The position numbers were made by a program, and so were the translations under genes. From contig OX337242.1 in assembly GCA_946965045.2 (NCBI GenBank), forward strand, positions 1,240,001 through 1,304,000: 64,000 nucleotides of DNA, in the 5' to 3' direction. The notes beneath the pieces were generated by a model that was not told the DNA's origin, made no database searches, and saw nothing but the letters and a program-made list of their open reading frames with translations. The DNA comes from Epithemia pelagica (Eukaryota > Protista > Bacillariophyta). The stretch's first letter is position 1. Each line of letters starts with the position of its first letter. Of the stretch, positions 1-64,000 are shown one piece after another.

Positions 1-705
1 GCAAAATGCATCGGTGAGTCCAATCTAGGCGGTGAAAGTGGGGGCCACAGCATATAGAGGCATTAGTTGCGTGTTGGAGAGCCAAGTCGCGATTAATGAT
101 GAATGACCTGACATTTTACAAATCTCGTGAATCGGAAATCAGAGATAATGATTCTGTCATGTAACCAACTCATTTCACAAGTTTGGAAATCAACCCACCG
201 GAGAGGGAGTCCAAATTTAATCATTTTTCACCTTTTTGAGTCGGATGGTCTTCCAATGCCAGTATTTGGAGTATGAGAGTGACGGGGCAATACAATGGAT
301 TTGATATTTCAATCTATCAGCAGCAGCGACAGCATGTATGTTACTGATCCACGTATTAATGCGCAGTACAGAGTTCATGCTGACGTTGATTTGTCTTCCC
401 ACGGACATGCGAGAAGATGAAACTCCTTCGGTTGCAAACTGGTGGCTCTGAAGATGGAATTCATGTCATTGTCCTGCTTTGTCGTAATATGATTTGTCTA
501 CAGTATCAAACTATACTCTGACAAGTGTGAAGCAACCCCAAACACCATAATGTTTCACTTGAAAATTTTGATGGTGCTGGTATGACTTTGTGGTCTGGGT
601 TCATGCTCTCAACGTTGTCCCGAGTAAAGCTCAACGCCATTGATGCATCGTAAGTCGTTGTTTCTCAAAGAAGACAGTTTAATCCAAGGTTTGTCTTCAG
701 GGCCA

Positions 706-2830
706 TCAACTGCTGGTTTTCGTCCGCATCCTCAATATTCGGAACTGTTTTCCTCCATTTTCTCTCAGCGTTTTAATGACTTTGTCATACTCAATACCTT
801 CGATTGGTTTATTGTCAATGGCCACAATTTCATCCCCACGTCTTCGAAATGGCTGTGGTTTCATGCACATCACAGCAGATTTTTTGCCATCACTCAATTG
901 TCTATAACCATTGAAACATGGTACACCATTGATCTCAGTTATAATGAGACAAAGTCCTTCAGGGGTGACCGGTACCCTGGCAATGTAGAATGTGTATGCC
1001 GGGACCTTCATTTTCGATCCATCCGGTGAAAAGGCTTTAGGTATAGAGATAGGAGGCAGTCGAGATTCATTCGCTTCAGAATCTTTTGAGGACGTGAAGA
1101 CTTCATTAGGTTTTCCCGGCAGGGCAGCCTTCGATGAATGATGGTGAGGGAGATCTACCTCGCTTGTCCTGGGATTCCGCGAAGACTCCCTCTCCTGTAC
1201 GATGTGATTCTGAACAGGTGGACCATATCCCCAAACAGGTTGAACATATAGTGACGAATTCATCATGCTTCCATGAACTGACCATGTTCCATTATGCTGC
1301 TGGAAGCTAGGGAAAGGTGGTGGATGAACATAGGAGGGAGTCGTGGTCTGGTGTTGACTCAAAGGCCGCAGTCCAGCTGGTGCAGCATACGTTGTCGGCC
1401 AATGAGGCGGTGCCAAATGTGTTGTCTGTTGAATATGTGGCCCAGCAAACTTTGTCTGTGGATTGTGATCTATTTCATAGGTAACTACCAACGTAAGAAA
1501 ACAAACTGTGGATGTATCAAATTGTACAAAACAACATACCTTGCATTGTGTTTCTAATCGCTCCGACCGCGTGCAAGAGTGACTTATCCCCATTCCCTTC
1601 AGGGCCCCTTGAACCGATGCCAATCCCAGCAGCATTTGGAAACATGGCTTGGACGCCTGAACCATTGGTGGGTTGAAAAGAAGCATTGGTGCCTCGATGC
1701 ACATATTTCGTTGCTTCGACGACGTTCAGCGGTGCAACAGCAGTTCCAGAAACACACGCATAATCAATAGTTGATGTTGGCAACGCTTTGTTTTCCATTG
1801 GATGTGTGGCAGGTGTTTCTTGAAGGGTGCGGTTTTTCAATCCTATCGCCTCCTGTGGTTGAAGAGATCCATTGGACGTGTCAACCAAGCTTGCCTTGCC
1901 GAGAATTCTTGGTGGAAAAGCAGTTGCGTCGTGAGAGGTTCCTTTTAAAGTCGTTAACCGTGAAGTTGAAGTTGGGTTTCTTGAAGCAGCGGTGGGAGGG
2001 TTTTGACGCACAGCCTGTGCTCGGCTGGTGAGAGGTACCGCGGCGTTTCGATGCGATTGATTGCCAAAGGTCACGACTGACCCTTCGTCAACACCACCTG
2101 GGAAACATACTGTGGACTTCCTCCGAGCCGCCTGGACCACTTGTACAAAACGCCTCTGCGCTTTTGCCGTATCATAGTTGACCTCATGGAAGGCCTGCAT
2201 CACCAATGATTTGACAGGAAACGGTAAATGCGAATTGTTTGTCATGAATTGGTCAATATCTTGACATGATAATCTTGCCTTCTTTGCCATTTCCGGATCC
2301 CACAACACATCCCCACCAACATGGTTCTCAAGGTTTTCCTCACTCCCACAAGGTGGAACGGATGATACTTGATACGTTGGACCGATTCGGCTGCTCTTAG
2401 CTTGCTCCGAAGCCTTGGAAGAGATTCGGCTGCTCTTAGCTTGTTCCGAAGCTTCGGAAGAGACTTCACAATCTTCGCTGTTGTCGTCGGACTTGCCTCG
2501 ACGGGCTCTTGTTCGCGATGATCGTCTCACGTCCGAAATCTCTATCCCACGAGGATCAGTAGACAACACCGCCAAACCGTCAGAGCGTGCAATCTCAACT
2601 TCCAGGATCACAGGTGAAGCAGACGACAATGTCGGGTGCTCTATTTTGGCTCTTTTTCGAGTTGGCCACTGAGTTCCCGCATTCTTTGGTATGAGGCCGA
2701 AGCTCACACTTTCATGAGAGGGCTTCATGTCATTATTGCTATCTCCCACGCGAGGTCTTGCAGAAATGCCTAATACCAAGCCTGAATCTGTTTTCGTGGT
2801 ATTGTAGCATTCGTTGGGCGTTGTCATCAT
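706..2830 (-). CDS. ELM2-(SANT-PHD-PDZ deleted)-PDZ-like chromatin protein, copy A, internally deleted, spliced
   Basis: ORFs 1517-2830 and 706-1704 join in frame through a GTATGT...AG intron (1539 to 1470, or to 1485). ELM2-like SRIGPTYQV and C-terminal PDZ-like GDEIVAIDNKPIEG motifs are present. Lacks 364 codons present in copy B. Confidence 0.75.
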
Positions 2831-4672
2831 GTTGTGTGTTTTGTGGTTGGCTTTCTCGCGGCCCCCAAAGCCCCACCTCGGGTTCTGCTCGAGGTGAAGT
2901 TCACCTCGAGCGATGGACTCAATGTCTGATGGAGATTATGATTGGTTTAGATTCCAACTGAGACAAAGTACAATTAACGAAAATAGTCTACAACATGTCT
3001 GATTCCCCTCGCATAACACACTACCCACACAATCTGATTCTAGAGGAATTCTATTGAAATGATTAGTCTCCAAATGATTGGAGACTTCAGGTAACCCAGG
3101 TTTCTTTACAAGCAATGCTGTTCCTATAATTGACTACCACAAGCTCCGACCTCCTTAGCCCTGACATTGTTCACACGACTTGCTTCAATGATTTTCTCAG
3201 AATGAACCCAAAAACACCACTGCCCAAGCAGGTGTATTTCTACTTCTATACCTCATCTTCCTTGGCAGGATGTAGGTTGATAAACCTCGAAAAATGCGTC
3301 ATTAGTAAATTTTCTGGGGACTGTTCACTTGTTCGTCATTTTTAGCTTTGAGCCCGTCAGGCTCCTCACTACACAGGGAGAACTTAGACAACACATAGGC
3401 CTTCTAGCCAGGTTGAGCTTGTCAGTACTTTGGACTTCTCACTGGGCAAACAGCTTCTCCTTGTGGACCCTGTAAGGTCTGCCTCGACAAACTTACTTAC
3501 GTGGTCCACTTCTTGTCGCTATTGCCCTTCTCGTCATCCAAAGTAATCCTTGTCGCACCCCTCCATGTCAACACTTCTATTAGTAAAAGTCTTCTTAGTA
3601 GATCTCCTGAAGTAAAATTTCCTGTGATGTTTTTTTGCATCACTTTTATTTGGTGGGGGGCTTGCTGGTCTCCTACAGAGGAAGCTAACAACCGTTACTG
3701 TGCATAGGCCTTCTCGTAAGGGCATGCCGATTGGTTCTTACGGACTCTTGTCAGGAAATATGAATAGCTTCTCATCGTGGACTGCATAAGGTCCACCCTG
3801 GCAGACTTTCTTAAGTGGTCCACGTCTCATTGTTGTTGCTGTTCTTGCTGCATGAGTCCTCTTTGTGGCTCCCGTCCTGGATGATATGGGCTCTCCTATG
3901 CCAAACACTAGCATTGTGTCTTTACCATTGTCAATTCTGTTGCATTGTAGTCCGAACAATGTCTTTACCATTGTCAATTCTGTTGCATTGTACGCGACAT
4001 TCAAGTTCCCATGAGAAGGTGCATTCTTATGTTGATGGAGAAAATGCTGATTCAGCATTTCAATTTGCAGCATAGTTGTGATATAAATGTTGTTTTGATA
4101 GTGGCATCATATATTTCTGAAGGAGTCAAGTGTTGACAATTTGGCACCGGTGGATCTCCATGCTGGCTTTCTAGCATTTGTACAGAATAGTTACCATTGA
4201 GCAAGTACCACACCACTAGTGCAAAATAAGGGAGTGGTTGACATTTCACTTCAGATCTGTCCACACACATCAGATAACAGGAGGAGAGCACGGGAGCACA
4301 CTGGGAGCAAAGTTGTGTTGATTGGGAGCTAGGGGGGAGCAGAAGGGGAGCAAAAGGGGAGCAAGATTGCAATGTTTCTTCTGATGGAATTACAGTTTTT
4401 GTATTTGGAGGGAATTTGCCTGAGCAAAATAGTTGCTTCACAGTAAGCCAAAGAGAGAAAAATTTTTTGTTGAGTGGGGCGAGATTCCATCACGCCGGGC
4501 GGTTCTCAAGATCCTGTGGAGTGCGCGACTTTTCGCGTGTCCAGCGACTCGAGTTTTCGTGCGAACCTTTCGTCTCCCACTCCCACCAACACTACATGTT
4601 CTATTTTTTCTATTGCCACAATTTTTTTTCAAAGAGGCAAAACAAAGTTGATAGGAGTATCTTCTTTGTGCC

Positions 4673-6418
4673 TTGTTGTTTAAAGGAATGAGCGGACCTC
4701 TCGCATCACAAGATAACCAAAAGACACGCAAACGTGAGTATCTGTTCGACGACGTTACAGCGGCTCCATCTGCGACACTGACGAAGAGAGCAGTAAATCC
4801 AGTCTATGAGAATGTAGCATACGGTATAATGCCAAAGAATGCCGACACCGAAACTCAGTGGCCTACTCGTAAAAGGGCCAAAGTCACCACCGTTCAATCG
4901 TCTTCTTCGCCACCGTTGATCATGGATGTTGAAAGTGCGCAAGATGACATTTTGCACACTTCAGAAACTCCGTCAAGTGACACGGAAACTTCAAAGAGCA
5001 GACGATCCGGGCAGCAAAGTCGATCCAGTAGAGGCTTACCAGTGAGCTCCGGAAACAGAAATAGTTTGGATCACAATGATCCAACTGTTGAGACTTCTTC
5101 TGTAGCGGCGAAGCCTGCAAGTTCTCTACTTTTCCCAATAAGTAGTAGCAGAGTTGGTCCCGAGTACCAAGTAGCGGACCTTCCAACGTGTGGAACTCCC
5201 GAAGACTCTACAGAAGACGATGTTGGTGGCCAAATTCTGTGGGACCATGAAGCTGCAAAGAGGGCAAGATTATCGGGTCATGAAATTGATAAATTCATGG
5301 AGCAACATCAAACTTTATCGCTTCCTATCAAGACACTTCTCCTGCAAGCGCTCCATGAAGTGAACTACGATACGGCTAAAGCTACAACACGATTTGTCAA
5401 GCTCGTACAAGAAAGTCGAGCCAAGTCCAGCGTCGATCGATTTACACCTTTGACCAAGACTGAGAAGTTTCGGTTAGACAAAATCTTTAGCCATCAAATC
5501 AAAAAGGATTTTGTTGCTGTTGCCAAGTCCATGGGGTTGAGTACGGACACTGTGATGATTGAGTACTACAAGTGGAAAAGTTCCAAGCGCAAAGAGTACC
5601 AAAAAGTGAAGAAACTACGACACGAATCGTCCTTGAATGATTACTGCGACGTATGTAAGGACGGCGGCACGCTGATAGAGTGCTCGCACTGTCCAAAATC
5701 TTTTCACCTGAAATGCTTGGATCCTCCGTTGAAGGAGGTTCCAGAGGGAGCCTGGTTTTGTCCAACTTGCAGGGCTACCGAGGATACTTCGTCCTCATGT
5801 GATCCTGTCACAACTTCTGCTCAAGACCCTTCATCCGCTGATGATTCATCGTCCAATATCGAAGAAAGCACCTACTCCGAGGATGCGGTAAGCGTCGATT
5901 CGTGGGCTCTTGAAGACACTCCATCAACCGCAAATGACGCTATTACAGAGCAGAACACGAATGGCTCGATAGATCGTGCAGATCGAAAACAAACTACACC
6001 CCCACTGGTGGACATGGCGATTGTGCGCCAGAGTTCAGGAGAAGGTAGCGTAGAGATTGGCCAAGATACAAGCCAATCAAAGCCTCCAACAGATACCTTT
6101 CCTTCTGTTTCTCTCGGGACATCAGCCTTTGTCGAACCAGTGGATCGATCAATTTCGGTAGACGAGACGTCTACTCAAAGAGACCAAACTGGAACACAGA
6201 CAGATACTGCATGTCGGACCATGGCCATGGTGGCTCAAACAGAAATGGACAAGTTCCATTGTTCCAAACAGTTTCTGTCGGAAAGACACAGCGTTGTAAA
6301 TGATGCGACAACGGTCATTGAAAGTGCTCCATTTTACCGGGAATGGCGTGAAGGGACTTTGAACAGATGTTTATCCATCACGGCCAACGGCTGTTTGCCC
6401 AACCAAACAAAGTCGTAG
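4673..6418 (+). CDS. ELM2-SANT-PHD finger protein, copy A
   Basis: 581-aa ORF with SRVGPEYQV (ELM2-like), a SANT-like helix ending DTVMIEYYKWK, and a C4HC3 PHD finger (CDVC...CSHC...FHLKCL...WFCPTC). Confidence 0.88.
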   Translation: MLFKGMSGPLASQDNQKTRKREYLFDDVTAAPSATLTKRAVNPVYENVAYGIMPKNADTETQWPTRKRAKVTTVQSSSSPPLIMDVESAQDDILHTSETPSSDTETSKSRRSGQQSRSSRGLPVSSGNRNSLDHNDPTVETSSVAAKPASSLLFPISSSRVGPEYQVADLPTCGTPEDSTEDDVGGQILWDHEAAKRARLSGHEIDKFMEQHQTLSLPIKTLLLQALHEVNYDTAKATTRFVKLVQESRAKSSVDRFTPLTKTEKFRLDKIFSHQIKKDFVAVAKSMGLSTDTVMIEYYKWKSSKRKEYQKVKKLRHESSLNDYCDVCKDGGTLIECSHCPKSFHLKCLDPPLKEVPEGAWFCPTCRATEDTSSSCDPVTTSAQDPSSADDSSSNIEESTYSEDAVSVDSWALEDTPSTANDAITEQNTNGSIDRADRKQTTPPLVDMAIVRQSSGEGSVEIGQDTSQSKPPTDTFPSVSLGTSAFVEPVDRSISVDETSTQRDQTGTQTDTACRTMAMVAQTEMDKFHCSKQFLSERHSVVNDATTVIESAPFYREWREGTLNRCLSITANGCLPNQTKS

Positions 6419-6499
6419 TGGAGGGATATGAAAGGAAAGAGTCGTATCTTTCTTCTCTTACTCCTCCTTTTTGGCTTCTGATGCAAACTATGGTATCGG

Positions 6500-8014
6500 C
6501 TATGGATTGTCGTCTCATTAATCAGAGCCCACTTTCAACGGTTGCTCATAATCGTTGCTCAAGGCAGTTTTTCAACCTAGTAAAGGCGAAAGGCCCGTTT
6601 TCGTAATCATGGTCCACTTTCAAAGGTCGCTCTCAAGGCAGTTTCCAACTTGGCACGAAGAAAGTTTTTATCCTCGTCTTGTAATCAGGACCCACTTTCA
6701 ATGGTCTTTCATCATCATTGCTTACAGAGACTTCCAGCTTTACGGCCGCTCGTCGATTTTCCGGCACTTTCATCTTGTTACCAGTTATGTTCTTCTTGTC
6801 TTTATTATCAGGACCGACTTTCAACGGCTGTCCATCGTTGGAACTTTTACCCTGGCACCAGTGACGCTGTCATTGCCTTGGTTCTCTAGCCCCACTTTCA
6901 ACGGCCGCTCATGATCGTTGCTAACAGAAAGTTGGAGCCTTTCACCAGGGATTAGCTCGTGTTCTTGGTTATGAAGTGCTATCTGGTTCAACTGCGTGAA
7001 CCAGAACAATGGCAGGGTGACCTTCTATGGGGCTTTCACAGTCCATACGAGAAAGTCGTCGCTCTATTGTGGTTTTCGTAGGAATTGGATACGTATTTTA
7101 AGTCGGACCGGCATCTCCTTCCGCAAATGAAGAAATTTTTGGAGGTTTCAAGTTGGAGGACCAACGAGGAGCCGTTTTTCGAATCGTTCGAGGACTTCGA
7201 ACTTTGTCATGCCATGAATGAATCCTTCCAGAAACTGACGGAGAGGGAATGAGCGGTTTCTTTCTAATAAAAAAAGATGGGCGATCGTTCCACATCTCTT
7301 TGGCTGTCGACACCTGTATTTTATACGATAATGTCATGGCGGTCGTTCGCTGCACCGCCCGGGGACCATCCGACTTTGACTTCGCTAGCGACCTTATCTG
7401 CATTTGTTTCACGATGATGTTTTCGGGTCGATTTTCCGTGACTTTTTTCCATGTTATCTTCATGGAGCCACACGATGACTCCATCTTTCTCGTCTACTAT
7501 CCAGGACGGTTTGACGCTGTCCGCATTCATGAAAGACTCCTTGGAACTTGGTTCCTCACCATTGGATGCATCCGCACTGTCTGGAATGGTACCATGGGTA
7601 GCAGTTGCCTCTGGTTCTTCTAGAACAGGGTAAAGGAGATTTTCTGTCGAGAAATCCTCATCAGAACTCTCACTTGTCGTGGTCATTTCTTCATGTACCC
7701 ACAAATCGTCATACTGGCCGTTTAATTCGGTCGGCGGTGACGGATTCTTTTGCCCTCTACGTTAGGAGATGCTCTACTCCTCCGGATGGAAACTCGTTCT
7801 CCGTCTCTGGATGGGAATCCTGTGATCTACCCGACCGAAATTCCTTCTCCAGCTCTGATGGGAAGTAAAGGCCCGCAGGGCCGCCCATTGACGGGGTATT
7901 GATCTTGTCGTCTCGGCTTGTCTGTCGTTGCCCTTCGTTTTTTCGAAGAGCTGCCCATTGTTTGAATGGGCGAGTCAAGACTGTTTCGGCAGTCTTGGCG
8001 CTAGTCGCCGACAC
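6500..8014 (-). pseudogene. Probable decayed low-complexity gene
   Basis: Chain of protein-like minus-strand ORFs (7757-8014, 7321-7704, 6821-7009, 6633-6824) broken by stops and frameshifts. One stop (7321) is a Glu codon in copy B. Confidence 0.35.
6520..6915. repeat. Five dispersed copies of a CC(C/G)ACTTTCAA(C/T/A)GG motif (ERPLKVG peptide repeat on the minus strand)
   Basis: Motif near 6527, 6612, 6690, 6812 and 6890; also present in copy B at ~55465-55860. Confidence 0.7.
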
Positions 8015-8371
8015 TCAATTGTCCGGCGGTTGGTCGATCCCCGGGTAGCCCTCTAAGAATGAGATGCATTCGAAACCCATTCGCTGATCTCTGAACGATA
8101 CGATTCGATCGAGCCAAAGTCGTTTGTGATTTCTACAAAAAATGTGGGAAATCGTGGCTTGTCCATTTTTTACTCTTGAAAAAGACAAGTGTGTCTGGAA
8201 CTGTGGTATGAATAGTACCCGGCAGCCGTTTCGGGGGATTGAGAGCGCCGGGGGACCTCCTACTCGGCCATCATTCTTGTGGTGATGCGTTGAGCCGAAA
8301 AAAAAACCGCTGGAAAGGGGCTCTCTCTCCGGACTCCGGATCTCCATCGCCCTCCATGATCGGAAGACCTC

Positions 8372-8869
8372 TTGCATGCTTCTCGCGTCCTTCCAATGAC
8401 GAAAGTTTCACAGTCGAAACAATACCGAGGGCTTTTCCGGAACTCCATCGTCGAAAAGGCGTTGGTCGGAATACTGATAATCCCATGGTTGTTCTTTTTA
8501 TGGGTGAGCCACAACCATCCGAGCAGTAGCACCATAAATCGTCGAACCAGCAGCAACAGCATTCGACGGGTCCAAGATATTCACTCAATTGTCGATGGGA
8601 GCAACGTGCAAGTGAAACAAGTGTCCAATCCAGTACTGGCCGAAGAAGCCTTTGTGCAAAGTTTTGCGGATCCCGAACACGAAGATGGCTTTGCCGAAAG
8701 TGATTTTGAACTATCCGAAAGTGGAGACGAACTGGACGAGGAACTCAATGAAGAAGACGATGATAATCTATATGCAGATACAGAGATTCTAGAGGAGGAG
8801 GAAGAAGAAGAAGAAGACCATTCCGGTGACAATACCGATGGAGAAGAGGTTGTGAAAAGCATACAATGA
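8372..8869 (+). CDS. Small type-II-membrane-like acidic protein, copy A
   Basis: Hydrophobic ALVGILIIPWLFFLWV segment followed by an Asp/Glu-rich tail; open in both copies. Confidence 0.5.
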   Translation: MHASRVLPMTKVSQSKQYRGLFRNSIVEKALVGILIIPWLFFLWVSHNHPSSSTINRRTSSNSIRRVQDIHSIVDGSNVQVKQVSNPVLAEEAFVQSFADPEHEDGFAESDFELSESGDELDEELNEEDDDNLYADTEILEEEEEEEEDHSGDNTDGEEVVKSIQ

Positions 8870-9831
8870 AAGCTGCCACTGTTGGCTTGATAGGAACGGA
8901 GGAATAAAGAACAGCCTTCTGTTGTGTCATATCTAGCATTGCATCGTATACATGAAACGAAAAATAGTAGTCTTCTGATTTGGTGTCAGACCATTCCATT
9001 CAACGACAAAAGATCGCAACCGTCATCCATTATGATAATTTGGTAGGGGAACAACATACAGGAGAGCGTGTTCTACCTTTGTGCCTCTGTGTTGTTCCGT
9101 GACTCGGCATTGTTGTCACTTCGTAATTCGATCAAGAACTACGCGCATTCAGTAACAGGGAACATGCACAAGGTCGCACAAACACACACGTTCACACATA
9201 TTGGAATGCGTACTACCTAATTTAAACTGGACAAGTCAAAACATTGTATCAACCTGCGTAGGACAAATCGACACAATGCATCAACTTGTTGGTTTAGTTT
9301 TGTTGCCTAAGAGGAGTAACAAGTAACAGAGATTCCTCGAAACATCCCATAGTCATAGAGTCTGTCGCAAATTTTCGACAGACCAAAGCAGATGGTCCCT
9401 CCTTTCGCGGGTTCGCTTTGTCTTGTGGCACATATATCCGGAGCGTCTGTGCAGCATTATTTCAAAAAAGGAATTAAAACATAAAATTATATGTAGCGCT
9501 GGGGAGTGCCGAATCTTGAGCTTCCGGAAAAAGATACCAGGGAAGAAACGCCCATGTTGTTGAGAGTTTCTGTGACGGGTAGGCCAAAGAAGAAGAACGA
9601 GCACAATCTGTTTCCTCATTCGTGTGTTGTCGTCACTTTGGAGAAGGATCGATCAAGAGAAGAAGGGTATCTTCTGTTTCATCCACAACTGGATGCTTCT
9701 CGTCCAGATTTCAATTCCATTCTGTGAATAGAAGAAGAAGAAGAAACGAGTGCAATCACTTACTAAATCATTCTCGGGAAAACAGGCGAGACACAACATC
9801 AATAAAGAAGAAGAACACAAAACAGACAATC

Positions 9832-11902
9832 ATGATGCTTCCTTCGTTTGAAAGGGTCCTTCGTTTGGGCTTGTCCTTCGTTTGGCTCGATTGTTTTGCT
9901 AGTGCAACCAGCTTTGACCAAGTGGTGTGGACCTTGACATCTCCCGTTGGTGGTGGATATGCGGGTCAAGCCCGATACTATGCTGGGCGTCAACAATTGA
10001 TTTTGACGGGTATAGTCTGGGACTCGGAGTTTTTGGAACACTCGGCCTGGCACACTTCTTTGGGACGACGACAAGAACGAAAAGTCTCGGAAGGGCTACC
10101 GGCGCATGGATTTTTTGGGTGATTCGCAGTGCTTTCTGGCCAGTCTCAACGTGTCGTCGTCCGACGTCCCAAATGCACTGCCTACATGGACTACCGCGCT
10201 CCAGTCTCAAGCGCCACCTCATGCCTGTGGCACTGCCATGGCTCTCCGAGAACAAGATACAGCCGCTCAACTCTTGGTCTTGGGCTATGAGCGACTGCCC
10301 GATCCCGTTCATACGGATTGGACGACGCGAGTGCAACAATCCTTGACCTTGTGGCAAGTCCATCCCGATAACCTCGTGCCGGCATCTCCCCTGACTACCA
10401 CGTTTTCCTTGTACCAAAATGAATTCCATCCCACCAACACGGATTGGACCAGTGTGCCGTCTCAATATCATCATCAATCCGATTCGTACATTTACTCCAT
10501 GGAGGCCGTCCCTGGTGAGGCACCCGATACGGTCTTTGTGGCCGTGACGCAAAGTGAGACGGTCCCTTCCTGGTTGTACAATATCGGTGAATTCGCCCCA
10601 GAGCAGCAACCAGACGACGAAACTCTACATTCGCAATGGTATCAACGCCAATTGTCATTGGTTCCAGAACTGGCCAATGGAGCTTCCACCGCCTCGTGGC
10701 GTGTTCCCATTGTCACAGGAGGAGTTCAACATATCGATGCCGATCATGGTACTGTATTGTGGTATACCAAATTTACCTACGGGCAGAATACTGCTCCGGG
10801 ACATGTCATGGTAACCAATGTAGCCTATTTTCCCAATACTCAGGACGGTGCCTCTGTCTTGGTGGGTGGATCGACACAAGCCAGTGGATCTCTGTTGGGT
10901 ACGGCCGTGACGGGTATCGCCGATCAATGGGATGGCTTTGTGACAAAATTGAAAGCCGACAATGGTGAATTGTGGACGGGTGATGCACAGCAGCAGCAAG
11001 ATGCTTCGATTCGCATTGCGAGTAGTCAAAATCGTCACGATTGGGTGGTAGCCATCTGTGGCCAAGGATCCAATCATGCGTATATCGTGGGCACGACACA
11101 GGGCTCGGTGGTGTCGGGAGGCAGCAACAATGATGGTGGAGCCTTTGTCATGCGTCTCAATGTGGATACCATGACAATCGAATGGACAGTCCAGTTGCCT
11201 GGTATGGGCGTCGTGGCCACCGCGTGTGCTATGGATCCTCAAGAACCATCCTCATTGACAACGACAAAGAATCTCTTGTATGTCGCAGGCGTCTTACCAG
11301 TCGGACATGCAGGATGGACGGTAAATGGAACGCTTCAGACCACGACGTCAAGTACCAGTAGATCCAGTCAAGATGCCTTTGTCGTTGCCATTGACGTGGA
11401 TCACATCAAGGGTCAAGTTGAATGGATTCATGAACTGGATTTCTCCGAAAAACAAGAATCCATCACCTCTCTCTCCTTGGACGATCATCATGTATGGGCC
11501 TATGGCAATTCGTACGATTCCGACACCCAAGAGAATCAGGTCTTTGTGGTTGCCTTGGATCGTGAAGCAGTGCCCAAACAAAACAAGGATGGCTCGCCTG
11601 TGCCACAAGAAGAGGAAGCGGACAACAAGGACGACGACAACGATAGCAGTGCAGTGGTGGTGGCCATTATGGTACCACTGGTGGTATTGGTCGTCGTGGC
11701 GTCCGGTTTGGCCATTTTACTGAAACGTCGTGCTCACAATCAAACCACCAAGGACGATTGGCAAACCACCATGCCTCAACATGAGCTGAAACTCCAAGAA
11801 CAGCAACAACCCCCCGAACAACCAAAAGACGATTCCCACACTTATTCGGGGGAATCCACCGAACGGGACTCTGCCAATGATGATACCAAGTCCATTGTGT
11901 AG
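9832..11902 (+). pseudogene. Type I membrane protein with SBBP-like beta-propeller repeats, frameshifted (copy A)
   Basis: N-terminal signal-like segment; DGFVTKL / GAFVMRL / DAFVVAI repeats; C-terminal TM helix followed by KRR. A T6 run at 10111-10116 (T5 in copy B) shifts the frame. Confidence 0.7.
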
Positions 11903-12383
11903 AACACAATATTACGAATAGACAGACCGATAGCTTCAAGGCCTCTTCCCTTGTTGGACGGCCTTGTGGGTTTCTCTTCTGTAGAGAATGGGGAAGAATA
12001 TGATACTTACTCCTACTCCCTCTGTAAAGTCTTTGTTGCACCAACTGGTTTTTGGCTTTTTTAGTCGCATTAAAAACTCACGTAGACTCTGGTACAAATC
12101 TACAGGAGGACGGCTGGCTCATTCGGAGTCGAACTCGACCAAATTTTGGAGATGAAGATAAGGCTGTGGCACGTGCCTTGGTCTGGATGTAAGCACAACC
12201 CAGCCGTCTCCTACGTCCACTCGTCTCCCTCCAACAAACCAAAAACACACCAAATGCAACAACAACAGCATCACAGCAGCAACAACAAAATAAACTCTAA
12301 TCCTAGGTGTACAATCAATGGCGGTAGCCCCTGGCCGCCTCCTGGATCAAGTGGAGGTCGGCCAGGTATTCATTGTTTAAGAT

Positions 12384-13758
12384 TTAGATTTCTTGGTATA
12401 GTTGTAGGTTAGATTCAGATGGAGGTTTGTGGAGAGCGTCTGTGACTTCAAGCACAGTAGGCAGCTCTCCACGCTTTTCCAACTGCTCTTTGTTCATGTG
12501 TGGTATTTTGTAGGTGTTGTCTCCATTCTGCTCAATGATGCAGTTCAAGCAGGATTGTAAGGTAAGCCATGTCCTGTTTATCATCTCCTTTGGGTACTCA
12601 TCAAATGCCTTCTTTACAGTGTCCAACAGTGTCTTTTTGTCAGTCCCAACAATCAAACACCTGCTCTGCAGCGCCCTAAAAAACCCAAGGTCACAGATGT
12701 TGCAGTCTGGACTGTTAGCAGGTTGTGTGAAAAGTTGTGCCTTCAATCCCTGACTTGCTTCCGCTGATTCAAAGAAATCAATGATGTCAAGGTCGCTCTC
12801 ATACACGTGAGATTTGGCACCGTCTTGTTGGATCCTGATGTTTCTGTTCCTGCGATCACTTTCTGGCCAGTTACTGAGGATGCCTTCCACAACCTTGTGC
12901 ATTAATAAGTCTCTGTAGCACTCTCTATCGATAGACTTGTTTCTCCAAACCATAGTCCCTTTAGGCCTGTTGACAGAACTTCTCTTCGCTGGTTCCCAAC
13001 TCCCCACTGGCCAAATACCCACCTTACCATCCCACCAGGCATTCAACGATGGCACAAAACGAGGACGAGCAATCGCGCAAATGAACATTACCTTTGTTAT
13101 GTGGCTTTTGTGCTTGACTTTCCGGACAGGGTCCGGTTCATCCCTCGACATGATATACCTTTGGCCGTCCTTAGAAACAAAAAACCATTTTTCATCGACA
13201 TGCACAAGATCCATCATGTCCATGTACTTACTAGGACATGATGGGTCAACAAAGGAAGCAGCATAGTTGAGGCGGGTTTGTTTGTTTGCATCGGTGAGGT
13301 ATGGTTTCAATGAACTTGAATGACTTCGAAGTGTTCCCTCTTTGATCAACGTCTTGACATGGGTGTGTGAAATCTTACACCCAGACTCGCCAAGACCGAA
13401 GGAGAGTTTTCGGAGCGTAGTGCGCATGTGCAGTGGAAGTGATTTAACCCCTTCGGCAATCGTGTTTGGATTATACTTAGGGGGGGGGAGCACGGAATTT
13501 CGACTGCGACAAAATTTCAGGAGTGTGAACTGTGCCCTGGGCACGTGACTTCCGCGCGCGCGCCCAAAGTCTACTTATCGTTGAATGAGAGACCTGAAAA
13601 TCTTTGGCGACGCTCCTGATTGCACCTCTTGGCAATGGTCCTTCTTTCTCCATCTGTAGGAGCACCAAAATGGCCCGACCACGGCGTTGTGCTGGCATCT
13701 CTGGTCGCTTTGGCCCTCCAGGAGGGCGTCCTGGCCCTCTCGCTCTCGTAGGTGGCAT
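12384..13758 (-). pseudogene. Mariner transposase (DD43D), frameshifted near the G9 run at 13480-13488
   Basis: N-terminal HTH-like VAKDFQVSHSTISRLW in ORF 13477-13758. HVDEKWF, QQDGAKSH and NSPDCNICDLGFF in ORF 12384-13544; 43 residues lie between the 2nd and 3rd Asp. Confidence 0.88.
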
Positions 13759-13761
13759 CTA

Positions 13762-14193
13762 CCGTAATTTGCGCATTCCTGTCCCCCCTATAGTCCTGTC
13801 CCCCCACTCTCCTTAAACGTACATGGCCCCCTAACTTTTTATCTGTAGGTTCTTTCTGGGCTTATGGGTTACCCCCACATTCCTCACGTTCCGAGCTTTC
13901 TATCGCACTGCCTGACATTACATGAGAGTGAATCAAAGAGGAGAAACAAGAGATAAAGCATGATGGGTATTATGATTAGGGTTAAGGCTACGCATTGAAG
14001 CACGGTCTTTCCCCTGACTGGAATTGTGCGACCAAACCTTATCTACAACCCCGAGGTTGAAAATTAATTTACTAAGAAATTAATTGTATTGTGTGAATGG
14101 AATCTTAAGAAAAATTATCAAAAATTGCGTAGTCCTGTCCCCCTCCTCTTAATTTTTGTACATTCCGGGGGGACAGGAATCTGCAAATTACGG
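13762..14193. mobile_element. 432-bp MITE nested in the mariner, TA target duplication
   Basis: TA-CCGTAATTTGCGCATTCCTGTCCCCCC ... GGGGGGACAGGAATCTGCAAATTACGG-TA: ~27-bp TIR with 2 mismatches; no coding capacity. Confidence 0.85.
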
Positions 14194-15138
14194 TAGAGGT
14201 CAACCGGTACGCGATGAAAGTAGGTGCTTCCAATGCGTCCCCTTTTTCGATCATAGATGGTCAGGAATGCAAAATCGAACATATAAATTATATATCGAAA
14301 TGTTTGTACTGAAAAGAGCTATAAGCCTATATAATTTTTTTGACCAACGGACATACGCCCGTGAAATGACTTCAAAGACTCCCTCTTAGGAGTAGGAATA
14401 GATACTCGTGTGGAAACATAGGAGTAGTTTTGCGTGTACCCAGGTAGCAAAACTATGGTGATCACAAATCCCCAAATTTTGAAAATATCGACAAGCACCC
14501 CCCAAAAAGTATATTGTAGTCCCCCTTTTCAACAGTTTGGTCATCGCTGACAAGACAAATTTGCCATTATGCCCATCACATTGGAGATAAACACAATTGA
14601 ATCCTTTTGCCCAACAAGCAACATCTTGAACACAAACAAGATATGACACAAGTGAAGCGAAAGAAGAATACGGGCGGGGGAAAATGGCTAGTTCGAAGCT
14701 CATTGGTCCTTTTACTCGTCGTTCCATGGTTTGTGGCCATGTTTGGACCATTTCGTTTGTATGACGGTGCTATCGAACGAAATAGTGAAGGAAACGGTTT
14801 AGCAAAAGATAGCCTCCTTCTTCGAGAAAAACATTACGTCGTGGAAAGCAAAGATGACGACAAGGCTGAAGGCTCGGAAGAAGAAGACGAGGACAAGCCA
14901 GATGATGGTGAGAACGTGCGTGATGGCAGCACTGATCCAGCAGAAGAAGAAGAGGAGGAGGAAGAAGAAGAAGAAAAGGAAGGGGAGGAAGAAGAAAAGG
15001 AGGAGGAGGAAGAAGAAGAAGATAAAGAGAGTGAAGGTGAACAAGAGGAGGAAGAAGAATCCGTTGCTCGAAGATTGTCCAGTCCACCAAATGAAAATGG
15101 CAAGGATATGCTTGTTCCCAAAAGATATGTCATGGAAC

Positions 15139-15920
15139 TGTTAGAATTCTCACCGTCTATGGTGGTTAGATTCTACATCTCATCGATTCCCCATGTCACA
15201 TAGCCTCGTGCTATCGCATCATGCCATCTAGCTTCGAGCTATGTTCCCTAGCTTCGCGCTATATCGACCTATATTTCTTCGCAAATCATGAAAAGTGAGA
15301 ATAGATTGACGAACTCACTCTCAAGACTAAACTGGGTCGTGCGGTATTACAACGGACGTAAATTTGGCCGTTGCTCGGACATTATACTAACGCCCTAAGC
15401 GTACGCGCCCGAAATCATCGAGCGCGCCCAAGCGACATCCGAGCGCTGTCGGCATCTATCCGACCCAACGGTCTAAGTATCCCAAGCACGACACACGATC
15501 ACGCGAGACCATATTTCCATTCCCACAATCTCCAAATTGTCAACAAGCTGCGCGCCATGAAAACAACTATACCAACCCAAAGCAAGAGCTGTTGACCCTG
15601 TATATGTTATCCGTCCACATATACATGTCATATACATCACATGAATCGACTCCAACTATTCCAAACCTGTTGCCGCCAAGAACCTATGACACATGACCCT
15701 TGGCAGGACCGACATTTCACGTAGACCTATCGTAGTAATCAACACACAATCTAACAATATCACCATTTATCACATCTTCTTTTGTGTCCCGACTATCCTT
15801 CTGATAGACTTCAACTTGCTTGCTTCTCTGACCCTGAGAAGCTTGTATCGGTTGGTGACCTACCTGATTGTCTGCTCTACCGAGCATCAATGCCTCTGCA
15901 ATTCCAAGAGAATTGTAACA
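15139..15920 (+). repeat. 5' LTR (782 bp)
   Basis: TGTTAGAATT...AATTGTAACA; matches the 3' remnant and the solo LTR at 44948. Confidence 0.93.
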
Positions 15921-15940
15921 GATTAACAGTCTCAGAGCTT
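15921..15940 (+). promoter_or_regulatory. Putative primer-binding site complementary to the 5' half (about nt 21-40) of a tRNA-Asn(GUU)
   Basis: GATTAACAGTCTCAGAGCTT directly follows the LTR. Its reverse complement AAGCT-C-TGAGA-CTGTTAA-TC fits D-stem, anticodon stem and a CU-GUU-AA loop. Confidence 0.6.
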
Positions 15941-16034
15941 ATTTCCTTGTGGTTTCATTGATACTAACGAGCTTATCACTCCTGTACGACAGATCTATCG
16001 AGCCAACCTGCACCCCGGGCAGCCCGATACCCTG

Positions 16035-16736
16035 GTGCAGCAGGAACTGGTGCCGACGCCGAAGGCAGCCAACACATCGGTCAACATCTCCGTCGACAGT
16101 TCCAACAGCAACCCATTCGAGACTCCAACCCAGCCTCACGCTCCGATCCCTGCGCCGTTGCTTCGGCCCCCGAGTCCGCCTCGTCGGCTCGTCCCTTCTC
16201 GATCCCGTCGTACCACCCGGTTGATTGCTGATCATATCAAGTACTTCCGTCAACCAACTTGTTCGACCTTCGATCCCGAGATCATCCGTGGGGAGACCCA
16301 GATCGAACGCCAGTTCCAATCGGTGACCCACATCGTCGACCAAGAAGACATTGACCGTCTGAACGATCAACTTCATCGTTCTCCGAGGCGTCGCCTCATC
16401 TTGGCCGCCCTCTCGGGCAACCCCATCCGTACTGTCCACCTCCGCTTCCTAACCTTCGAGCGCCCAACTGGATACTACAATACCATCTACGTCGTGAACG
16501 CGACGACTTGCCCTCTGCCTCCTAACGTTGTACGCCTAGATAACTACGTTGCCTACATCCACGAGGTCCATACCATCGAGGACCATCGTGCAACTATCTT
16601 CCCTTTGCGTACCGAGGTCGAGAACCACTTGGCTGAAGGTGATACCCCTTCTTCTGTTGCTTGTGCTGCCCCATCTGAGCCTGGAAACGACTCTGATTAT
16701 TCGGAAGAGAGTGGGGATTCGGAGACCGAAGCTTAA
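16035..16736 (+). CDS. Extra ORF of unknown function between the 5' LTR and gag
   Basis: Stop-free frame from 15927 to 16736 with no ATG at its start; no recognisable domain. Confidence 0.45.
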   Translation: MQQELVPTPKAANTSVNISVDSSNSNPFETPTQPHAPIPAPLLRPPSPPRRLVPSRSRRTTRLIADHIKYFRQPTCSTFDPEIIRGETQIERQFQSVTHIVDQEDIDRLNDQLHRSPRRRLILAALSGNPIRTVHLRFLTFERPTGYYNTIYVVNATTCPLPPNVVRLDNYVAYIHEVHTIEDHRATIFPLRTEVENHLAEGDTPSSVACAAPSEPGNDSDYSEESGDSETEA

Positions 16737-17056
16737 TTACTCATAGTTAACTCCCGTCCTCTCAAAACCTTTCCAAGACTTAAACTCAACGCACATCCGG
16801 GAACCCTTGGTCGCACAACACGCCACACATTCCCGTCAAATCGCGAAAATTCGGCGAAAATTTGTTGAAACTCGGCGAAAATTGGTCGGAATCAACGGAA
16901 ATTTCCAGGAGTCGCACATCACAACACACATCCGGGTATCACATACGTGGTACATACGTGGCACACGTGGTACATCCGGGTTCACATCACATCACACATT
17001 AAATAAACCACATCACACCGCACATTAAATAAACATCGAACCAACCAAATAACACC

Positions 17057-20000
17057 ATGGATCCTCAATCACCCAAGACACCTACGACTCCTAAGGGAGA
17101 AGATAACCAAGACAATGTCTCGAACACAGACCTATTCGACCACATCATATTTACTGTCTGCCAATTCTTTACCAAAGAAAGGGCCGACTACTTAATGAAG
17201 TGGATGAAATACCATGGTTTTGAGAACATTACCCATGTTATCTCGTATATGCAAACTAATACCGAGGAATCCATGAACGAACTGACACAATACAAGGTCA
17301 ACAAACAGACACATGATCTACAAGGCCCCACAAGACAGCAGATCAAGCTCTTGGCTTATTGGGCCATATACAAGACCAATGAAATTCAAGACAAGCTATC
17401 CAATAGCGACTGGATGAACCTAACGAGGAAAGAGTTCAACATTTGGAGGATCAATACAAATTTCTCTAAGGGACCACCTAGCCAAGTTCCAGTCTCGCCA
17501 ATGAAGTCACCGTCATCTGTGAAATCTGTCAGCACAGTTACGGCCGCATCCCAATCTCAACAAGACCTTACAGCATTCAGAAAGGGAACTAAGCGCGACG
17601 CAACTGCATATGAGGTATTCAAGGATGAACGATACACTACGATTCATTCTGGCGTGTATTCAAGACTACAGCTAAGGCTCAAGGCCTATCCAACGTTCTG
17701 AATTTCAAATACACACCACCCCATGATGATGAGTATGCCGAAGAACTTTTTCAAGAGCAACAAGTATTTCTCTACTCCGTTCTTGTCCGTATCATTCAGA
17801 CTGACCAAGGTCGAGCCTATGTACGTGAACATGAACATGATGAAGATGTGCGTGCCGTATTGCAGAAGTTACACTCTTTGCATACCGAATCCGACCTAGC
17901 AAAACGAGAAGTCCTCCGTTTAACCAACTACATTTCCAATCTACGTCTTGACGACACATGGCGCGGAACAACACGTCAATTTCTTCTACACTTTCAAGAG
18001 CAGCTACGTTTGCTAGACAATCTAGTGACATTGTCTGATCGCATCCCTGATCATACCAGGATGACCTTCCTCATGCAAGCTGTAGAAAAGGTACCTGATC
18101 TCCGCCGAGTCAAGATCTTGGATAATGTGGTGAACACCAAATCCGGTGCAAAATCCCTTTGCTATCAATCATACTTCCGTCTCCTTCTAGACGCAGCTTA
18201 TGACCATGATCAAGCAACCCAGTCATCTGTTCATAGTCGCCGTCAACATGTCAAACAACATGAATCACTATATGGCCAAGATACAGATGCTGACATAACC
18301 TCACAAGATGATATGGAGTATCATGTCCACAACACCAAAGCGACATCTGAATCTCCATCCTCTTCGTCCAAGGTTAGTCTACTGCGTGACCTATGGTTCA
18401 AACTTTCTGAAGAAGATCGCAAGTTGATGATTGAGTATAACAAGATGATTCAAGCACCTTCATCAACAACACCGAGGAAAGTGCAAACACATGCCCTCGA
18501 CATTGATCCGGAACCTGATCCTGACCCCAACCAAGTTGCATCTGATGACGACTCACCTGGCGTAGTCCCTGAGCATCCAGATGATTCAGATCCGGTTACA
18601 CAATTTATCAACCAAGCCATGACGACTGATATCAATCACCCGGCAACTGACCTGACTAGTGTTCTTTCTGACGCCAAGTCCAAGACGAGCAAGAAGGTTA
18701 CTTTCAAAGCCAACATGCATAAACAAGCAGGACATGTTCCACGCTATTTGTTTTCCAGGAAATCTACTTTACCAGGAAATCAATTGATTGACCGTGGTGC
18801 TAATGGAGGACTTGCTGGTTCTGACATGCGCATCCTTTCTAAGACTGGCCGCCATATCACTATTGTGGGTATTGATAACCATGAACTTACTGGACTTCCT
18901 GTCGTCACATGTGCCGCAAAGACCAATGATGGACCTATTGTCGGCATCTTCAATGAATATGCTTATTATGGAAAGGGCTTATCTATCCATGCTCCTGGTC
19001 AATTCGAGCATTTCGGACTTGCTGTTGATGAACGATCTGTTAAAGTTGATGGTAAACAACGCATCACTACACTTGATGGTCGTGCTATACCCCTTCACAT
19101 CAAGGATGGGTTAGCCTACATCCACTCCTTGGGTATCCCCAGCGACGATGACATGAATACCTTACCTCAGATCATCTTCACGTCACCCGACACATGGGAT
19201 CCTGGTGTTCTGGACCATTCGTACTCTCCCACACCCTCTGACAATGATCCTGATTGGAAACACGTCAAGACTGATGGCAGTATGTCGAACCATCCATATG
19301 ACAACTATGGGGAGTACACTGATCGTGTTGTTTGTAACCTCAATCTCCTTTTGGATCTCCCATACGATCATGGACCTGACGACGCACCCTTCTTTTCTAT
19401 CTATGCTGACACAGAAGGTAATGATCCTACACTTCATGCCTCTGTCCACCGTCGTTACCAGGAAGCGTATGACTGGAAGAAGTTCCGTCCATTCTTTGGT
19501 TGGCAATCTGAAGATGTTATTGCCGATACGTTCAAGCACACTACACGTAATGGTAGCATTACTTTTGACCACGACACCCTCAAGAAACATTTCAAGGCTC
19601 GCAATCCGGTCCTTAATATACCTCGACGTCATGAACCCGTTGCTACTGACTCGGTTTTCTCCGACACCCCTGCTGTTGACCATGGCGGTAAAGTCGCACA
19701 AATCTTTGTTGGTCGAGATACTCTGGTTACTGATATCTATGGGATCAAGTCAACCAAACAGTTTGTCAATACTCTTCAGGACAACATCCCGTTTCGTGGT
19801 GCCATGGAGACTCTTATCAGTGATGGTGGTTCATCTCTCATCTCTCAAAAGGTCAAAGACATTCTTCGCACTTTGCTTATTGGGGAGTATCGGTCCGAAC
19901 CTTATCATCAACACCAGAATAAGGCTGAAAACCGTTACCAGACCGTCAAACGTATGACCAACGCTCTCATGAATGCCACTGGTTGCCCTGCCAACACCTG

Positions 20001-20210
20001 GCTTCTTTGCCTTGAGTATGTCTGTGACTTATTGAACCATACATCATCACCCACCCATTCCGGTCGCACTCCTCTTGAGGCTCTCTCCGGACGCCCACCC
20101 GACATTACTCATCTCTTGTTCTTTCCTTTCTGGGATGAGGTTTACTACCGTGTCGACCCCGCTGAACCCAATTCCGGTTCATATCCATCTTCATCTGATG
20201 AGAAACTTGT
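17057..20210 (+). pseudogene. Copia gag-protease-integrase, frameshift at ~17635, truncated in the integrase
   Basis: Gag motifs FRKGTKRD and KTTAKAQGL (in different frames); protease LIDRGANGG; integrase ATDSVF, LISDGG and HQNKAENRY. Fused directly to LTR sequence. Confidence 0.9.
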
Positions 20211-20372
20211 ATCACCATTTATCACATCTTCTTTTGTGTCCCGACTATCCTTCTGATAGACTTCGACTTGCTTGCTTCTCTGACCCTGAGAAGCTTGTAT
20301 CGGTTGGTGACCTACCTGATTGTCTGCTCTACCGAGCATCAATGCCTCTGCAATTCCAAGAGAATTGTAACA
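20210..20372 (+). repeat. 3' LTR remnant (last ~163 bp only)
   Basis: Matches ~15758-15920 with one visible mismatch (TCAACTT vs TCGACTT). Confidence 0.92.
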
Positions 20373-20986
20373 GGAACTTGATGGTTTGGACGGACAAGAA
20401 TCAACCGGAAAGGTGATTATTGAGTCAAGGCCAGGGTGGGCTCCAATTGGCGAAGCTTGAAAACCAAAAAGCCACAATCCGAACAAGAAGGGTGCACCCA
20501 GAGAAAGCTTGATGTATCAATTCAATGGAAACAAGAGAGACAAAGAACCACTGATGCTGTTTTTTGTTGTCACCTGAGGTCAATCATTGGGGGTATGGAA
20601 GAGTGTTGGAACGGATAATGACTTCTTCACTGTTAATAGCAAAAGGAACCGCCAAAAACGAGACTTGCAGCAATGCGTTTTGCAACGGGGCCACAGACAC
20701 CAATCACAGATCACAGCTTCTCTGTTGCGCTGGACCTGTGCACAAACTGACTGACAACTGTTTGTTGAAGAGCCCTCTTTCTCCCCAATCTCGCAGATTA
20801 GAGGCAATCGCAAATAGTAATGATCACTACAACAATCAACAAGGCAAATATGGAACGAGACAGCTGCTGTGGACCATACAAACAAAAGGGGAGAAAAGGA
20901 ACAGCAGATGAAAGGCAATCAAAAGTTTACAGGTAATGTTCTTGGGTAGTTGCAAGGTGACGGAGGCATCTCTCGGGCTGCTCTAG

Positions 20987-23117
20987 TGCCTTCACGGGTG
21001 ATACGGCCAGACCCTGCATTTTAGCGGCCAAATGACCATGGTGGTCTTTAACGATTACTAGCTCAATATAGCACCTCCATAGAAATGGGATGATAGAAAT
21101 CATCTTCATACAATGCTTTAGGTCCCCACCGGGCACCTTTTCCATATCTGCCATCGTCATCGAGTTCTCTCTCATCATTGTAGGGTCATTTTTTTTTTGC
21201 GATTTGGCCGCTAGATTGCCCGTTGGCCAGTACATTCACCATGCGATTTCTCCACCAATAATTGACCAATTGCCATGAAATTAAAATATGTTATCGACCT
21301 TAGTATAAATAAGAACACTATTGACCCATATAGGCTATCCCCAAGCATAGGATGCAAACGAGCTTCCACACCATTGCATCGATTTTTCGACGTGGCACGG
21401 ACCACATGAGATTAGCCTACTCATTCGTCGAAGTCAGCTCCATGAATACGGCCGCTCCAGACGTCCTACTTAGTAGTCTTTTATGTTAGGCTCTACTTTA
21501 GCGATCTGAGGTATCAGATCGATCATCGGTGATATGGCCATTGAGAAAAGGCGATCCATCGATGGACGCTTTTTTTCGACGCATCACACATACCAGGAGT
21601 TTTCGACCAAAGGATGACGAGACCCAGCTCCATGGATATGGCCGCTCCAGACGTCCTACTTAGTAGTCTTTTATGTTAGGCTCTACTTTAGCGATCTGAG
21701 GTATCAGATCGATCATCGGTGATATGGCCATTGAGAAAAGGCCATCCATCGATGGACGCTTCTTTTCGACGCATCACACACAACAGGAGTTTTCGACCAA
21801 AGGATGACGAGACCCAGCTCCATGGATATGGCCGCTCCAGACGTCCTACTTAGTAGTCTTTTATGTTAGGCTCTACTTTAGCGATCTGAGGTATCAGATC
21901 GATCATCGGTGGTATGGCCATTGAGAAAAGGCCATCCATCGATGGACGCTTCTTTTCGACGCATCACACACAACACGAGTTTTCGACCAAAGGATGACGA
22001 GACCCAGCTCCATGGATATGGCCGCTCCAGACGTCCTACTTAGTAGTCTTTTATGTTAGGCTCTACTTTAGCGATCTGAGGTATCAGATCGATCATCGGT
22101 GGTATGGCCATTGAGAAAAGGCCATCCATCGATGGACGCTTCTTTTCGACGCATCACACACAACACGAGTTTTCGACCAAAGGATGACGAGACCCGGCTC
22201 CATGGATATGGCCGCTCCAGACGTACTACTTCTTTGACCGTTACTATAGAGACTAAGTTAGGTTATACAAGTCTCAGATCCGGCATAGGGGCCATGGTCC
22301 TCATGATCGAGGCAATCATCCATGGACAATTATTCGTCGTGCCAAGGATTTTGGACCAATGGACGATGCCATGCCAATATTCGACAATGGTCCCTCCGGA
22401 CGTCCTACTTTTTTGCCCGTCACTATAGAGACTAAGTTAGGTTATACAAGTCTCAGATCCGGCTTAGGGGCCATGGTCCTCATGATCGAGGCGATCATCC
22501 ATGGACAATCATTCGTCGTGCCACGGAGCACAAGGATTTTGGACCAATGGACGATGCCATGCCAATATTCGACAATGGTCCCTCCGGACGTCCTACTTTT
22601 TTGCCCGTTACTATAGAGACTAAGTTAGGTTATACAAGTCTCAGATCCGGCTTAGGGGCCATGGTCCTCATGATCGAGGCGATCATCCATGGACAATCAT
22701 TCGTCGTGCCACGGAGCACAAGGATTTTGGACCAATGGACGATGCCATGCCAATATTCGACAATGGTCCCTCTGGACGTCCTTCTTTTTTGCCCGTTACT
22801 ATAGAGACTAAGTTAGGTTATACAAGTCTCAGATCCGGCGTAGGGGCCATGGTCCTCATGATCGAGGCGATCATCCATGGACAATCATTCGTCGTGCTAC
22901 GGAGCACAAGGATTTTGGACCAATGGACGATGCCATGCCAATATTCGACAATGGTCCCTCTGGACGTCCTTCTTTTTTGCCCGTTACTATAGAGACTAAG
23001 TTAGGTTATACAAGTCTCAGATCCGGCTTAGGGGCCATGGTCCTCATGATCGAGGCGATCATCCATGGACAATCATTCGTCGTGCTACGGAGCACAAGGA
23101 TTTTGGACCAATGGACG
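20987..23117 (+). repeat. Left TIR: ~465 bp unique + 4 x 190-bp type A units (21451-22210) + ~4.7 x 188-bp type B units
   Basis: GCCGCTCCAG at 21451/21641/21831/22021/22211; ACTATAGAG at 22243/22422/22610/22798/22986. Confidence 0.95.
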
Positions 23118-23197
23118 AAGCCGCGCTATGATCCAACTCTAAAGCTTATGTTTCCATATTTATCGTCATTGCTATACTTGACAGGCTTAACTATCAT

Positions 23198-23710
23198 TTA
23201 TTTGCCATAGGTGTCGAAGAGGAAGTCACCGTCATGTTGTTGAGTCTCGGCAAAGTCGAACGAAAGATCGCTGTCTACAGCAGTTCCACGGGAAGATGCA
23301 CTCTTGAGGCTACGTATGGAGGCGGTGCTCAGGGTGGATAAACGGGACGAAGGCTTCTGATTGTCTTCAGGGATGGGGCTGATCTCATCAGCAAACTTGA
23401 TCTTGGAATGGCGCACTGGAGTGTTGCTCCCTCCGTTCGATCCATGTTCCAGGAAATCGTCTCTCATCTTGAGGATTGATGATCGACTCATTTCCACACC
23501 AATTGCATCACACCCGAGCAAGATCTCCTTCTTCTTCTCCGTATCTACGGCTTTCGCATTGTCGTCGTTGTTGTTGTTCTTGTTGTTCTTGTGGGCACCT
23601 TTTTGGGTTGGGCGCATAGTGGGTTTGGATGCACCAGTTGTGACAACACTTTTGGTCGTACGGCCTTGGAGCCTCGCACTAACACGGCGCTTGTCGATGT
23701 AGAGCGACAT
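23198..23710 (-). CDS. Cargo ORF, unknown function (basic, Ser-rich)
   Basis: 170-aa ATG-started ORF; no domain recognised. Confidence 0.45.
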   Translation of the reverse strand: MSLYIDKRRVSARLQGRTTKSVVTTGASKPTMRPTQKGAHKNNKNNNNDDNAKAVDTEKKKEILLGCDAIGVEMSRSSILKMRDDFLEHGSNGGSNTPVRHSKIKFADEISPIPEDNQKPSSRLSTLSTASIRSLKSASSRGTAVDSDLSFDFAETQQHDGDFLFDTYGK

Positions 23711-24199
23711 GTCTTTCTTTCTTTGTCCTTGCTTTTGTCGTCTGTTTTCTTTTCCTTGCTGTCCTTTATGCCTTTATGGGAAGGTTGCTCTTGTTATTTG
23801 ATTGATGATCGACCAGTCGTCTCACATTAAAATCTTGTCGCGCTGTAAATTGTGGAGGGCACGCGCTTCAACGGATGGAACTTTTCTTAAGCATATCGTC
23901 ACGTTGTTTTAATTAATCCCGAGTGGCAATTGTAGAAAGTCCCCACCGTTTCCCCCAAACCACAACTGCATTTTTATGCATGCCGACTGGATACCACGGA
24001 CGTGTTCGTCCTTTCGTGCAGAGAGGAGAGAATTGATCGGCCATCTGAGTGGCAAGCTCCTCTAACTAAATACTTTTCATTTGACAATCCAATAAGGAGT
24101 AGGAAAAGAGGTAAGTGCCTATCTCAAACTTGTTTTGCACTGTGCGACTCATCGCGTCTCACCCTTCATATTTTCTACATTTACGATGGACGAAGGACG

Positions 24200-24736
24200 A
24201 TGTCGGAATACGAGCACGAATCGCGCAATAGACTTCTCCTTGCAAATGGGTTCAACGTGATGCAAGATGACGGGAGCGAGATTCAGCTCCATGGTAGCCG
24301 AGCAACGATCTATGGCGAAGCGGGCGTGAATGTGTACGTCCAAGACGCCGCTCGTGATGGGAAAGGTGGAAAGGGGACGCTTGTGGTGGATCGAGGTGTC
24401 GTTCTTTTACAGCGCTCCAAGTACAGGAGCAACGGTGGGATGCTATCAATTAGCGCATTTGGTCGGGAGAAGATGGATGATTCGATGCCTGATGTCGTCA
24501 TCCCAGTCGGATCGATCTACAAGAAAATACGCTCCAAGAAGTTCCGTTCCAAGAGCGGTTCCCTTGTCAAAGGAGAGCTCACGATTGAAACGGCTCATTC
24601 TTTGGATACCAAGATGGCCATGGGGCCCATGGTCATTACTGTGCGGATGAGTGTTGTTGGGATGGCTACGTTCATGTCACTTTTTGATAAAGCGACAGAG
24701 ACGTGGCCCCATCAGGAGAGCGTTCGAACCTATTAG
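24200..24736 (+). CDS. Cargo ORF, unknown function (178 aa from the first plausible ATG)
   Basis: Globular-looking, beta-rich ORF convergent with the transposase. Confidence 0.5.
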   Translation: MSEYEHESRNRLLLANGFNVMQDDGSEIQLHGSRATIYGEAGVNVYVQDAARDGKGGKGTLVVDRGVVLLQRSKYRSNGGMLSISAFGREKMDDSMPDVVIPVGSIYKKIRSKKFRSKSGSLVKGELTIETAHSLDTKMAMGPMVITVRMSVVGMATFMSLFDKATETWPHQESVRTY

Positions 24737-24867
24737 TCGTAGGATCCCATAGCATATTACACTTGAGTACTAAGATTTCGATGTTACTAAGCTCCTAATC
24801 ATAATTTATTAATATGCAAAGACATGAAACAATGTAGAGTCGACCTGGTTCTCATGTTCGGGACAAA

Positions 24868-27800
24868 TCAGTTGTGGTTTTCCTTTTGGCTTGCCGCAAT
24901 AACACGGCACATGTGCTCTTCAAGGCAAGTCCGCACTTGGTCGGGACGAATACCCATGGAGGGCTTACACAAAGGAACTCCAACTTTGGCTTCCCCGCAA
25001 AACATCTTGATTATATTGCAGCATGTTGGATGCCCGCACATTGATCTCGTGTCATTTTTACAAATAACACATTTGCGCTTCACGGGCCGCTGGTCAGATA
25101 AAGACTTTTCTGCCTGTTCCACAACCTCATGACAAACCAGTGAATCATTGGTCAGATCAGACACCATGGAGTTAGGAGATGCATTCCCCCCCACATTGTG
25201 CACGCTCGATGGCACAGAAGTTGAGGGCCCAACAGTGTGTACCGAAAGCGGCGGACGACGTGTCACTGGGATGTTTGGTAACATGCCCGCCTTTCGATTG
25301 CTGCGATCATCGGAAAAGTTGTTTCTCAAAAGGTCGTTTGCGAGCATATCCGCGAAGTCTTCGATCGTAAAGCTCGAGAATGGTTCCGCTTGCAGATGAA
25401 AACGCATGCCAAGGTAACAATCAGACACTGTCATTCCGAACACCGTTGTCGCAATGCGAAACCATGGATCAACTGTTCTCCAGTACTGCTCGAGACGGAG
25501 GATGCCCTGACGCAGATGATTGTGACGGTCAATTTTATTCGCACACTTGAAGTACTGGGAAATACAGTCAGGCCGTTCGACTCTCCGGCTTTTGACATTG
25601 CCGAACTCATCGGTAAATCGAGCAATGTACGGACATCCCGGGATCGTTTTCCCCGCATTTTTAGTCATAACAAAGAGGAGGACTTTCCGTGAGTTGTACT
25701 TGTATCCGATTCCAACAAGCTTTACTCCCGTCTCAGGTGCCGTGCACTCCATGACGAGATAGGCGCCGGATGGGAAGTCCTTCATCTCCTTCTCAAGTTC
25801 GTCCTTGGGGAACCAAGAGTGGGCGGTCTTGACGGCACCAATCACTTCGTGGGCGTCTGGGTTGACCCCTTTCTCCTTATCCACGTAATACACGAGACCA
25901 TCATCATCGTCGTCCTCCGTCTGCTCGTGCCACGTACACTTGAGGTTCTCGGCCATCTTGACACTTCCAAACCAAGAGTCTCCGATATAGAGGCATCGCT
26001 TGGAATCGAGTTGGGATTCATAGCGACCATTTAATTGCTGCCCTGAGTATTGCGAGCCCTCAATCAGTCGCAGAGTTGTCGCTCCAGTTACTCCCAAACC
26101 ATCAACATACTTCTTCGCACGCATCGGGAGTCTGCCTTCTTGGATTTCAAGAAAGGTCAGACACCCAGTCGCAGTGTCTGCAGTCACCTGTCAAGGGAAT
26201 ATCACACAGTGAGTAACAAAGCTTCTGGAAATATCCTCTTCTCCATTTACTCACCTTGAATTCAGTTCCAAGAGGTTTGGGCTTCCGTGCCACGTAAGAC
26301 AGATGTGGCAACAATGATGACTTGGTTGTCCGTGGTTGAAATGCACTCATGCATTCATCAAGCACTTGTGTCGCGGATGCTGCGACTACGCCTCGGCGAT
26401 TCTGATTAAAGCCGTCAATCAATGGACGGATTTCATTCCAGGGGTCAGTGGAGTCCCGTCCCGCAAAGGCATGCCTGAGATGCTCTTTGATATCCATGAA
26501 CCGACTCTCAGCAATAAAGTTTTCGCCTTTTGTACCGAGATTCACTGTGGACGACAGCCGTCGTTGTTCAGGCTTCTGGAAAAGAGCCTTTCCTCCCTTT
26601 TTGAGGGGATTGGCAGAGAGGATCACTCCCCATACAACCCACCATTCTTTCTCTGTCACGGGTCGAATCTTCTTCTTTTTATGGCGAGAAGGGTTTGTTC
26701 GCTCTAAGAATAAATTAAGGTTTTTTAGCTGATCACGCCAATTTCCTGTAATGGATGAGCAAATCGATAGAAAAATGAGACATGGACTAAAGGGCATTCA
26801 AGAAAAAGAGTGCTGACTTACCAGGCCAGAAATGAATCAACAAGTCAAGAAAGGGGTACTTGTACTCAATATTATCTGCGCTAATTTCGTACGGAGCCAT
26901 TTTCCCCAAAAAGTCGAAGCCTATAATTCCAACAGCCTCTTGGTATTCGGTGACTGACTCATCGGGAGACGAATCCCGTACAATCTTCCATACGAAAGTT
27001 CGGTTGTCGTTGGGCTTTCGGAGTTGGGTATGCTTGATATCTATGGTCGCTTCCTCATCTCCATCAAAATGCACCGTCCACAGGTTTCCTTGAGTAGCAT
27101 CTGGATCCTTTCTTCCGCTGATGACTATCCCGTATCGAGGATTCGCACCCCTCTCGGAAACTCTATCCCCGACCTCAATCCCTTTCTTCTTTGGAGGTTT
27201 CATGGTCACTTTCCAGTTGGACGTAATGAGATGCTGTTTTCGAGCCCTATAGGCCGCAAATCTCTGACGGTGAATGTCGTCGTCTTGTTCAACAAGGGCC
27301 CCGAGAGCCATTGCCTTGGCTTGCTCAGCCCCCTCATTCTCAAGATCTGCATCAAGCTCCGTTGGATCTTCAGCGGCTTCATTATCCGCTGCTGCAACCG
27401 ACGAGTCATCCTCATCGGCGGCGGCAGCGGCCGCTGCCTCGGCAATAACAGCAGCACCACCTTCCTCTTCATCATTTGCATTGCCTTCATTGGTTGGGGG
27501 CCCGTGGTCTACATTCTCCGCTTCCGCAGCTTGCGCTATGATGTTCGGATCGTCTTCGTCTTGGTCCACATCTGTCAAAATCGGTGGGTGAATTGTACTC
27601 GCTTCCGTGACGGTGGCTCAGCTCCTGTCGTTGTCGTTGTTGTTGCCGCGGCCTCGGTTGCGGTTGCGGTTACGGCCACGGTCTCCGTTGCAGTTGCGGC
27701 CACGGTCTCGGTTGCAGTTGCAGTTGCGGTTGTGGTTGTTGTTGTTGTTGTTGTTGTTGCGGCTGCGGTTGCGGTTGCAGTTGCGGTCTCGGTTGCGGCT

Positions 27801-28330
27801 GCGGCTGCGGTTGTGGTTGTGGTTGTGGTTGTTGTTGCGGCTGCGGCTGCGGCTGCGGTTGCGGTTGCAGTTGCGGTCTCGGTTGCGGCTGCGGCTGCGG
27901 TTGTGGTTGTGGTTGTGGTTGTTGTTGCGGCTGCGGCTGCGGCTGCGGTTGCGGTTGCAGTTGCGGTCTCGGTTGCGGCTGCGGCTGCGGTTGTGGTTGT
28001 GGTTGTTGTTGCGGCTGCGGCTGCGGTTGCGGTTGCGGTTACGGCCACGGTCTCGGTTGCGGCTGCGGTTGTGCTTACGGCTGTTTCATCTGGGTCCGGT
28101 ACGGGTTCCCCAGGAAAGCGCTCATCTTTCTTTATTTTCCGTAGTCTCTTGGACGTGGCTTCTTCTATCTGGTCAGTAGGATTGCCTTGCCTGTCTACTA
28201 CAGCAACACGCCACTTTTGCAAATCAAGGGCCTCAATAATAATACATGCCCTGTCTCCTTGTCGTATGTAGCATTTCGTTCCAACTCCTAAAGGTGCTTT
28301 CTGATCTTTCGCCTTCTGCGTCGTGGGCAT
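24868..28330 (-). CDS. piggyBac-family DDD transposase (~1,100 aa), 2 introns, 1 frameshift at ~27590
   Basis: VLDECM, RKPKPLGTEFK, IGDSWFGS and KIDRHNHLRQG motifs; C-terminal Cys-rich domain. In-phase GT-AG introns at 26746-26821 and 26188-26254. Confidence 0.9.
27630..28080. repeat. Coding Ala/Thr microsatellite-derived repeat in the transposase N-terminus
   Basis: GTT/GCG/GTTGCG arrays with a higher-order repeat unit. Confidence 0.9.
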
Positions 28331-28711
28331 CTTTGATTATCTTTCTCTACCGCTTTGTCTCGCGTCTCTATTCTGAGCAAGACAATTTCCATCGTGGGTC
28401 GAAAGCAAATTTTCGATTTGGAAACATGGTTGTTGAATGAACTGTGGATCGATGTTGGAGGGAAAACCTCTCAGTTTGTGACGCAGTCGCATCAGTCAAC
28501 ATACCGAAAAATGTGCCTAATGCAGTCGCAGCAGTCAACGCACCAAAAATGTGGCTTTGCCATGCGCACAGGGCATAAGTAAGTTTGTATTCTCAAAAGC
28601 GTTACTCAATTTTAGTTCAAGTCAACTGTGGATCGTGGTGTTTCGTCGCGTTTCAAGTGTTCGACCGACGAAGGAAACCTTTTGTCGAACACGAGAATAA
28701 AACGATAAACG

Positions 28712-28772
28712 ATGCCAACGAGGTTTGATACTCTTTTGGATGCTGTAGACACTGTCTCACAGGCAGCCGCAC

Positions 28773-28813
<41 letters not shown>

Positions 28814-31402
28814 ACAGCAGCAGCAGCAGCAACAGCAGCAACAGCAGCAACAGCAGCAACAGCAGCAACAGCAGCAACAGCAGCAACAGCAGCAACAGCA
28901 GACGAAGCGCCCGAAGAGGAGATGACAACAACGAAGGAAGCGACACCAACAGCGGGTCATCATCGGTTTCTTTCGGACGCAGATCTTGCTATGGTGACCG
29001 AAAATAGGATTGCGGAGAGTCGTCGAGGCAATCTGAAGGATGATAGTGACAAAGCCTACAGCGTCACGCACCGTGCGGTGAGTCAGCGCCTCGTTGACCG
29101 ACGTAAAGAGGCCTACAGGACCGCCGTCGCAGCAGTGAAGCGCATTAAGAGCTCTACGCGAGATCCGCATACCAATTTCATCCAAGGACTCACACATCTG
29201 GCCTCTACAATCCACGAAAGTGATGTGCTTCTCAACGCATACGTAACATTTTCGGTGAAAGCTGCTCCCATTCGGAAATCAGGGACAGGTATCAAGAAGG
29301 AGGTCGATGAGTACGGTGTCGAACTCGGAACAAATGCACCGAGATCTGTGGGAATTGGGATTCCGTTGAAGCAACACCGAGGGAAAAAAATGAACGTTTT
29401 CCCGAATGTCAGTTTCACGCTCGACCATGACCCGGAGTTCAACATTATGCTGGGAAAAACACCTCTCTTTGTTGTGAAGAAGTCGAAGGTCAAAGTCAAA
29501 GACGGAAAAGACGGTGGATTTGGTATTTTTGCAGCGCAGGAATACAAAGAAGGAGAGGTGATAGGTGTCTATGCAGGACAGGATGTAACAACAAAACTTG
29601 TCCCGCGGAGCGAGTACTCGCTTCAATTTGGAGCCGACGATGAACCACGCACCGTTCAACCTGACAACGAGAACTATTTTTTCATGGGATTCCATCTGAG
29701 CAACGATCCCTACTACGACCTCTACGACAAGGGTGAAGTCCCCAACGAAGCAGATGAAATGTACAACATTAAAGTGGAAAAAAATCTTCTCGTCCGCGCA
29801 ATCAGGGACATCGACGAGGGCAAAGAGTGTTTCTTGTTCTACAACATCACCCAGGAGAATGCAATGCAAGCTTCATCATACATCCCTCGCGAGGGCGCAG
29901 GAAAGAAGCGTGGTAGATCCACTGGCGGGGAAGAGAGCAAAGATTTGCCGGGAAAGAAGAAGAACAAGAAGAAGCCAAATACACGTCGTTCTGGTGAGGC
30001 GGATTCTCCAGTGCAGCTCTCTGAACATGGTCCGGTGGATGATGCTCCTGTTGTTTTTCCGATTCCTCAGGTCACTACTCCTGCCATTGCTGCCACTGCG
30101 ACTGCCCCTGTTCCTCTTGGTTCCCCTCCTCCAGCCCGTGGTCTTGTCCCTGCTCACGACCATCAAACCTACGGCCAATCTCCTCCGTACCAACATCCAC
30201 AGCAGCCTCCACCGTACTATCATCCTCCACGCCAACCTCCTCTGTACCAATCTCCTCCCCACTATCAGCAGTCCGCATTCGCGTCGGTGCACTACCCAGG
30301 GCAAAGTCAGCCTCATTACTCGCCGGCCTACGGGCAGCCACCTTATGGAGAATATGGGCAGGTACCACCACAGCCCATTCATCCTTCCCATCACCCGGTA
30401 ATCCATCATCTCTCCAGTCCGGGAGGATCGGCAGCTCCGTCACTCGAGCGCATTGAAGATTCCGTCGTCAAACAAGCAACTACAGAGCAGCAAGTGAAGG
30501 AACTGCACCGGAAGCATGCCCATTTGTTGGTCGATCTCGAGGGTGACCGCCGAGGACGTTTTGTGGTGGTTGCGAAGGAGCTGCTTGATATGTTGCGTCT
30601 ACCGTGGTGTCTCGGAACGGACAGGCACGGAAAGGACAAGATCACGAAGAGGATGCAAGGGGTTCAAAACTTCTCGAAGCAAATTCAAATGCGCATGCAG
30701 GAAAATGAAGGTTTTGTGATGAGCCATGACTTTAGCGCCTACTCTAAGGACGAGCTAGCTGCAATGACGAAGAATTTCAAGACAGTTCTCGCTCAAGCCC
30801 TTGTGGAGATGGGCTACGCAGCAGACGTCTCGTTTGCGGACGGAATCCAGATTCACCTGTCCTATATCAAGACCGAAGAGCCAAAAGTCCAAGAGCCGCA
30901 CCTGGACTTCATGTGGGAAGTTGTCACGCCGAGTTCCAATGACCTTTTGCCCGGTGAGAGCCCGAGATCGAAAGGAGTGACAACTCGGGGAGTGGGAAAG
31001 AAAAAGGCACCGTTCAAAGAACGTGTCCCGTTTGTTGTCTTCATGCCCCTGACGGAAGCCGGCATGGCCGTGGAAATATGGCAGCATCGTAACAACCACA
31101 CTGCCAAACTCCATCAGCTGGGTGAGGTGGTTGAGATCCCTTATGGAACGATGCTGCTTACGCGAGGCGATACCGTTCACGCGGGAGGCTTCGTGAATGG
31201 TACCCAAGGTGATCCACGTGCCCATTTCTACGTGTACCAAGGACGCAATGAGACTGTCCATACATACCCACCCAGAAACAACTATGAATTACCGACCGAA
31301 TATAAGATGAATGATCGTCTCGCAAAATTCTACAAGCACGGTCACAACATCCCTTACTCCTCACCAACGAAAGTGCTCGGTGGACTCGATTTGAACAATT
31401 GA
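28712..31402 (+). CDS. Cargo: SET domain + C-terminal 2OG-Fe(II) dioxygenase-like fusion protein (896 aa)
   Basis: SET motifs GFGIFAAQEYKEGEVIGVYAG, GFHLSNDP and RAIRDIDEGKECFLFY. Dioxygenase HxD...H...R motifs QEPHLD, GDTVHAGG and DPRAHFY. Confidence 0.8.
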
Positions 31403-31909
31403 GACTTATTAGTTTATAGCTGCATGTAATACTTTAGTTCATTGTTGTGTTGAATGAGCTCTCGGACATGGTTTCTTGTCTCTCTTGTCTCTCGTCACTT
31501 GTGTCTGCGATCTCGATCAGTTGACTTGCAATAAAATTCATCTGTGGATTGGGGGAAATTTGGGGGACGTGTGACATATTCCCTCCAACTCTCCTCCGAC
31601 TACCCATGCTATGCCTGGCTATCATGCTGATGAGCGACCGAAAGATACGACGCCCTCAAGTAAGCACTCTAGCGCTCGAAAATTTATGGAGAGAAGGAGT
31701 GAATTATACACTATTGATCTATATAGAATAGTGTTCGAAGAGTTGACGCTTGGGAGTCATTGGTTACTTGGTGGCATCGCCTTCCCAAAAAATTCCGAAC
31801 AAGCAGCCACAAAACAAAAGATCTTCTCCCTCCCAACACTTTCATTGACTGGTACGGGGCGGGATTCGATTCGTCGGTCCTCAGTCCTGCCATCACTTGC
31901 AGTAAAAGC

Positions 31910-32473
31910 ATGTCGTCGCCATCGCTGTCTGATGCGGCCATCATTGCCGAACTTGTAGGACGAGTCTTGTTGGAAATGGACGCCATGCGGAGCAACCACA
32001 ACGAAGGACGACAAGCCCAAGCAGAAGAAGAAGATGAAGATGATGAAGATGATGATTATGAAGAAGAAGAAGAAGAAGAAGAAGATGATGATGATGATCA
32101 TGAAGAAGATTATGAAGAAGAAGAACAAGAAGAAGAAGAAGAAGAAGAAGCCCACCAAGATCCAGCTCCTGCCGCACCGCATCGTCACTTGATTGCGGCC
32201 TCCCCCAAGCCACACAACAAATTGCATCACAACCATGCGACGAGTCCGTTTCAACCATTCAAGCCACGACCAACCAAACGCTGCCGCCAACAAGATCCTC
32301 CCTGTGCCATCACCAAGGTCGATCGGAAACCTCGCTACAGTCGTGCCTCTTCTTTGTTTGTGCCGATCCCACACCGAGCCACCACGAAGGAAAAGGCACC
32401 GACTCATCACAAGCGCAAGAAGCCCAAGATTATGTTCTTCATTGACCTGTGCGATAGTTCTGAAGATGAATAG
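31910..32473 (+). CDS. Cargo ORF with a long acidic tract and basic C-terminus
   Basis: ATG at 31910; GAA/GAT repeat encodes poly-E/D. Confidence 0.5.
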   Translation: MSSPSLSDAAIIAELVGRVLLEMDAMRSNHNEGRQAQAEEEDEDDEDDDYEEEEEEEEDDDDDHEEDYEEEEQEEEEEEEAHQDPAPAAPHRHLIAASPKPHNKLHHNHATSPFQPFKPRPTKRCRQQDPPCAITKVDRKPRYSRASSLFVPIPHRATTKEKAPTHHKRKKPKIMFFIDLCDSSEDE

Positions 32474-32552
32474 TTGAGTAACTACATATAGTGCTGACGT
32501 TAGAAACAAGGCAAGACACTTGCTTCATTAGTTAAAAAAGTTTCTGCTTTAA

Positions 32553-35013
32553 GATCGATTCAATCTCAACAACCATGGCACCTACGCCAGATCTAAAGCT
32601 TGGGTAAGCTACTGTAGGAGCTAAACTAAGTGTCCATTGGGTAGGACGTGCAGAGAGCATATATTGAATGAGCCGCGTTGCGTCGTCGTTTGGTCAAAAT
32701 CTCATGTGGTCTGTGCCACGACGAGAAGTTGCCCATCGACGATCGCATCGCGCTCGACAACCATGGCACCTACGCCAGATCTAAAGCTTGGGTAAGCTAC
32801 TGTAGGAGCTAAACTAAGTGTCCATTGGGCAGGACGTGCAGAGAGCTTATATTGAACGAGCCGCGTCGCGTCGTCTTTTGGTCGAAATCTCATGTGGTCT
32901 ATGCCACGATGAGAAATTGTCCAACAACGATCGTATCGCGCTCGACCACCATGACCCCTACACCAGATCTGAGACTTCGGTAAGCTACTGTAGGAGCTAA
33001 ACCAAGTGTCCACAAAGTAGGATGAGCCGAGAGCTCATATTGAACAAGCCGCGTTGCGTCGTCTTTTGGTCAAAATCTCATGTGGTCTGTGCCACGACGA
33101 GAAATTGTCAAACAACGATCGCATTGCGCTCGACCACCATGACCCCTACGCCGGATCTGAGACTTCGGTAAGCTACTTTAGGGTCTACCCTAAATGGCCA
33201 TGAAGTACGACAAGCCGAGAGCTCATTTTGAACGAGCAGCGTTGCGTCGTCTTTTGGTCCAAAAACCTTGTGGTGCGTGGCACGACGAGAAATTGTCCAA
33301 CAACGATCGCTTCAAGGTTAACAACCATGGCCCCTACGCCGGCTCTGAAACTTGTAGAACCTAATGTAGTCTCAATAGTAACGGGCAAAAAAGTAGGACG
33401 TCCGGAGGGACCATGGTTGAATATTGGCATGGCATCGTCCATTGGTCCAAAATCCTTGTGCTCCGTGGCACGACGAATAATCGTCCATGGATGATCGCCT
33501 CGATCATGAGGACCATGGCCCCTAAGCCGGATCTGAGACTTGGGTAACCTAACTTAGTCTCTATAGTAACGGGCAAAAAAGTAGGACGTCCAGAGGAACC
33601 ATTGTCGAATATTGGCATGGCATCGTCCATTGGTCCAAAATCCTTGTGCTCCGTGGCACGACGAATGATTGTCCATGGATGATCGCCTCGATCATGAGGA
33701 CCATGGCCCCTACGCCGGATCTGAGACTTGTATAACCTAACTTAGTCTCTATAGTAACGGGCAAAAAAGTAGGACGTCTGGAGCGGCCATATCCATGGAG
33801 CCGGGTCTCGTCATCCTTTGGTCGAAAACTCGTGTTGTGTGTGATGCATCGAAAAGAAGCGTCCATCGATGGATGGCCTTTTCTCAATGGCCATATCACC
33901 GATGATCGATCTGATACCTCAGATCGCTAAAGTAGAGCCTAACATAAAAGACTACTAAGTAGGACGTCTGGAGCGGCCATATCCATGGAGCCGGGTCTCG
34001 TCATCCTTTGGTCGAAAACTCGTGTTGTGTGTGATGCATCGAAAAGAAGCGTCCATCGATGGATGGCCTTTTCTCAATGGCCATATCACCGATGATCAAT
34101 CTGATACCTCAGATCGCTAAAGTAGAGCCTAACATAAAAGACTACTAAGTAGGACGTCTGGAGCGGCCATATCCATGGAGCCGGGTCTCGTCATCCTTTG
34201 GTCAAAAACTCGTGTTGTGTGTGATGCGTCGAAAAGAAGCGTCCACCGATGGATGGCCTTTTCTCAATGGCCATACCACCGATGATCGATCTGATACCTC
34301 AGATCGCTAAAGTAGAGCCTAACATAAAAGACTACTAAGTGGGACGTCTGGAGCGGCCATATCCATGGAGCCGGGTCTCGTCATCCTTTGGTCGAAAACT
34401 CGTGTTGTGTGTGATGCATCGAAAAGAAGCGTCCATCGATGGATGGCCTTTTCTCAATGGCCATATCACCGATGATCGATCTGATACCTCAGATCGCTAA
34501 AGTAGAGCCTAACATAAAAGACTACTAAGTAGGACGTCTGGAGCGGCCGTATTCATGGAGCTGACTTCGACGAATGAGTAGGCTAATCTCATGTGGTCCG
34601 TGCCACGTCGAAAAATCGACGCAATGGTGTGGAAGCTCGTTTGCATCCTATGCCTGGGGATAGCCTATATGGGTCAATAGTGTTCTCATTTACACTAAGG
34701 TCGATAACATATTTTAATTTCATGGCAATTGGTCGAGTATTGGTGGAGAAATCGCATGGTGAATGTACCGGCCAATGGGCAATCTAGCGGCCAAATCGCA
34801 AAAAAAAAAAATGACCCTACAATGATGAGAGAGAACTCGATGACGATGGCAGATATGGAAAAAGTGCCCGGTGGGGACCTAAAGCATTGTATGAAGATGA
34901 TTTCTATCATCCCATTTCTATGGAGGTGCTATATTGAGCTAGTAATTGTTAAAGACCACCATGGTCATTTGGCCGCTAAAATGCAGGGTCTGGCCGTATC
35001 ACCCGTGAAGGCA
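32553..35013 (-). repeat. Right TIR: ~6.5 x 188-bp type C/B units + 4 x 190-bp type A units (33778-34547) + ~465 bp unique
   Basis: CTGGAGCGGC at 33778/33968/34158/34348/34538; CCATG(G/A)C..CTA unit every 188 bp from 32574 to 33702; reverse complement of the left TIR. Confidence 0.93.
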
Positions 35014-35375
35014 CTAGGTGCAAGAAGCAAGAAGGCGGGTAGGGGGTAGACTTGGTAGGGAGACGACGACACCGGGCGGAAAACCGCGCCTTTTGGTCTT
35101 GTTCCCGCGCATGCCATCTTGGAGGGAAGCGCGCGCGAAATGCCGCGCGTCCATCGCACGTGCACTCATCGGTCGCGTTTGGACAGACAACGGACGACGG
35201 CGAGATTCTGGTATGATGGTGGTAAGGACCACGCACGCTGCACCACAACACGTTGTGCGAATCTTCAATTGGGCATGGTTGTGTTCGTCGAATCACCTTC
35301 TCCATTGAATTGAATACTGCTTCCCTGGACACACATTTTATTCCTTGTGGGTTCAACCAAGGCAAATCTTGAGGA

Positions 35376-37775
35376 GTGAATGACCCACGACCGTCATTGG
35401 TGAGAATATCATCCTTTTTCCATCCATTGTTCTGTTGTCGATATTCCATCATGTCTCGGCACCCGCATCTCTGGCACATACAACTTGACAACCCCTCGAG
35501 GTTGAGCAATCAAAGTCATTGCAACTCGAAGAAACGAACGATGCGACCTGTACACTGCACGGCAATGGATGCCATGTTCCAGGAAAAACGAATTGCACCA
35601 GAAGAGTTGCTCGACACAACAAGGGACTGTTCCGGATCGGTTGTTGTGGGAGAAATGAGAACTCGCCGCAAGATTCCAGGTGAATGGCGATTCGCCACCA
35701 GGTTTGCACCATCATATCGGAGATGTCAGAGAGAAGAGCAAGTCAGCCATGTTGCAAAGAACAGAAGGTATGGTACCAGCGATCGGTGTACTTCTTCGAT
35801 TCGAACCGTATCGTCAAGTCGTTTGTGTTGGTGCTTGTTTGCCCTGGCAGCGGCACACAGTTTCGAGTCAACCAGAGTCCTGTTTGGCTCGCCTCCAGTT
35901 TCTTTTCTCTTTGCTTCGTTTTTGGTACTGGGAAGCAGCAACAACGTGGCACATGCCTTTTTGCAACGATCCGTCGCGTCACGGAAAGTGGCGTTTGGAA
36001 TGGTGTTGCATCAAGAATTTCCTCCCAGCGATGCCGATCCCTCCGACTCCAGTGAGAGTAGCAGCGGCAAAAACGGCGAAACACCAATATTCGGTGGCAC
36101 CAATGGCGAACATTCCCAAGAACCTTCGCACTTCGAATGGCAACAACAATACCCCATGGTCAATGGAAATCATGTCGTTGACGTCAAGAACAAGATAAAC
36201 TCGAACAATACCACATTGGTCCATGGAAAGGACAACCATGACAACAACGAGTTACTCTTGCAGAAACGAGTCACCCAACTGGAAGAATTGGTGGCCCGTC
36301 AAGCAGTTGATATTAAACGGTTGCAAGAAGAATGTCGTGATTTGACCGAAGCGGCCGCGGCCTTTGCCAAGGTTGTGGAACTTTTGAGAGCGACTGGTCT
36401 CAACACGGACGATCTGGACGATGAGCATACCAACAAGAATGGCACGGAGGCTCTTTCATTGCTACCGGGTGAGGATAAGAATGGCGACAACGACACGGTC
36501 GTCTGTGTCAATGAAGATTCGGAAATCTTTGGGACGGCGCCATCCAACGTGATGGACGCGGCCGATGCCGCGGGGGCAGCCATTCTTGCGGCTCTCTTGG
36601 GTGGACAACAACGACTATTGGTGGATGTGAGGGATGCTGAATTGACCTCCAATGCAGATACGTTGGTGCAGTTTATTGAACTTGCCATTTTGCCCGTTGC
36701 CGCTGGATTGGAGGGTTTGCGGTTGAAACGCAACCGGTTAAAAATTGTCTTTCCAACTGTCAAGCAACTGCTGCAATATCGCAAGACCATGGCCTTGGCT
36801 GCACCCGAAGTGGTAGCCCTGTCCACACTCAACTTGGATCCTGTGGAACCTCATGATAATTTGGTCGTGATTGTGGCACCCGCACCAGACGATGAAGAGG
36901 GCTGTCAAGTCATGAATCAGTTGCTACAACCACCAGAGATCCTTGCTAATGATGATGCGGATGTCGCAGATGACAATGGGTTTCAACCAATGTTTCCCTC
37001 GAAGGGAATCCGGCAGCCGGTTGTTGTTCTGAATCCGCACATGGTTCCCATGCAGGGTCCGGCTGCCTCCTATGAAGTCGCATATCAACTACGGCTGCTA
37101 TCCGTCCAGTACATGTCATCTCAAACATGCCCTGGCGAAGGCTACGTCCAACATGGCGATTTCAAAAAGACAGGAAATGACTCGGGTGATTCAATCATTG
37201 AGGCAGATGTCCTAGGAGAAGAATGTGATGACATCGAGATGCAAAATGAGCTGTTCAACGAAGACAGCATGATTGAAAACATTGACAATCTGGTACAGCT
37301 TGATGATGTCCACACATCCAGCAGTGATGACAGAGGGACGACAGAAGAAGCTGAAAATGATGAAGAAGCCTTGGAGGCAGCAATGCAACATGCACATGAA
37401 GTAAACCGTGGTGGTGGGAGTGCGAGATCAGTGGTCAAAGGGACAACTCGAGCAATGGTGATTCGTGCCTATCCCAATCCATGGCACGTTTTTGTGGATA
37501 CTTCGCCTGATACAGATGCTGACTTTACCATTGCGGGAACATTTGACACTGCTCCATCATCAGATGATATTCAATTGGCAATCATTGAGAGTTTGGAAGG
37601 GAGTGAGCGTGAGGATGAAATCGTTGCTCAGCAAATGCAACAGGCACTTGAAACTGGACAGCTTGATCGTGTATGTGAAATGCTGGGGGATATGGGATTA
37701 GATATCTTTGATGAGGAAGAAGAAGATGACGATGACAATGACCCATGGGGATTGTTTGGCGTTGATAGTGTATAG
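35376..37775 (+). CDS. DUF1995-like, probably plastid-targeted protein (true start probably downstream of the ORF start)
   Basis: Hydrophobic segment ending AHAFLQ (diatom bipartite signal-like); coiled coil; RLLVDV...RLKIVFP and VIRAYPNPWHVFVD motifs resembling DUF1995. Confidence 0.65.
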   Translation: MNDPRPSLVRISSFFHPLFCCRYSIMSRHPHLWHIQLDNPSRLSNQSHCNSKKRTMRPVHCTAMDAMFQEKRIAPEELLDTTRDCSGSVVVGEMRTRRKIPGEWRFATRFAPSYRRCQREEQVSHVAKNRRYGTSDRCTSSIRTVSSSRLCWCLFALAAAHSFESTRVLFGSPPVSFLFASFLVLGSSNNVAHAFLQRSVASRKVAFGMVLHQEFPPSDADPSDSSESSSGKNGETPIFGGTNGEHSQEPSHFEWQQQYPMVNGNHVVDVKNKINSNNTTLVHGKDNHDNNELLLQKRVTQLEELVARQAVDIKRLQEECRDLTEAAAAFAKVVELLRATGLNTDDLDDEHTNKNGTEALSLLPGEDKNGDNDTVVCVNEDSEIFGTAPSNVMDAADAAGAAILAALLGGQQRLLVDVRDAELTSNADTLVQFIELAILPVAAGLEGLRLKRNRLKIVFPTVKQLLQYRKTMALAAPEVVALSTLNLDPVEPHDNLVVIVAPAPDDEEGCQVMNQLLQPPEILANDDADVADDNGFQPMFPSKGIRQPVVVLNPHMVPMQGPAASYEVAYQLRLLSVQYMSSQTCPGEGYVQHGDFKKTGNDSGDSIIEADVLGEECDDIEMQNELFNEDSMIENIDNLVQLDDVHTSSSDDRGTTEEAENDEEALEAAMQHAHEVNRGGGSARSVVKGTTRAMVIRAYPNPWHVFVDTSPDTDADFTIAGTFDTAPSSDDIQLAIIESLEGSEREDEIVAQQMQQALETGQLDRVCEMLGDMGLDIFDEEEEDDDDNDPWGLFGVDSV

Positions 37776-38337
37776 ATAGATTCGAAATCCTGAACCCATA
37801 TTTTGTATTCAATCGTTTGTTTCGGCATCAAGTGGCAGCGGGCTTCGTCGATTGAAGCTGTTGAACTCAGTGAAGTTTCAGGTGTGAGATACATTTTCCC
37901 TGCTAGCTAGTGGTCGTTATTCTAATAGCTAGTGGTCCCCGTCAAGCATGTGGTCGCTTGTGTGGGGCGTTATGGGGGCGGAATAGGAGGGGGGCATTAC
38001 GAGCGAGCCATCCTAACGGAGCGTGATATCTAATATTATCACGATTTTGCGTACGTGGCCTTACGTAGCACTCCAAAACCCTTGATATCATGATACACTA
38101 CGAGCCCCTGGTATCCCAAAATTGGAAGAAAAACTTGTCAAAATCGCCAGCCATCGCAATCAAACCGCCAGGCGTACTGAAATTACATGGCACGCGTGCA
38201 ATAGTAGAAAAACTCTTCCAATCTCACTTACATAAGCCATTTTCCGAAAGAACCGTCTCGATTCTTCTTCCGTTTCTTGAACGGTACTAGCCAGATCGGT
38301 TCCCTCTCACCCACAAATCAATCACGGTAGTCCTAAA

Positions 38338-40173
38338 ATGCCAATGGACGAAAGCAATGAACAAGAATCAATCTCAGAAGACGACAGGAAAGGAGAGGAG
38401 AAGAACAGCAACAATCCAACACACAAAGTAGCCGTCATGACGTCTCCCCCGATATACATCCCGGAGCTCGATGACACGCTTCGTGAAGGAACGTTCGTGC
38501 ATCTCCGACTTCCAAGCCAGAACAAGAACAAAACAACCATTGGTCGTCTACAACAATCGAACAATTGAAACATTGTCATTTCAATTTGGTGGCCGCTTTT
38601 CCCCAAGAACAGCAAATGTCACCCATCCATTCCCAAACACCAACATTCACCCATTATCCAAGGATTCGGCTCGGAGAATGAAGAGATTTTCCAAACCAAC
38701 ATCGTTATATCCGACCGCGACGCGATGTACAGCGGCACCAAGATTCTTTTTCCGGCTTTCGTATTCTCCCTAACGGAGTTGGCGAATCCACAAAACTCCT
38801 GGGGACAAGGCCTCAACAACGTTTACATCGCGCGTTACAGGCAATCCGAAATCCGTGGACGAGAACAACTCATTGAAATACTGGACGACAAACTACTCTG
38901 TTTCCCGATGCAGAAAAAGAAGAAGAAGAATCCTAGTGGTCTTATCGTTCCACCTCGATGCTACCACCAGAACGTTTGGTGTGGTCTATTCCAACTCCGA
39001 AAGGGGATTATGAAGATCCTGAATAAGCGGAGTGGGCAGTCCGAAGACCAGGAAGTTGACAGTGTCTCTATAGGCAATATCCCACTAGAGACCTTCAACT
39101 ACCTACATGTTGTGGGGAATTCAGGTACAGAAAGGCTTTCGTGCCGTATGTTTTCCTCCAGTGAAACTTACCTTGATCTTGGTTCTAACCTTACTCGCCG
39201 TAAGATCAGAATGTCTTTTCAGAGCGGCATCCTTCGTTTCGAGACGATGCAGGATTTAGATATTCTCCGTCACCTGTTGGGTATTGCCTCTGTTTACGGA
39301 TCGTCGGAACACCGTCCGACATTGGCAGATGGGAAGCATGGCCGTCCGTTGAAGCGTGGACATTTCCTGACCGTAGTGAAAGGGAAGGAAAAGGACGATG
39401 TAGAAGATCATACTTTCAAGCGCAGAAGCATGAGCCAACGTGTTGACCTTTGCTTTTCTCCCTACCAAGTAAAGGTGACCGTTGGCTTCGAACGCTACCG
39501 ATACGACCACGATCACAAGGGCCGTCTCAAGTCCACCCCGCCTACAAGGCACCTGCAAGCCGTGTTGGCCTGCAGTGCATATGTACCAGAAGCCGAATCG
39601 GACAGTTGCAGTGTGTCTGACGAATCGTCGGAATCCAACGAATCCGAACATCATAGAAAGGAAAAAGCCGAAGACGACAAGTCTGTGTCTACCTTTGACC
39701 GCATTCTGAACGGGTCGCTGGACTCGTCTGAAGACAGCACCCCAAGCAATAGCAGCAAGAAGAAAAAGACCGAGGACAATTCGGACGACAAACTGTCTCT
39801 CCATTCTCATTCGGACAACGTATGGTTTCGTTTTGGGGATGTGGATATTTACCAAGGAGACCAATTCCATCTCGATGGGACAGTGTATGAGATTGTAGGT
39901 CTCTTCCTTCCATCGGACCAAGTAAGGTTTGTTATCCGAGAGCAATTCTCGACCGAGTTGTATACTTCATCCAAACCCGCAACTTCGGAGAAAGAGTTGT
40001 CCGACAAGAGTCTTGCCCGTGTGGGGACGATTGCTCCTTCGGAACAACCCACCTATGGATGTATTGTATGTGGAGGGCATCGGTTGAACAAGAAGAAACC
40101 CCTGACGGAACAAGAAATCGCCTTATTCCAACATACTGACACCCTTCTTTCCGCCATCAAAGAATACAATTGA
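38338..40173 (+). CDS. Convergent partner gene, 611 codons with one in-frame TGA (38566-68); BAH-like N-terminus
   Basis: ORFs 38338-38568 and 38725-40173 share one frame with a single stop between them. LREGTFVHL..IGRL..ISIWWP..EEIFQTN..FPAFVF resembles BAH motif spacing. Confidence 0.6.
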
Positions 40174-40207
40174 AGATATCGACATAATCCTACCTTAAAC
40201 TATATAT

Positions 40208-40699
40208 TTACACTAACCAATCACCAACAGAATCATCTGTAGAGTCTGATAGGTCATCGGCGTCAGAGGTTTTCCCATCCAAGGCCTGTGGTCCGATATG
40301 CCAGTCGAAAATTCCAAATCCTTCTGAATAGGACACATGACTGTCGACGTCGTCATTGTTCTTACCATCATTATCGTCGCTATCTTCCATAGCAGCAACA
40401 TCCATACTGTCGTCTTGAGAGTTTGTCAACGCACTTGCCAGTCTTTCCAATTGTTCATCTAGGGTTTCAATCTCCTCCTCCACAGTCTCAGTTGCTCTAT
40501 TGGTATCATTGCAATACGAGCTTTTGATGTCGCTCAGGAGGAACCTTTTCAGACCAACTGTCATATCCAGTCCTGCCGGCGCACCAGTTTCTCGGCTGGC
40601 GACCTTAAACAAATAGAAACTACGACATACCCAACCCCGGTTCACACTTAACGAAAAACTATCTTTTTCCTTAATCCATGTCCTGTTTCTATCCGGCAC
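40208..40699 (-). CDS. Small acidic ORF inside the RAG1-like element
   Basis: 163-aa ORF with a coiled-coil-like segment and an Asp-rich tail; may be an exon or a separate gene. Confidence 0.4.
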   Translation of the reverse strand: MPDRNRTWIKEKDSFSLSVNRGWVCRSFYLFKVASRETGAPAGLDMTVGLKRFLLSDIKSSYCNDTNRATETVEEEIETLDEQLERLASALTNSQDDSMDVAAMEDSDDNDGKNNDDVDSHVSYSEGFGIFDWHIGPQALDGKTSDADDLSDSTDDSVGDWLV

Positions 40700-41116
40700 T
40701 CACAAACTTTTGGTCGCAGAACGGGGGGGTCGTTTTCTATTACAAATACGAAAGCAATAGAAGACTACAAACTCTCAGGAAACGACGTATTCGACTTCTA
40801 TGTTTTATGAAGATATGTTGGGAACTTGGTCCTGAGAGATTTGGTCTTTTATTCCTGGAGATATGAGCGTTCAAAGTTTGACAGTCGGTTTTCAGGTCTT
40901 ATATTTAACATGTAGGTTGTGTACAGTTTGGATCATAGTTGATGAAATAGTTTCGGGACGGGTCTGAGGATAGCGCGCGGGCCCGTTTGGTAACAAAAGC
41001 TCGTATTGGGTGTTGTTGCTTCGTTCGTTATTGTTAGTTCGATCGTTGTTCTCGTCGTCGTCACTGGTCGTCGTGCTCGAATCTGACGACGAATCGGGTA
41101 AGGGATTCTTGATGAA

Positions 41117-43846
41117 TTATCCAAACTCGATTTTCCCTTTGTTGTTCCTAACCCAGTTTCGATGTTTCTCCTTGTCCTCCTCTGTCAAGGACGCCAACTC
41201 TTCCTTGATACTCTCCATGGTATGCCCCATAGTGAATATGAGACGCCGTTGCAACCACTTTGCCATCGGCATGAGACGACTCTGTTGACCACGTCCTTGA
41301 TTCACCGAGCCCCCACGCTGTGTTCTTGAATAGAAAAATGACTTGAAGAGGCTATTGAATGCCTCCCATCCCTGTTGCGAGTGAGCATACAGGCTCTTCC
41401 AGTGCAGAAGGTATTCGCCAATGTGGGCACTGCCTATCAGGTGCGCATAGTTCGTTATCCCTTCCTCGCCGTAAAGGATAACCCACTCTTTGAAAAAGGC
41501 ATCGGCAAGTCGTTGATATTCGTAGATTGTTTCGTCGCTTAGTTCCTCCTTCCGAAGAAGGATCTCCATCGAGGCCTTGTAGTTGGCCATACACACTAAC
41601 CACCTCGTCCTGTCCACCTCCTTGACAATACATAGCTCTATAATCTTCTCGATCTGAGCAACGATTTTCCGAATCTTCGTATTCTCGAATTTGATCTCTC
41701 CCATGGCGCTCTTGGTTTTGTCAAACGGAAGATTCTCCTGGAAAGGCATGGACGGCGAACCGAGAATCTCTTGATTCAATGCGTCCTCGATGCGGGAAAC
41801 AAAGGCAGAACATTTCTTTTCCATGTTACCGTGAAGGGCCTTGTCTATCCAAGCAAGTTTATTGTACTTGCAGTTGGTAAGGCCCGTCTTCAGACACATC
41901 TGGAGGATCTTAATACCCATCCTCATCTCCATATGCAGGAGACAAGGAATGGTATCCATAAGCATCACCAGTGCTGTGGTGACAGAGGCTTCTCCGTACC
42001 GTTTGACGGTTGTACTAGCGTCAACATACGCCCACTCGGCAATCAGCTGCAGTTTCAATCGCCGTTGGCGTGAAACCAGTGATCCACCGAGATCAAGTCC
42101 GCGTAGCTGTAAATCGTGATTCAAGTTCTTACTGTATTCTCTTTGTTGTGCTTGATCGGCCCTGTCGACTCCAAAATGGATTGAGGATAGGTCCTTTTCT
42201 ATCTGGTTCCTTGTAGGTGGTGCTCTGGGATCGATTGCAGCGGATATAGCAATCTTGCAATCGCTCCATATCGTGGATATGTCCTCAGCAATCTTAGGCA
42301 TCGCGTCCTCGAACGTTTTCACTTGATCGTTCATTTTCTTCACGTGTTTCGGAGTACACATTGGGGCGTGGTAGCATATAGTGCCCTTGTCATGTGCCAA
42401 ATAGTCTTGATGTAGGCACCATTTGCATTGACTAGGCTTGCCTGCTTCTGTATGAAGGGCACCGCTCTTTACAGTACATTTCGCACATGGGTACGTCGCG
42501 TTCTTGGCGGCCCCACCTTTCCCCGACAGTTTCCACTCCACGGACATATCGCAATTTGTTATGACTTTCAGAGCCATAATCGTGTACATGGTGGGGAGCA
42601 CTTTGTTCGCTGCCTCCTGGATTTCCCTTATCATTCGAGAGAATAGTCCACGAACAAGGGCCTTGTTTTCTCTGCCAATGACGCAGACCAACGGAAAGAC
42701 CATGTCTCGTGATTGGGCCTTCAATGGACTGTTTTTGTCATTAAACTTGAGGCCACCGAGAACGTGGCTTAAGTGTTTGGATAACGTAGCCCCATCCAGA
42801 CTTTGTGCGAACTGAATCGCTCTTCTCTTGGCTTCCCCATCCAACATGTTGGCAGCTTTCAAGATAGCAACAAATACGTCCGCGGCACGGAAGTAAAACC
42901 CTTCCGAACCATCCTTTGGGTTCTTGATTGGGTGGAAGGGTACGACACAGTCCGCGAATTGCTCAATGTAGGCAGCGCAACGTTGAATTGCCGAAGTCGA
43001 CGGAATCATCGTATGCTTCTTTGTCGGTCTGCCTCCACATTCGACTGTCTGTAGAACCTCAACCCCTGCATAATTCAATTTCCCTCCGGCCATGTCCATC
43101 TCTTTTAGAATGTTGAAAGGCGTAAAGATGGTTTTCCTTAGGTGTCGTTGGACCACTCGTACCAAGCAATCACTGAGTTGGTTGTGATGGATGGGGTCTT
43201 CCACAAGCATCCGAGATATTTGTCCAAAGAACTTTTTCGCCCGGTGACTGTTGCCCTTGTGGTTCCTCACGGATTCTACTATTACTGATTTAATGTGAGA
43301 CACAAGCTTCGTCATATTGTCATCCGAGGAACAGGTGGAGGGGATCTTGCCATGCTTCGCTTCTAAGGACTTGATCCGTTTCTGGAGTTTGTTGATCTCG
43401 CTTAGGTTACTTGCCATTTTCTTTTGTTGCTTCTTGAACTTCTCTCGCATGCTTCTATTCTTCTTGGAAAGGGACTCTATCTCCTTTCGTAGATCTCGAA
43501 TAGTTTCCTCACTCTGGAGTAGGGCATTCACAGTTTGGGTATGGACTTCGTTCGTGGTTGAAGTTCCTTGCCATTCTTGGCATACAGTCGCAGTCTGAGA
43601 GTCATTAGTAGCAGTCCGAGATTCATTAGTACTAGTGTTGTTCACTCGAACTTCTGGACGGTCTGGAGTGACTTCTTGAGTAGTTGACGTTCTCGTTCCT
43701 CGTACGAAGAAAGGATGGAGTTGCCTTGGATCCGCCGTCGGTGTCGGGTTTGTAGGTTTGGTGACGGAGGGGGGCCGTCCCTGTCGAGGTTTTCTTTCTC
43801 CTGGATTTGCTCTTCCTCCGTCTTTTCGTTGTCTATGTAAACACAT
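41117..43846 (-). CDS. RAG1/Transib-like DDE transposase (909 aa)
   Basis: Ordered RAG1-core motifs: QSLDG (D600-like), FPLVCVIGRE (KPLCLMLADE), TNCDM..G..YPCAKC (D708-like plus CxxC), PCLLHM (ALHC), ITNYAHLIGSAH (ITNYFHKTLAH) and SQQGWEAFNSLFKSF (E962-like). Confidence 0.85.
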   Translation of the reverse strand: MCLHRQRKDGGRANPGERKPRQGRPPSVTKPTNPTPTADPRQLHPFFVRGTRTSTTQEVTPDRPEVRVNNTSTNESRTATNDSQTATVCQEWQGTSTTNEVHTQTVNALLQSEETIRDLRKEIESLSKKNRSMREKFKKQQKKMASNLSEINKLQKRIKSLEAKHGKIPSTCSSDDNMTKLVSHIKSVIVESVRNHKGNSHRAKKFFGQISRMLVEDPIHHNQLSDCLVRVVQRHLRKTIFTPFNILKEMDMAGGKLNYAGVEVLQTVECGGRPTKKHTMIPSTSAIQRCAAYIEQFADCVVPFHPIKNPKDGSEGFYFRAADVFVAILKAANMLDGEAKRRAIQFAQSLDGATLSKHLSHVLGGLKFNDKNSPLKAQSRDMVFPLVCVIGRENKALVRGLFSRMIREIQEAANKVLPTMYTIMALKVITNCDMSVEWKLSGKGGAAKNATYPCAKCTVKSGALHTEAGKPSQCKWCLHQDYLAHDKGTICYHAPMCTPKHVKKMNDQVKTFEDAMPKIAEDISTIWSDCKIAISAAIDPRAPPTRNQIEKDLSSIHFGVDRADQAQQREYSKNLNHDLQLRGLDLGGSLVSRQRRLKLQLIAEWAYVDASTTVKRYGEASVTTALVMLMDTIPCLLHMEMRMGIKILQMCLKTGLTNCKYNKLAWIDKALHGNMEKKCSAFVSRIEDALNQEILGSPSMPFQENLPFDKTKSAMGEIKFENTKIRKIVAQIEKIIELCIVKEVDRTRWLVCMANYKASMEILLRKEELSDETIYEYQRLADAFFKEWVILYGEEGITNYAHLIGSAHIGEYLLHWKSLYAHSQQGWEAFNSLFKSFFYSRTQRGGSVNQGRGQQSRLMPMAKWLQRRLIFTMGHTMESIKEELASLTEEDKEKHRNWVRNNKGKIEFG

Positions 43847-44200
43847 TGAATGAACTCGTCTTCCGGATCTCGGCTTCCCATTGTGATCAGTCAGGGCAGG
43901 GCTATGGTTTGGTTCTTGGGTATCAGCTTTCTCTCTTGACTAAGTGACAACTGGTTTCGTAAGGGGAGAGGGAAGGGTCATCTCTTCGTATGGGTTGGTC
44001 CAATTTGTGAGATAGAACAGGCCCAATCATCGGTTTAGAATCGACGATTCATTGACGAATAAAAGGCGACTGGGTACTTATGCTCTATACGGATTTTAAT
44101 ATATTTTATGTTCTGGTGCGCGCCAGTCGTATTTCTTTTCTCATAAAATTGGTGTTCGGGGCATCTACTTTCCGTTGGCTTTGGAGGGTTATTGCCGGGG

Positions 44201-44280
44201 TCGGACCCCCCATGTAACGATTATCCAAGCTTCTCTATATAATCAAAGAAGCTTGGATAATACTTACATGGGTGGTCGGA
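44201..44280. other. ~33-bp-stem inverted repeat with TATATAA in the loop, upstream of the RAG1-like ORF
   Basis: CCCATGTAACGATTATCCAAGCTTC-tctatataatcaaa-GAAGCTTGGATAATACTTACATGGG. Confidence 0.8.
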
Positions 44281-44947
44281 TGGTGTTGATCCGTTGGATT
44301 TGGCTGTCAAAGTCAGAATGGGAGTTTTCGTGATTCTCAACGCTAAGTCACGTCTTATACTTAACTAAAAACGCTTCTGTTGATTAACTCTATAGTGAAT
44401 TTTTAGGGTTCCGATTTTGCGAGCATGGTATTTTGGCCATGCTTGCGTTCGGGTTGGGATATGAGGGGCTCGTAGTGATCATTTTGATGGGAGAAAACAA
44501 AATGATATCATTCTTATCATCCCCAGCTACGTCATCTATCTATCGTGTAGTCGTAGAATCAATACACCAAAGTAGAGCTCTAGGTCACTGTGAAGTAGCT
44601 GGAATGGCATTCGTAGACACATGATAAAATCTCTATAATTAGTGTGTGCGTGTGTTGACATGAAAGCATCCCAGTCTGTTTATCCATTTTTGACTGTTGT
44701 GTTGAATTGGAATTGAGCAATCAACATTTGATGGATGCGGCTATTAGTCTCACATAGTCCCCTACCAACTTGATACTCATCAATGTGTGTCCGCTATATC
44801 TCTGAGTCACATTTCTCAGTGACATGGTAACCCCAGATGGTTGAACTCTAAGCCTCACAGCAATGGATGGCAGGATTGATTCAAATTCACAGTGCTTGTA
44901 TCTAACTCCCTACCAAAATCACCCCAGTTCATGTGCATGGGCCAAAT

Positions 44948-45731
44948 TGTTAGAATTCTCACCGTCTATGGTGGTTAGATTCTACATCTCATCGATTCCC
45001 CATGTCACATAGCCTCGTGCTATCGCATCATGCCATCTAGCTTCGAGCTATGTTCCCTAGCTTTGCGCTATATTGACCTATATTTCTTCGCAAATCATGA
45101 AAAGTGAGAATAGATTGACGAACTCACTCTCAAGACTAAACTGGGTCGTGCGGTATTACAACGGACGTAAATTTGGCCGTTGCTCGGACATTATACTAAC
45201 GCCCTAAGCGTACGCGCCCGAAATCATCGAGCGCGCCCAAGCGACATCCGAGCGCTGTCGGCATCTATCCGACCCAACGGTCTAAGTTTCCCAAGCACGA
45301 CACACGATCACGCGAGACCATATTTCCATTCCCACAATCTCCAAATTGTCAACAAGCTGCGCGCCATGAAAACAACTATGCCAATCCAAAGCAAGAGCTG
45401 TTGACCCTGTATATGTTATCTGTCCACATATACATGTCATATACATCACGTGAATCGACTCCAACTATTCCAAACCTGTTGCCGCCAAGAACCTATGACA
45501 CATGACCCTTGGCAGGACCGAACATTTCACGTAGACCTATCGTAGTAATCAACACACAATCTAACAATATCACCATTTATCACATCCTCTTTTGTGTCCC
45601 GACTATCCTTTTGATAGACTTCGACTTGCTTGCTTCTCTGACCCTGAGAAGCTTGTATCGGTTGGTGACTACCTGATTGTCTGCTCTATCGAGCATCCTA
45701 ATGCCTCTACGATTCAGAAAGAATTGTATCA
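44948..45731 (+). mobile_element. Solo LTR (784 bp) of the same Copia family, CAAAT target-site duplication
   Basis: TG...CA ends; CAAAT at 44943-47 and 45732-36; near-identical to 15139-15920 except the last ~35 bp. Confidence 0.93.
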
Positions 45732-48569
45732 CAAATGGAAGAAACATTTGCAAATCCTTCCCCAGCTCACTGCCTTGCTTCTCCTCTTGACCGGTGGCTT
45801 GTCAGTGGTTTGTTTAGGATATAACAATGGTTTTCTTATCTTGACAGCAGTTGGACTATCCTCTAGATTTATGTGGTTCACAATCAATGGCATGAATATC
45901 GTTTCACCAGTCCTCTCGTTGTCTCGACTCCTACTGTTTGCTATGATGTCAGATCAACTGCTTGCCCAGTTGTAACTGCAGATACTGGTCTAACTTGAAT
46001 GGTTCTTCCCTCTTTCCCAGTTTTGATCACCCAACCTAAACTCAACCCTTGACACATTCAACGAATCCATTCAACACCTTTCAAAGTCTGAGAGAGAGTA
46101 TCTATCTTGCCGCCCTTTCTTGTTGGGCACCTGGCTTGTCGGCAGTATTGCTCCAACCTCCTCATAATTCTAACTCCATACATGCCTGACAACTACAACT
46201 GCAACTGCAACTCATTGATTAAGTACTGTCCTATTAATCTTCTAGGGTACTTGACAAAAGTCTTTTAGGTCGCTTGGTCACCCGGTGAGCTTCCCCGCCG
46301 GGTCCAAGGCGACCATGGTGAAGCTCTTGATATGTAGGTCTTGGTATGTAGGTTCTTGGTATGTGGGTTCTATTGGTACAGACATGGGGGAATGGGGGAC
46401 ATGTATCAGTGTTTACAAGACAATTGCCGTGGAGTCATTCTCCCGACAAGCCGGGCACCCAACATGAAAGGATGGCCAGACACAGGGAATTATTATTACT
46501 ACCCTCTGCGCCAGGCAACCCTCCTCAAGCAAGAGGACTTGACACGCAATTATTATTACTCCTACTACGTTGACAGTGAGATGGCGATCTACCACACCAG
46601 TTAGGTTTGTCATCATTCATCATGGTTTCAGATTGGTTGGTTGTTTAGGAGTAGGTGGTGGTGGTGGTGCTGATGGTCATTTTTAGGAGTAGGTGGTGGT
46701 GGTGGTGCTGCTGATGGTCATTCTCTTCCTGTTTGCGATGCAGGGATTTGATGTTGGTGTTGTCATCATCATTGGGAGAATTCTATACCCATGCACCATT
46801 TCCCCCCTTTGCAATGAGTTTTGATGATCAATGGTATTGGTGGGATGGAGACTGCAAAATGGTGATGCCATGCCAACGTACAAGCATGTTAAGGATATAG
46901 CACCCAGAACAGTTTTTAATCACAGTTTGTTGGAAAACTGTCTGCGCCTTTGTTGAGAGGAACCATGTACATTGATTCAGTCACATCACCTCGAGGCCGA
47001 CTACGTAGCTGCCTATTCGGGCGAGAGGAAACATTGCTTCAACTAATGCACGTTCGAGCAAGTCCAGGTGGTCGATCAGGACTGAGTGTGTAATCCCATG
47101 TGAACAAATCCTTGTGCAGGAACGTTGTTTGAGGGCAAACTCCAGGTAATGCAGAAACAAATTCCATGTGAAGGTGTAAAGAACATGCCAGCATGGTTAA
47201 GTAGGATGTGGTGAACGGACTTGTGAACCATGTCCAGATGTTGATTGTCATCAATTCAGACCACAGAAAGGAAGGCAGCACCATCACAAGATATTGACCG
47301 AGGCGCAGTAACCTTTCTTTACTGCGAGACGCAACTAAAGGTATAATTCATTCATACTTGTGGGGAAGAGGTACCAAATCTTGCCAACAGATCACTTCCA
47401 GATGGGGCATGGTGAGCCATGGTGACAAAGTTGAAGCACACAACATCAACATAAGCCTTCTGAGTGTGAAGGATGTCAAAACTCCCTGTGTTGCTTCATT
47501 GTCAATGAAGCTAGGTTGCACTGACATCATTCTTTCATCTGCAGCCTCAGAATGACTTGATGTCAGCAGGGTTCATAGGGGAGGTACCAGACTGTGTTGT
47601 AGGGCTAGCCATATTCTGGGCCAACTGGCGAAGAGACATGACCAGCTGCCATCAGGTTGTCACACATCTTGTTTGGCTGATCGATAAGTCTTCAGTATTG
47701 GTATACAAATGCCGTTGGGGTGCCCAGCAAAGTTCACAGAAGTAAAATCGTTGGCGGTAATGGTAAAATGTAGTCCCGCCGCGGCAAGTGCTTCCACCAA
47801 CCTCGTCACAAGCACTCATCGAAGTGTGTTGTCATACATATCAAGCAAGTGAATGACAGGTGGAGCAAAATGCATCGGTTAGTCCAATCTAGGCGGTGAA
47901 AGTGGGGGCCACAGCATATAGAGGCATTAGTTGCGTGTTGGAGAGCCAAGTCGCGATTAATGATGAATGACCTGACATTTTACAAATCTCGTGAATCGGA
48001 AATCAGAGATAATGATTCTGTCATGTAACCAACTCATTTCACAAGTTTGGAAATCAACCCACCGGAGAGGGAGTCCAAATTTAATCATTTTTCACCTTTT
48101 TGAGTCGGATGGTCTTCCAATGCCAGTATTTGGAGTATGAGAGTGACGGGGCAATACAATGGATTTGATATTTCAATCTATCAGCAGCAGCGACAGCATG
48201 TATGTTACTGATCCACGTATTAATGCGCAGTACAGAGTTCATGCTGACGTTGATTTGTCTTCCCACGGACATGCGAGAAGATGAAACTCCTTCGGTTGCA
48301 AACTGGTGGCTCTGAAGATGGAATTCATGTCATTGTCCTGCTTTGTCGTAATATGATTTGTCTACAGTATCAAACTATACTCTGACAAGTGTGAAGCAAC
48401 CCCAAACACCATAATGTTTCACTTGAAAATTTTGATGGTGCTGGTATGACTTTGTGGTCTGGGTTCATGCTCTCAACGTTGTCCCGAGTAAAGCTCAACG
48501 CCATTGATGCATCGTAAGTCGTTGTATCTCAAAGAAGACAGTTTAATCCAAGGTTTGTCTTCAGGGCCA

Positions 48570-51500
48570 TCAACTGCTCGTTTTCGTCCGCATCCTCAAT
48601 ATTCGGAACTGTTTTCCTCCATTTTCTCTCAGCGTTTTAATGACTTTGTCATACTCAATACCTTCGATTGGTTTATTGTCAATGGCCACAATTTCATCCC
48701 CACGTCTTCGAAATGGCTGTGGTTTCATGCACATCACAGCAGATTTTTTGCCATCACTCAAGTGTCTATAACCATTGAAACATGGTACACCATTGATCTC
48801 AGTTATACTGAGACAAAGTCCTTCAGGGGTGACCGGTACCCTGGCAATGTAGAATGTGTATGCCGGGACCTTCATTTTCGATCCATCCGGTGAAAAGGCT
48901 TTAGGTATAGAGATAGGAGGCAGTCGAGATTCATTCGCTTCAGAATCTTTTGAGGACGTGAAGACTTCATTAGGTTTTCCCGGCAGTGCAGCCTTCGATG
49001 AATGATGGTGAGGGAGATCTACCTCGCTTGTCCTGGGATTCCGCGAAGACTCCCTTTCCTGTACGATGTGATTCTGAACAGGTGGACCATATCCCCAAAC
49101 AGGTTGAACATATGGTGACGAATTCATCATGCTTCCATGAACTGACCATGTTCCATTATGCTGCTGGAAGCTAGGGAAAGGTGGTGGATGAACATAGGAG
49201 GGAGTCGTGGTCTGGTGTTGACTCAAAGGCCGCAGTCCAGCTGGTGCAGCATACCTTGTCGGCCAATGAGGCGGTGCCAAATGTGTTGTCTGTTGAATAT
49301 GTGGCCCAGCAAACTTTGTCTGTGGATTGTGATCTATTTCATAGGTAACTACCAACGTAAGAAAACAAATTGTGGATGTATCAAATTGTACAAAACAACA
49401 TACCTTGCATTGTGTTTCTAATCGCTCCGACCGCGTGCAAGAGTGACTTATCCCCATTCCCTTCAGGGCCCCTTGAACCGATGCCAATCCCAGCAGCATT
49501 TGGAAACATGGCTTGGACGCCTGAACCATTGGTGGGTTGAAAAGAAGCATTGGTGCCTCGATGCACATATTTCGTTGCTTCGACGACGTTCAGCGGTGCA
49601 ACAGCAGTTCCAGAAACACACGCATAATCAATAGTTGATGTTGGCAACGCTTTGTTTTCCATTGGATGTGTGGCAGGTGTTTCTTGAAGGGTGCGGTTTT
49701 TCAATCCTATCGCCTCCTGTGGTTGAAGAGATCCATTGGACGTGTCAACCAAGCTTGCCTTGCCGAGAATTCTTGGTGGAAAAGCAGTTGCGTCGTGAGA
49801 GGTTCCTTTTAAAGTCGTTAACCGTGAAGTTGAAGTTGGGTTTCTTGAAGCAGCGGTGGGAGGGTTTTGACGCACAGCCTGTGCTCGGCTGGTGAGAGGT
49901 ACCGCGGCGTTTCGATGCGATTGATTGCCAAAGGTCACGACTGACCCTTCGTCAACACCACCTGGGAAACATGTAATTTGGGGAATTTTTGCATGTATGG
50001 CATTGACTTGTTCTCTTGTTCCTTGCAATGTCGTTGAACTTTGTCCATTCCCAGCTCCTCCAGCAGGATCATGGTGTACCATGTCAAAGACAATTGACGG
50101 CTTTTCTTTTGCTGCCCGAACAATTGGTTCCACTTCATTCCATGGGAGCCCATGAACCGATGTACCATTGATTGCTCGAATCCAATCCCCTTCCGCCCGG
50201 AAAAGTTTGTTCTTTTCAGCATACCCCATTTCCCCATCGTTTGATCGCTTATACCCAAGAAAGACGGTTGTGTTCAACGTGTTATCGTAACCAATCTGAA
50301 CCAACATCGGCAATGCAGGGTCAGCGTCTATCTTAACAACATAATTCTCTTCCCCGAGGTGTTTGTGGTCATTTTCTCTGACCGATTGTCTTGAGTCATC
50401 GCTTTTTTGCCTTGGGTCTGTATTCCAGTTCTGTTTTGCCTTGTCGTTCCGCGATTCACTGGTCTTCATAATGGGACTGTGACCACTCTTTCTGCCAGAG
50501 GAGACTATATTCAAGTTCCTTTTCACCGTGTCGTTCGGTGATTGACTTGACTTTGACATGCTCTTGTTGCCATTCCTTCTGTCTAATAGCCGGGGCGATT
50601 CTCTATCCACATTCCTTTTCATTGCGTCATTCTGTGTTTCGTTGGACTTAGAAAAATTTGAAGAGACAGATCCGGTAGACTTCACTCTCGAAGCAGATCT
50701 GTTGACCCTCGCCGGAGATCGAACAATGCAATTGCGACAAAACCATGAACCCTCTGGAACCTCCGTCAAGGGTGGATCCAGGCATTCGAGGTGGTAAGCT
50801 TTATGACAGAGGTCGCAAACAATCAGCGTACCGCCATCCTCACATATTTCGCAGTAATCATTCGATGGAAAATCTTTGCGCGATGCTTTCACCTTACCGT
50901 AATCTCTTCGATTCGAGCTCTTCCATCTGTAGTATTGGACCATCACTGTGTCCATACTGTAGCCTGTCATTTTCGCAACCGCAGGAAAATCCTTCCGGAC
51001 GTTGGTTTTGAAGATTTTCTCCAACCTAGATCTATCCTCATCGGTTAAATCTGTATATGGATCAACTGTGGACTTCCTCCGAGCCGCCTGGACCACTTGT
51101 ACAAACCGCCTCTGCGCTTTTGCCGTATCATAGTTGACCTCATGGAGGGCCTGCATCACCAATGATTTGACAGGAAACGGTAAATGCGAATTGTTTGTCA
51201 TGAATTTGTCAATATCTTGACCTGATAATCTTGCCTTCTTTGCCATTTCCGGATCCCACAACACATCCCCACCAACATGGTTCTCAAGGTTTTCCTCACT
51301 CCCACAAGGTGGAATGGATGATACTTGATACGTTGGACCGATTCGGCTGCTCTTAGCTTGCTCCGAAGCCTTGGAAGAGATTCGGCTGCTCTTAGCTTGT
51401 TCCGAAGCTTCGGAAGAGACTTCACAATCTTCGCTGTTGTCGTCGGACTTGCCTCGACGGGCTCTTGTTCGCGATGATCGTCTCACGTCCGAAATCTCTA

Positions 51501-51786
51501 TCCCACGAGGATCAGTAGACAACACCGCCAAACCGTCAGAGCGTGCAATCTCAACTTCCAGGATCACAGGTGAAGCAGACGACAATGTCGGGTGCTCTAT
51601 TTTGGCTCTTTTTCGAGTTGGCCACTGAGTTCCCGCATTCTTTGGTATGAGGCCGAAGCTCACACTTTCATGAGAGGGCTTCATGTCATTATTGCTATCT
51701 CCCACGCGAGGTCTTGCAGAAATGCCTAATACCAAGCCTGAATCTGTTTTCGTGGTATTGTAGCATTCGTTGGGCGTTGTCATCAT
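48570..51786 (-). CDS. ELM2-SANT-PHD-PDZ-PDZ-like chromatin protein, full-length copy B, spliced
   Basis: 801-aa ORF with ELM2, SANT, PHD (CEIC...CDLC...YHLECL...WFCRNC) and PDZ-like GDWIRAINGTSV; in-frame intron ~49334-49403 joins it to the second PDZ-like ORF. Confidence 0.82.
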
Positions 51787-53616
51787 GTTGTGTGTTTTGT
51801 GGTTGGCTTTCTCGCGGCCCCCAAAGCCCCACCTCGGGTTCTGCTCGAGGTGAAGTTCACCTCGAGCGATGGACTCAATGTCTGATGGAGATTATGATTG
51901 GTTTAGATTCCAACTGAGACAAAGTACAATTAACGAAAATAGTCTACAACATGTCTGATTCCCCTCGCATAACACACTACCCACACAATCTGATTCTTGA
52001 GGAATTCTATTGAAATGATTAGTCTCCAAATGATTGGAGACTTGAGGTAACCCTTGTTTCTTTACAAGCAATGCTGTTCCTATAATTGACTACCACAAGC
52101 TCCGACCTCCTTAGCCCTGACATTGTTCACACGACTTGCTTCAATGATTTTCTCAGAATGAACCCAAAAACACCACTGCCCAAGCAGGTGTATTTCTACT
52201 TCTATACCTCATCTTCCTTGGCAGGATGTAGGTTGATAAACCTCGAAAAATGCGTCATTAGTAAATTTTCTGGGGACTGTTCACTTGTTCGTCATTTTTA
52301 GCTTTGAGCCCGTCAGGCTCCTCACTACACAGGGAGAACTTAGACAACACATAGGCCTTCTAGCCAGGTTGAGCTTGTCAGTACTTTGGACTTCTCGCTG
52401 GGCAAACAGCTTCTCCTTGTGAACCCTGTAAGGTCTGCCTCGACAAACTTACTAACGTGGTCCACTTCTTGTCGCTATTGCCCTTCTCGTCATCCAAAGT
52501 AATCCTTGTCGCACCCCTCCATGTCAACACTTCTATTAGTAAAAGTCTTCTTAGTAGATCTCCTGAAGTAAAATTTCCTGTGATGTTTTTTTGCATCACT
52601 TTTATTTGGTGGGGGGCTTGCTGGTCTCCTACAGAGGAAGCTAACAACCGTTACTGTGCATAGGCCTTCTCGTAAGGGCATGCCGATTGGTTCTTACGGA
52701 CTCTTGTCAGGAAATATGAATAGCTTCTCATCGTGGACTGCATAAGGTCCACCCTGGCAGACTTTCTTGAGTGGTCCACGTCTCATTGTTGTTGCTGTTC
52801 TTGTTGCATGAGTCCTCTTTGTGGCTCCCGTCCTGGATGATATGGGCTCTCCTGTGCCAAACACTAGCATTGTGTCTTTACCATTGTCAATTCTGTTGCA
52901 TTGTAGTCGGAACAGTGTCTTTACCATTGTCAATTCTGTTGCACTGTACGCGACATTCAAGTTCCCATGAGAAGGTGCATTCTTATGTTGATGGAGAAAA
53001 TGCTGATTCAGCATTTCAATGTGCAGCATAGTTGTGATATAAATGTTGTTTTGATAGTGGCATCATATGTACTGAAGGAGTCAAGTGTTGACAATTTGGC
53101 ACCGGTGGATCTCCATGCTGGCTTTCTAGCATTTGTACAGAATAGTTACCATTGAGCAAGTACCACACCACTAGTGCAAAATAAGGGAGTGGTTGACATT
53201 TCACTTCAGATCTGTCCACACACATCAGATAACAGGAGGAGAGCACGGGAGCACAATGGGAGCAAAGTTGTGTTGATTGGGAGCTAGGGGGGAGCAGAAG
53301 GGGAGCAAGATTGCAATGTTTCTTCTGATGGAATTACAGTTTTTGTATTTGGAGGGAATTTGCCTGAGCAAAATAGTTGCTTCACAGTAAGCCAAAGAGA
53401 GAAAAATTTTTTGTTGAGTGGGGCGAGATTCCATCACGCCGGGCGGTTCTCAAGATCCTGTGGAGTGCGCGACTTTTCGCGTGTCCAGCGACTCGAGTTT
53501 TCGTGCGAACCTTTCGTCTCCCACTCCCACCAACACTACATGTTCTATTTTTTCTATTGCCACAATTTTTTTTCAAAGAGGCAAAACAAAGTTGATAGGA
53601 GTATCTTCTTTGTGCC

Positions 53617-55362
53617 TTGTTGTTTAAAGGAATGAGCGGACCTCTCGCATCACAAGATAACCAAAAGACACGCAAACGTGAGTATCTGTTCGACGACGTT
53701 ACAGCGGCTCCATCTGCGACACTGACGAAGAGAGCAGTAAATCCAGTCTATGAGAATGTAGCATACGGTTTAATGCCAAAGAATGCCGACACCGAAACTC
53801 AGTGGCCTACTCGTAAAAGGGCCAAAGTCACCACCGTTCAATCGTCTTCTTCGCCACCGTTGATCATGGATGTTGAAAGTGCGCAAGATGACATTTTGCA
53901 CACTTCAGAAACTCCGTCAAGTGACACGGAAACTTCAAAGAGCAGACGATCCGGGCAGCAAAGTCGATCCAGTAGAGGCTTACCAGTGAGCTCCGGAAAC
54001 AGAAATAGTTTGGATCACAATGATCCAACTGTTGAGACTTCTTGTGTAGCGGCGAAGCCTGCAAGTTCTCTACTTTTCCCAATAAGTAGTAGCAGAGTTG
54101 GTCCCGAGTACCAAGTAGTGGACCTTCCAACGTGTGGAACTCCCGAAGACTCTACAGAAGACGATGTTGGTGGCCAAATTCTGTGGGACCCTGAAGCTGC
54201 AAAGAGGGCAAGATTATCGGGTCATGAAATTGATAAATTCATGGAGCAACATCAAACTTTATCGCTTCCTATCAAGACACTTCTCCTGCAAGCGCTCCAT
54301 GAAGTGAACTACGATACGGCTAAAGCTACAACACGATTTGTCAAGCTCGTACAAGAAAGTCGAGCCAAGTCCAGCGTCGATCGATTTACACCTTTGACCA
54401 AGACTGAGAAGTTTCGGTTAGACAAAATCTTTAGCCATCAAATCAAAAAGGATTTTGTTGCTGTTGCCAAGTCCATGGGGTTGAGTACGGACACTGTGAT
54501 GATTGAGTACTACAATTGGAAAAGTTCCAAGCGCAAAGAGTACAAAAAAGTGAAGAAACTACGACACGAATCGTCCTTGAATGATTACTGCGACGTATGT
54601 AAGGACGGCGGCACGCTGATAGAGTGCTCGCACTGTCCAAAATCTTTTCACCTGAAATGCTTGGATCCTCCGTTGAAGGAGGTTCCAGAGGGAGCCTGGT
54701 TTTGTCCAACTTGCAGGGCTACCGAGGATACTTCGTCCTCATGTGATCCTGTCACAACTTCTGCTCAAGACCCTTCATCCGCTGATGATTCATCGACCAA
54801 TATCGAAGAAAGCACCTACTCCGAGGATGCGGTAAGCGTCGATTCGTGGGCTCTTGAAGACACTCCATCAACCGCAAATGACGCTATTACAGAGCAGAAC
54901 ACGAATGGCTCGATAGATCGTGCAGATCGAAAACAAACTACACCCCCACTGGTGGACATGGCAATTGTGCGCCAGAGTTCAGGAGAAGGTAGCGTAGAGA
55001 TTGGCCAAGATACAAGCCAATCAAAGCCTCCAACGGATACCTTTCCTTCTGTTTCTCTCGGGACATCAGCCTTTGTCGAACCAGTGGATCGATCAATTTC
55101 GGTAGACGAGACGTCTACTCAAAGAGACCAAACTGGAACACAGACAGATACTGCATGTCGGACCATGGCCATGGTGGCTCAAACAGAAATGGACAAGTTC
55201 CATTGTTCCAAACAGTTTCTGTCGGAAAGACACAGCGTTGTAAATGATGCGACAACGGTCATTGAAAGTGCTCCATTTTACCGGGAATGGCGTGAAGGGA
55301 CTTTGAACAGATGTTTATCCATCACGGCCAACGGCTGTTTGCCCAACCAAACAAAGTCGTAG
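53617..55362 (+). CDS. ELM2-SANT-PHD finger protein, copy B
   Basis: 581 aa; a few substitutions relative to copy A. Confidence 0.88.
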   Translation: MLFKGMSGPLASQDNQKTRKREYLFDDVTAAPSATLTKRAVNPVYENVAYGLMPKNADTETQWPTRKRAKVTTVQSSSSPPLIMDVESAQDDILHTSETPSSDTETSKSRRSGQQSRSSRGLPVSSGNRNSLDHNDPTVETSCVAAKPASSLLFPISSSRVGPEYQVVDLPTCGTPEDSTEDDVGGQILWDPEAAKRARLSGHEIDKFMEQHQTLSLPIKTLLLQALHEVNYDTAKATTRFVKLVQESRAKSSVDRFTPLTKTEKFRLDKIFSHQIKKDFVAVAKSMGLSTDTVMIEYYNWKSSKRKEYKKVKKLRHESSLNDYCDVCKDGGTLIECSHCPKSFHLKCLDPPLKEVPEGAWFCPTCRATEDTSSSCDPVTTSAQDPSSADDSSTNIEESTYSEDAVSVDSWALEDTPSTANDAITEQNTNGSIDRADRKQTTPPLVDMAIVRQSSGEGSVEIGQDTSQSKPPTDTFPSVSLGTSAFVEPVDRSISVDETSTQRDQTGTQTDTACRTMAMVAQTEMDKFHCSKQFLSERHSVVNDATTVIESAPFYREWREGTLNRCLSITANGCLPNQTKS

Positions 55363-57314
55363 TGGAGGGATATGAAAGGAAAGAGTCGTATCTTTCTTCT
55401 CTTACTCCTCCTTTTTGGCTTCTGATGCAAACTATGGTATCGGCTATGGATTGTCGTCTCATTAATCAGGGCCCACTTTCAACGGTTGCTCATAATCGTT
55501 GCTCAAGGCAGTTTTTCAACCTAGTAAAGGCGAAAGGCCCGTTTTCGTAATCATGGTCCACTTTCAAAGGTCGCTCTCAAGGCAGTTTCCAACTTGGCAC
55601 GAAGAAAGTTTTTATCCTCGTCTTGTAATCAGGACCCACTTTCAATGGTCTTTCATCATCATTGCTTACAGAGACTTCCAGCTTTACGGCCGCTCGTCGA
55701 TTTTCCGGCACTTTCATCTTGTTACCAGTTATGTTCTTCTTGTCTTTATTATCAGGACCGACTTTCAACGGCTGTCCATCGTTGGAACTTTTACCCTGGC
55801 ACCAGTGACGCTGTCATTGCCTTGGTTCTCTAGCCCCACTTTCAACGGCCGCTCATGATCGTTGCTAACAGAAAGTTGGAGCCTTTCACCAGGGATTAGC
55901 TTGTGTTCTTGGTTATGAAGTGCTATCTGGTTCAACTGCGTGAACCAGAACAATGGTAGGGTGACCTTCTATGGGGCTTTCACAGTCCATACGAGAAAGT
56001 CGTCGCTCTATTGTGGTTTTCGTAGGAATTGGATACTATTTTAAGTCGGACCGGCATCTCCTTCCGCAAATGAAGAAATTTTTGGAGGTTTCAAGTTGGA
56101 GGACCAACGAGGAGCCGTTTTTTGAATCGTTCGAGGACTTCGAACTTTGTCATGCCATGAATGAATCCTTCCAGAAACTGACGGAGAGGGAATGAGCGGT
56201 TTCTTTCTAATAAAAAAAGATGGGCGATCGTTCCACATCTCTTTGGCTGTCGACACCTGTATTTTCTACGATAATGTCATGGCGGTCGTTCGCTGCACCG
56301 CCCGGGGACCATCCGACTTTGACTTCGCTAGCGACCTTATCTGCATTTGTTTCACGATGATGTTTTCGGGTCGATTTTCCGTGACTTTTTTCCATGTTAT
56401 CTTCATGGAGCCACACGATGACTCCATCTTTCTCGTCTACTATCCAGGACGGTTTGACGCTGTCCGCATTCATGAAAGACTCCTTGGAACTTGGTTCCTC
56501 ACCATTGGATGCATCCGCACTGTCTGGAATGGTACCATGGGTAGAAGTTGCCTCTGGTTCTTCTAGAACAGGGTAAAGGAGATTTTCTGTCGAGAAATCC
56601 TCATCAGAACTCTCACTTGTCGTGGTCATTTCTTCATGTACCCACAAATCGTCATACTGGCCGTTTAATTCGGTCGGCGGTGACGGATTCTTTTGCCCTC
56701 TACGTTAGGAGATGCTCTACTCCTCCGGATGGAAACTCGTTCTCCGTCTCTGGATGGGAATCCTGTGATCTACCCGACCGAAATTCCTTCTCCAGCTCTG
56801 ATGGGAAGTAAAGGCCCGCAGGGCCGCCCATTGACGGGGTATTGATCTTGTCGTCTCGGCTTGTCTGTCGTTGCCCTTCGTTTTTTCGAAGAGCTGCCCA
56901 TTGTTTGAATGGGCGAGTCAAGACTGTTTCGGCAGTCTTGGCGCTAGTCGCCGACACTCAATTGTCCGGCGGTTGGTCGATCCCCGGGTAGCCCTCTAAG
57001 AATGAGATGCATTCGAAACCCATTCGCTGATCTCTGAACGATACGATTCGATCGAGCCAAAGTCGTTTGTGATTTCTACAAAAAATGTGGGAAATCTTGG
57101 CTTGTCCATTTTTTACTCTTGAAAAAGACAAGTGTGTCTGGAACTGTGGTATGAATAGTACCCGGCAGCCGTTTCGGGGGATTGAGAGCGCCGGGGGACC
57201 TCCTACTCGGCCATCATTCTTGTGGTGATGCGTTGAGCCGAAAAAAAAACCGCTGGAAAGGGGCTCTCTCTCCGGACTCCGGATCTCCATCGCCCTCCAT
57301 GATCGGAAGACCTC

Positions 57315-57812
57315 TTGCATGCTTCTCGCGTCCTTCCAATGACGAAAGTTTCACAGTCGAAACAATACCGAGGGCTTTTCCGGAACTCCATCGTCGAAAA
57401 GGCGTTGGTCGGAATACTGATAATCCCATGGTTGTTCTTTTTATGGGTGAGCCACAACCATCCGAGCAGTAGCACCATAAATCGTCGAACCAGCAGCAAC
57501 AGCATTCGACGGGTCCAAGATATTCACTCAATTGTCGATGGGAGCAACGTGCAAGTGAAACAAGTGTCCAATCCAGTACTGGCCGAAGAAGCCTTTGTGC
57601 AAAGTTTTGCGGATCCCGAACACGAAGATGGCTTTGCCGAAAGTGATTTTGAACTATCCGAAAGTGGAGACGAACTGGACGAGGAACTCAATGAAGAAGA
57701 CGATGATGATCTATATGCAGATACAGAGATTCTAGAGGAGGAGGAAGAAGAAGAAGAAGACCATTCCGGTGACAATACCGATGGAGAAGAGGTTGTGAAA
57801 AGCATACAATGA
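57315..57812 (+). CDS. Small type-II-membrane-like acidic protein, copy B
   Basis: Near-identical to 8372-8869. Confidence 0.5.
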   Translation: MHASRVLPMTKVSQSKQYRGLFRNSIVEKALVGILIIPWLFFLWVSHNHPSSSTINRRTSSNSIRRVQDIHSIVDGSNVQVKQVSNPVLAEEAFVQSFADPEHEDGFAESDFELSESGDELDEELNEEDDDDLYADTEILEEEEEEEEDHSGDNTDGEEVVKSIQ

Positions 57813-58774
57813 AAGCTGCCACTGTTGGCTTGATAGGAACGGAGGAATAAAGAACAGCCTTCTGTTGTGTCATATCTAGCATTGCATCGTATACATGAAA
57901 CGAAAAATAGTAGTCTTCTGATTTGGTGTCAGACCATTCCATTCAACGACAAAAGATCGCAACCGTCATCCATTATGATAATTTGGTAGGGGAACAACAT
58001 ACAGGAGAGCGTGTTCTACCTTTGTGCCTCTGTGTTGTTCCGTGACTCGGCATTGTTGTCACTTCGTAATTCGATCAAGAACTACGCGCATTCAGTAACA
58101 GGGAACATGCACAAGGTCGCACAAACACACACGTTCACACATATTGGAATGCGTACTACCTAATTTAAACTGGACAAGTCAAAACATTGTATCAACCTGC
58201 GTAGGACAAATCGACACAATGCATCACCTTGTTGGTTTAGTTTTGTTGCCTAAGAGGAGTAACAAGTAACAGATATTCCTCGAAACATCCCATAGTCATA
58301 GAGTCTATCGCAAATTTTCGACAGACCAAAGCAGATGGTCCCTCCTTTCGCGGGTTCGCTTTGTCTTGTGGCACATATATCCGGAGCGTCTGTGCAGCAT
58401 TATTTCAAAAAAGGAATTAAAACATAAAATTATATGTAGCGCTGGGGAGTGCCGAATCTTGAGCTTCCGGAAAAAGATACCAGGGAAGAAACGCCCATGT
58501 TGTTGAGAGTTTCTGTGACGGGTAGGCCAAAGAAGAAGAACGAGCACAATCTGTTTCCTCATTCGTGTGTTGTCGTCACTTTGGAGAAGGATCGATCAAG
58601 AGAAGAAGGGTATCTTCTGTTTCATCCACAACTGGATGCTTCTCGTCCAGATTTCAATTCCATTCTGTGAATAGAAGAAGAAGAAGAAACGAGTGCAATC
58701 ACTTACTAAATCATTCTCGGGAAAACAGGCGAGACACAACATCAATAAAGAAGAAGAACACAAAACAGACAATC

Positions 58775-60844
58775 ATGATGCTTCCTTCGTTTGAAAGGGT
58801 CCTTCGTTTGGGCTTGTCCTTCGTTTGGCTCGATTGTTTTGCTAGTGCAACCAGCTTTGACCAAGTGGTGTGGACCTTGACATCTCCCGTTGGTGGTGGA
58901 TATGCGGGTCAAGCCCGATACTATGCTGGGCGTCAACAATTGATTTTGACGGGTACAGTCTGGGACTCGGAGTTTTTGGAACACTCGGCCTGGCACACTT
59001 CTTTGGGACGACGACAAGAACGAAAAGTCTCGGAAGGGCTACCGGCGCATGGATTTTTGGGTGATTCGCAGTGCTTTCTGGCCAGTCTCAACGTGTCGTC
59101 GTCCGACGTCCCAAATGCACTGCCTACATGGACTACCGTGCTCCAGTCTCAAGCGCCACCTCATGCCTGTGGCACTGCCATGGCTCTCCGAGAACAAGAT
59201 ACAGCCGCTCAACTCTTGGTCTTGGGCTATGAGCGACTGCCCGATCCCATTCATACGGATTGGACGACGCGAGTGCAACAATCCTTGACCTTGTGGCAAG
59301 TCCATCCCGATAACCTCGTGCCGGCATCTCCCCTGACTACCACGTTTTCCTTGTACCAAAATGAATTCCATCCCACCAACACGGATTGGACCAGTGTGCC
59401 GTCTCAATATCATCATCAATCCGATTCGTACATTTACTCCATGGAGGCCGTCCCTGGTGAGGCACCCGATACGGTCTTTGTGGCCGTGACGCAAAGTGAG
59501 ACGGTCCCTTCCTGGTTGTACAATATCGGTGAATTCGCCCCAGAGCAGCAACCAGACGACGAAACTCTACATTCGCAATGGTATCAACACCAATTGTCAT
59601 TGGTTCCAGAACTGGCCAATGGAGCTTCCACCGCCTCGTGGCGTGTTCCCATTGTCACGGGAGGAGTCCAACATATCGATGCCGATCATGGTACTGTATT
59701 GTGGTATACCAAATTTACCTACGGGCAGAATACTGCTCCGGGACATGTCATGGTAACCAATGTAGCCTATTTTCCCAATACTCAGGACGGTGCCTCTGTC
59801 TAGGTGGGTGGATCGACACAAGCCAGTGGATCTCTGTTGGGTACGGCCGTGACGGGTATCGCCGATCAATGGGATGGCTTTGTGACAAAATTGAAAGCCG
59901 ACAATGGTCAATTGTGGACGGGTGATGCACAGCAGCAGCAAGATTCTTCGATTCGCATTGCGAGTAGTCAAAATCGTCACGATTGGGTGGTAGCCATCTG
60001 TGGCCAAGGACCAAATCATGCGTATATCGTGGGCACGACGCAGGGCTCGGTGGTGTCGGGAGGCAGCAACAATGACGGTGGAGCCTTTGTCATGCGTCTG
60101 AATGTGGATACCATGACAATCGAATGGACGGTCCAATTGCCTGGCATGGGCGTCGTGGCCACCGCATATGCTATGGATCCTCAAGAACCATCCTCATTGA
60201 CAACGACCAAGAATCTCTTGTATGTCGCAGGCGTCTTGCCAGTGAGACATGCCGGATGGACGGTAAATGGAACGCTTCAGACCACGACATCAAGTACCAG
60301 TAGATCCAGTCAAGATGCCTTTGTCGTTGCCATTGACGTGGATCACATCAAGGGTCAAGTTGAATGGATTCATGAACTGGATTTCTCCAAAAAACAAGAA
60401 TCCATCGCCTCTCTCTCCTTGGACGATCATCATGTATGGGCCTATGGCAATTCGTACGATTCCGACACCCAAGAGAATCAGGTCTTTGTGGTTGCCTTGG
60501 ATCGTGAAGCAGTGCCCAAACAAAACGAGGATGGTTCGCCTGTGCCACAAGAAGAGGAAGCGGACAACAAGGACGACGACAACGATAGCAGTGCAGTGGT
60601 GGTGGCCATTATGGTACCACTGGTGGTATTGGTCGTCGTGGCGTCCGGTTTGGCCATTCTACTGAAACGTCGTGCTCACAATCAAACCACCAAGGAAGAT
60701 TGGCAAACCACCATGCCTCAACATGAGCTGAAACTCCAAGAACAGCAACAACCCCCCGAACAACCAAAAGACGATTCCCACACTTATTCGGGGGAATCCA
60801 CCGAACGGGACTCTGCCAATGATGATACCAAGTCCATTGTGTAG
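58775..60844 (+). pseudogene. Beta-propeller type I membrane protein, copy B, nonsense codon at 59801-59803
   Basis: TAG where copy A has TTG (10859-61); otherwise one continuous frame. Confidence 0.72.
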
Positions 60845-61211
60845 AACACAATATTACGAATAGACAGACCGATAGCTTCAAGGCCTCTTCCCTTGTTGGA
60901 CGGCCTTGTGGGTTTCTCTTCTGTAGAGAATGGGGAAGAATATGATACTTACTCCTAGGAGTAGGAATAGATACTCGTGTGGAAACATAGGAGTAGTTTT
61001 GCGTGTACCCAGGTAGCAAAACTATGGTGATCACAAATCCCCAAATTTTGAAAATATCGACAAGCACCCCCCAAAAAGTATATTGTAGTCCCCCTTTTCA
61101 ACAGTTTGGTCATCGCTGACAAGACGAATTTGCCATTATGCCCGTCACATTGGAGATAAACACAATTGAATCCTATTGTCCAACAAGCAACATCTTGAAC
61201 ACAAACAAGAT

Positions 61212-62210
61212 ATGACACAAGTGAAGCGAAAGAAGAATACGGGTGGGGGAAAATGGATAGTTCGAAGCTCATTGGTCCTTTTACTCGTCGTTCTATGGTT
61301 TGTGGCCATGTTTGGACCATTTCGTTTGTATGACGGTGCTATCGAACGAAATAGTGAAGGAAACGGTTTAGCAAAAGATAGCCTCCTTCTTCGAGGAAAA
61401 CATTACGTCGTGGAAAGCAAAGATGACGACAAGGCTGAAGGCTCGGAAGAAGAAGACGAGGACAAGCCAGATGATGGTGAGAACGTGCGTGATGGCAGCA
61501 CTGATCCGGGAGAAGAAGAAGAAGAGGAGGAGGAAGAAGAAGAAAAGGAAGGGGAGGAAGAAGAAGATAAAGAGAGCGAAGAGGAACAAGAGGAGGAAGA
61601 AGAATCCGTTGCTCGAAGATTGTCCAGTCCACCAAATGAAAATGGCAAGGATATGCTTGTTCCCAAAAGATATGTCATGGAACTTGATGGTTTGGACGGG
61701 CAAGAATCAACCGGAAAGGTGATTATTGAGTCAAGGCCAGGGTGGGCTCCAATTGGCGCTGCCCATTTTGATCAACTGGTGGCAAGTGGATTTTATAATC
61801 AGTGTCGATTTTTCCGAGTTGTTCCCAAGTTTATTGTTCAATTTGGTATCTCGGGAGATCCTTCGATAGAGAAAAAGTGGAGAAAAGACGTGCCCCAGGA
61901 TGATCCTGTCGAGCATTCCAATATTTATGGAACAGTCACATATGCAACGGCGGGGCCCACAACTCGTACCACTCAACTTTTTATCAACCTCAAGGACAAC
62001 ACATTTTTGGATCAACAAGGATTTGCGCCTTTTGCGGAAGTGGTAGAAGGGATGCAATACATCGAGGCCATCAACAAAGAATACGGGGAACGGCCGGACC
62101 AAGGGCAAATCGAACGCGAGGGCAATACATATCTCAACAGGGAGTTCCCAAACCTTTCGTACATTGTCATCGTGTACGAAGAGACTCCCATTGCAAAGGG
62201 CGGAAACTAG
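61212..62210 (+). CDS. Membrane-anchored cyclophilin-type peptidyl-prolyl isomerase with acidic linker
   Basis: TM segment, poly-Glu, then WAPIG, FFRVVPKFIVQFG, RTTQLFINL and GFAPFAEV. Confidence 0.93.
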   Translation: MTQVKRKKNTGGGKWIVRSSLVLLLVVLWFVAMFGPFRLYDGAIERNSEGNGLAKDSLLLRGKHYVVESKDDDKAEGSEEEDEDKPDDGENVRDGSTDPGEEEEEEEEEEEKEGEEEEDKESEEEQEEEEESVARRLSSPPNENGKDMLVPKRYVMELDGLDGQESTGKVIIESRPGWAPIGAAHFDQLVASGFYNQCRFFRVVPKFIVQFGISGDPSIEKKWRKDVPQDDPVEHSNIYGTVTYATAGPTTRTTQLFINLKDNTFLDQQGFAPFAEVVEGMQYIEAINKEYGERPDQGQIEREGNTYLNREFPNLSYIVIVYEETPIAKGGN

Positions 62211-62419
62211 GGGCGCAATAAGGATCAACTTCACAAGGGATGATAGAGAAGGGCTGACGGAAGTTTTACCCGTGACTCGTGACGCTTCATAAAGAGCAAC
62301 ATTCAACAACCTTTCACGTTTTCATTATATTGCATAAACTTCTGTCATTTGTGGTAACTGTAATAGACAAAATATTAAAGATGCATTGAATGTCACTTCC
62401 ATTGTGCTCCCCGATAGTT

Positions 62420-63151
62420 TTAGTCACTGCGACAAGCCACATTTTGAATCCATGAAGAAAGATGATCCTTCGAAAGCGGTCCCAATCGCTGATCAAGCAC
62501 CTGGCCATTGGAACGGTGGAGGACCCATGTAGGGCTTCCTCTGGCCCGAATCGAGTAGAATACATGGGCAATCTTCTCAGGAAGTACTCGTTGGTCAATG
62601 GTATTTAATAGGTTCTGCAATGCATGGTGAGGGATTCCGCCACGCGAAAGGACTTCCCGCTTGACCTGTTCTTTCGTCGCGTCCAGAGCCAACTGAATCA
62701 AGTCATGTGGTGCCTTGTCCTTGTCCACCACAATGTCGTGTGCCACGGGCATGACAAGCTTTTCGTAGTAGCGAGCGGCGGATGAGCCCAAGGCCTGTTG
62801 TGAAACTCCCACCAATTCTTGTTTCTCAAGCATCGCTTTGGCAGATTCGACCGTGTTGTACTCAAAATCTTCAAAGGCAGTCGAGACAACGTATATATCA
62901 ACTGGGAAATGTTGTTCTGGACAATCCTTCGTATTCTTCTTGGCGGCTTGCTGTTCCAGGTATAGGTCGTTGAGAACGGGAAGAGCCGCTTGGTGACAAC
63001 CAGGACAATTGGGTTGAATTAGCAAACAAAGCTTGAGTGCAGACTTGTCCGATCCGTTAATGTCATCCGGTGACCCTTGCAACCAAACCAATGAATCCAG
63101 TGGTGGCATGAATTGTGATGGTGGGGAAGTGGTCGATGAATAATCGCTCAT
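62420..63151 (-). CDS. Thioredoxin-fold (TlpA/redoxin-like) protein
   Basis: QPNCPGC CxxC motif after a beta-strand; AFEDFEYN; RGSPTWVL cis-Pro-like loop. Confidence 0.75.
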   Translation of the reverse strand: MSDYSSTTSPPSQFMPPLDSLVWLQGSPDDINGSDKSALKLCLLIQPNCPGCHQAALPVLNDLYLEQQAAKKNTKDCPEQHFPVDIYVVSTAFEDFEYNTVESAKAMLEKQELVGVSQQALGSSAARYYEKLVMPVAHDIVVDKDKAPHDLIQLALDATKEQVKREVLSRGGIPHHALQNLLNTIDQRVLPEKIAHVFYSIRARGSPTWVLHRSNGQVLDQRLGPLSKDHLSSWIQNVACRSD

Positions 63152-63665
63152 GGTTCCAACACAAAGTCAACAAGTTATGGTATCTGTTCAGTTTGAGATA
63201 TGTAACAAGTTTTGGTGTCTGTTCAGTTTGACATATGTTTTGTGATCATTCTTCCAAGTACGAGGGAGACAAGGAAGATCAAGAGGGTCACATCGTAGAT
63301 TCATTCCTCATGGTTCCTTGATTCAAGTGCAGGAAGTTTGGAGCCCAAAGTCCATCGTCGTGTCATGAAAATGTTGCCCAAGAAGTCTCGTATTATCGTC
63401 CCCCAAATCCCCCAAGCCATACGCGCGCCACGCCACTTGCCGCCGTGGCCCTTTGGAGAGGGTAGAGTTTCCAAGGAGAAGGCATAGCTAAGCAACTGGA
63501 GTAAATACGGATACTCCTACTACCTACAAGCTTTTAGAGCGAAAGTCTCAACCACATTCAGTCTATTATCACGAATTATGATCCCATGACATGTCCTTCA
63601 AACGCATCTTTCTATTCCCGGTACCTGACAAGCCCTTGATTCCTTCGCCTCCAATTTCCCCCCAT

Positions 63666-64000
63666 TCAAATTTGACTTTCAATCATATCCTGGTCCTCTT
63701 CTCGCAGAGATACAATGTAGGAGAGATCCGGAAATTCCTCCATGAGATATTCGTTTCCGCGCTTTTGAATCTTGGATTGATTCGGCTTTTCCTTGTACTG
63801 TGCATTGATTTTGTCCACGTACTCCATACCCTGAAGAACTTGAGCAAAAGGAGCAAAGCCCTCCTTGTCCAAATAAGCGTTATCACGCTTGTTGATGAAA
63901 AGTTGGGTATTGCGGGTGTTCTTTCCCGATGTTGCGTAGGTGATTGTTCCTCTTTGATTGCTTCGTTCTACAGGATCGTCCACCAGCTTGTCGTGTCTGA
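63666..64000 (-). CDS. Second cyclophilin-type PPIase (3' part; 5' end outside window)
   Basis: DDPVERSN.RGTITYATSG..TRNTQLFIN..GFAPFAQV; paralogous to 61212-62210. Confidence 0.9.
   Translation of the reverse strand, partial: RHDKLVDDPVERSNQRGTITYATSGKNTRNTQLFINKRDNAYLDKEGFAPFAQVLQGMEYVDKINAQYKEKPNQSKIQKRGNEYLMEEFPDLSYIVSLREEDQDMIESQI

Follow-up and report, generated by a model that had tools for sequence, protein, structure and literature searches.

Positions 20987 to 35013 of the window (the whole 64,000-nucleotide stretch of DNA that was analyzed) contain a transposase gene, a long gene for a predicted SET/2-oxoglutarate (2OG) oxygenase fusion protein, and three further open reading frames (ORFs), all lying between two long inverted arms that carry tandem repeats. 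The locus raises the question of whether these parts form a single mobile element and, if so, what such enzymes would do for it. As described below, the region holds one copy of a DNA transposon that moves by cut and paste, belongs to the piggyBac superfamily, and resides in a raphid pennate diatom. Taken as one reading, which joins a piggyBac-type mobile unit with SET/2OG cargo to the history of its clade and to a proposed role in chromatin, the account given here has in our judgment about an even chance of being right.

Extent and mobility of the element

The element spans 14,027 bp (no strand assigned) and is delimited by identical inverted termini and by copies of the same unit elsewhere. 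All of the parts described for it are present at their coordinates, far beyond chance expectation. The inverted arms extend from 20983 to 23137 and from 32553 to 35017 (2.15 and 2.46 kb) and are complementary at 99% over the outer 216 nt and at 97% over one stretch of 1160 nt. Direct reading of the flanks places CTAG, a putative target-site duplication, at 20983..20986 on the left and again at 35014..35017 on the right, and not the TTAA of canonical piggyBac elements. CTAG followed by TGCC was found at 15 of the 15 termini examined (9 insertions, 6 subfamilies), and the outer flanks were unrelated. The termini thus make CTAG, and not TTAA, the probable target, and the constancy of the flanks suggests that this tetranucleotide is duplicated.

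Copies with the gene set of the window element, complete or nearly so, occur at unrelated loci (L001, L003, L023, and L024); these and the other related copies come from one diatom assembly. Two of these copies (L003 and L024) are complete and two (L001 and L023) are complete at one end, the flanks are unrelated between copies, and the flanking host genes differ in every copy compared. Transposase fragments also lie on separate contigs or at separate places (at least four of the W type, at least five of the L003 type, and at least six of the L002 type). Identical termini, long inverted arms, and copies with differing flanks thus identify a mobile unit, and the preliminary description was right to regard the locus as one mobile, cargo-carrying element: other copies with these termini bear the cargo as well as the transposase, and at the window locus the cargo is not a syntenic host gene. 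The alternative of an immobile locus, in which a host gene cluster lies by chance between two inverted satellite blocks, has a single point in its favor, namely, that a search for empty sites, which the same description had proposed as a check, found none. Because a 12- to 14-kb unit with precise termini recurs at unrelated loci amid unrelated flanks, with different host genes beside it in each case, this alternative is refuted, and we give it practically no weight.

The transposase and the smaller ORFs

The transposase gene lies on the minus strand and consists of three exons separated by two short GT..AG introns. Its assignment to piggyBac, made initially from the sequence, is confirmed by a match to Pfam DDE_Tnp_1_7 (PF13843; E value, 5e-8) that exceeds the curated cutoff and by a match of the family profile to the piggyBat transposase 9c0f (E value, 6e-7) that takes in the first catalytic Asp as well as the Cys-rich tail. 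Exon 1 (26822..28330) encodes barrel 1 (28133-28291) and barrel 2 (27012-27182) together with a variable Thr/Ala-rich low-complexity linker (27645-28081) and an acidic/helical linker. Intron 1 (26746..26821; 76 nt, GTAAGT..ACAG by direct reading) has a position that is conserved in all subfamilies. The DDE_Tnp_1_7 core starts in exon 2 (26255..26745), where the first catalytic Asp (LDECMS at 26359) aligns with the LDEGIV motif of piggyBat 9c0f. Removal of intron 2 (26188..26254; 67 nt, GTGAGT..ACAG by direct reading) restores the conserved motif KPxPLGTEFKV-ADTxTG. Exon 3 (24868..26187, including the stop codon) contributes the second (DSWFGS at 25980) and third (IDRHN at 25530) catalytic Asp motifs and the C-terminal Cys-rich domain, and it has 90 homologues, many of which are annotated as PF13843. 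From its N terminus onward, the transposase of this clade has two SH3-like barrels of the Tudor/chromo-barrel kind, followed by a DDD core and a Cys-rich tail.

In the window copy, a 1-nt deletion at 27609..27619 (minus strand; CC here versus CCC in the alignments with L001 and L023) shifts the reading frame. Every other element examined has one uninterrupted frame in exon 1, and the transposase of the sister copy L023 is fully open. The window copy has thus lost its transposase to this frameshift, so its mobilization would have to occur in trans.

The N-terminal domains had been called Tudor-like. This is supported only at the level of the fold: the AlphaFold model contains two confidently modeled five-stranded barrels (pLDDT, 70 to 85), and their best structural matches, which reach target TM-scores of 0.78, are domains of the chromo-barrel (MRG/MSL3), Tudor, and PWWP types; the statistics are weak, with E values above 0.01 (at least 0.018). 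The barrels are conserved in all subfamilies, including the cargo-free clade, so they did not evolve jointly with the SET gene.

Three orphan ORFs had also been listed in the preliminary description. All three are present, but only one is confined to close relatives. The first, orf244 (24002..24736, plus strand, convergent with the transposase gene), was matched by tblastn in all related elements, the cargo-free L004, L020, and L021 among them (34 to 49% identity), with a dN/dS of ~0.3; it is a second gene that the entire transposon clade conserves and not cargo. The low-complexity protein of orf170 (23198..23710, minus strand) is conserved in L001, L002, L003, L023, and L024 with a dN/dS of 0.28 to 0.44 between subfamilies, and the simple elements L020 and L021 show a weak match to its C-terminal motif at the corresponding position; orf170 probably also belongs to the conserved core rather than to the cargo. 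Neither orf244 nor orf170 has a Pfam match. Conservation of the small orf115 (31611..31958, plus strand), which follows the fusion gene, is limited to the closer subfamilies: it is 97 to 100% identical in L001 and L023 and approximately 50% identical in L002, which has three copies of the region, and it was not detected in L003. Its significance is doubtful.

The SET/2OG fusion gene and the tandem arrays

The divergently transcribed SET/2OG-dioxygenase fusion recognized at the outset is borne out by an intact 896-amino-acid ORF (28712..31402, plus strand) with a Pfam SET domain and a modeled Fe/2OG dioxygenase fold. Its start codon is separated from that of the transposase by 381 bp (28331..28711), presumed from the gene arrangement to be a bidirectional promoter, and L001, L003, and L023 share this head-to-head order. 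The SET domain (amino acids 269 to 378; 29516..29845) matches PF00856 with 24.6 bits versus a cutoff of 22.4 bits, and its family profile matches EZH2 (E value, 7e-8), MLL, and SETD8 and, more weakly, the PBCV-1 viral SET protein. The motifs GxG, NDP, and ELFLxY are conserved. SET domains are also known to methylate nonhistone proteins.

The Fe(II)/2OG oxygenase domain (amino acids 589 to 896; 30476..31399) was located by its motif, AlphaFold modeling (pLDDT, 87), and Foldseek. Its signature residues are His730 (30899), Asp732 (30905), His823 (31178), and Arg836 (31217); HxD...H is invariant and the Arg nearly invariant across 41 homologues, 0 of which have any Pfam match. The best Foldseek matches are FtmOx1, AndA, SnoN/K, and P4H (E value, ~1e-6), and the nearest structures are PhyH-type small-molecule enzymes and the EF-Tu prolyl hydroxylase, at TM-scores of only ~0.4. 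The domain is PhyH-like. Membership in a recognized histone or DNA demethylase family was considered and rejected, since the domain matches no JmjC, TET/JBP, or AlkB model.

Host-type relatives exist for both halves of the protein: the same assembly contains a stand-alone homologue of the SET half without transposon features (L005), and a homologue of the oxygenase half lies among ordinary metabolic and housekeeping host genes (L006 to L009). No database protein covers both halves. Together, these observations point to an origin of the fusion gene by capture. If the gene were a functionless passenger, a recent host fragment captured in the manner of Pack-MULEs, such host-type relatives would be expected, and so would its interruption in L023 and L024 and the absence of the SET part from the L002 copy, which indicate that it is dispensable for the persistence of a copy. 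Nevertheless, the ORF is long and intact in the window, L001, and L003 (896, 891, and 921 amino acids), with 99% identity to the L001 protein over aligned codons and 51% identity to that of L003. The SET motifs and HxD...H...R are retained in transposon-borne copies, the catalytic motifs also persist in a third subfamily, and dN/dS between subfamilies is 0.34 to 0.37 at a dS of ~1.1, within the range of transposase exon 3 (0.18 to 0.37). As judged from these substitution rates, cargo and transposase are under similar purifying selection (dN/dS, ~0.2 to 0.4). Purifying selection on the fusion gene across the divergence of at least two subfamilies means that it serves the transposon, and the passenger explanation, already disfavored, is very improbable.

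In each arm, a unique terminus of ~450 bp is followed by 9 to 11 units of a 188/190-bp repeat, in agreement with the inverted ends of 2.1 to 2.5 kb and 9 to 10 units of ~190 bp reported initially. The terminal unique regions, defined by inverted-arm comparison and direct reading, occupy 20987..21434 (left, plus strand) and 34562..35013 (right, minus strand); the left one holds one partial repeat unit, and ~240 nt of it are conserved with the termini of the L003 subfamily. On the plus strand, the left outer array (21435..22231; family D2) has 4.2 units of 190 nt with 98% matches in TRF, and the left inner array (22208..23137; family D3) has 4.9 units of 188 nt with 96% matches. On the minus strand, the right inner array (32553..33790; family D1) has ~6.5 units of 188 nt and lies in the opposite orientation to the left inner array; the right outer array (33767..34561; family D4) has 4.2 units of 190 nt and is complementary at 95 to 97% to its left counterpart. 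The 188- and 190-nt units are homologous and are variants of one unit. CpG content gave no sign of a special methylation history.

The cargo-bearing elements form three subfamilies in one clade (support, 98/99), and the sister clade consists of elements of 6.4 to 7.6 kb without cargo and arrays (100/98). The common ancestor of one subclade gained the SET/2OG fusion gene and the arrays of 188- to 193-bp units, and the arrays turned inverted repeats of ~0.2 kb into arms of 2 to 3 kb. Arrays and cargo thus came together only once in evolution, and their joint presence is weak evidence that they are linked in function.

Repeats in subterminal positions occur widely in CACTA, Mutator, and P elements. 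The arrays may likewise be plain subterminal repeats or an expanded internal satellite, either aiding transposase assembly on the long ends or lacking a function, and their pairing with SET/2OG may be a historical accident. Consistent with this, the association stems from one acquisition in one clade (n = 1), the number of units varies freely between arms and between copies (9 to 14 per arm, with two copies of one subfamily measuring 14.3 and 12.0 kb), and the right inner array is decaying, its units being 65 to 88% identical. Against it, neither the terminal regions nor the inverted repeats of cargo-free relatives contain the unit motifs, so the units are not multiplied terminal transposase sites, and the period of 188 to 193 bp and short invariant blocks within the units are kept in three subfamilies whose transposases are 63 to 80% identical. 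We regard plain arrays as an unlikely explanation. The transposon's proteins contain no recognizable DNA-binding domain that could be tied to the arrays.

Proposed role and comparison with known systems

For the cargo, a putative role in chromatin or against silencing is plausible. The fusion protein would probably modify chromatin proteins at or near the element, with lysine methylation by the SET domain and hydroxylation or demethylation by the oxygenase, and the resulting local shift in chromatin would favor expression or transposition of the element. The arrays would probably act as a multicopy landing platform for element-encoded proteins, and the transposase barrels would probably read a methyl mark, either to locate the element's own ends or to select insertion sites. 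The mobile unit, the selection on the cargo, and the clade uniting cargo with arrays support the initial interpretation in part, whereas the oxygenase falls outside the demethylase families named above.

Alternatively, the fusion protein may serve the transposon outside chromatin, with arrays that are unrelated to it; for example, the SET domain may methylate the transposase or another nonhistone protein, and the oxygenase may hydroxylate a protein, RNA, or a small molecule. The small-molecule oxygenases and EF-Tu prolyl hydroxylase among the nearest structures, the absence of a JmjC, TET, or AlkB signal, the metabolic and housekeeping context of the host oxygenase homologue, and a SET resemblance to histone methyltransferases that is seen only in profile comparisons agree with such a role. 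However, the best SET matches (EZH2, MLL, and SETD8) are all histone lysine methyltransferases, the transposase carries barrels resembling methyl-lysine readers, and SET/2OG cargo described in transposons has always been read as epigenetic (PMC12730594; bioRxiv 10.1101/2025.02.11.637652). A role outside chromatin appears rather unlikely.

Like the piggyBac of Trichoplusia ni and piggyBat, the diatom element has a DDE_Tnp_1_7 core, a C-terminal Cys-rich domain, and palindromic tetranucleotide flanks. It differs from canonical piggyBac in its flanks (CTAG versus TTAA), termini (TGCC versus CCC), inverted repeats (0.2 to 2.5 kb versus 13 to 19 bp), and length (14 kb versus ~2.5 kb), and it has, in addition, introns, a pair of barrels at the transposase N terminus, enzyme cargo, and a second gene that is conserved. 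Chromoviruses, Ty3/gypsy retrotransposons whose integrase bears a chromodomain, serve as a model for chromatin-guided integration. They share with the diatom element a Royal-family reader-like domain on the recombinase, although the diatom barrels, as putative readers, are N-terminal and lie on a DDD transposase. In Arabidopsis, VANDAL elements (MuDR) encode the anti-silencing protein VANC, for which an action on short motifs repeated within the element is proposed or known. The likeness, drawn in the preliminary description, is an analogy, that of an element-encoded protein that may act on its own repeats; VANC is not an enzyme of the SET/2OG families, and no VANC-like sequence was identified in the diatom element.

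Within the stramenopiles, the HarbingerS and MuDR transposons of Phytophthora encode a SET histone methyltransferase as an accessory gene (Repbase Reports 2014, cited in PMC12730594). As far as the citing description goes, they belong to other superfamilies and are reported with neither an oxygenase fusion nor repeat-array arms. Fungal DNA transposons, including Kyakuja, Dileera, Zisupton, Plavaka, Helitron, and others, encode TET/JBP enzymes, which have moved between transposon lineages and are read as a means of escape from epigenetic silencing (PMC12730594); the full text of that paper does not mention piggyBac. They resemble the diatom element in placing 2OG-dioxygenase cargo on cut-and-paste transposons, but the host is a diatom here, and its oxygenase has no Pfam or structural match to TET/JBP.

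In red algae, the Plavaka (EnSpm/CACTA) elements carry an accessory cassette, PAG1-3, with SET and 2OG genes and adjacent tandem arrays, and the authors of that study suggest that the element acts on itself, altering its sequence or its chromatin (bioRxiv 10.1101/2025.02.11.637652). There, two genes are involved, one joining SET to an N6-adenine methylase (PAG2) and one joining the oxygenase to a ParB-like domain (PAG3), whereas the diatom SET and oxygenase form one polypeptide, likened to PAG2/PAG3 by description, with no recognizable methylase or ParB domain; the transposase superfamily also differs. Both systems nonetheless combine a DNA transposon with SET, a 2OG oxygenase, and tandem arrays, and the oxygenase is PhyH-like in both, with 2OPW as the best match in Plavaka (bioRxiv 10.1101/2025.02.11.637652). 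Enzyme cargo of a similar sort is thus already known in other types of transposon, and the idea raised by this locus is less unprecedented than it first seemed.

Boundaries, target site, and surroundings of the element

The element proper occupies 14,027 bp (20987 to 35013) and ends in long inverted arms, which an inverted-repeat search of the window places at 20983 to 23137 and 32553 to 35017. The arms are complementary at 99% over the outer 216 nt and at 97% over a 1160-nt stretch. At the left and right ends alike, CTAG is followed by TGCCTTCACGGG, and the sequence beyond CTAG differs between the two sides. These arms and identical, CTAG-flanked termini agree with the preliminary description of a 14-kb piggyBac with long inverted ends. 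CTAG directly followed by TGCC is found at 15 of 15 termini from nine insertions, the outer flanks of which are unrelated; the duplication status of CTAG is judged from this flank constancy across the 15 termini rather than from an empty site. A TTAA target-site duplication and terminal inverted repeats of 13 to 19 bp starting with CCC are typical of the piggyBac superfamily, whereas the window element and its relatives are flanked by CTAG, and the inverted ends of the window element start with TGCC and are 2.1 to 2.5 kb long (about 215 to 260 nt in the simple, cargo-free relatives). Because these flanks accompany a PF13843-type transposase, we file the element, by transposase homology, as part of a divergent piggyBac clade with a variant target. 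That the clade has switched its target from TTAA to CTAG is likely from the sequences compared, and would be of interest to transposon biologists and to engineers of piggyBac vectors.

An empty site was sought with the neighboring DUF1995 gene, for which no close orthologue was found (best match, 62% identity in Epithemia), and with the flanks of all insertions, for which no uninterrupted paralogue was present among the loci compared. The gene adjoining one cargo-free insertion (L004) occurs in one place only, and the left edge of a related element (L002), checked for a nested insertion as a possible empty site, has no clear boundary motif; that side is abutted by a different, unrelated piggyBac transposase gene. 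A scan of JGI metagenome contigs with a degenerate form of the terminal motif gave ten matches, which had neither a transposase nor similarity to the element and were treated as chance. CpG depletion, examined as a sign of methylation, was uninformative, and no RNA family was found by Rfam in the whole window.

A Copia-like remnant lies on one side of the element, and on the other is the DUF1995 gene, which is closest to genes of raphid pennate diatoms, i.e., Epithemia (62%), Mayamaea, Fistulifera, and Amphora. The DUF1995 gene lies at 35376 to 37775 with its first ATG at 35451; the element is about 430 bp upstream of this codon and may thus affect the promoter. Directly to the left of the element, an 802-aa ORF (17848 to 20373) has no Pfam match. 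Its last part (20001 to 20209) matches an internal segment of a Copia-type (RVT_2) ORF at L001, a locus with a near-identical copy of the element, with 97.6% identity, and the following 164 nt (20210 to 20373) match the sequence upstream of that ORF with 95% identity; judged from these matches, the 802-aa ORF is probably a rearranged Copia remnant. The window also contains a segmental duplication of about 15 kb with 95 to 99.5% identity (1 to 15139 and 47865 to 61684; also 15136 to 15917 and 44945 to 45728), the inner edge of which is rearranged in order and the genes of which encode PHD-finger, PDZ-like, and cyclophilin proteins. The first copy alone contains a 2.37-kb insertion (approximately 12016 to 14382) with TA at both flanks and a minus-strand ORF (12384 to 13544) with a Tc3-type transposase HTH, and the second copy has an uninterrupted site with a single TA at approximately 60955. 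This insertion looks like a Tc1/mariner-type element younger than the duplication. A short match of 88% between its inside edge (12049 to 12129) and positions 14667 to 14747 of L005, a locus with a homologue of one half of the cargo, suggests that the family is present both in the window genome and in the ENA assembly that holds L005. Compared with the junction at 2108/2109, the second duplication copy has 1,092 extra nucleotides (364 codons; 49973 to 51064) with borders that are not intron-like, by which an ORF of 437 aa becomes one of 801 aa and gains a PHD finger.

Transposase and companion genes

The transposase gene extends on the minus strand from 28330 down to 24868 as four open stretches in different frames. 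Removal of two short introns, at 26746 to 26821 (GTAAGT...ACAG borders) and at 26188 to 26254 (GTGAGT...ACAG borders), restores the conserved transposase motifs. The other break is a frame lesion at 27609 to 27619 in exon 1, where the window copy has CC and two sister copies have CCC. An intron at this position was rejected, since the sequences differ by one C and the reading frame of exon 1 runs uninterrupted in all other elements examined. This one frameshift makes the window copy non-autonomous.

Exon 2 matches the Pfam family DDE_Tnp_1_7 (PF13843) with 33.1 bits (cut-off, 22.4), an annotation that many transposase homologues carry, and the family profile matches the structure of the piggyBat transposase (PDB accession number 9c0f; E = 6e-7), which single-sequence PDB searches with exons 2 and 3 had missed along with other piggyBac structures. 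The first catalytic Asp aligns to piggyBat (LDE motif) in the family-profile match. The second and third, which we take to be those of DSWFGS and IDRHN, are assigned from the piggyBac motifs and nearly invariant family columns rather than from alignment to a solved structure. A Cys/His-rich tail in exon 3 aligns weakly to the piggyBat tail. The transposase makes the element a member of the piggyBac superfamily, although the target, termini, size, and gene content are atypical, and we regard its identity as a mobile transposon of this superfamily as close to certain.

The AlphaFold model of exon 1, calculated from the intact sequence at L001 with an eight-row alignment, is disordered apart from two five-stranded barrels (pLDDT 70 to 85). 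Their best PDB matches include the chromo-barrels of MRG701 and MRG2 (MRG/MSL3), TbTudor, and the PWWP domain of NSD2, with target TM-scores of 0.6 to 0.78 and E values of 0.018 or higher; CAP-Gly and KOW domains are likewise among the matches. The N-terminus has no Pfam match at thresholds down to permissive ones. Reading of the sequence places aromatic residues in both barrels (Tyr and Trp in barrel 1; Tyr, Trp, and Phe in barrel 2). Since no barrel match reaches an E value of 0.01, the "Tudor-like" N-terminal domains of the preliminary description are a reasonable term for the fold of the two modelled barrels and for nothing beyond it. Reader-like barrels on a transposase could bias integration sites, a point that would likewise concern transposon biologists and piggyBac vector engineers. 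The linker between the barrels (27645 to 28081) consists of a hexamer/90-nt tandem repeat coding for runs of Thr/Ala. Near-identical copies differ in linker length, and the region is of low complexity in every subfamily, with a different sequence in each.

Convergent to the transposase gene is orf244 (24002 to 24736, plus strand), which is the conserved second gene in every member of the clade, with or without cargo (homologues at 11741 to 12373 of L004, 11892 to 12392 of L020, and 11975 to 12502 of L021, the three simple elements). piggyBac elements do not usually have a second conserved gene. Neither orf244 nor orf170 (23198 to 23710, minus strand) has a recognizable domain or a Pfam match at permissive thresholds, and orf115 has weak, chance-level matches alone.

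The SET/2OG fusion gene and its distribution

The fusion gene (28712 to 31402, plus strand) is an uninterrupted ORF of 896 aa, the start of which is 381 bp from the start codon of the divergently oriented transposase gene; the divergently transcribed SET/2OG fusion noted from the sequence is an intact gene. The SET domain (residues 269 to 378) gives a full-model Pfam match above the cut-off, and a 30-sequence family profile matches EZH2, MECOM/PRDM, MLL, and SETD8 and, weakly, the viral SET protein of PBCV-1. The Gly, Asn, Glu, and Tyr columns are conserved, at the GxG, Asn, and ELFLxY positions, and H-x-x-N-D-P stands in place of the canonical NHS motif. Motifs, Pfam, and the profile matches together place the domain in the SET-domain lysine methyltransferase family; methylation of histone lysines by this domain is a prediction.

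An exhaustive representative search with residues 70 to 896 gave, among the matches listed, about 116 stand-alone relatives of residues 589 to 896. In a 41-sequence alignment, the iron triad His730, Asp732, and His823 is invariant and Arg836 is nearly so. Of the PDB structures, 328 match the AlphaFold model of the oxygenase domain (pLDDT 87) at E ≤ 0.001; the best 50 of the 328 are all Fe/2OG oxygenases. The closest folds are the PhyH-type enzymes FtmOx1, AndA, and SnoN/K and prolyl hydroxylase (E of about 1e-6, TM of about 0.4). The predicted fold, the HxD...H triad, and the Arg residue place the domain in the Fe(II)/2-oxoglutarate oxygenase superfamily. No Pfam family was assigned to this domain in any of the 41 members, permissive thresholds included, and its sequence profile reaches FtmOx1 alone, at E = 0.14. 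The best 50 structures comprise small-molecule oxygenases of the PhyH type, DAOCS, and P4H, and neither Pfam nor the closest structures support membership in JmjC, TET/JBP, or AlkB. We give a chromatin-directed role of the cargo about an even chance; a main rival is that the fusion protein has a non-chromatin enzymatic role.

Relatives were traced from transposase exon 3 homologues to one ENA assembly, ERZ21939226; exact look-ups of the fusion ORF and ten window ORFs gave no match in the collection searched. Two copies are of the window type (97 to 99% identity). L001 has an intact fusion gene, a nonsense codon in transposase exon 3, and one truncated end; L023 has a fully open transposase, an in-frame stop in the fusion gene, and 302 nt missing from one end. 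These two and the window copy are near-identical (dS of about 0.015), each has a different disabling lesion, and none of the three is fully intact. A second subfamily (transposase identity, 63%) includes L003, a complete 14.3-kb element with 193-nt arrays of 13.8 and 9.6 units and an intact fusion gene (921 aa, 51% identity), and L024, a complete 12.0-kb element with a frameshifted fusion gene. L002 (transposase identity, 79%) has 190-nt arrays and a fusion gene that retains its N-terminal and oxygenase parts but lacks the SET part; the stretch that begins at the end of the oxygenase domain and includes orf115 is present there in three tandem copies (2856 to 6165). Judging from cluster membership, each cargo subfamily has several further copies, located on other contigs. 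The simple elements L004, L020, and L021 (6.4 to 7.6 kb; about 54 to 56% transposase identity over most of exon 3) have the transposase, orf244, a trace of orf170, and short inverted repeats, and no fusion gene or arrays were found in them. Maximum-likelihood analysis of exon 3 groups the cargo elements in a single clade (support, 98/99) and places the simple elements in another (support, 100/98).

Between subfamilies, dN/dS by the Nei-Gojobori method is 0.34 to 0.37 for the fusion gene (dS of about 1.1), 0.18 to 0.37 for transposase exon 3, about 0.3 for orf244, and 0.28 to 0.44 for orf170. We consider it very probable that the fusion gene is a selected accessory gene. A stand-alone homologue of the SET half (404 aa, 43 to 49% identity) is found in the same assembly at L005 with no transposon features nearby, and a homologue of the oxygenase half (463 aa, 37 to 39% identity) lies amid ordinary genes on metagenomic eukaryote contigs (L006 to L009). 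The HxD...H...R residues are retained in transposon-borne and host-type oxygenase homologues, and no database protein among the matches listed spans both halves. The simplest history suggested by these sequences is that two host-type genes were captured and fused in the ancestor of the cargo clade and then kept under selection.

Terminal arrays, possible function, and precedents

Tandem Repeats Finder and a direct-repeat search agree on an outer array (21435 to 22231; 190 nt, 4.2 units) and an inner array (22208 to 23122; 188 nt, 4.9 units) in the left arm, and the two methods also define, in the right arm, a more diverged inner array (32553 to 33790; 188 nt, about 6.5 units) and an outer one (33767 to 34561; 190 nt, 4.2 units). 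The ends were thus correctly described as satellite-built, with arrays of an approximately 190-bp repeat in both arms. In a unit-by-unit alignment, the 190-nt and 188-nt units prove to be versions of a single repeat. The period is 188 to 193 bp in three subfamilies, the number of units differs between arms and between copies, and the unit consensus sequences have short invariant blocks in common, e.g., TCCTACTT. The arrays were also considered as multiplied terminal binding sites; this was rejected, as the conserved blocks are absent from the terminal regions of approximately 450 bp and from the inverted repeats of the simple elements, which makes the arrays a separate module.

The element is a mobile member of the piggyBac superfamily whose SET/2OG accessory gene is maintained by selection and was acquired together with the arrays. 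The earlier view of a single cargo-carrying element is upheld; the chromatin action on the arrays that was also proposed is conjectural. The fusion protein may alter chromatin at the element, the arrays may recruit element-encoded proteins, and the transposase barrels may read a methyl mark. That the arrays are instead unrelated to the cargo is the other main rival. Because cargo and arrays arose once, their joint presence says little for a link in function, and we consider action of the cargo through the arrays possible but rather doubtful. If all steps held, the SET/oxygenase fusion would set the state of a methyl mark on nucleosomes spaced by the arrays of about 190 bp in the arms, and the Tudor/chromo-barrel domains would read this mark, either for assembly on the long ends or for the choice of insertion sites. 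The element would then be a self-contained writer-reader module that controls its own chromatin and escapes silencing in the diatom, within the first CTAG-using piggyBac clade; we think this combination improbable as a whole. The sister clade without cargo or arrays in the same genome is a natural control, and the contrast between the two clades makes the anti-silencing idea directly testable in terms of marks, expression, and mobility.

Transposons with their own epigenetic enzymes are rare and shed light on the contest between mobile DNA and silencing by the host. In a literature search of incomplete coverage, neither SET nor oxygenase cargo was reported for piggyBac, and no such cargo element in diatoms or piggyBac clade with CTAG flanks was described. 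The likeness to VANDAL elements and their VANC-type anti-silencing is one of anatomy alone, i.e., enzyme cargo together with internal arrays that have conserved short blocks. In red algae, Plavaka elements carry PAG2 (N6-methylase and SET) and PAG3 (ParB-like and 2OG oxygenase) beside tandem arrays; the authors also mention that Helitrons have captured SET and 2OG genes and that HarbingerS has a SET gene (bioRxiv 10.1101/2025.02.11.637652). Compared by description, the architecture of the Plavaka cassette differs from that of the window fusion, in which Pfam identified no N6-methylase or ParB-like domain. TET/JBP genes are carried by fungal DNA transposons and SET genes by HarbingerS/MuDR elements of oomycetes (PMC12730594). 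The logic of enzyme cargo in DNA transposons therefore has clear precedents. The described cases are from fungi, oomycetes, red algae, and plants and belong to superfamilies other than piggyBac; with the window element, which joins both enzyme types in one protein, the pattern now includes piggyBac and diatoms.

Follow-up and report, generated by a model that had tools for sequence, protein, structure and literature searches.

A two-gene transposon of 6,382 bp, bounded by terminal inverted repeats (TIRs), lies at positions 38096-44477 of the 64,000-nucleotide stretch of Epithemia pelagica DNA analysed here (hereafter the window). Its transposase core is predicted to adopt a RAG1/Transib-type fold. 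We consider that it probably represents a new, deep two-gene lineage of eukaryotes within the RAG1/Transib/CACTA (CMCT) supergroup, belonging neither to Transib/RAG proper nor to any recognisable CACTA family. The lineage is set apart by Pfam and PDB searches and by published descriptions, and a catalogue may already list it under a CMC name.

The initial annotation described 24-bp TIRs around a 909-aa open reading frame (ORF) and a second large gene lying tail-to-tail with it, and both features were found. The TIR pair (38096-38119 and 44454-44477) spans 24 nt with 22/24 positions complementary, and no such pair occurred in 100 shuffles of the sequence. Homology to another copy of the element, L002, ends precisely at base 38096, where the TIR on the ORF2 side starts. 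The second gene contains an ORF at 38725-40173 on the plus strand, convergent with the 909-aa ORF at 41117-43846 on the minus strand. Every motif that had been quoted from the 909-aa translation is present in it: FYFR..SLDG, PLVCVIGRE, CDM..YPCAKC, LLH, RKIV, EYQ..ADAF, ITNYAHL..H and QQGWEAFNSLFK. The features of the window copy are as follows.

38095..38095, no strand: flanking base A, one copy of a putative 1-bp target-site duplication (TSD); same base at 44478
38096..38119, plus strand: terminal inverted repeat on the ORF2 side, beginning CACTACGAGC
38437..40173, plus strand: ORF2, the partner gene, about 578 codons, with a putative BAH-like N-terminal domain; broken by one in-frame stop
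38566..38568, plus strand: in-frame stop within the BAH-like domain of ORF2
38725..40173, plus strand: longest intact ORF in ORF2, 482 aa
40208..40699, minus strand: ORF163, what is left of the acidic tail at the C-terminus, now apart from the core, placed by alignment with the intact paralogue P0002
41117..41119, minus strand: nonsense codon ending the 909-aa ORF; Gln in P0002
41117..43846, minus strand: transposase core ORF of 909 aa; residues from about 100 to 180 form a coiled coil, and those from about 215 to 909 the catalytic core of predicted RAG1/Transib fold
41363..42796, minus strand: catalytic span from D351 (42794-42796) to E828 (41363-41365), via E393, D433, C454/C457, C474/C477, C491/H493 and H802/H808
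43687..43881, minus strand: frameshifted N-terminal leader, to which P0002 residues 1-65 align at 72% in frame -3 (main ORF in frame -2)
44201..44280, no strand: conserved subterminal palindrome upstream of the transposase gene, with 34-nt arms that are 88% complementary
44454..44477, minus strand: terminal inverted repeat on the transposase side
44478..44478, no strand: flanking A, the other copy of the putative 1-bp TSD; same base at 38095

Judged by alignment with P0002, the ancestral transposase was longer, at about 1,200 aa, and the 909-aa ORF represents no more than its core. P0002 has an unbroken D/E-rich tail, and its residues 1117-1180 match 40271-40462 in the frame of the transposase; in the window copy this acidic tail is cut off from the transposase because of the nonsense codon at 41117-41119. 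In the near-identical copy L001, reading continues past the position of that codon, to 984 aa. Residues 66-231 of P0002 have no counterpart in the window copy, where a segment of about 165 aa that contained a Cys/His module is deleted. When the intact ORF2 of L002 was compared with the window by tblastn, it matched in a single frame, with 583 columns at 70% identity. On these alignments the window copy is degraded, with a nonsense codon in each gene and a frameshift and deletion at the N-terminus of the transposase. Since both genes are broken, it cannot be autonomous.

Dozens of dispersed paralogues were found in one assembly, each with its own TIRs at the expected distance, and the order TIR, transposase, ORF2, TIR was shared by 11 elements. 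A convergent gene pair inside TIRs was present in the window copy, L002-L006, L008, L027, L052 and L062, and the arrangement was convergent in every element examined, so that the layout is kept family-wide. Elements measured 4.8-6.6 kb; their transposases are about 900-1,280 aa long and their partner proteins about 410-590 aa. The imperfect TIRs of roughly 18-24 nt start CA-N-TACG, and all 11 complete elements have 5'-CA..TG-3' termini. The third base is C in the window copy, L002, L003 and L042, and A or T in others; termini of the window subfamily literally start CACTA, and most subfamilies end in CAATA or CATTA instead. Beyond 24 nt, the sequences at the two ends of an element differ.

Intact copies, such as L002 and L008, reside in the same assembly as the window copy. 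Within a young family, copies 98-99% identical share sharp boundaries in unrelated flanks, which by sequence comparison is the mark of recent activity in that assembly. Between subfamilies pN was 0.14-0.20 with synonymous sites saturated, and within the young family dN/dS was approximately 0.9. Family searches returned 1,371 representative clusters (E<=1e-3) and 336 metagenome stretches; the family is abundant in diatom-type genomes and aquatic metagenomes. The window copy itself is fixed in two haplotypes or assemblies.

The flanks of complete elements were compared for TSDs. A TSD of 5 bp, or of any length from 2 to 10 bp, was rejected: no 2-10 bp duplication was seen at any boundary shift in five complete copies, and a 5-bp repeat flanked none of 11 complete elements. 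An identical single base was found on both sides in 9 of these 11 (binomial p ~1e-4), the exceptions being L027 and L042, and this pattern suggests a TSD of 1 bp. The initial annotation had counted TSDs of 2-4 bp against its own RAG1/Transib assignment; the apparent TSD in these copies was 1 bp. The right ends of two young copies are aberrant. The one-base pattern would also result from blunt insertion between two identical bases. The window contains an internal duplication that ends 468 bp short of the insertion point and so offers no empty site.

An AlphaFold model of the ORF core had a pLDDT of 82.9 and a pTM of 0.72. When this model was compared with the PDB by Foldseek, the top 49 matches were all RAG1, the amphioxus RAG1-like protein (BbRAGL) or HzTransib, with RAG1 first and with no solved CMC transposase structure among the fold matches to compete. 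E values ranged from 2e-9 to 2.5e-3 over about 700 aligned columns, and the next fold had an E value of 0.12. TM-scores were moderate (0.43-0.61 on the target, 0.61 being that of HzTransib 6pqx_A), and structure-based identity to the RAG1/Transib matches was 10-13%. The model thus predicts a RAG1/Transib-type fold for the transposase core.

The three catalytic acids, CxxC and HxnH proposed in the initial annotation are borne out by conservation, as D351, D433, E828, C454, C457, H802 and H808 are present in 40/40 diverse members, each of which carries E or D at position 393. D351 is modelled on strand beta1, D433 just past beta4 and E828 on a helix. Eight Cys/His residues of the catalytic span (C454/C457, C474/C477, C491/H493 and H802/H808) are invariant in the 40 members, and the H(5)H and 20-residue His-to-Glu spacings are fixed. 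The S of SxxCxxC varies, and the distance from the second Asp to the Glu is 364-429 aa (median 386).

Sequence searches were far less informative about named relatives. RAG1 and Transib were not matched in Pfam, or in PDB sequences by phmmer or hmmsearch, up to E 10, coiled-coil noise aside, and Pfam transposase families, CACTA-type included, gave no match to 26 core sequences (E<=10) or 26 full-length sequences (E<=0.1). A 40-member family profile recovered, among the matches listed, only family members and no annotated distant relatives. The only named homologues came from the diatom Epithemia clementina, and a search for prokaryotic or viral relatives found none. When conserved blocks were used separately, a family profile of the C-terminal block matched RAG1 as its sole PDB sequence at E<=10 (E 1.3), with TNYxH, the second His and E..N.L in register and RAG1 aligned to H802, H808 and E828. 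The sole match of the RNase-H/CxxC-block profile was a C4 zinc ribbon.

The partner protein is homologous across the family, as judged by sequence: ten diatom-assembly homologues of ORF2 align, and a profile-profile comparison of ORF2 with the partner ORFs of distant metagenome elements gave a probability of 96.9% (E 1.6e-10). The ORF2 model had a mixed alpha/beta topology and a mediocre pLDDT of 63.6. All 50 of its top fold matches were BAH domains, at weak E values of 6e-4 to 1e-2; a Pfam search of ORF2 did not detect BAH and gave no kelch or PHD match. The fold evidence that the partner is BAH-like is therefore weak to moderate. A RAG2-like partner, with a six-bladed kelch propeller, was rejected from the model and its exclusively BAH matches, in agreement with the initial annotation, which had predicted a partner gene different from RAG2.

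The placement of the family depends on how such features are distributed among known transposases. The CMCT clade as defined by Kojima (2025) comprises EnSpm/CACTA, Mirage, Chapaev, Transib, Plavaka and ESTA as well as Lanisha, and the pattern D..D..CxxC..HxnH..E is common to EnSpm/CACTA, Mirage, Chapaev, Transib and RAG1 (PMC12730594). Because the motif set is CMCT-wide, the motif matches and the RAG1 fold match cannot separate a Transib from a CACTA-like element. The family fits this broader group: in 40/40 members the region from the second Asp to the Glu holds C(2)C and two paired His, and the elements have 5'-CA..TG-3' termini and a short TSD. Only structure-aware methods bring out its similarity to RAG1, as with ESTA, an EnSpm-like lineage that matches RAG1 in HHpred (PMC12730594). 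It differs from the published lineages in its His spacing, H(5)H vs H(3-4)H, in an apparent TSD of 1 bp vs the stated 2-5 bp (PMC12730594), and in its conserved, apparently BAH-like partner gene, which the published descriptions consulted do not give for any of those lineages. We favour a deep two-gene lineage of its own within CMCT.

A bolder form of this reading, which we put forward tentatively, would raise the family to superfamily rank, standing as a third deep lineage next to Transib/RAG and CMC; its marks would be a transposase of RAG1 fold, a TSD of 1 bp and, encoded tail-to-tail, an obligatory partner of the BAH-type chromatin-reader class.

The initial annotation had proposed a diatom branch of the RAG/Transib lineage with a different partner. 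Its TIR-bounded transposon, convergent two-gene layout and non-RAG2 partner stood; its RAG/Transib placement was not supported. In that placement the family would be a true branch sister to or within Transib and RAG1L, in which RAG2 had been swapped for another partner and the TSD shortened; we regard this as unlikely. It would account for fold matches to RAG1, RAGL and Transib only, with RAG1 ranked first, and for RAG1 as the sole PDB sequence match of the local profile. A catalytic DEDE tetrad and four residues that coordinate Zn mark the RAGL transposons (PMC10629977); the family has counterparts in its putative acidic tetrad (D351, E/D393, D433, E828), CxxC and HxnH, and it shares the His-to-Glu spacing of 20 residues as well as the TNYxH / E..N.L register. 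Two convergent genes inside TIRs are also found in amphioxus ProtoRAG, termini begin CA(C), as they do in the window subfamily, and a plausibly chromatin-reading partner would parallel the PHD finger of RAG2. HzTransib (PDB 6PQN/6PQX) shares the predicted fold, DDE with CxxC, and CA-type termini. Bona fide Transib elements are reported to differ in TSD length, with 5, 3 and 2 bp (preprint 10.64898/2026.08.26.747230).

Against this placement, the 10-13% identity falls well below the approximately 26% published between the RAG1L and Transib clans, and profile searches with the family did not detect RAG1 or Transib, although divergent true Transibs reach 100% HHpred probability (preprint 10.64898/2026.08.26.747230). 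The distance from the second Asp to the Glu is 206-214 aa in Transib and 253 aa in RAG1 (PMC1131882), compared to 364-429 aa here, and the insertion domain is longer than that of RAG1/RAGL by about 130-170 aa. The family has eight predicted invariant Zn ligands rather than four, and the S of SxxCxxC is unconserved. The GRPR motif of the RAG1 NBD was not seen in the family transposase. The CCGHC zinc knuckle, a feature of invertebrate RAG1L, is absent; the tail of P0002 is acidic without a Cys/His motif, and the family consensus lacks C/H there. The N-terminus combines a coiled coil with an unclassified Cys/His module where RAG1 has a RING, the apparent TSD is 1 bp rather than 5 bp, and the partner is BAH-like in its fold matches, whereas that of RAGL is a kelch propeller, usually with a PHD finger. 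Transib elements are 3-4 kb long and have one ORF, for a transposase of about 700 aa; their TSD is 5 bp and their TIRs consist of a CACAATG-like heptamer, a spacer and an A-rich nonamer (PMC1131882). Elements of this family measure 4.8-6.6 kb and have two ORFs and an apparent 1-bp TSD. The motifs that the two have in common are CMCT-wide.

Many CACTA elements have a short TSD and several ORFs. The family shares both traits, and the window subfamily begins CACTA, so we also weighed whether it is a very divergent CMC member (EnSpm/CACTA, Mirage or Chapaev) whose RAG1-like fold is simply the general look of a CMC transposase. The C(2)C and HxnH pattern common to CMC and Transib, the HHpred match of ESTA to RAG1 and the lack of a competing CMC structure would agree with this. 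We nevertheless judge it distinctly improbable: no Pfam transposase match, CACTA-type included, was obtained in 26-40 members even at E<=10, most subfamilies have CAATA or CATTA rather than CACTA ends, and an apparent TSD of 1 bp lies outside the 2-4 bp published for CMC (PMC12730594; preprint 10.64898/2026.08.26.747230). That the two genes are domesticated host genes with incidental inverted repeats is hardly credible, despite strong purifying selection on both between paralogues and the fixation of the window copy, given the dozens of dispersed copies with their own TIRs, the neutrally evolving 98-99% identical copies in unrelated flanks, and the nonsense and frameshift lesions of the window copy.

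For the favoured deep CMCT lineage, a mechanism can be proposed in which a transposase dimer would bind the TIRs through its coiled coil and N-terminal Cys/His module and, by analogy with RAG1 and HzTransib, would nick at the CA end and form a hairpin on the flanking DNA to resolve the break. Both 3'-OH ends would then be joined to the target DNA, staggered by 1 bp. The BAH-like domain of the partner, if it reads chromatin, may tether or license the transposase on nucleosomes, a role functionally analogous to that of the RAG2 PHD finger, to which it is unrelated.

The ancestry of RAG1 has been traced via Transib and RAGL elements found by sequence similarity; this family escapes such searches, although its predicted architecture is that of RAG1 throughout. 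Its conserved convergent gene would offer a separate case in nature of a RAG1-like transposase that has an accessory subunit, possibly a chromatin reader, and a 1-bp footprint, if confirmed, would extend the known range of strand-transfer geometry for the RAG1 fold. If the family is indeed a third branch, a RAG1-like cutter and a histone-reading subunit were paired more than once, or before the capture of RAG2, and the logic of the RAG1-RAG2 partnership becomes testable in a unicellular alga. The intact copies L002 and L008 are suitable for biochemistry, and the family profile can be used to annotate an unclassified repeat class in diatom genomes.

Two smaller observations complete the analysis. 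The RAG-like element of the pelagophyte Aureococcus that the initial annotation mentions is on record in the literature (AanRAGL, PMC9435367). The subterminal palindrome of the window copy aligns with that of L002, where it occupies 9609-9679 and is perfect, with 30-nt arms.

The initial annotation had described the element as a diatom RAG1-like transposon with 24-bp terminal inverted repeats (TIRs) and a second large gene lying tail-to-tail with the transposase gene, and this layout was borne out. All of the motifs it quoted were found in the translation of the 909-aa ORF, TIRs were present at both ends (22/24 positions matching, with a comparable pair in 0/100 shuffles), and a plus-strand 482-aa ORF converged on the 909-aa ORF. 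Decay of the window copy was judged against the intact copy L002 of assembly ERZ21939226, whose transposase is P0002.

Features of the window copy
38096-44477, element, 6,382 bp, edged by 24-nt TIRs beginning CACTACGAGC
38566-38568, plus strand, in-frame stop within the partner gene ORF2, by comparison with L002
38725-40173, plus strand, longest open stretch of ORF2, 482 aa, convergent with the transposase ORF
40208-40699, minus strand, ORF163, between the two large ORFs
41117-41119, minus strand, nonsense codon in the transposase (Gln in P0002), cutting off the acidic tail
41117-43846, minus strand, transposase core ORF, 909 aa
43687-43881, minus strand, transposase N-terminal leader, in a different frame from the core, by comparison with L002

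Judged by this alignment, the window copy is degraded. Relative to L002, its transposase has lost ~165 residues, the true frame of ORF2 begins at 38437, and ORF163 is the leftover of the acidic tail, lost from the core through the nonsense codon. The catalytic core was undamaged. The deleted residues include a conserved N-terminal Cys/His module (C..CxxC..C.A.H, then a coiled coil), which intact members keep (residues 80-131 in P0002) and which matched no Pfam family. Contig ctg1353l of the ENA assembly (L001) was 99.6% identical to the window over 14 kb and shared its flanks, so L001 represents this very insertion in a different haplotype or version of the assembly.

Dozens of transposase paralogues (40-78% identity) were located on other large contigs of ERZ21939226. 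L002, a paralogue at 78% identity, is built alike: its TIRs, at 9408 and 15724, enclose a gene for a 1,204-aa transposase and, convergent with it, a 578-aa ORF2 (68% identity to that of the window copy). Homology between L002 and the window copy breaks off precisely at the CAC...GTG termini. Young copies L007-L010 were 98-99% identical, with crisp common boundaries and unrelated flanks. On this sequence evidence, the element belongs to a genuine transposon family with many copies. Relatives of the transposase formed 1,371 representative clusters in a 1.84-billion-protein library (E<=1e-3); JGI metagenomes added 336 confirmed stretches, and prokaryotic and viral collections yielded none. Named homologues came only from the diatom Epithemia clementina, annotated as hypothetical proteins, which makes a diatom host likely. 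Between subfamilies, pN was 0.14-0.20 for both genes with synonymous sites saturated, and dN/dS was ~0.9 inside the young family; selection on both genes, as estimated from these alignments, fits the pattern expected of a transposon. In L007, similarity to the other young copies stops at an extended poly-C tract (~11812-11840), through either element truncation or an assembly artefact. In L009, a ~500-bp insertion (7048-7546) breaks the left subterminal region; it begins with sequence similar to the 40-nt perfect inverted repeats edging a ~590-bp unit in L002 (6313-6905), and it seems to be a nested MITE-like element.

Both ends were defined in 11 elements, namely the window copy, L002-L006 and L008 from the assembly and L027, L042, L052 and L062 from metagenomes. 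All 11 had 5'-CA..TG-3' ends with the common terminus CA-N-TACG, in the variants CACTACGAGC, CAATA[C/G]GAGC, CATTACGG and CAATACGG. The 2-4-bp target-site duplications (TSDs) that the initial annotation had set against its own reading were not seen, and a systematic scan found no 2-10 bp TSD, whichever boundary shift was tried. The single base adjoining each end was the same on both sides in 9/11 elements (A/A, G/G, T/T, T/T, C/C, T/T, A/A, A/A, G/G; exceptions L027 and L042), which has a binomial p of ~1e-4 given a chance of 0.25 per element. This pattern was spotted in five copies and later held in L005, L006, L052 and L062. The most economical reading of the flanks is a 1-bp TSD, with blunt insertion between two identical bases as the alternative; the literature searched yielded no DDE transposon that makes a 1-bp TSD. 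TSD length varies (5, 3, 2 bp) within bona fide Transib (preprint 10.64898/2026.08.26.747230), and therefore TSD by itself should not decide classification. L009 (~14040-14050) and L010 (~14005-14019) keep the right subterminal sequence of the family and lack the terminal CCTATTG present in L008, running into GT and then unrelated DNA in place of these last seven bases; the TSD of both is thus unscorable. Compared with L008, these right ends are aberrant or truncated.

Sequence and profile searches of Pfam and PDB with the window transposase and its relatives matched solely the N-terminal coiled coil, and family members matched no Pfam CACTA-type transposase families. An AlphaFold2 model of residues 215-909 (26 homologues in the alignment; mean pLDDT 82.9, pTM 0.72) was compared with 350,542 PDB chains. 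The best 49 matches were RAG1, amphioxus RAG1L and HzTransib, with no others (E 2e-9 to 2.5e-3, ~700 aligned columns, target-normalised TM 0.43-0.61); the 50th was NurA (E 0.12). The model has RNase-H topology, in which D351 lies on strand beta1, the acidic residue E393 opens helix alpha1, D433 comes directly past beta4 and E828 belongs to a later helix. Among 40 diverse members, D351, D433, E828, C454, C457, C474, C477, C491, H638, H802 and H808 were invariant, position 393 held either Glu or Asp in every member, the His pair was H(5)H throughout, and the second His invariably lay 20 residues ahead of the Glu. A profile of the C-terminal block matched RAG1 alone among PDB sequences at E<=10 (E-value 1.3, not significant by itself), with TNYxH, the second His and E..N.L in register, which we take as corroboration. 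The sole match of the RNase-H/CxxC block profile was a C4 zinc ribbon; taken with the eight invariant ligands, this match points to two Zn sites, as against one in RAG1.

The initial annotation had assigned the element to a diatom branch of the RAG/Transib lineage, and the predicted fold is indeed of RAG1/Transib type. However, structure-based identity with RAG1/Transib was 10-13%, below the mean of 26% between RAG1L and Transib (~37% within RAG1L, 34% within Transib; Tao et al. 2022). The distance from the second Asp to the Glu is 206-214 aa in Transib and 253 aa in RAG1, whereas it was 364-429 aa in the 40 members. In Transib, moreover, SxxCxxC is conserved, the TSD is 5 bp long and the TIR is of the heptamer-spacer-nonamer type (Kapitonov and Jurka 2005, PMC1131882, also for the spacings); in this family the Ser position is variable and 5-bp TSDs were absent. 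Invertebrate RAG1L carries a CCGHC knuckle, in contrast to the acidic C-terminal tail without CCGHC found here. The Aureococcus RAG-like element named in the initial annotation does exist (PMC9435367); its RAG1L and RAG2L genes are recognisable and point the same way, and its TSDs are 5 bp long. The shared motifs are not exclusive to RAG1/Transib: EnSpm/CACTA, Mirage, Chapaev, Transib, Plavaka, ESTA, Lanisha and RAG1 all have C(2)C and H(3-4)H in the stretch from the second Asp to the Glu (Kojima 2025, PMC12730594). The same author named the CMCT clade (CA..TG termini, TSDs 2-5 bp) and matched ESTA transposases to RAG1 by HHpred. As these motifs are CMCT-wide and no solved CMC (EnSpm/CACTA, Mirage, Chapaev) transposase structure was among the fold matches, the RAG1/Transib fold match cannot discriminate within CMCT. 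By sequence, the family lies beyond everything recognisable, and we judge it to be a new, deep lineage with two genes inside a known supergroup. The observation made in the initial annotation thus stands, and its evolutionary reading has only partial support.

A convergent ORF of 366-588 aa followed the transposase in every assembly copy; the ten ORF2 sequences shared 37-70% identity in their alignment, and many residues were invariant. The three elements from metagenomes whose TIRs were clear had a convergent ORF (412-446 aa) at the equivalent place, homologous to the assembly ORFs by profile-profile comparison (probability 96.9%, E 1.6e-10, 295 columns), which makes the two-gene module, on these profiles, ancestral to the family. 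ORF2 matched no Pfam or PDB sequences. Its model was moderate (pLDDT 63.6, ~75 for N-terminal 20-150), with mixed alpha/beta topology, and all 50 of its top 50 fold matches were BAH domains (E 6e-4 to 1.2e-2), including EBS, SHL, BAHCC1, polybromo, Orc1, Sir3, DNMT1 and MET1. A RAG2-like partner was ruled out, since the model is not a propeller and its top matches were all BAH. The ORF2 protein may plausibly have a chromatin-reading role. In the searchable literature (Repbase outside the search), no report was found of this family, or of a BAH-like partner in Transib- or CMC-type elements.

If it works as RAG1, RAGL and HzTransib do, the transposase would nick at the CA terminus, a hairpin would then form on the flanking DNA, and the 3'-OH ends would be inserted into the target with a 1-bp stagger. 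Conserved subterminal regions were 70-81% identical between subfamilies in which synonymous sites were saturated, and these regions, including a palindrome, are candidate binding or promoter sites. One further, internal instance of the terminal 10-mer (CAATAGGAGC type) lies ~370 bp from the right end in each of three young copies (L008, L009, L010), and may be a subterminal transposase-binding site.

Candidate sites
44201-44280, window, conserved palindrome in the subterminal region
L008 13632-13641, internal terminal-type 10-mer
L009 13680-13689, internal terminal-type 10-mer
L010 13638-13647, internal terminal-type 10-mer

The element sits in a unique stretch separating two copies of a large segmental duplication (1-14700 and 47865-61250; 97-100% identity, offsets ~47.9-48.9 kb), so that PHD-finger and other ORFs are present twice. 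Two tandem-repeat blocks (21435-23206 and 32553-34606; period 188-190 bp, 4-6 copies each, 65% to 99% internal identity) flank a region holding a SET-domain ORF (28712-31402). A dispersed repeat of ~785 bp occurs at 15136-15917, 44945-45728 and 20210-20369, the first two copies being 97% identical; one copy begins 468 bp right of the element. The repeat does not span the insertion site and provided no empty site. Finally, a 386-aa ORF (12384-13544, minus strand) matched the Tc3-type transposase HTH (Pfam PF01498, E 2e-6, under the curated cut-off), which suggests a Tc1/mariner-like remnant.
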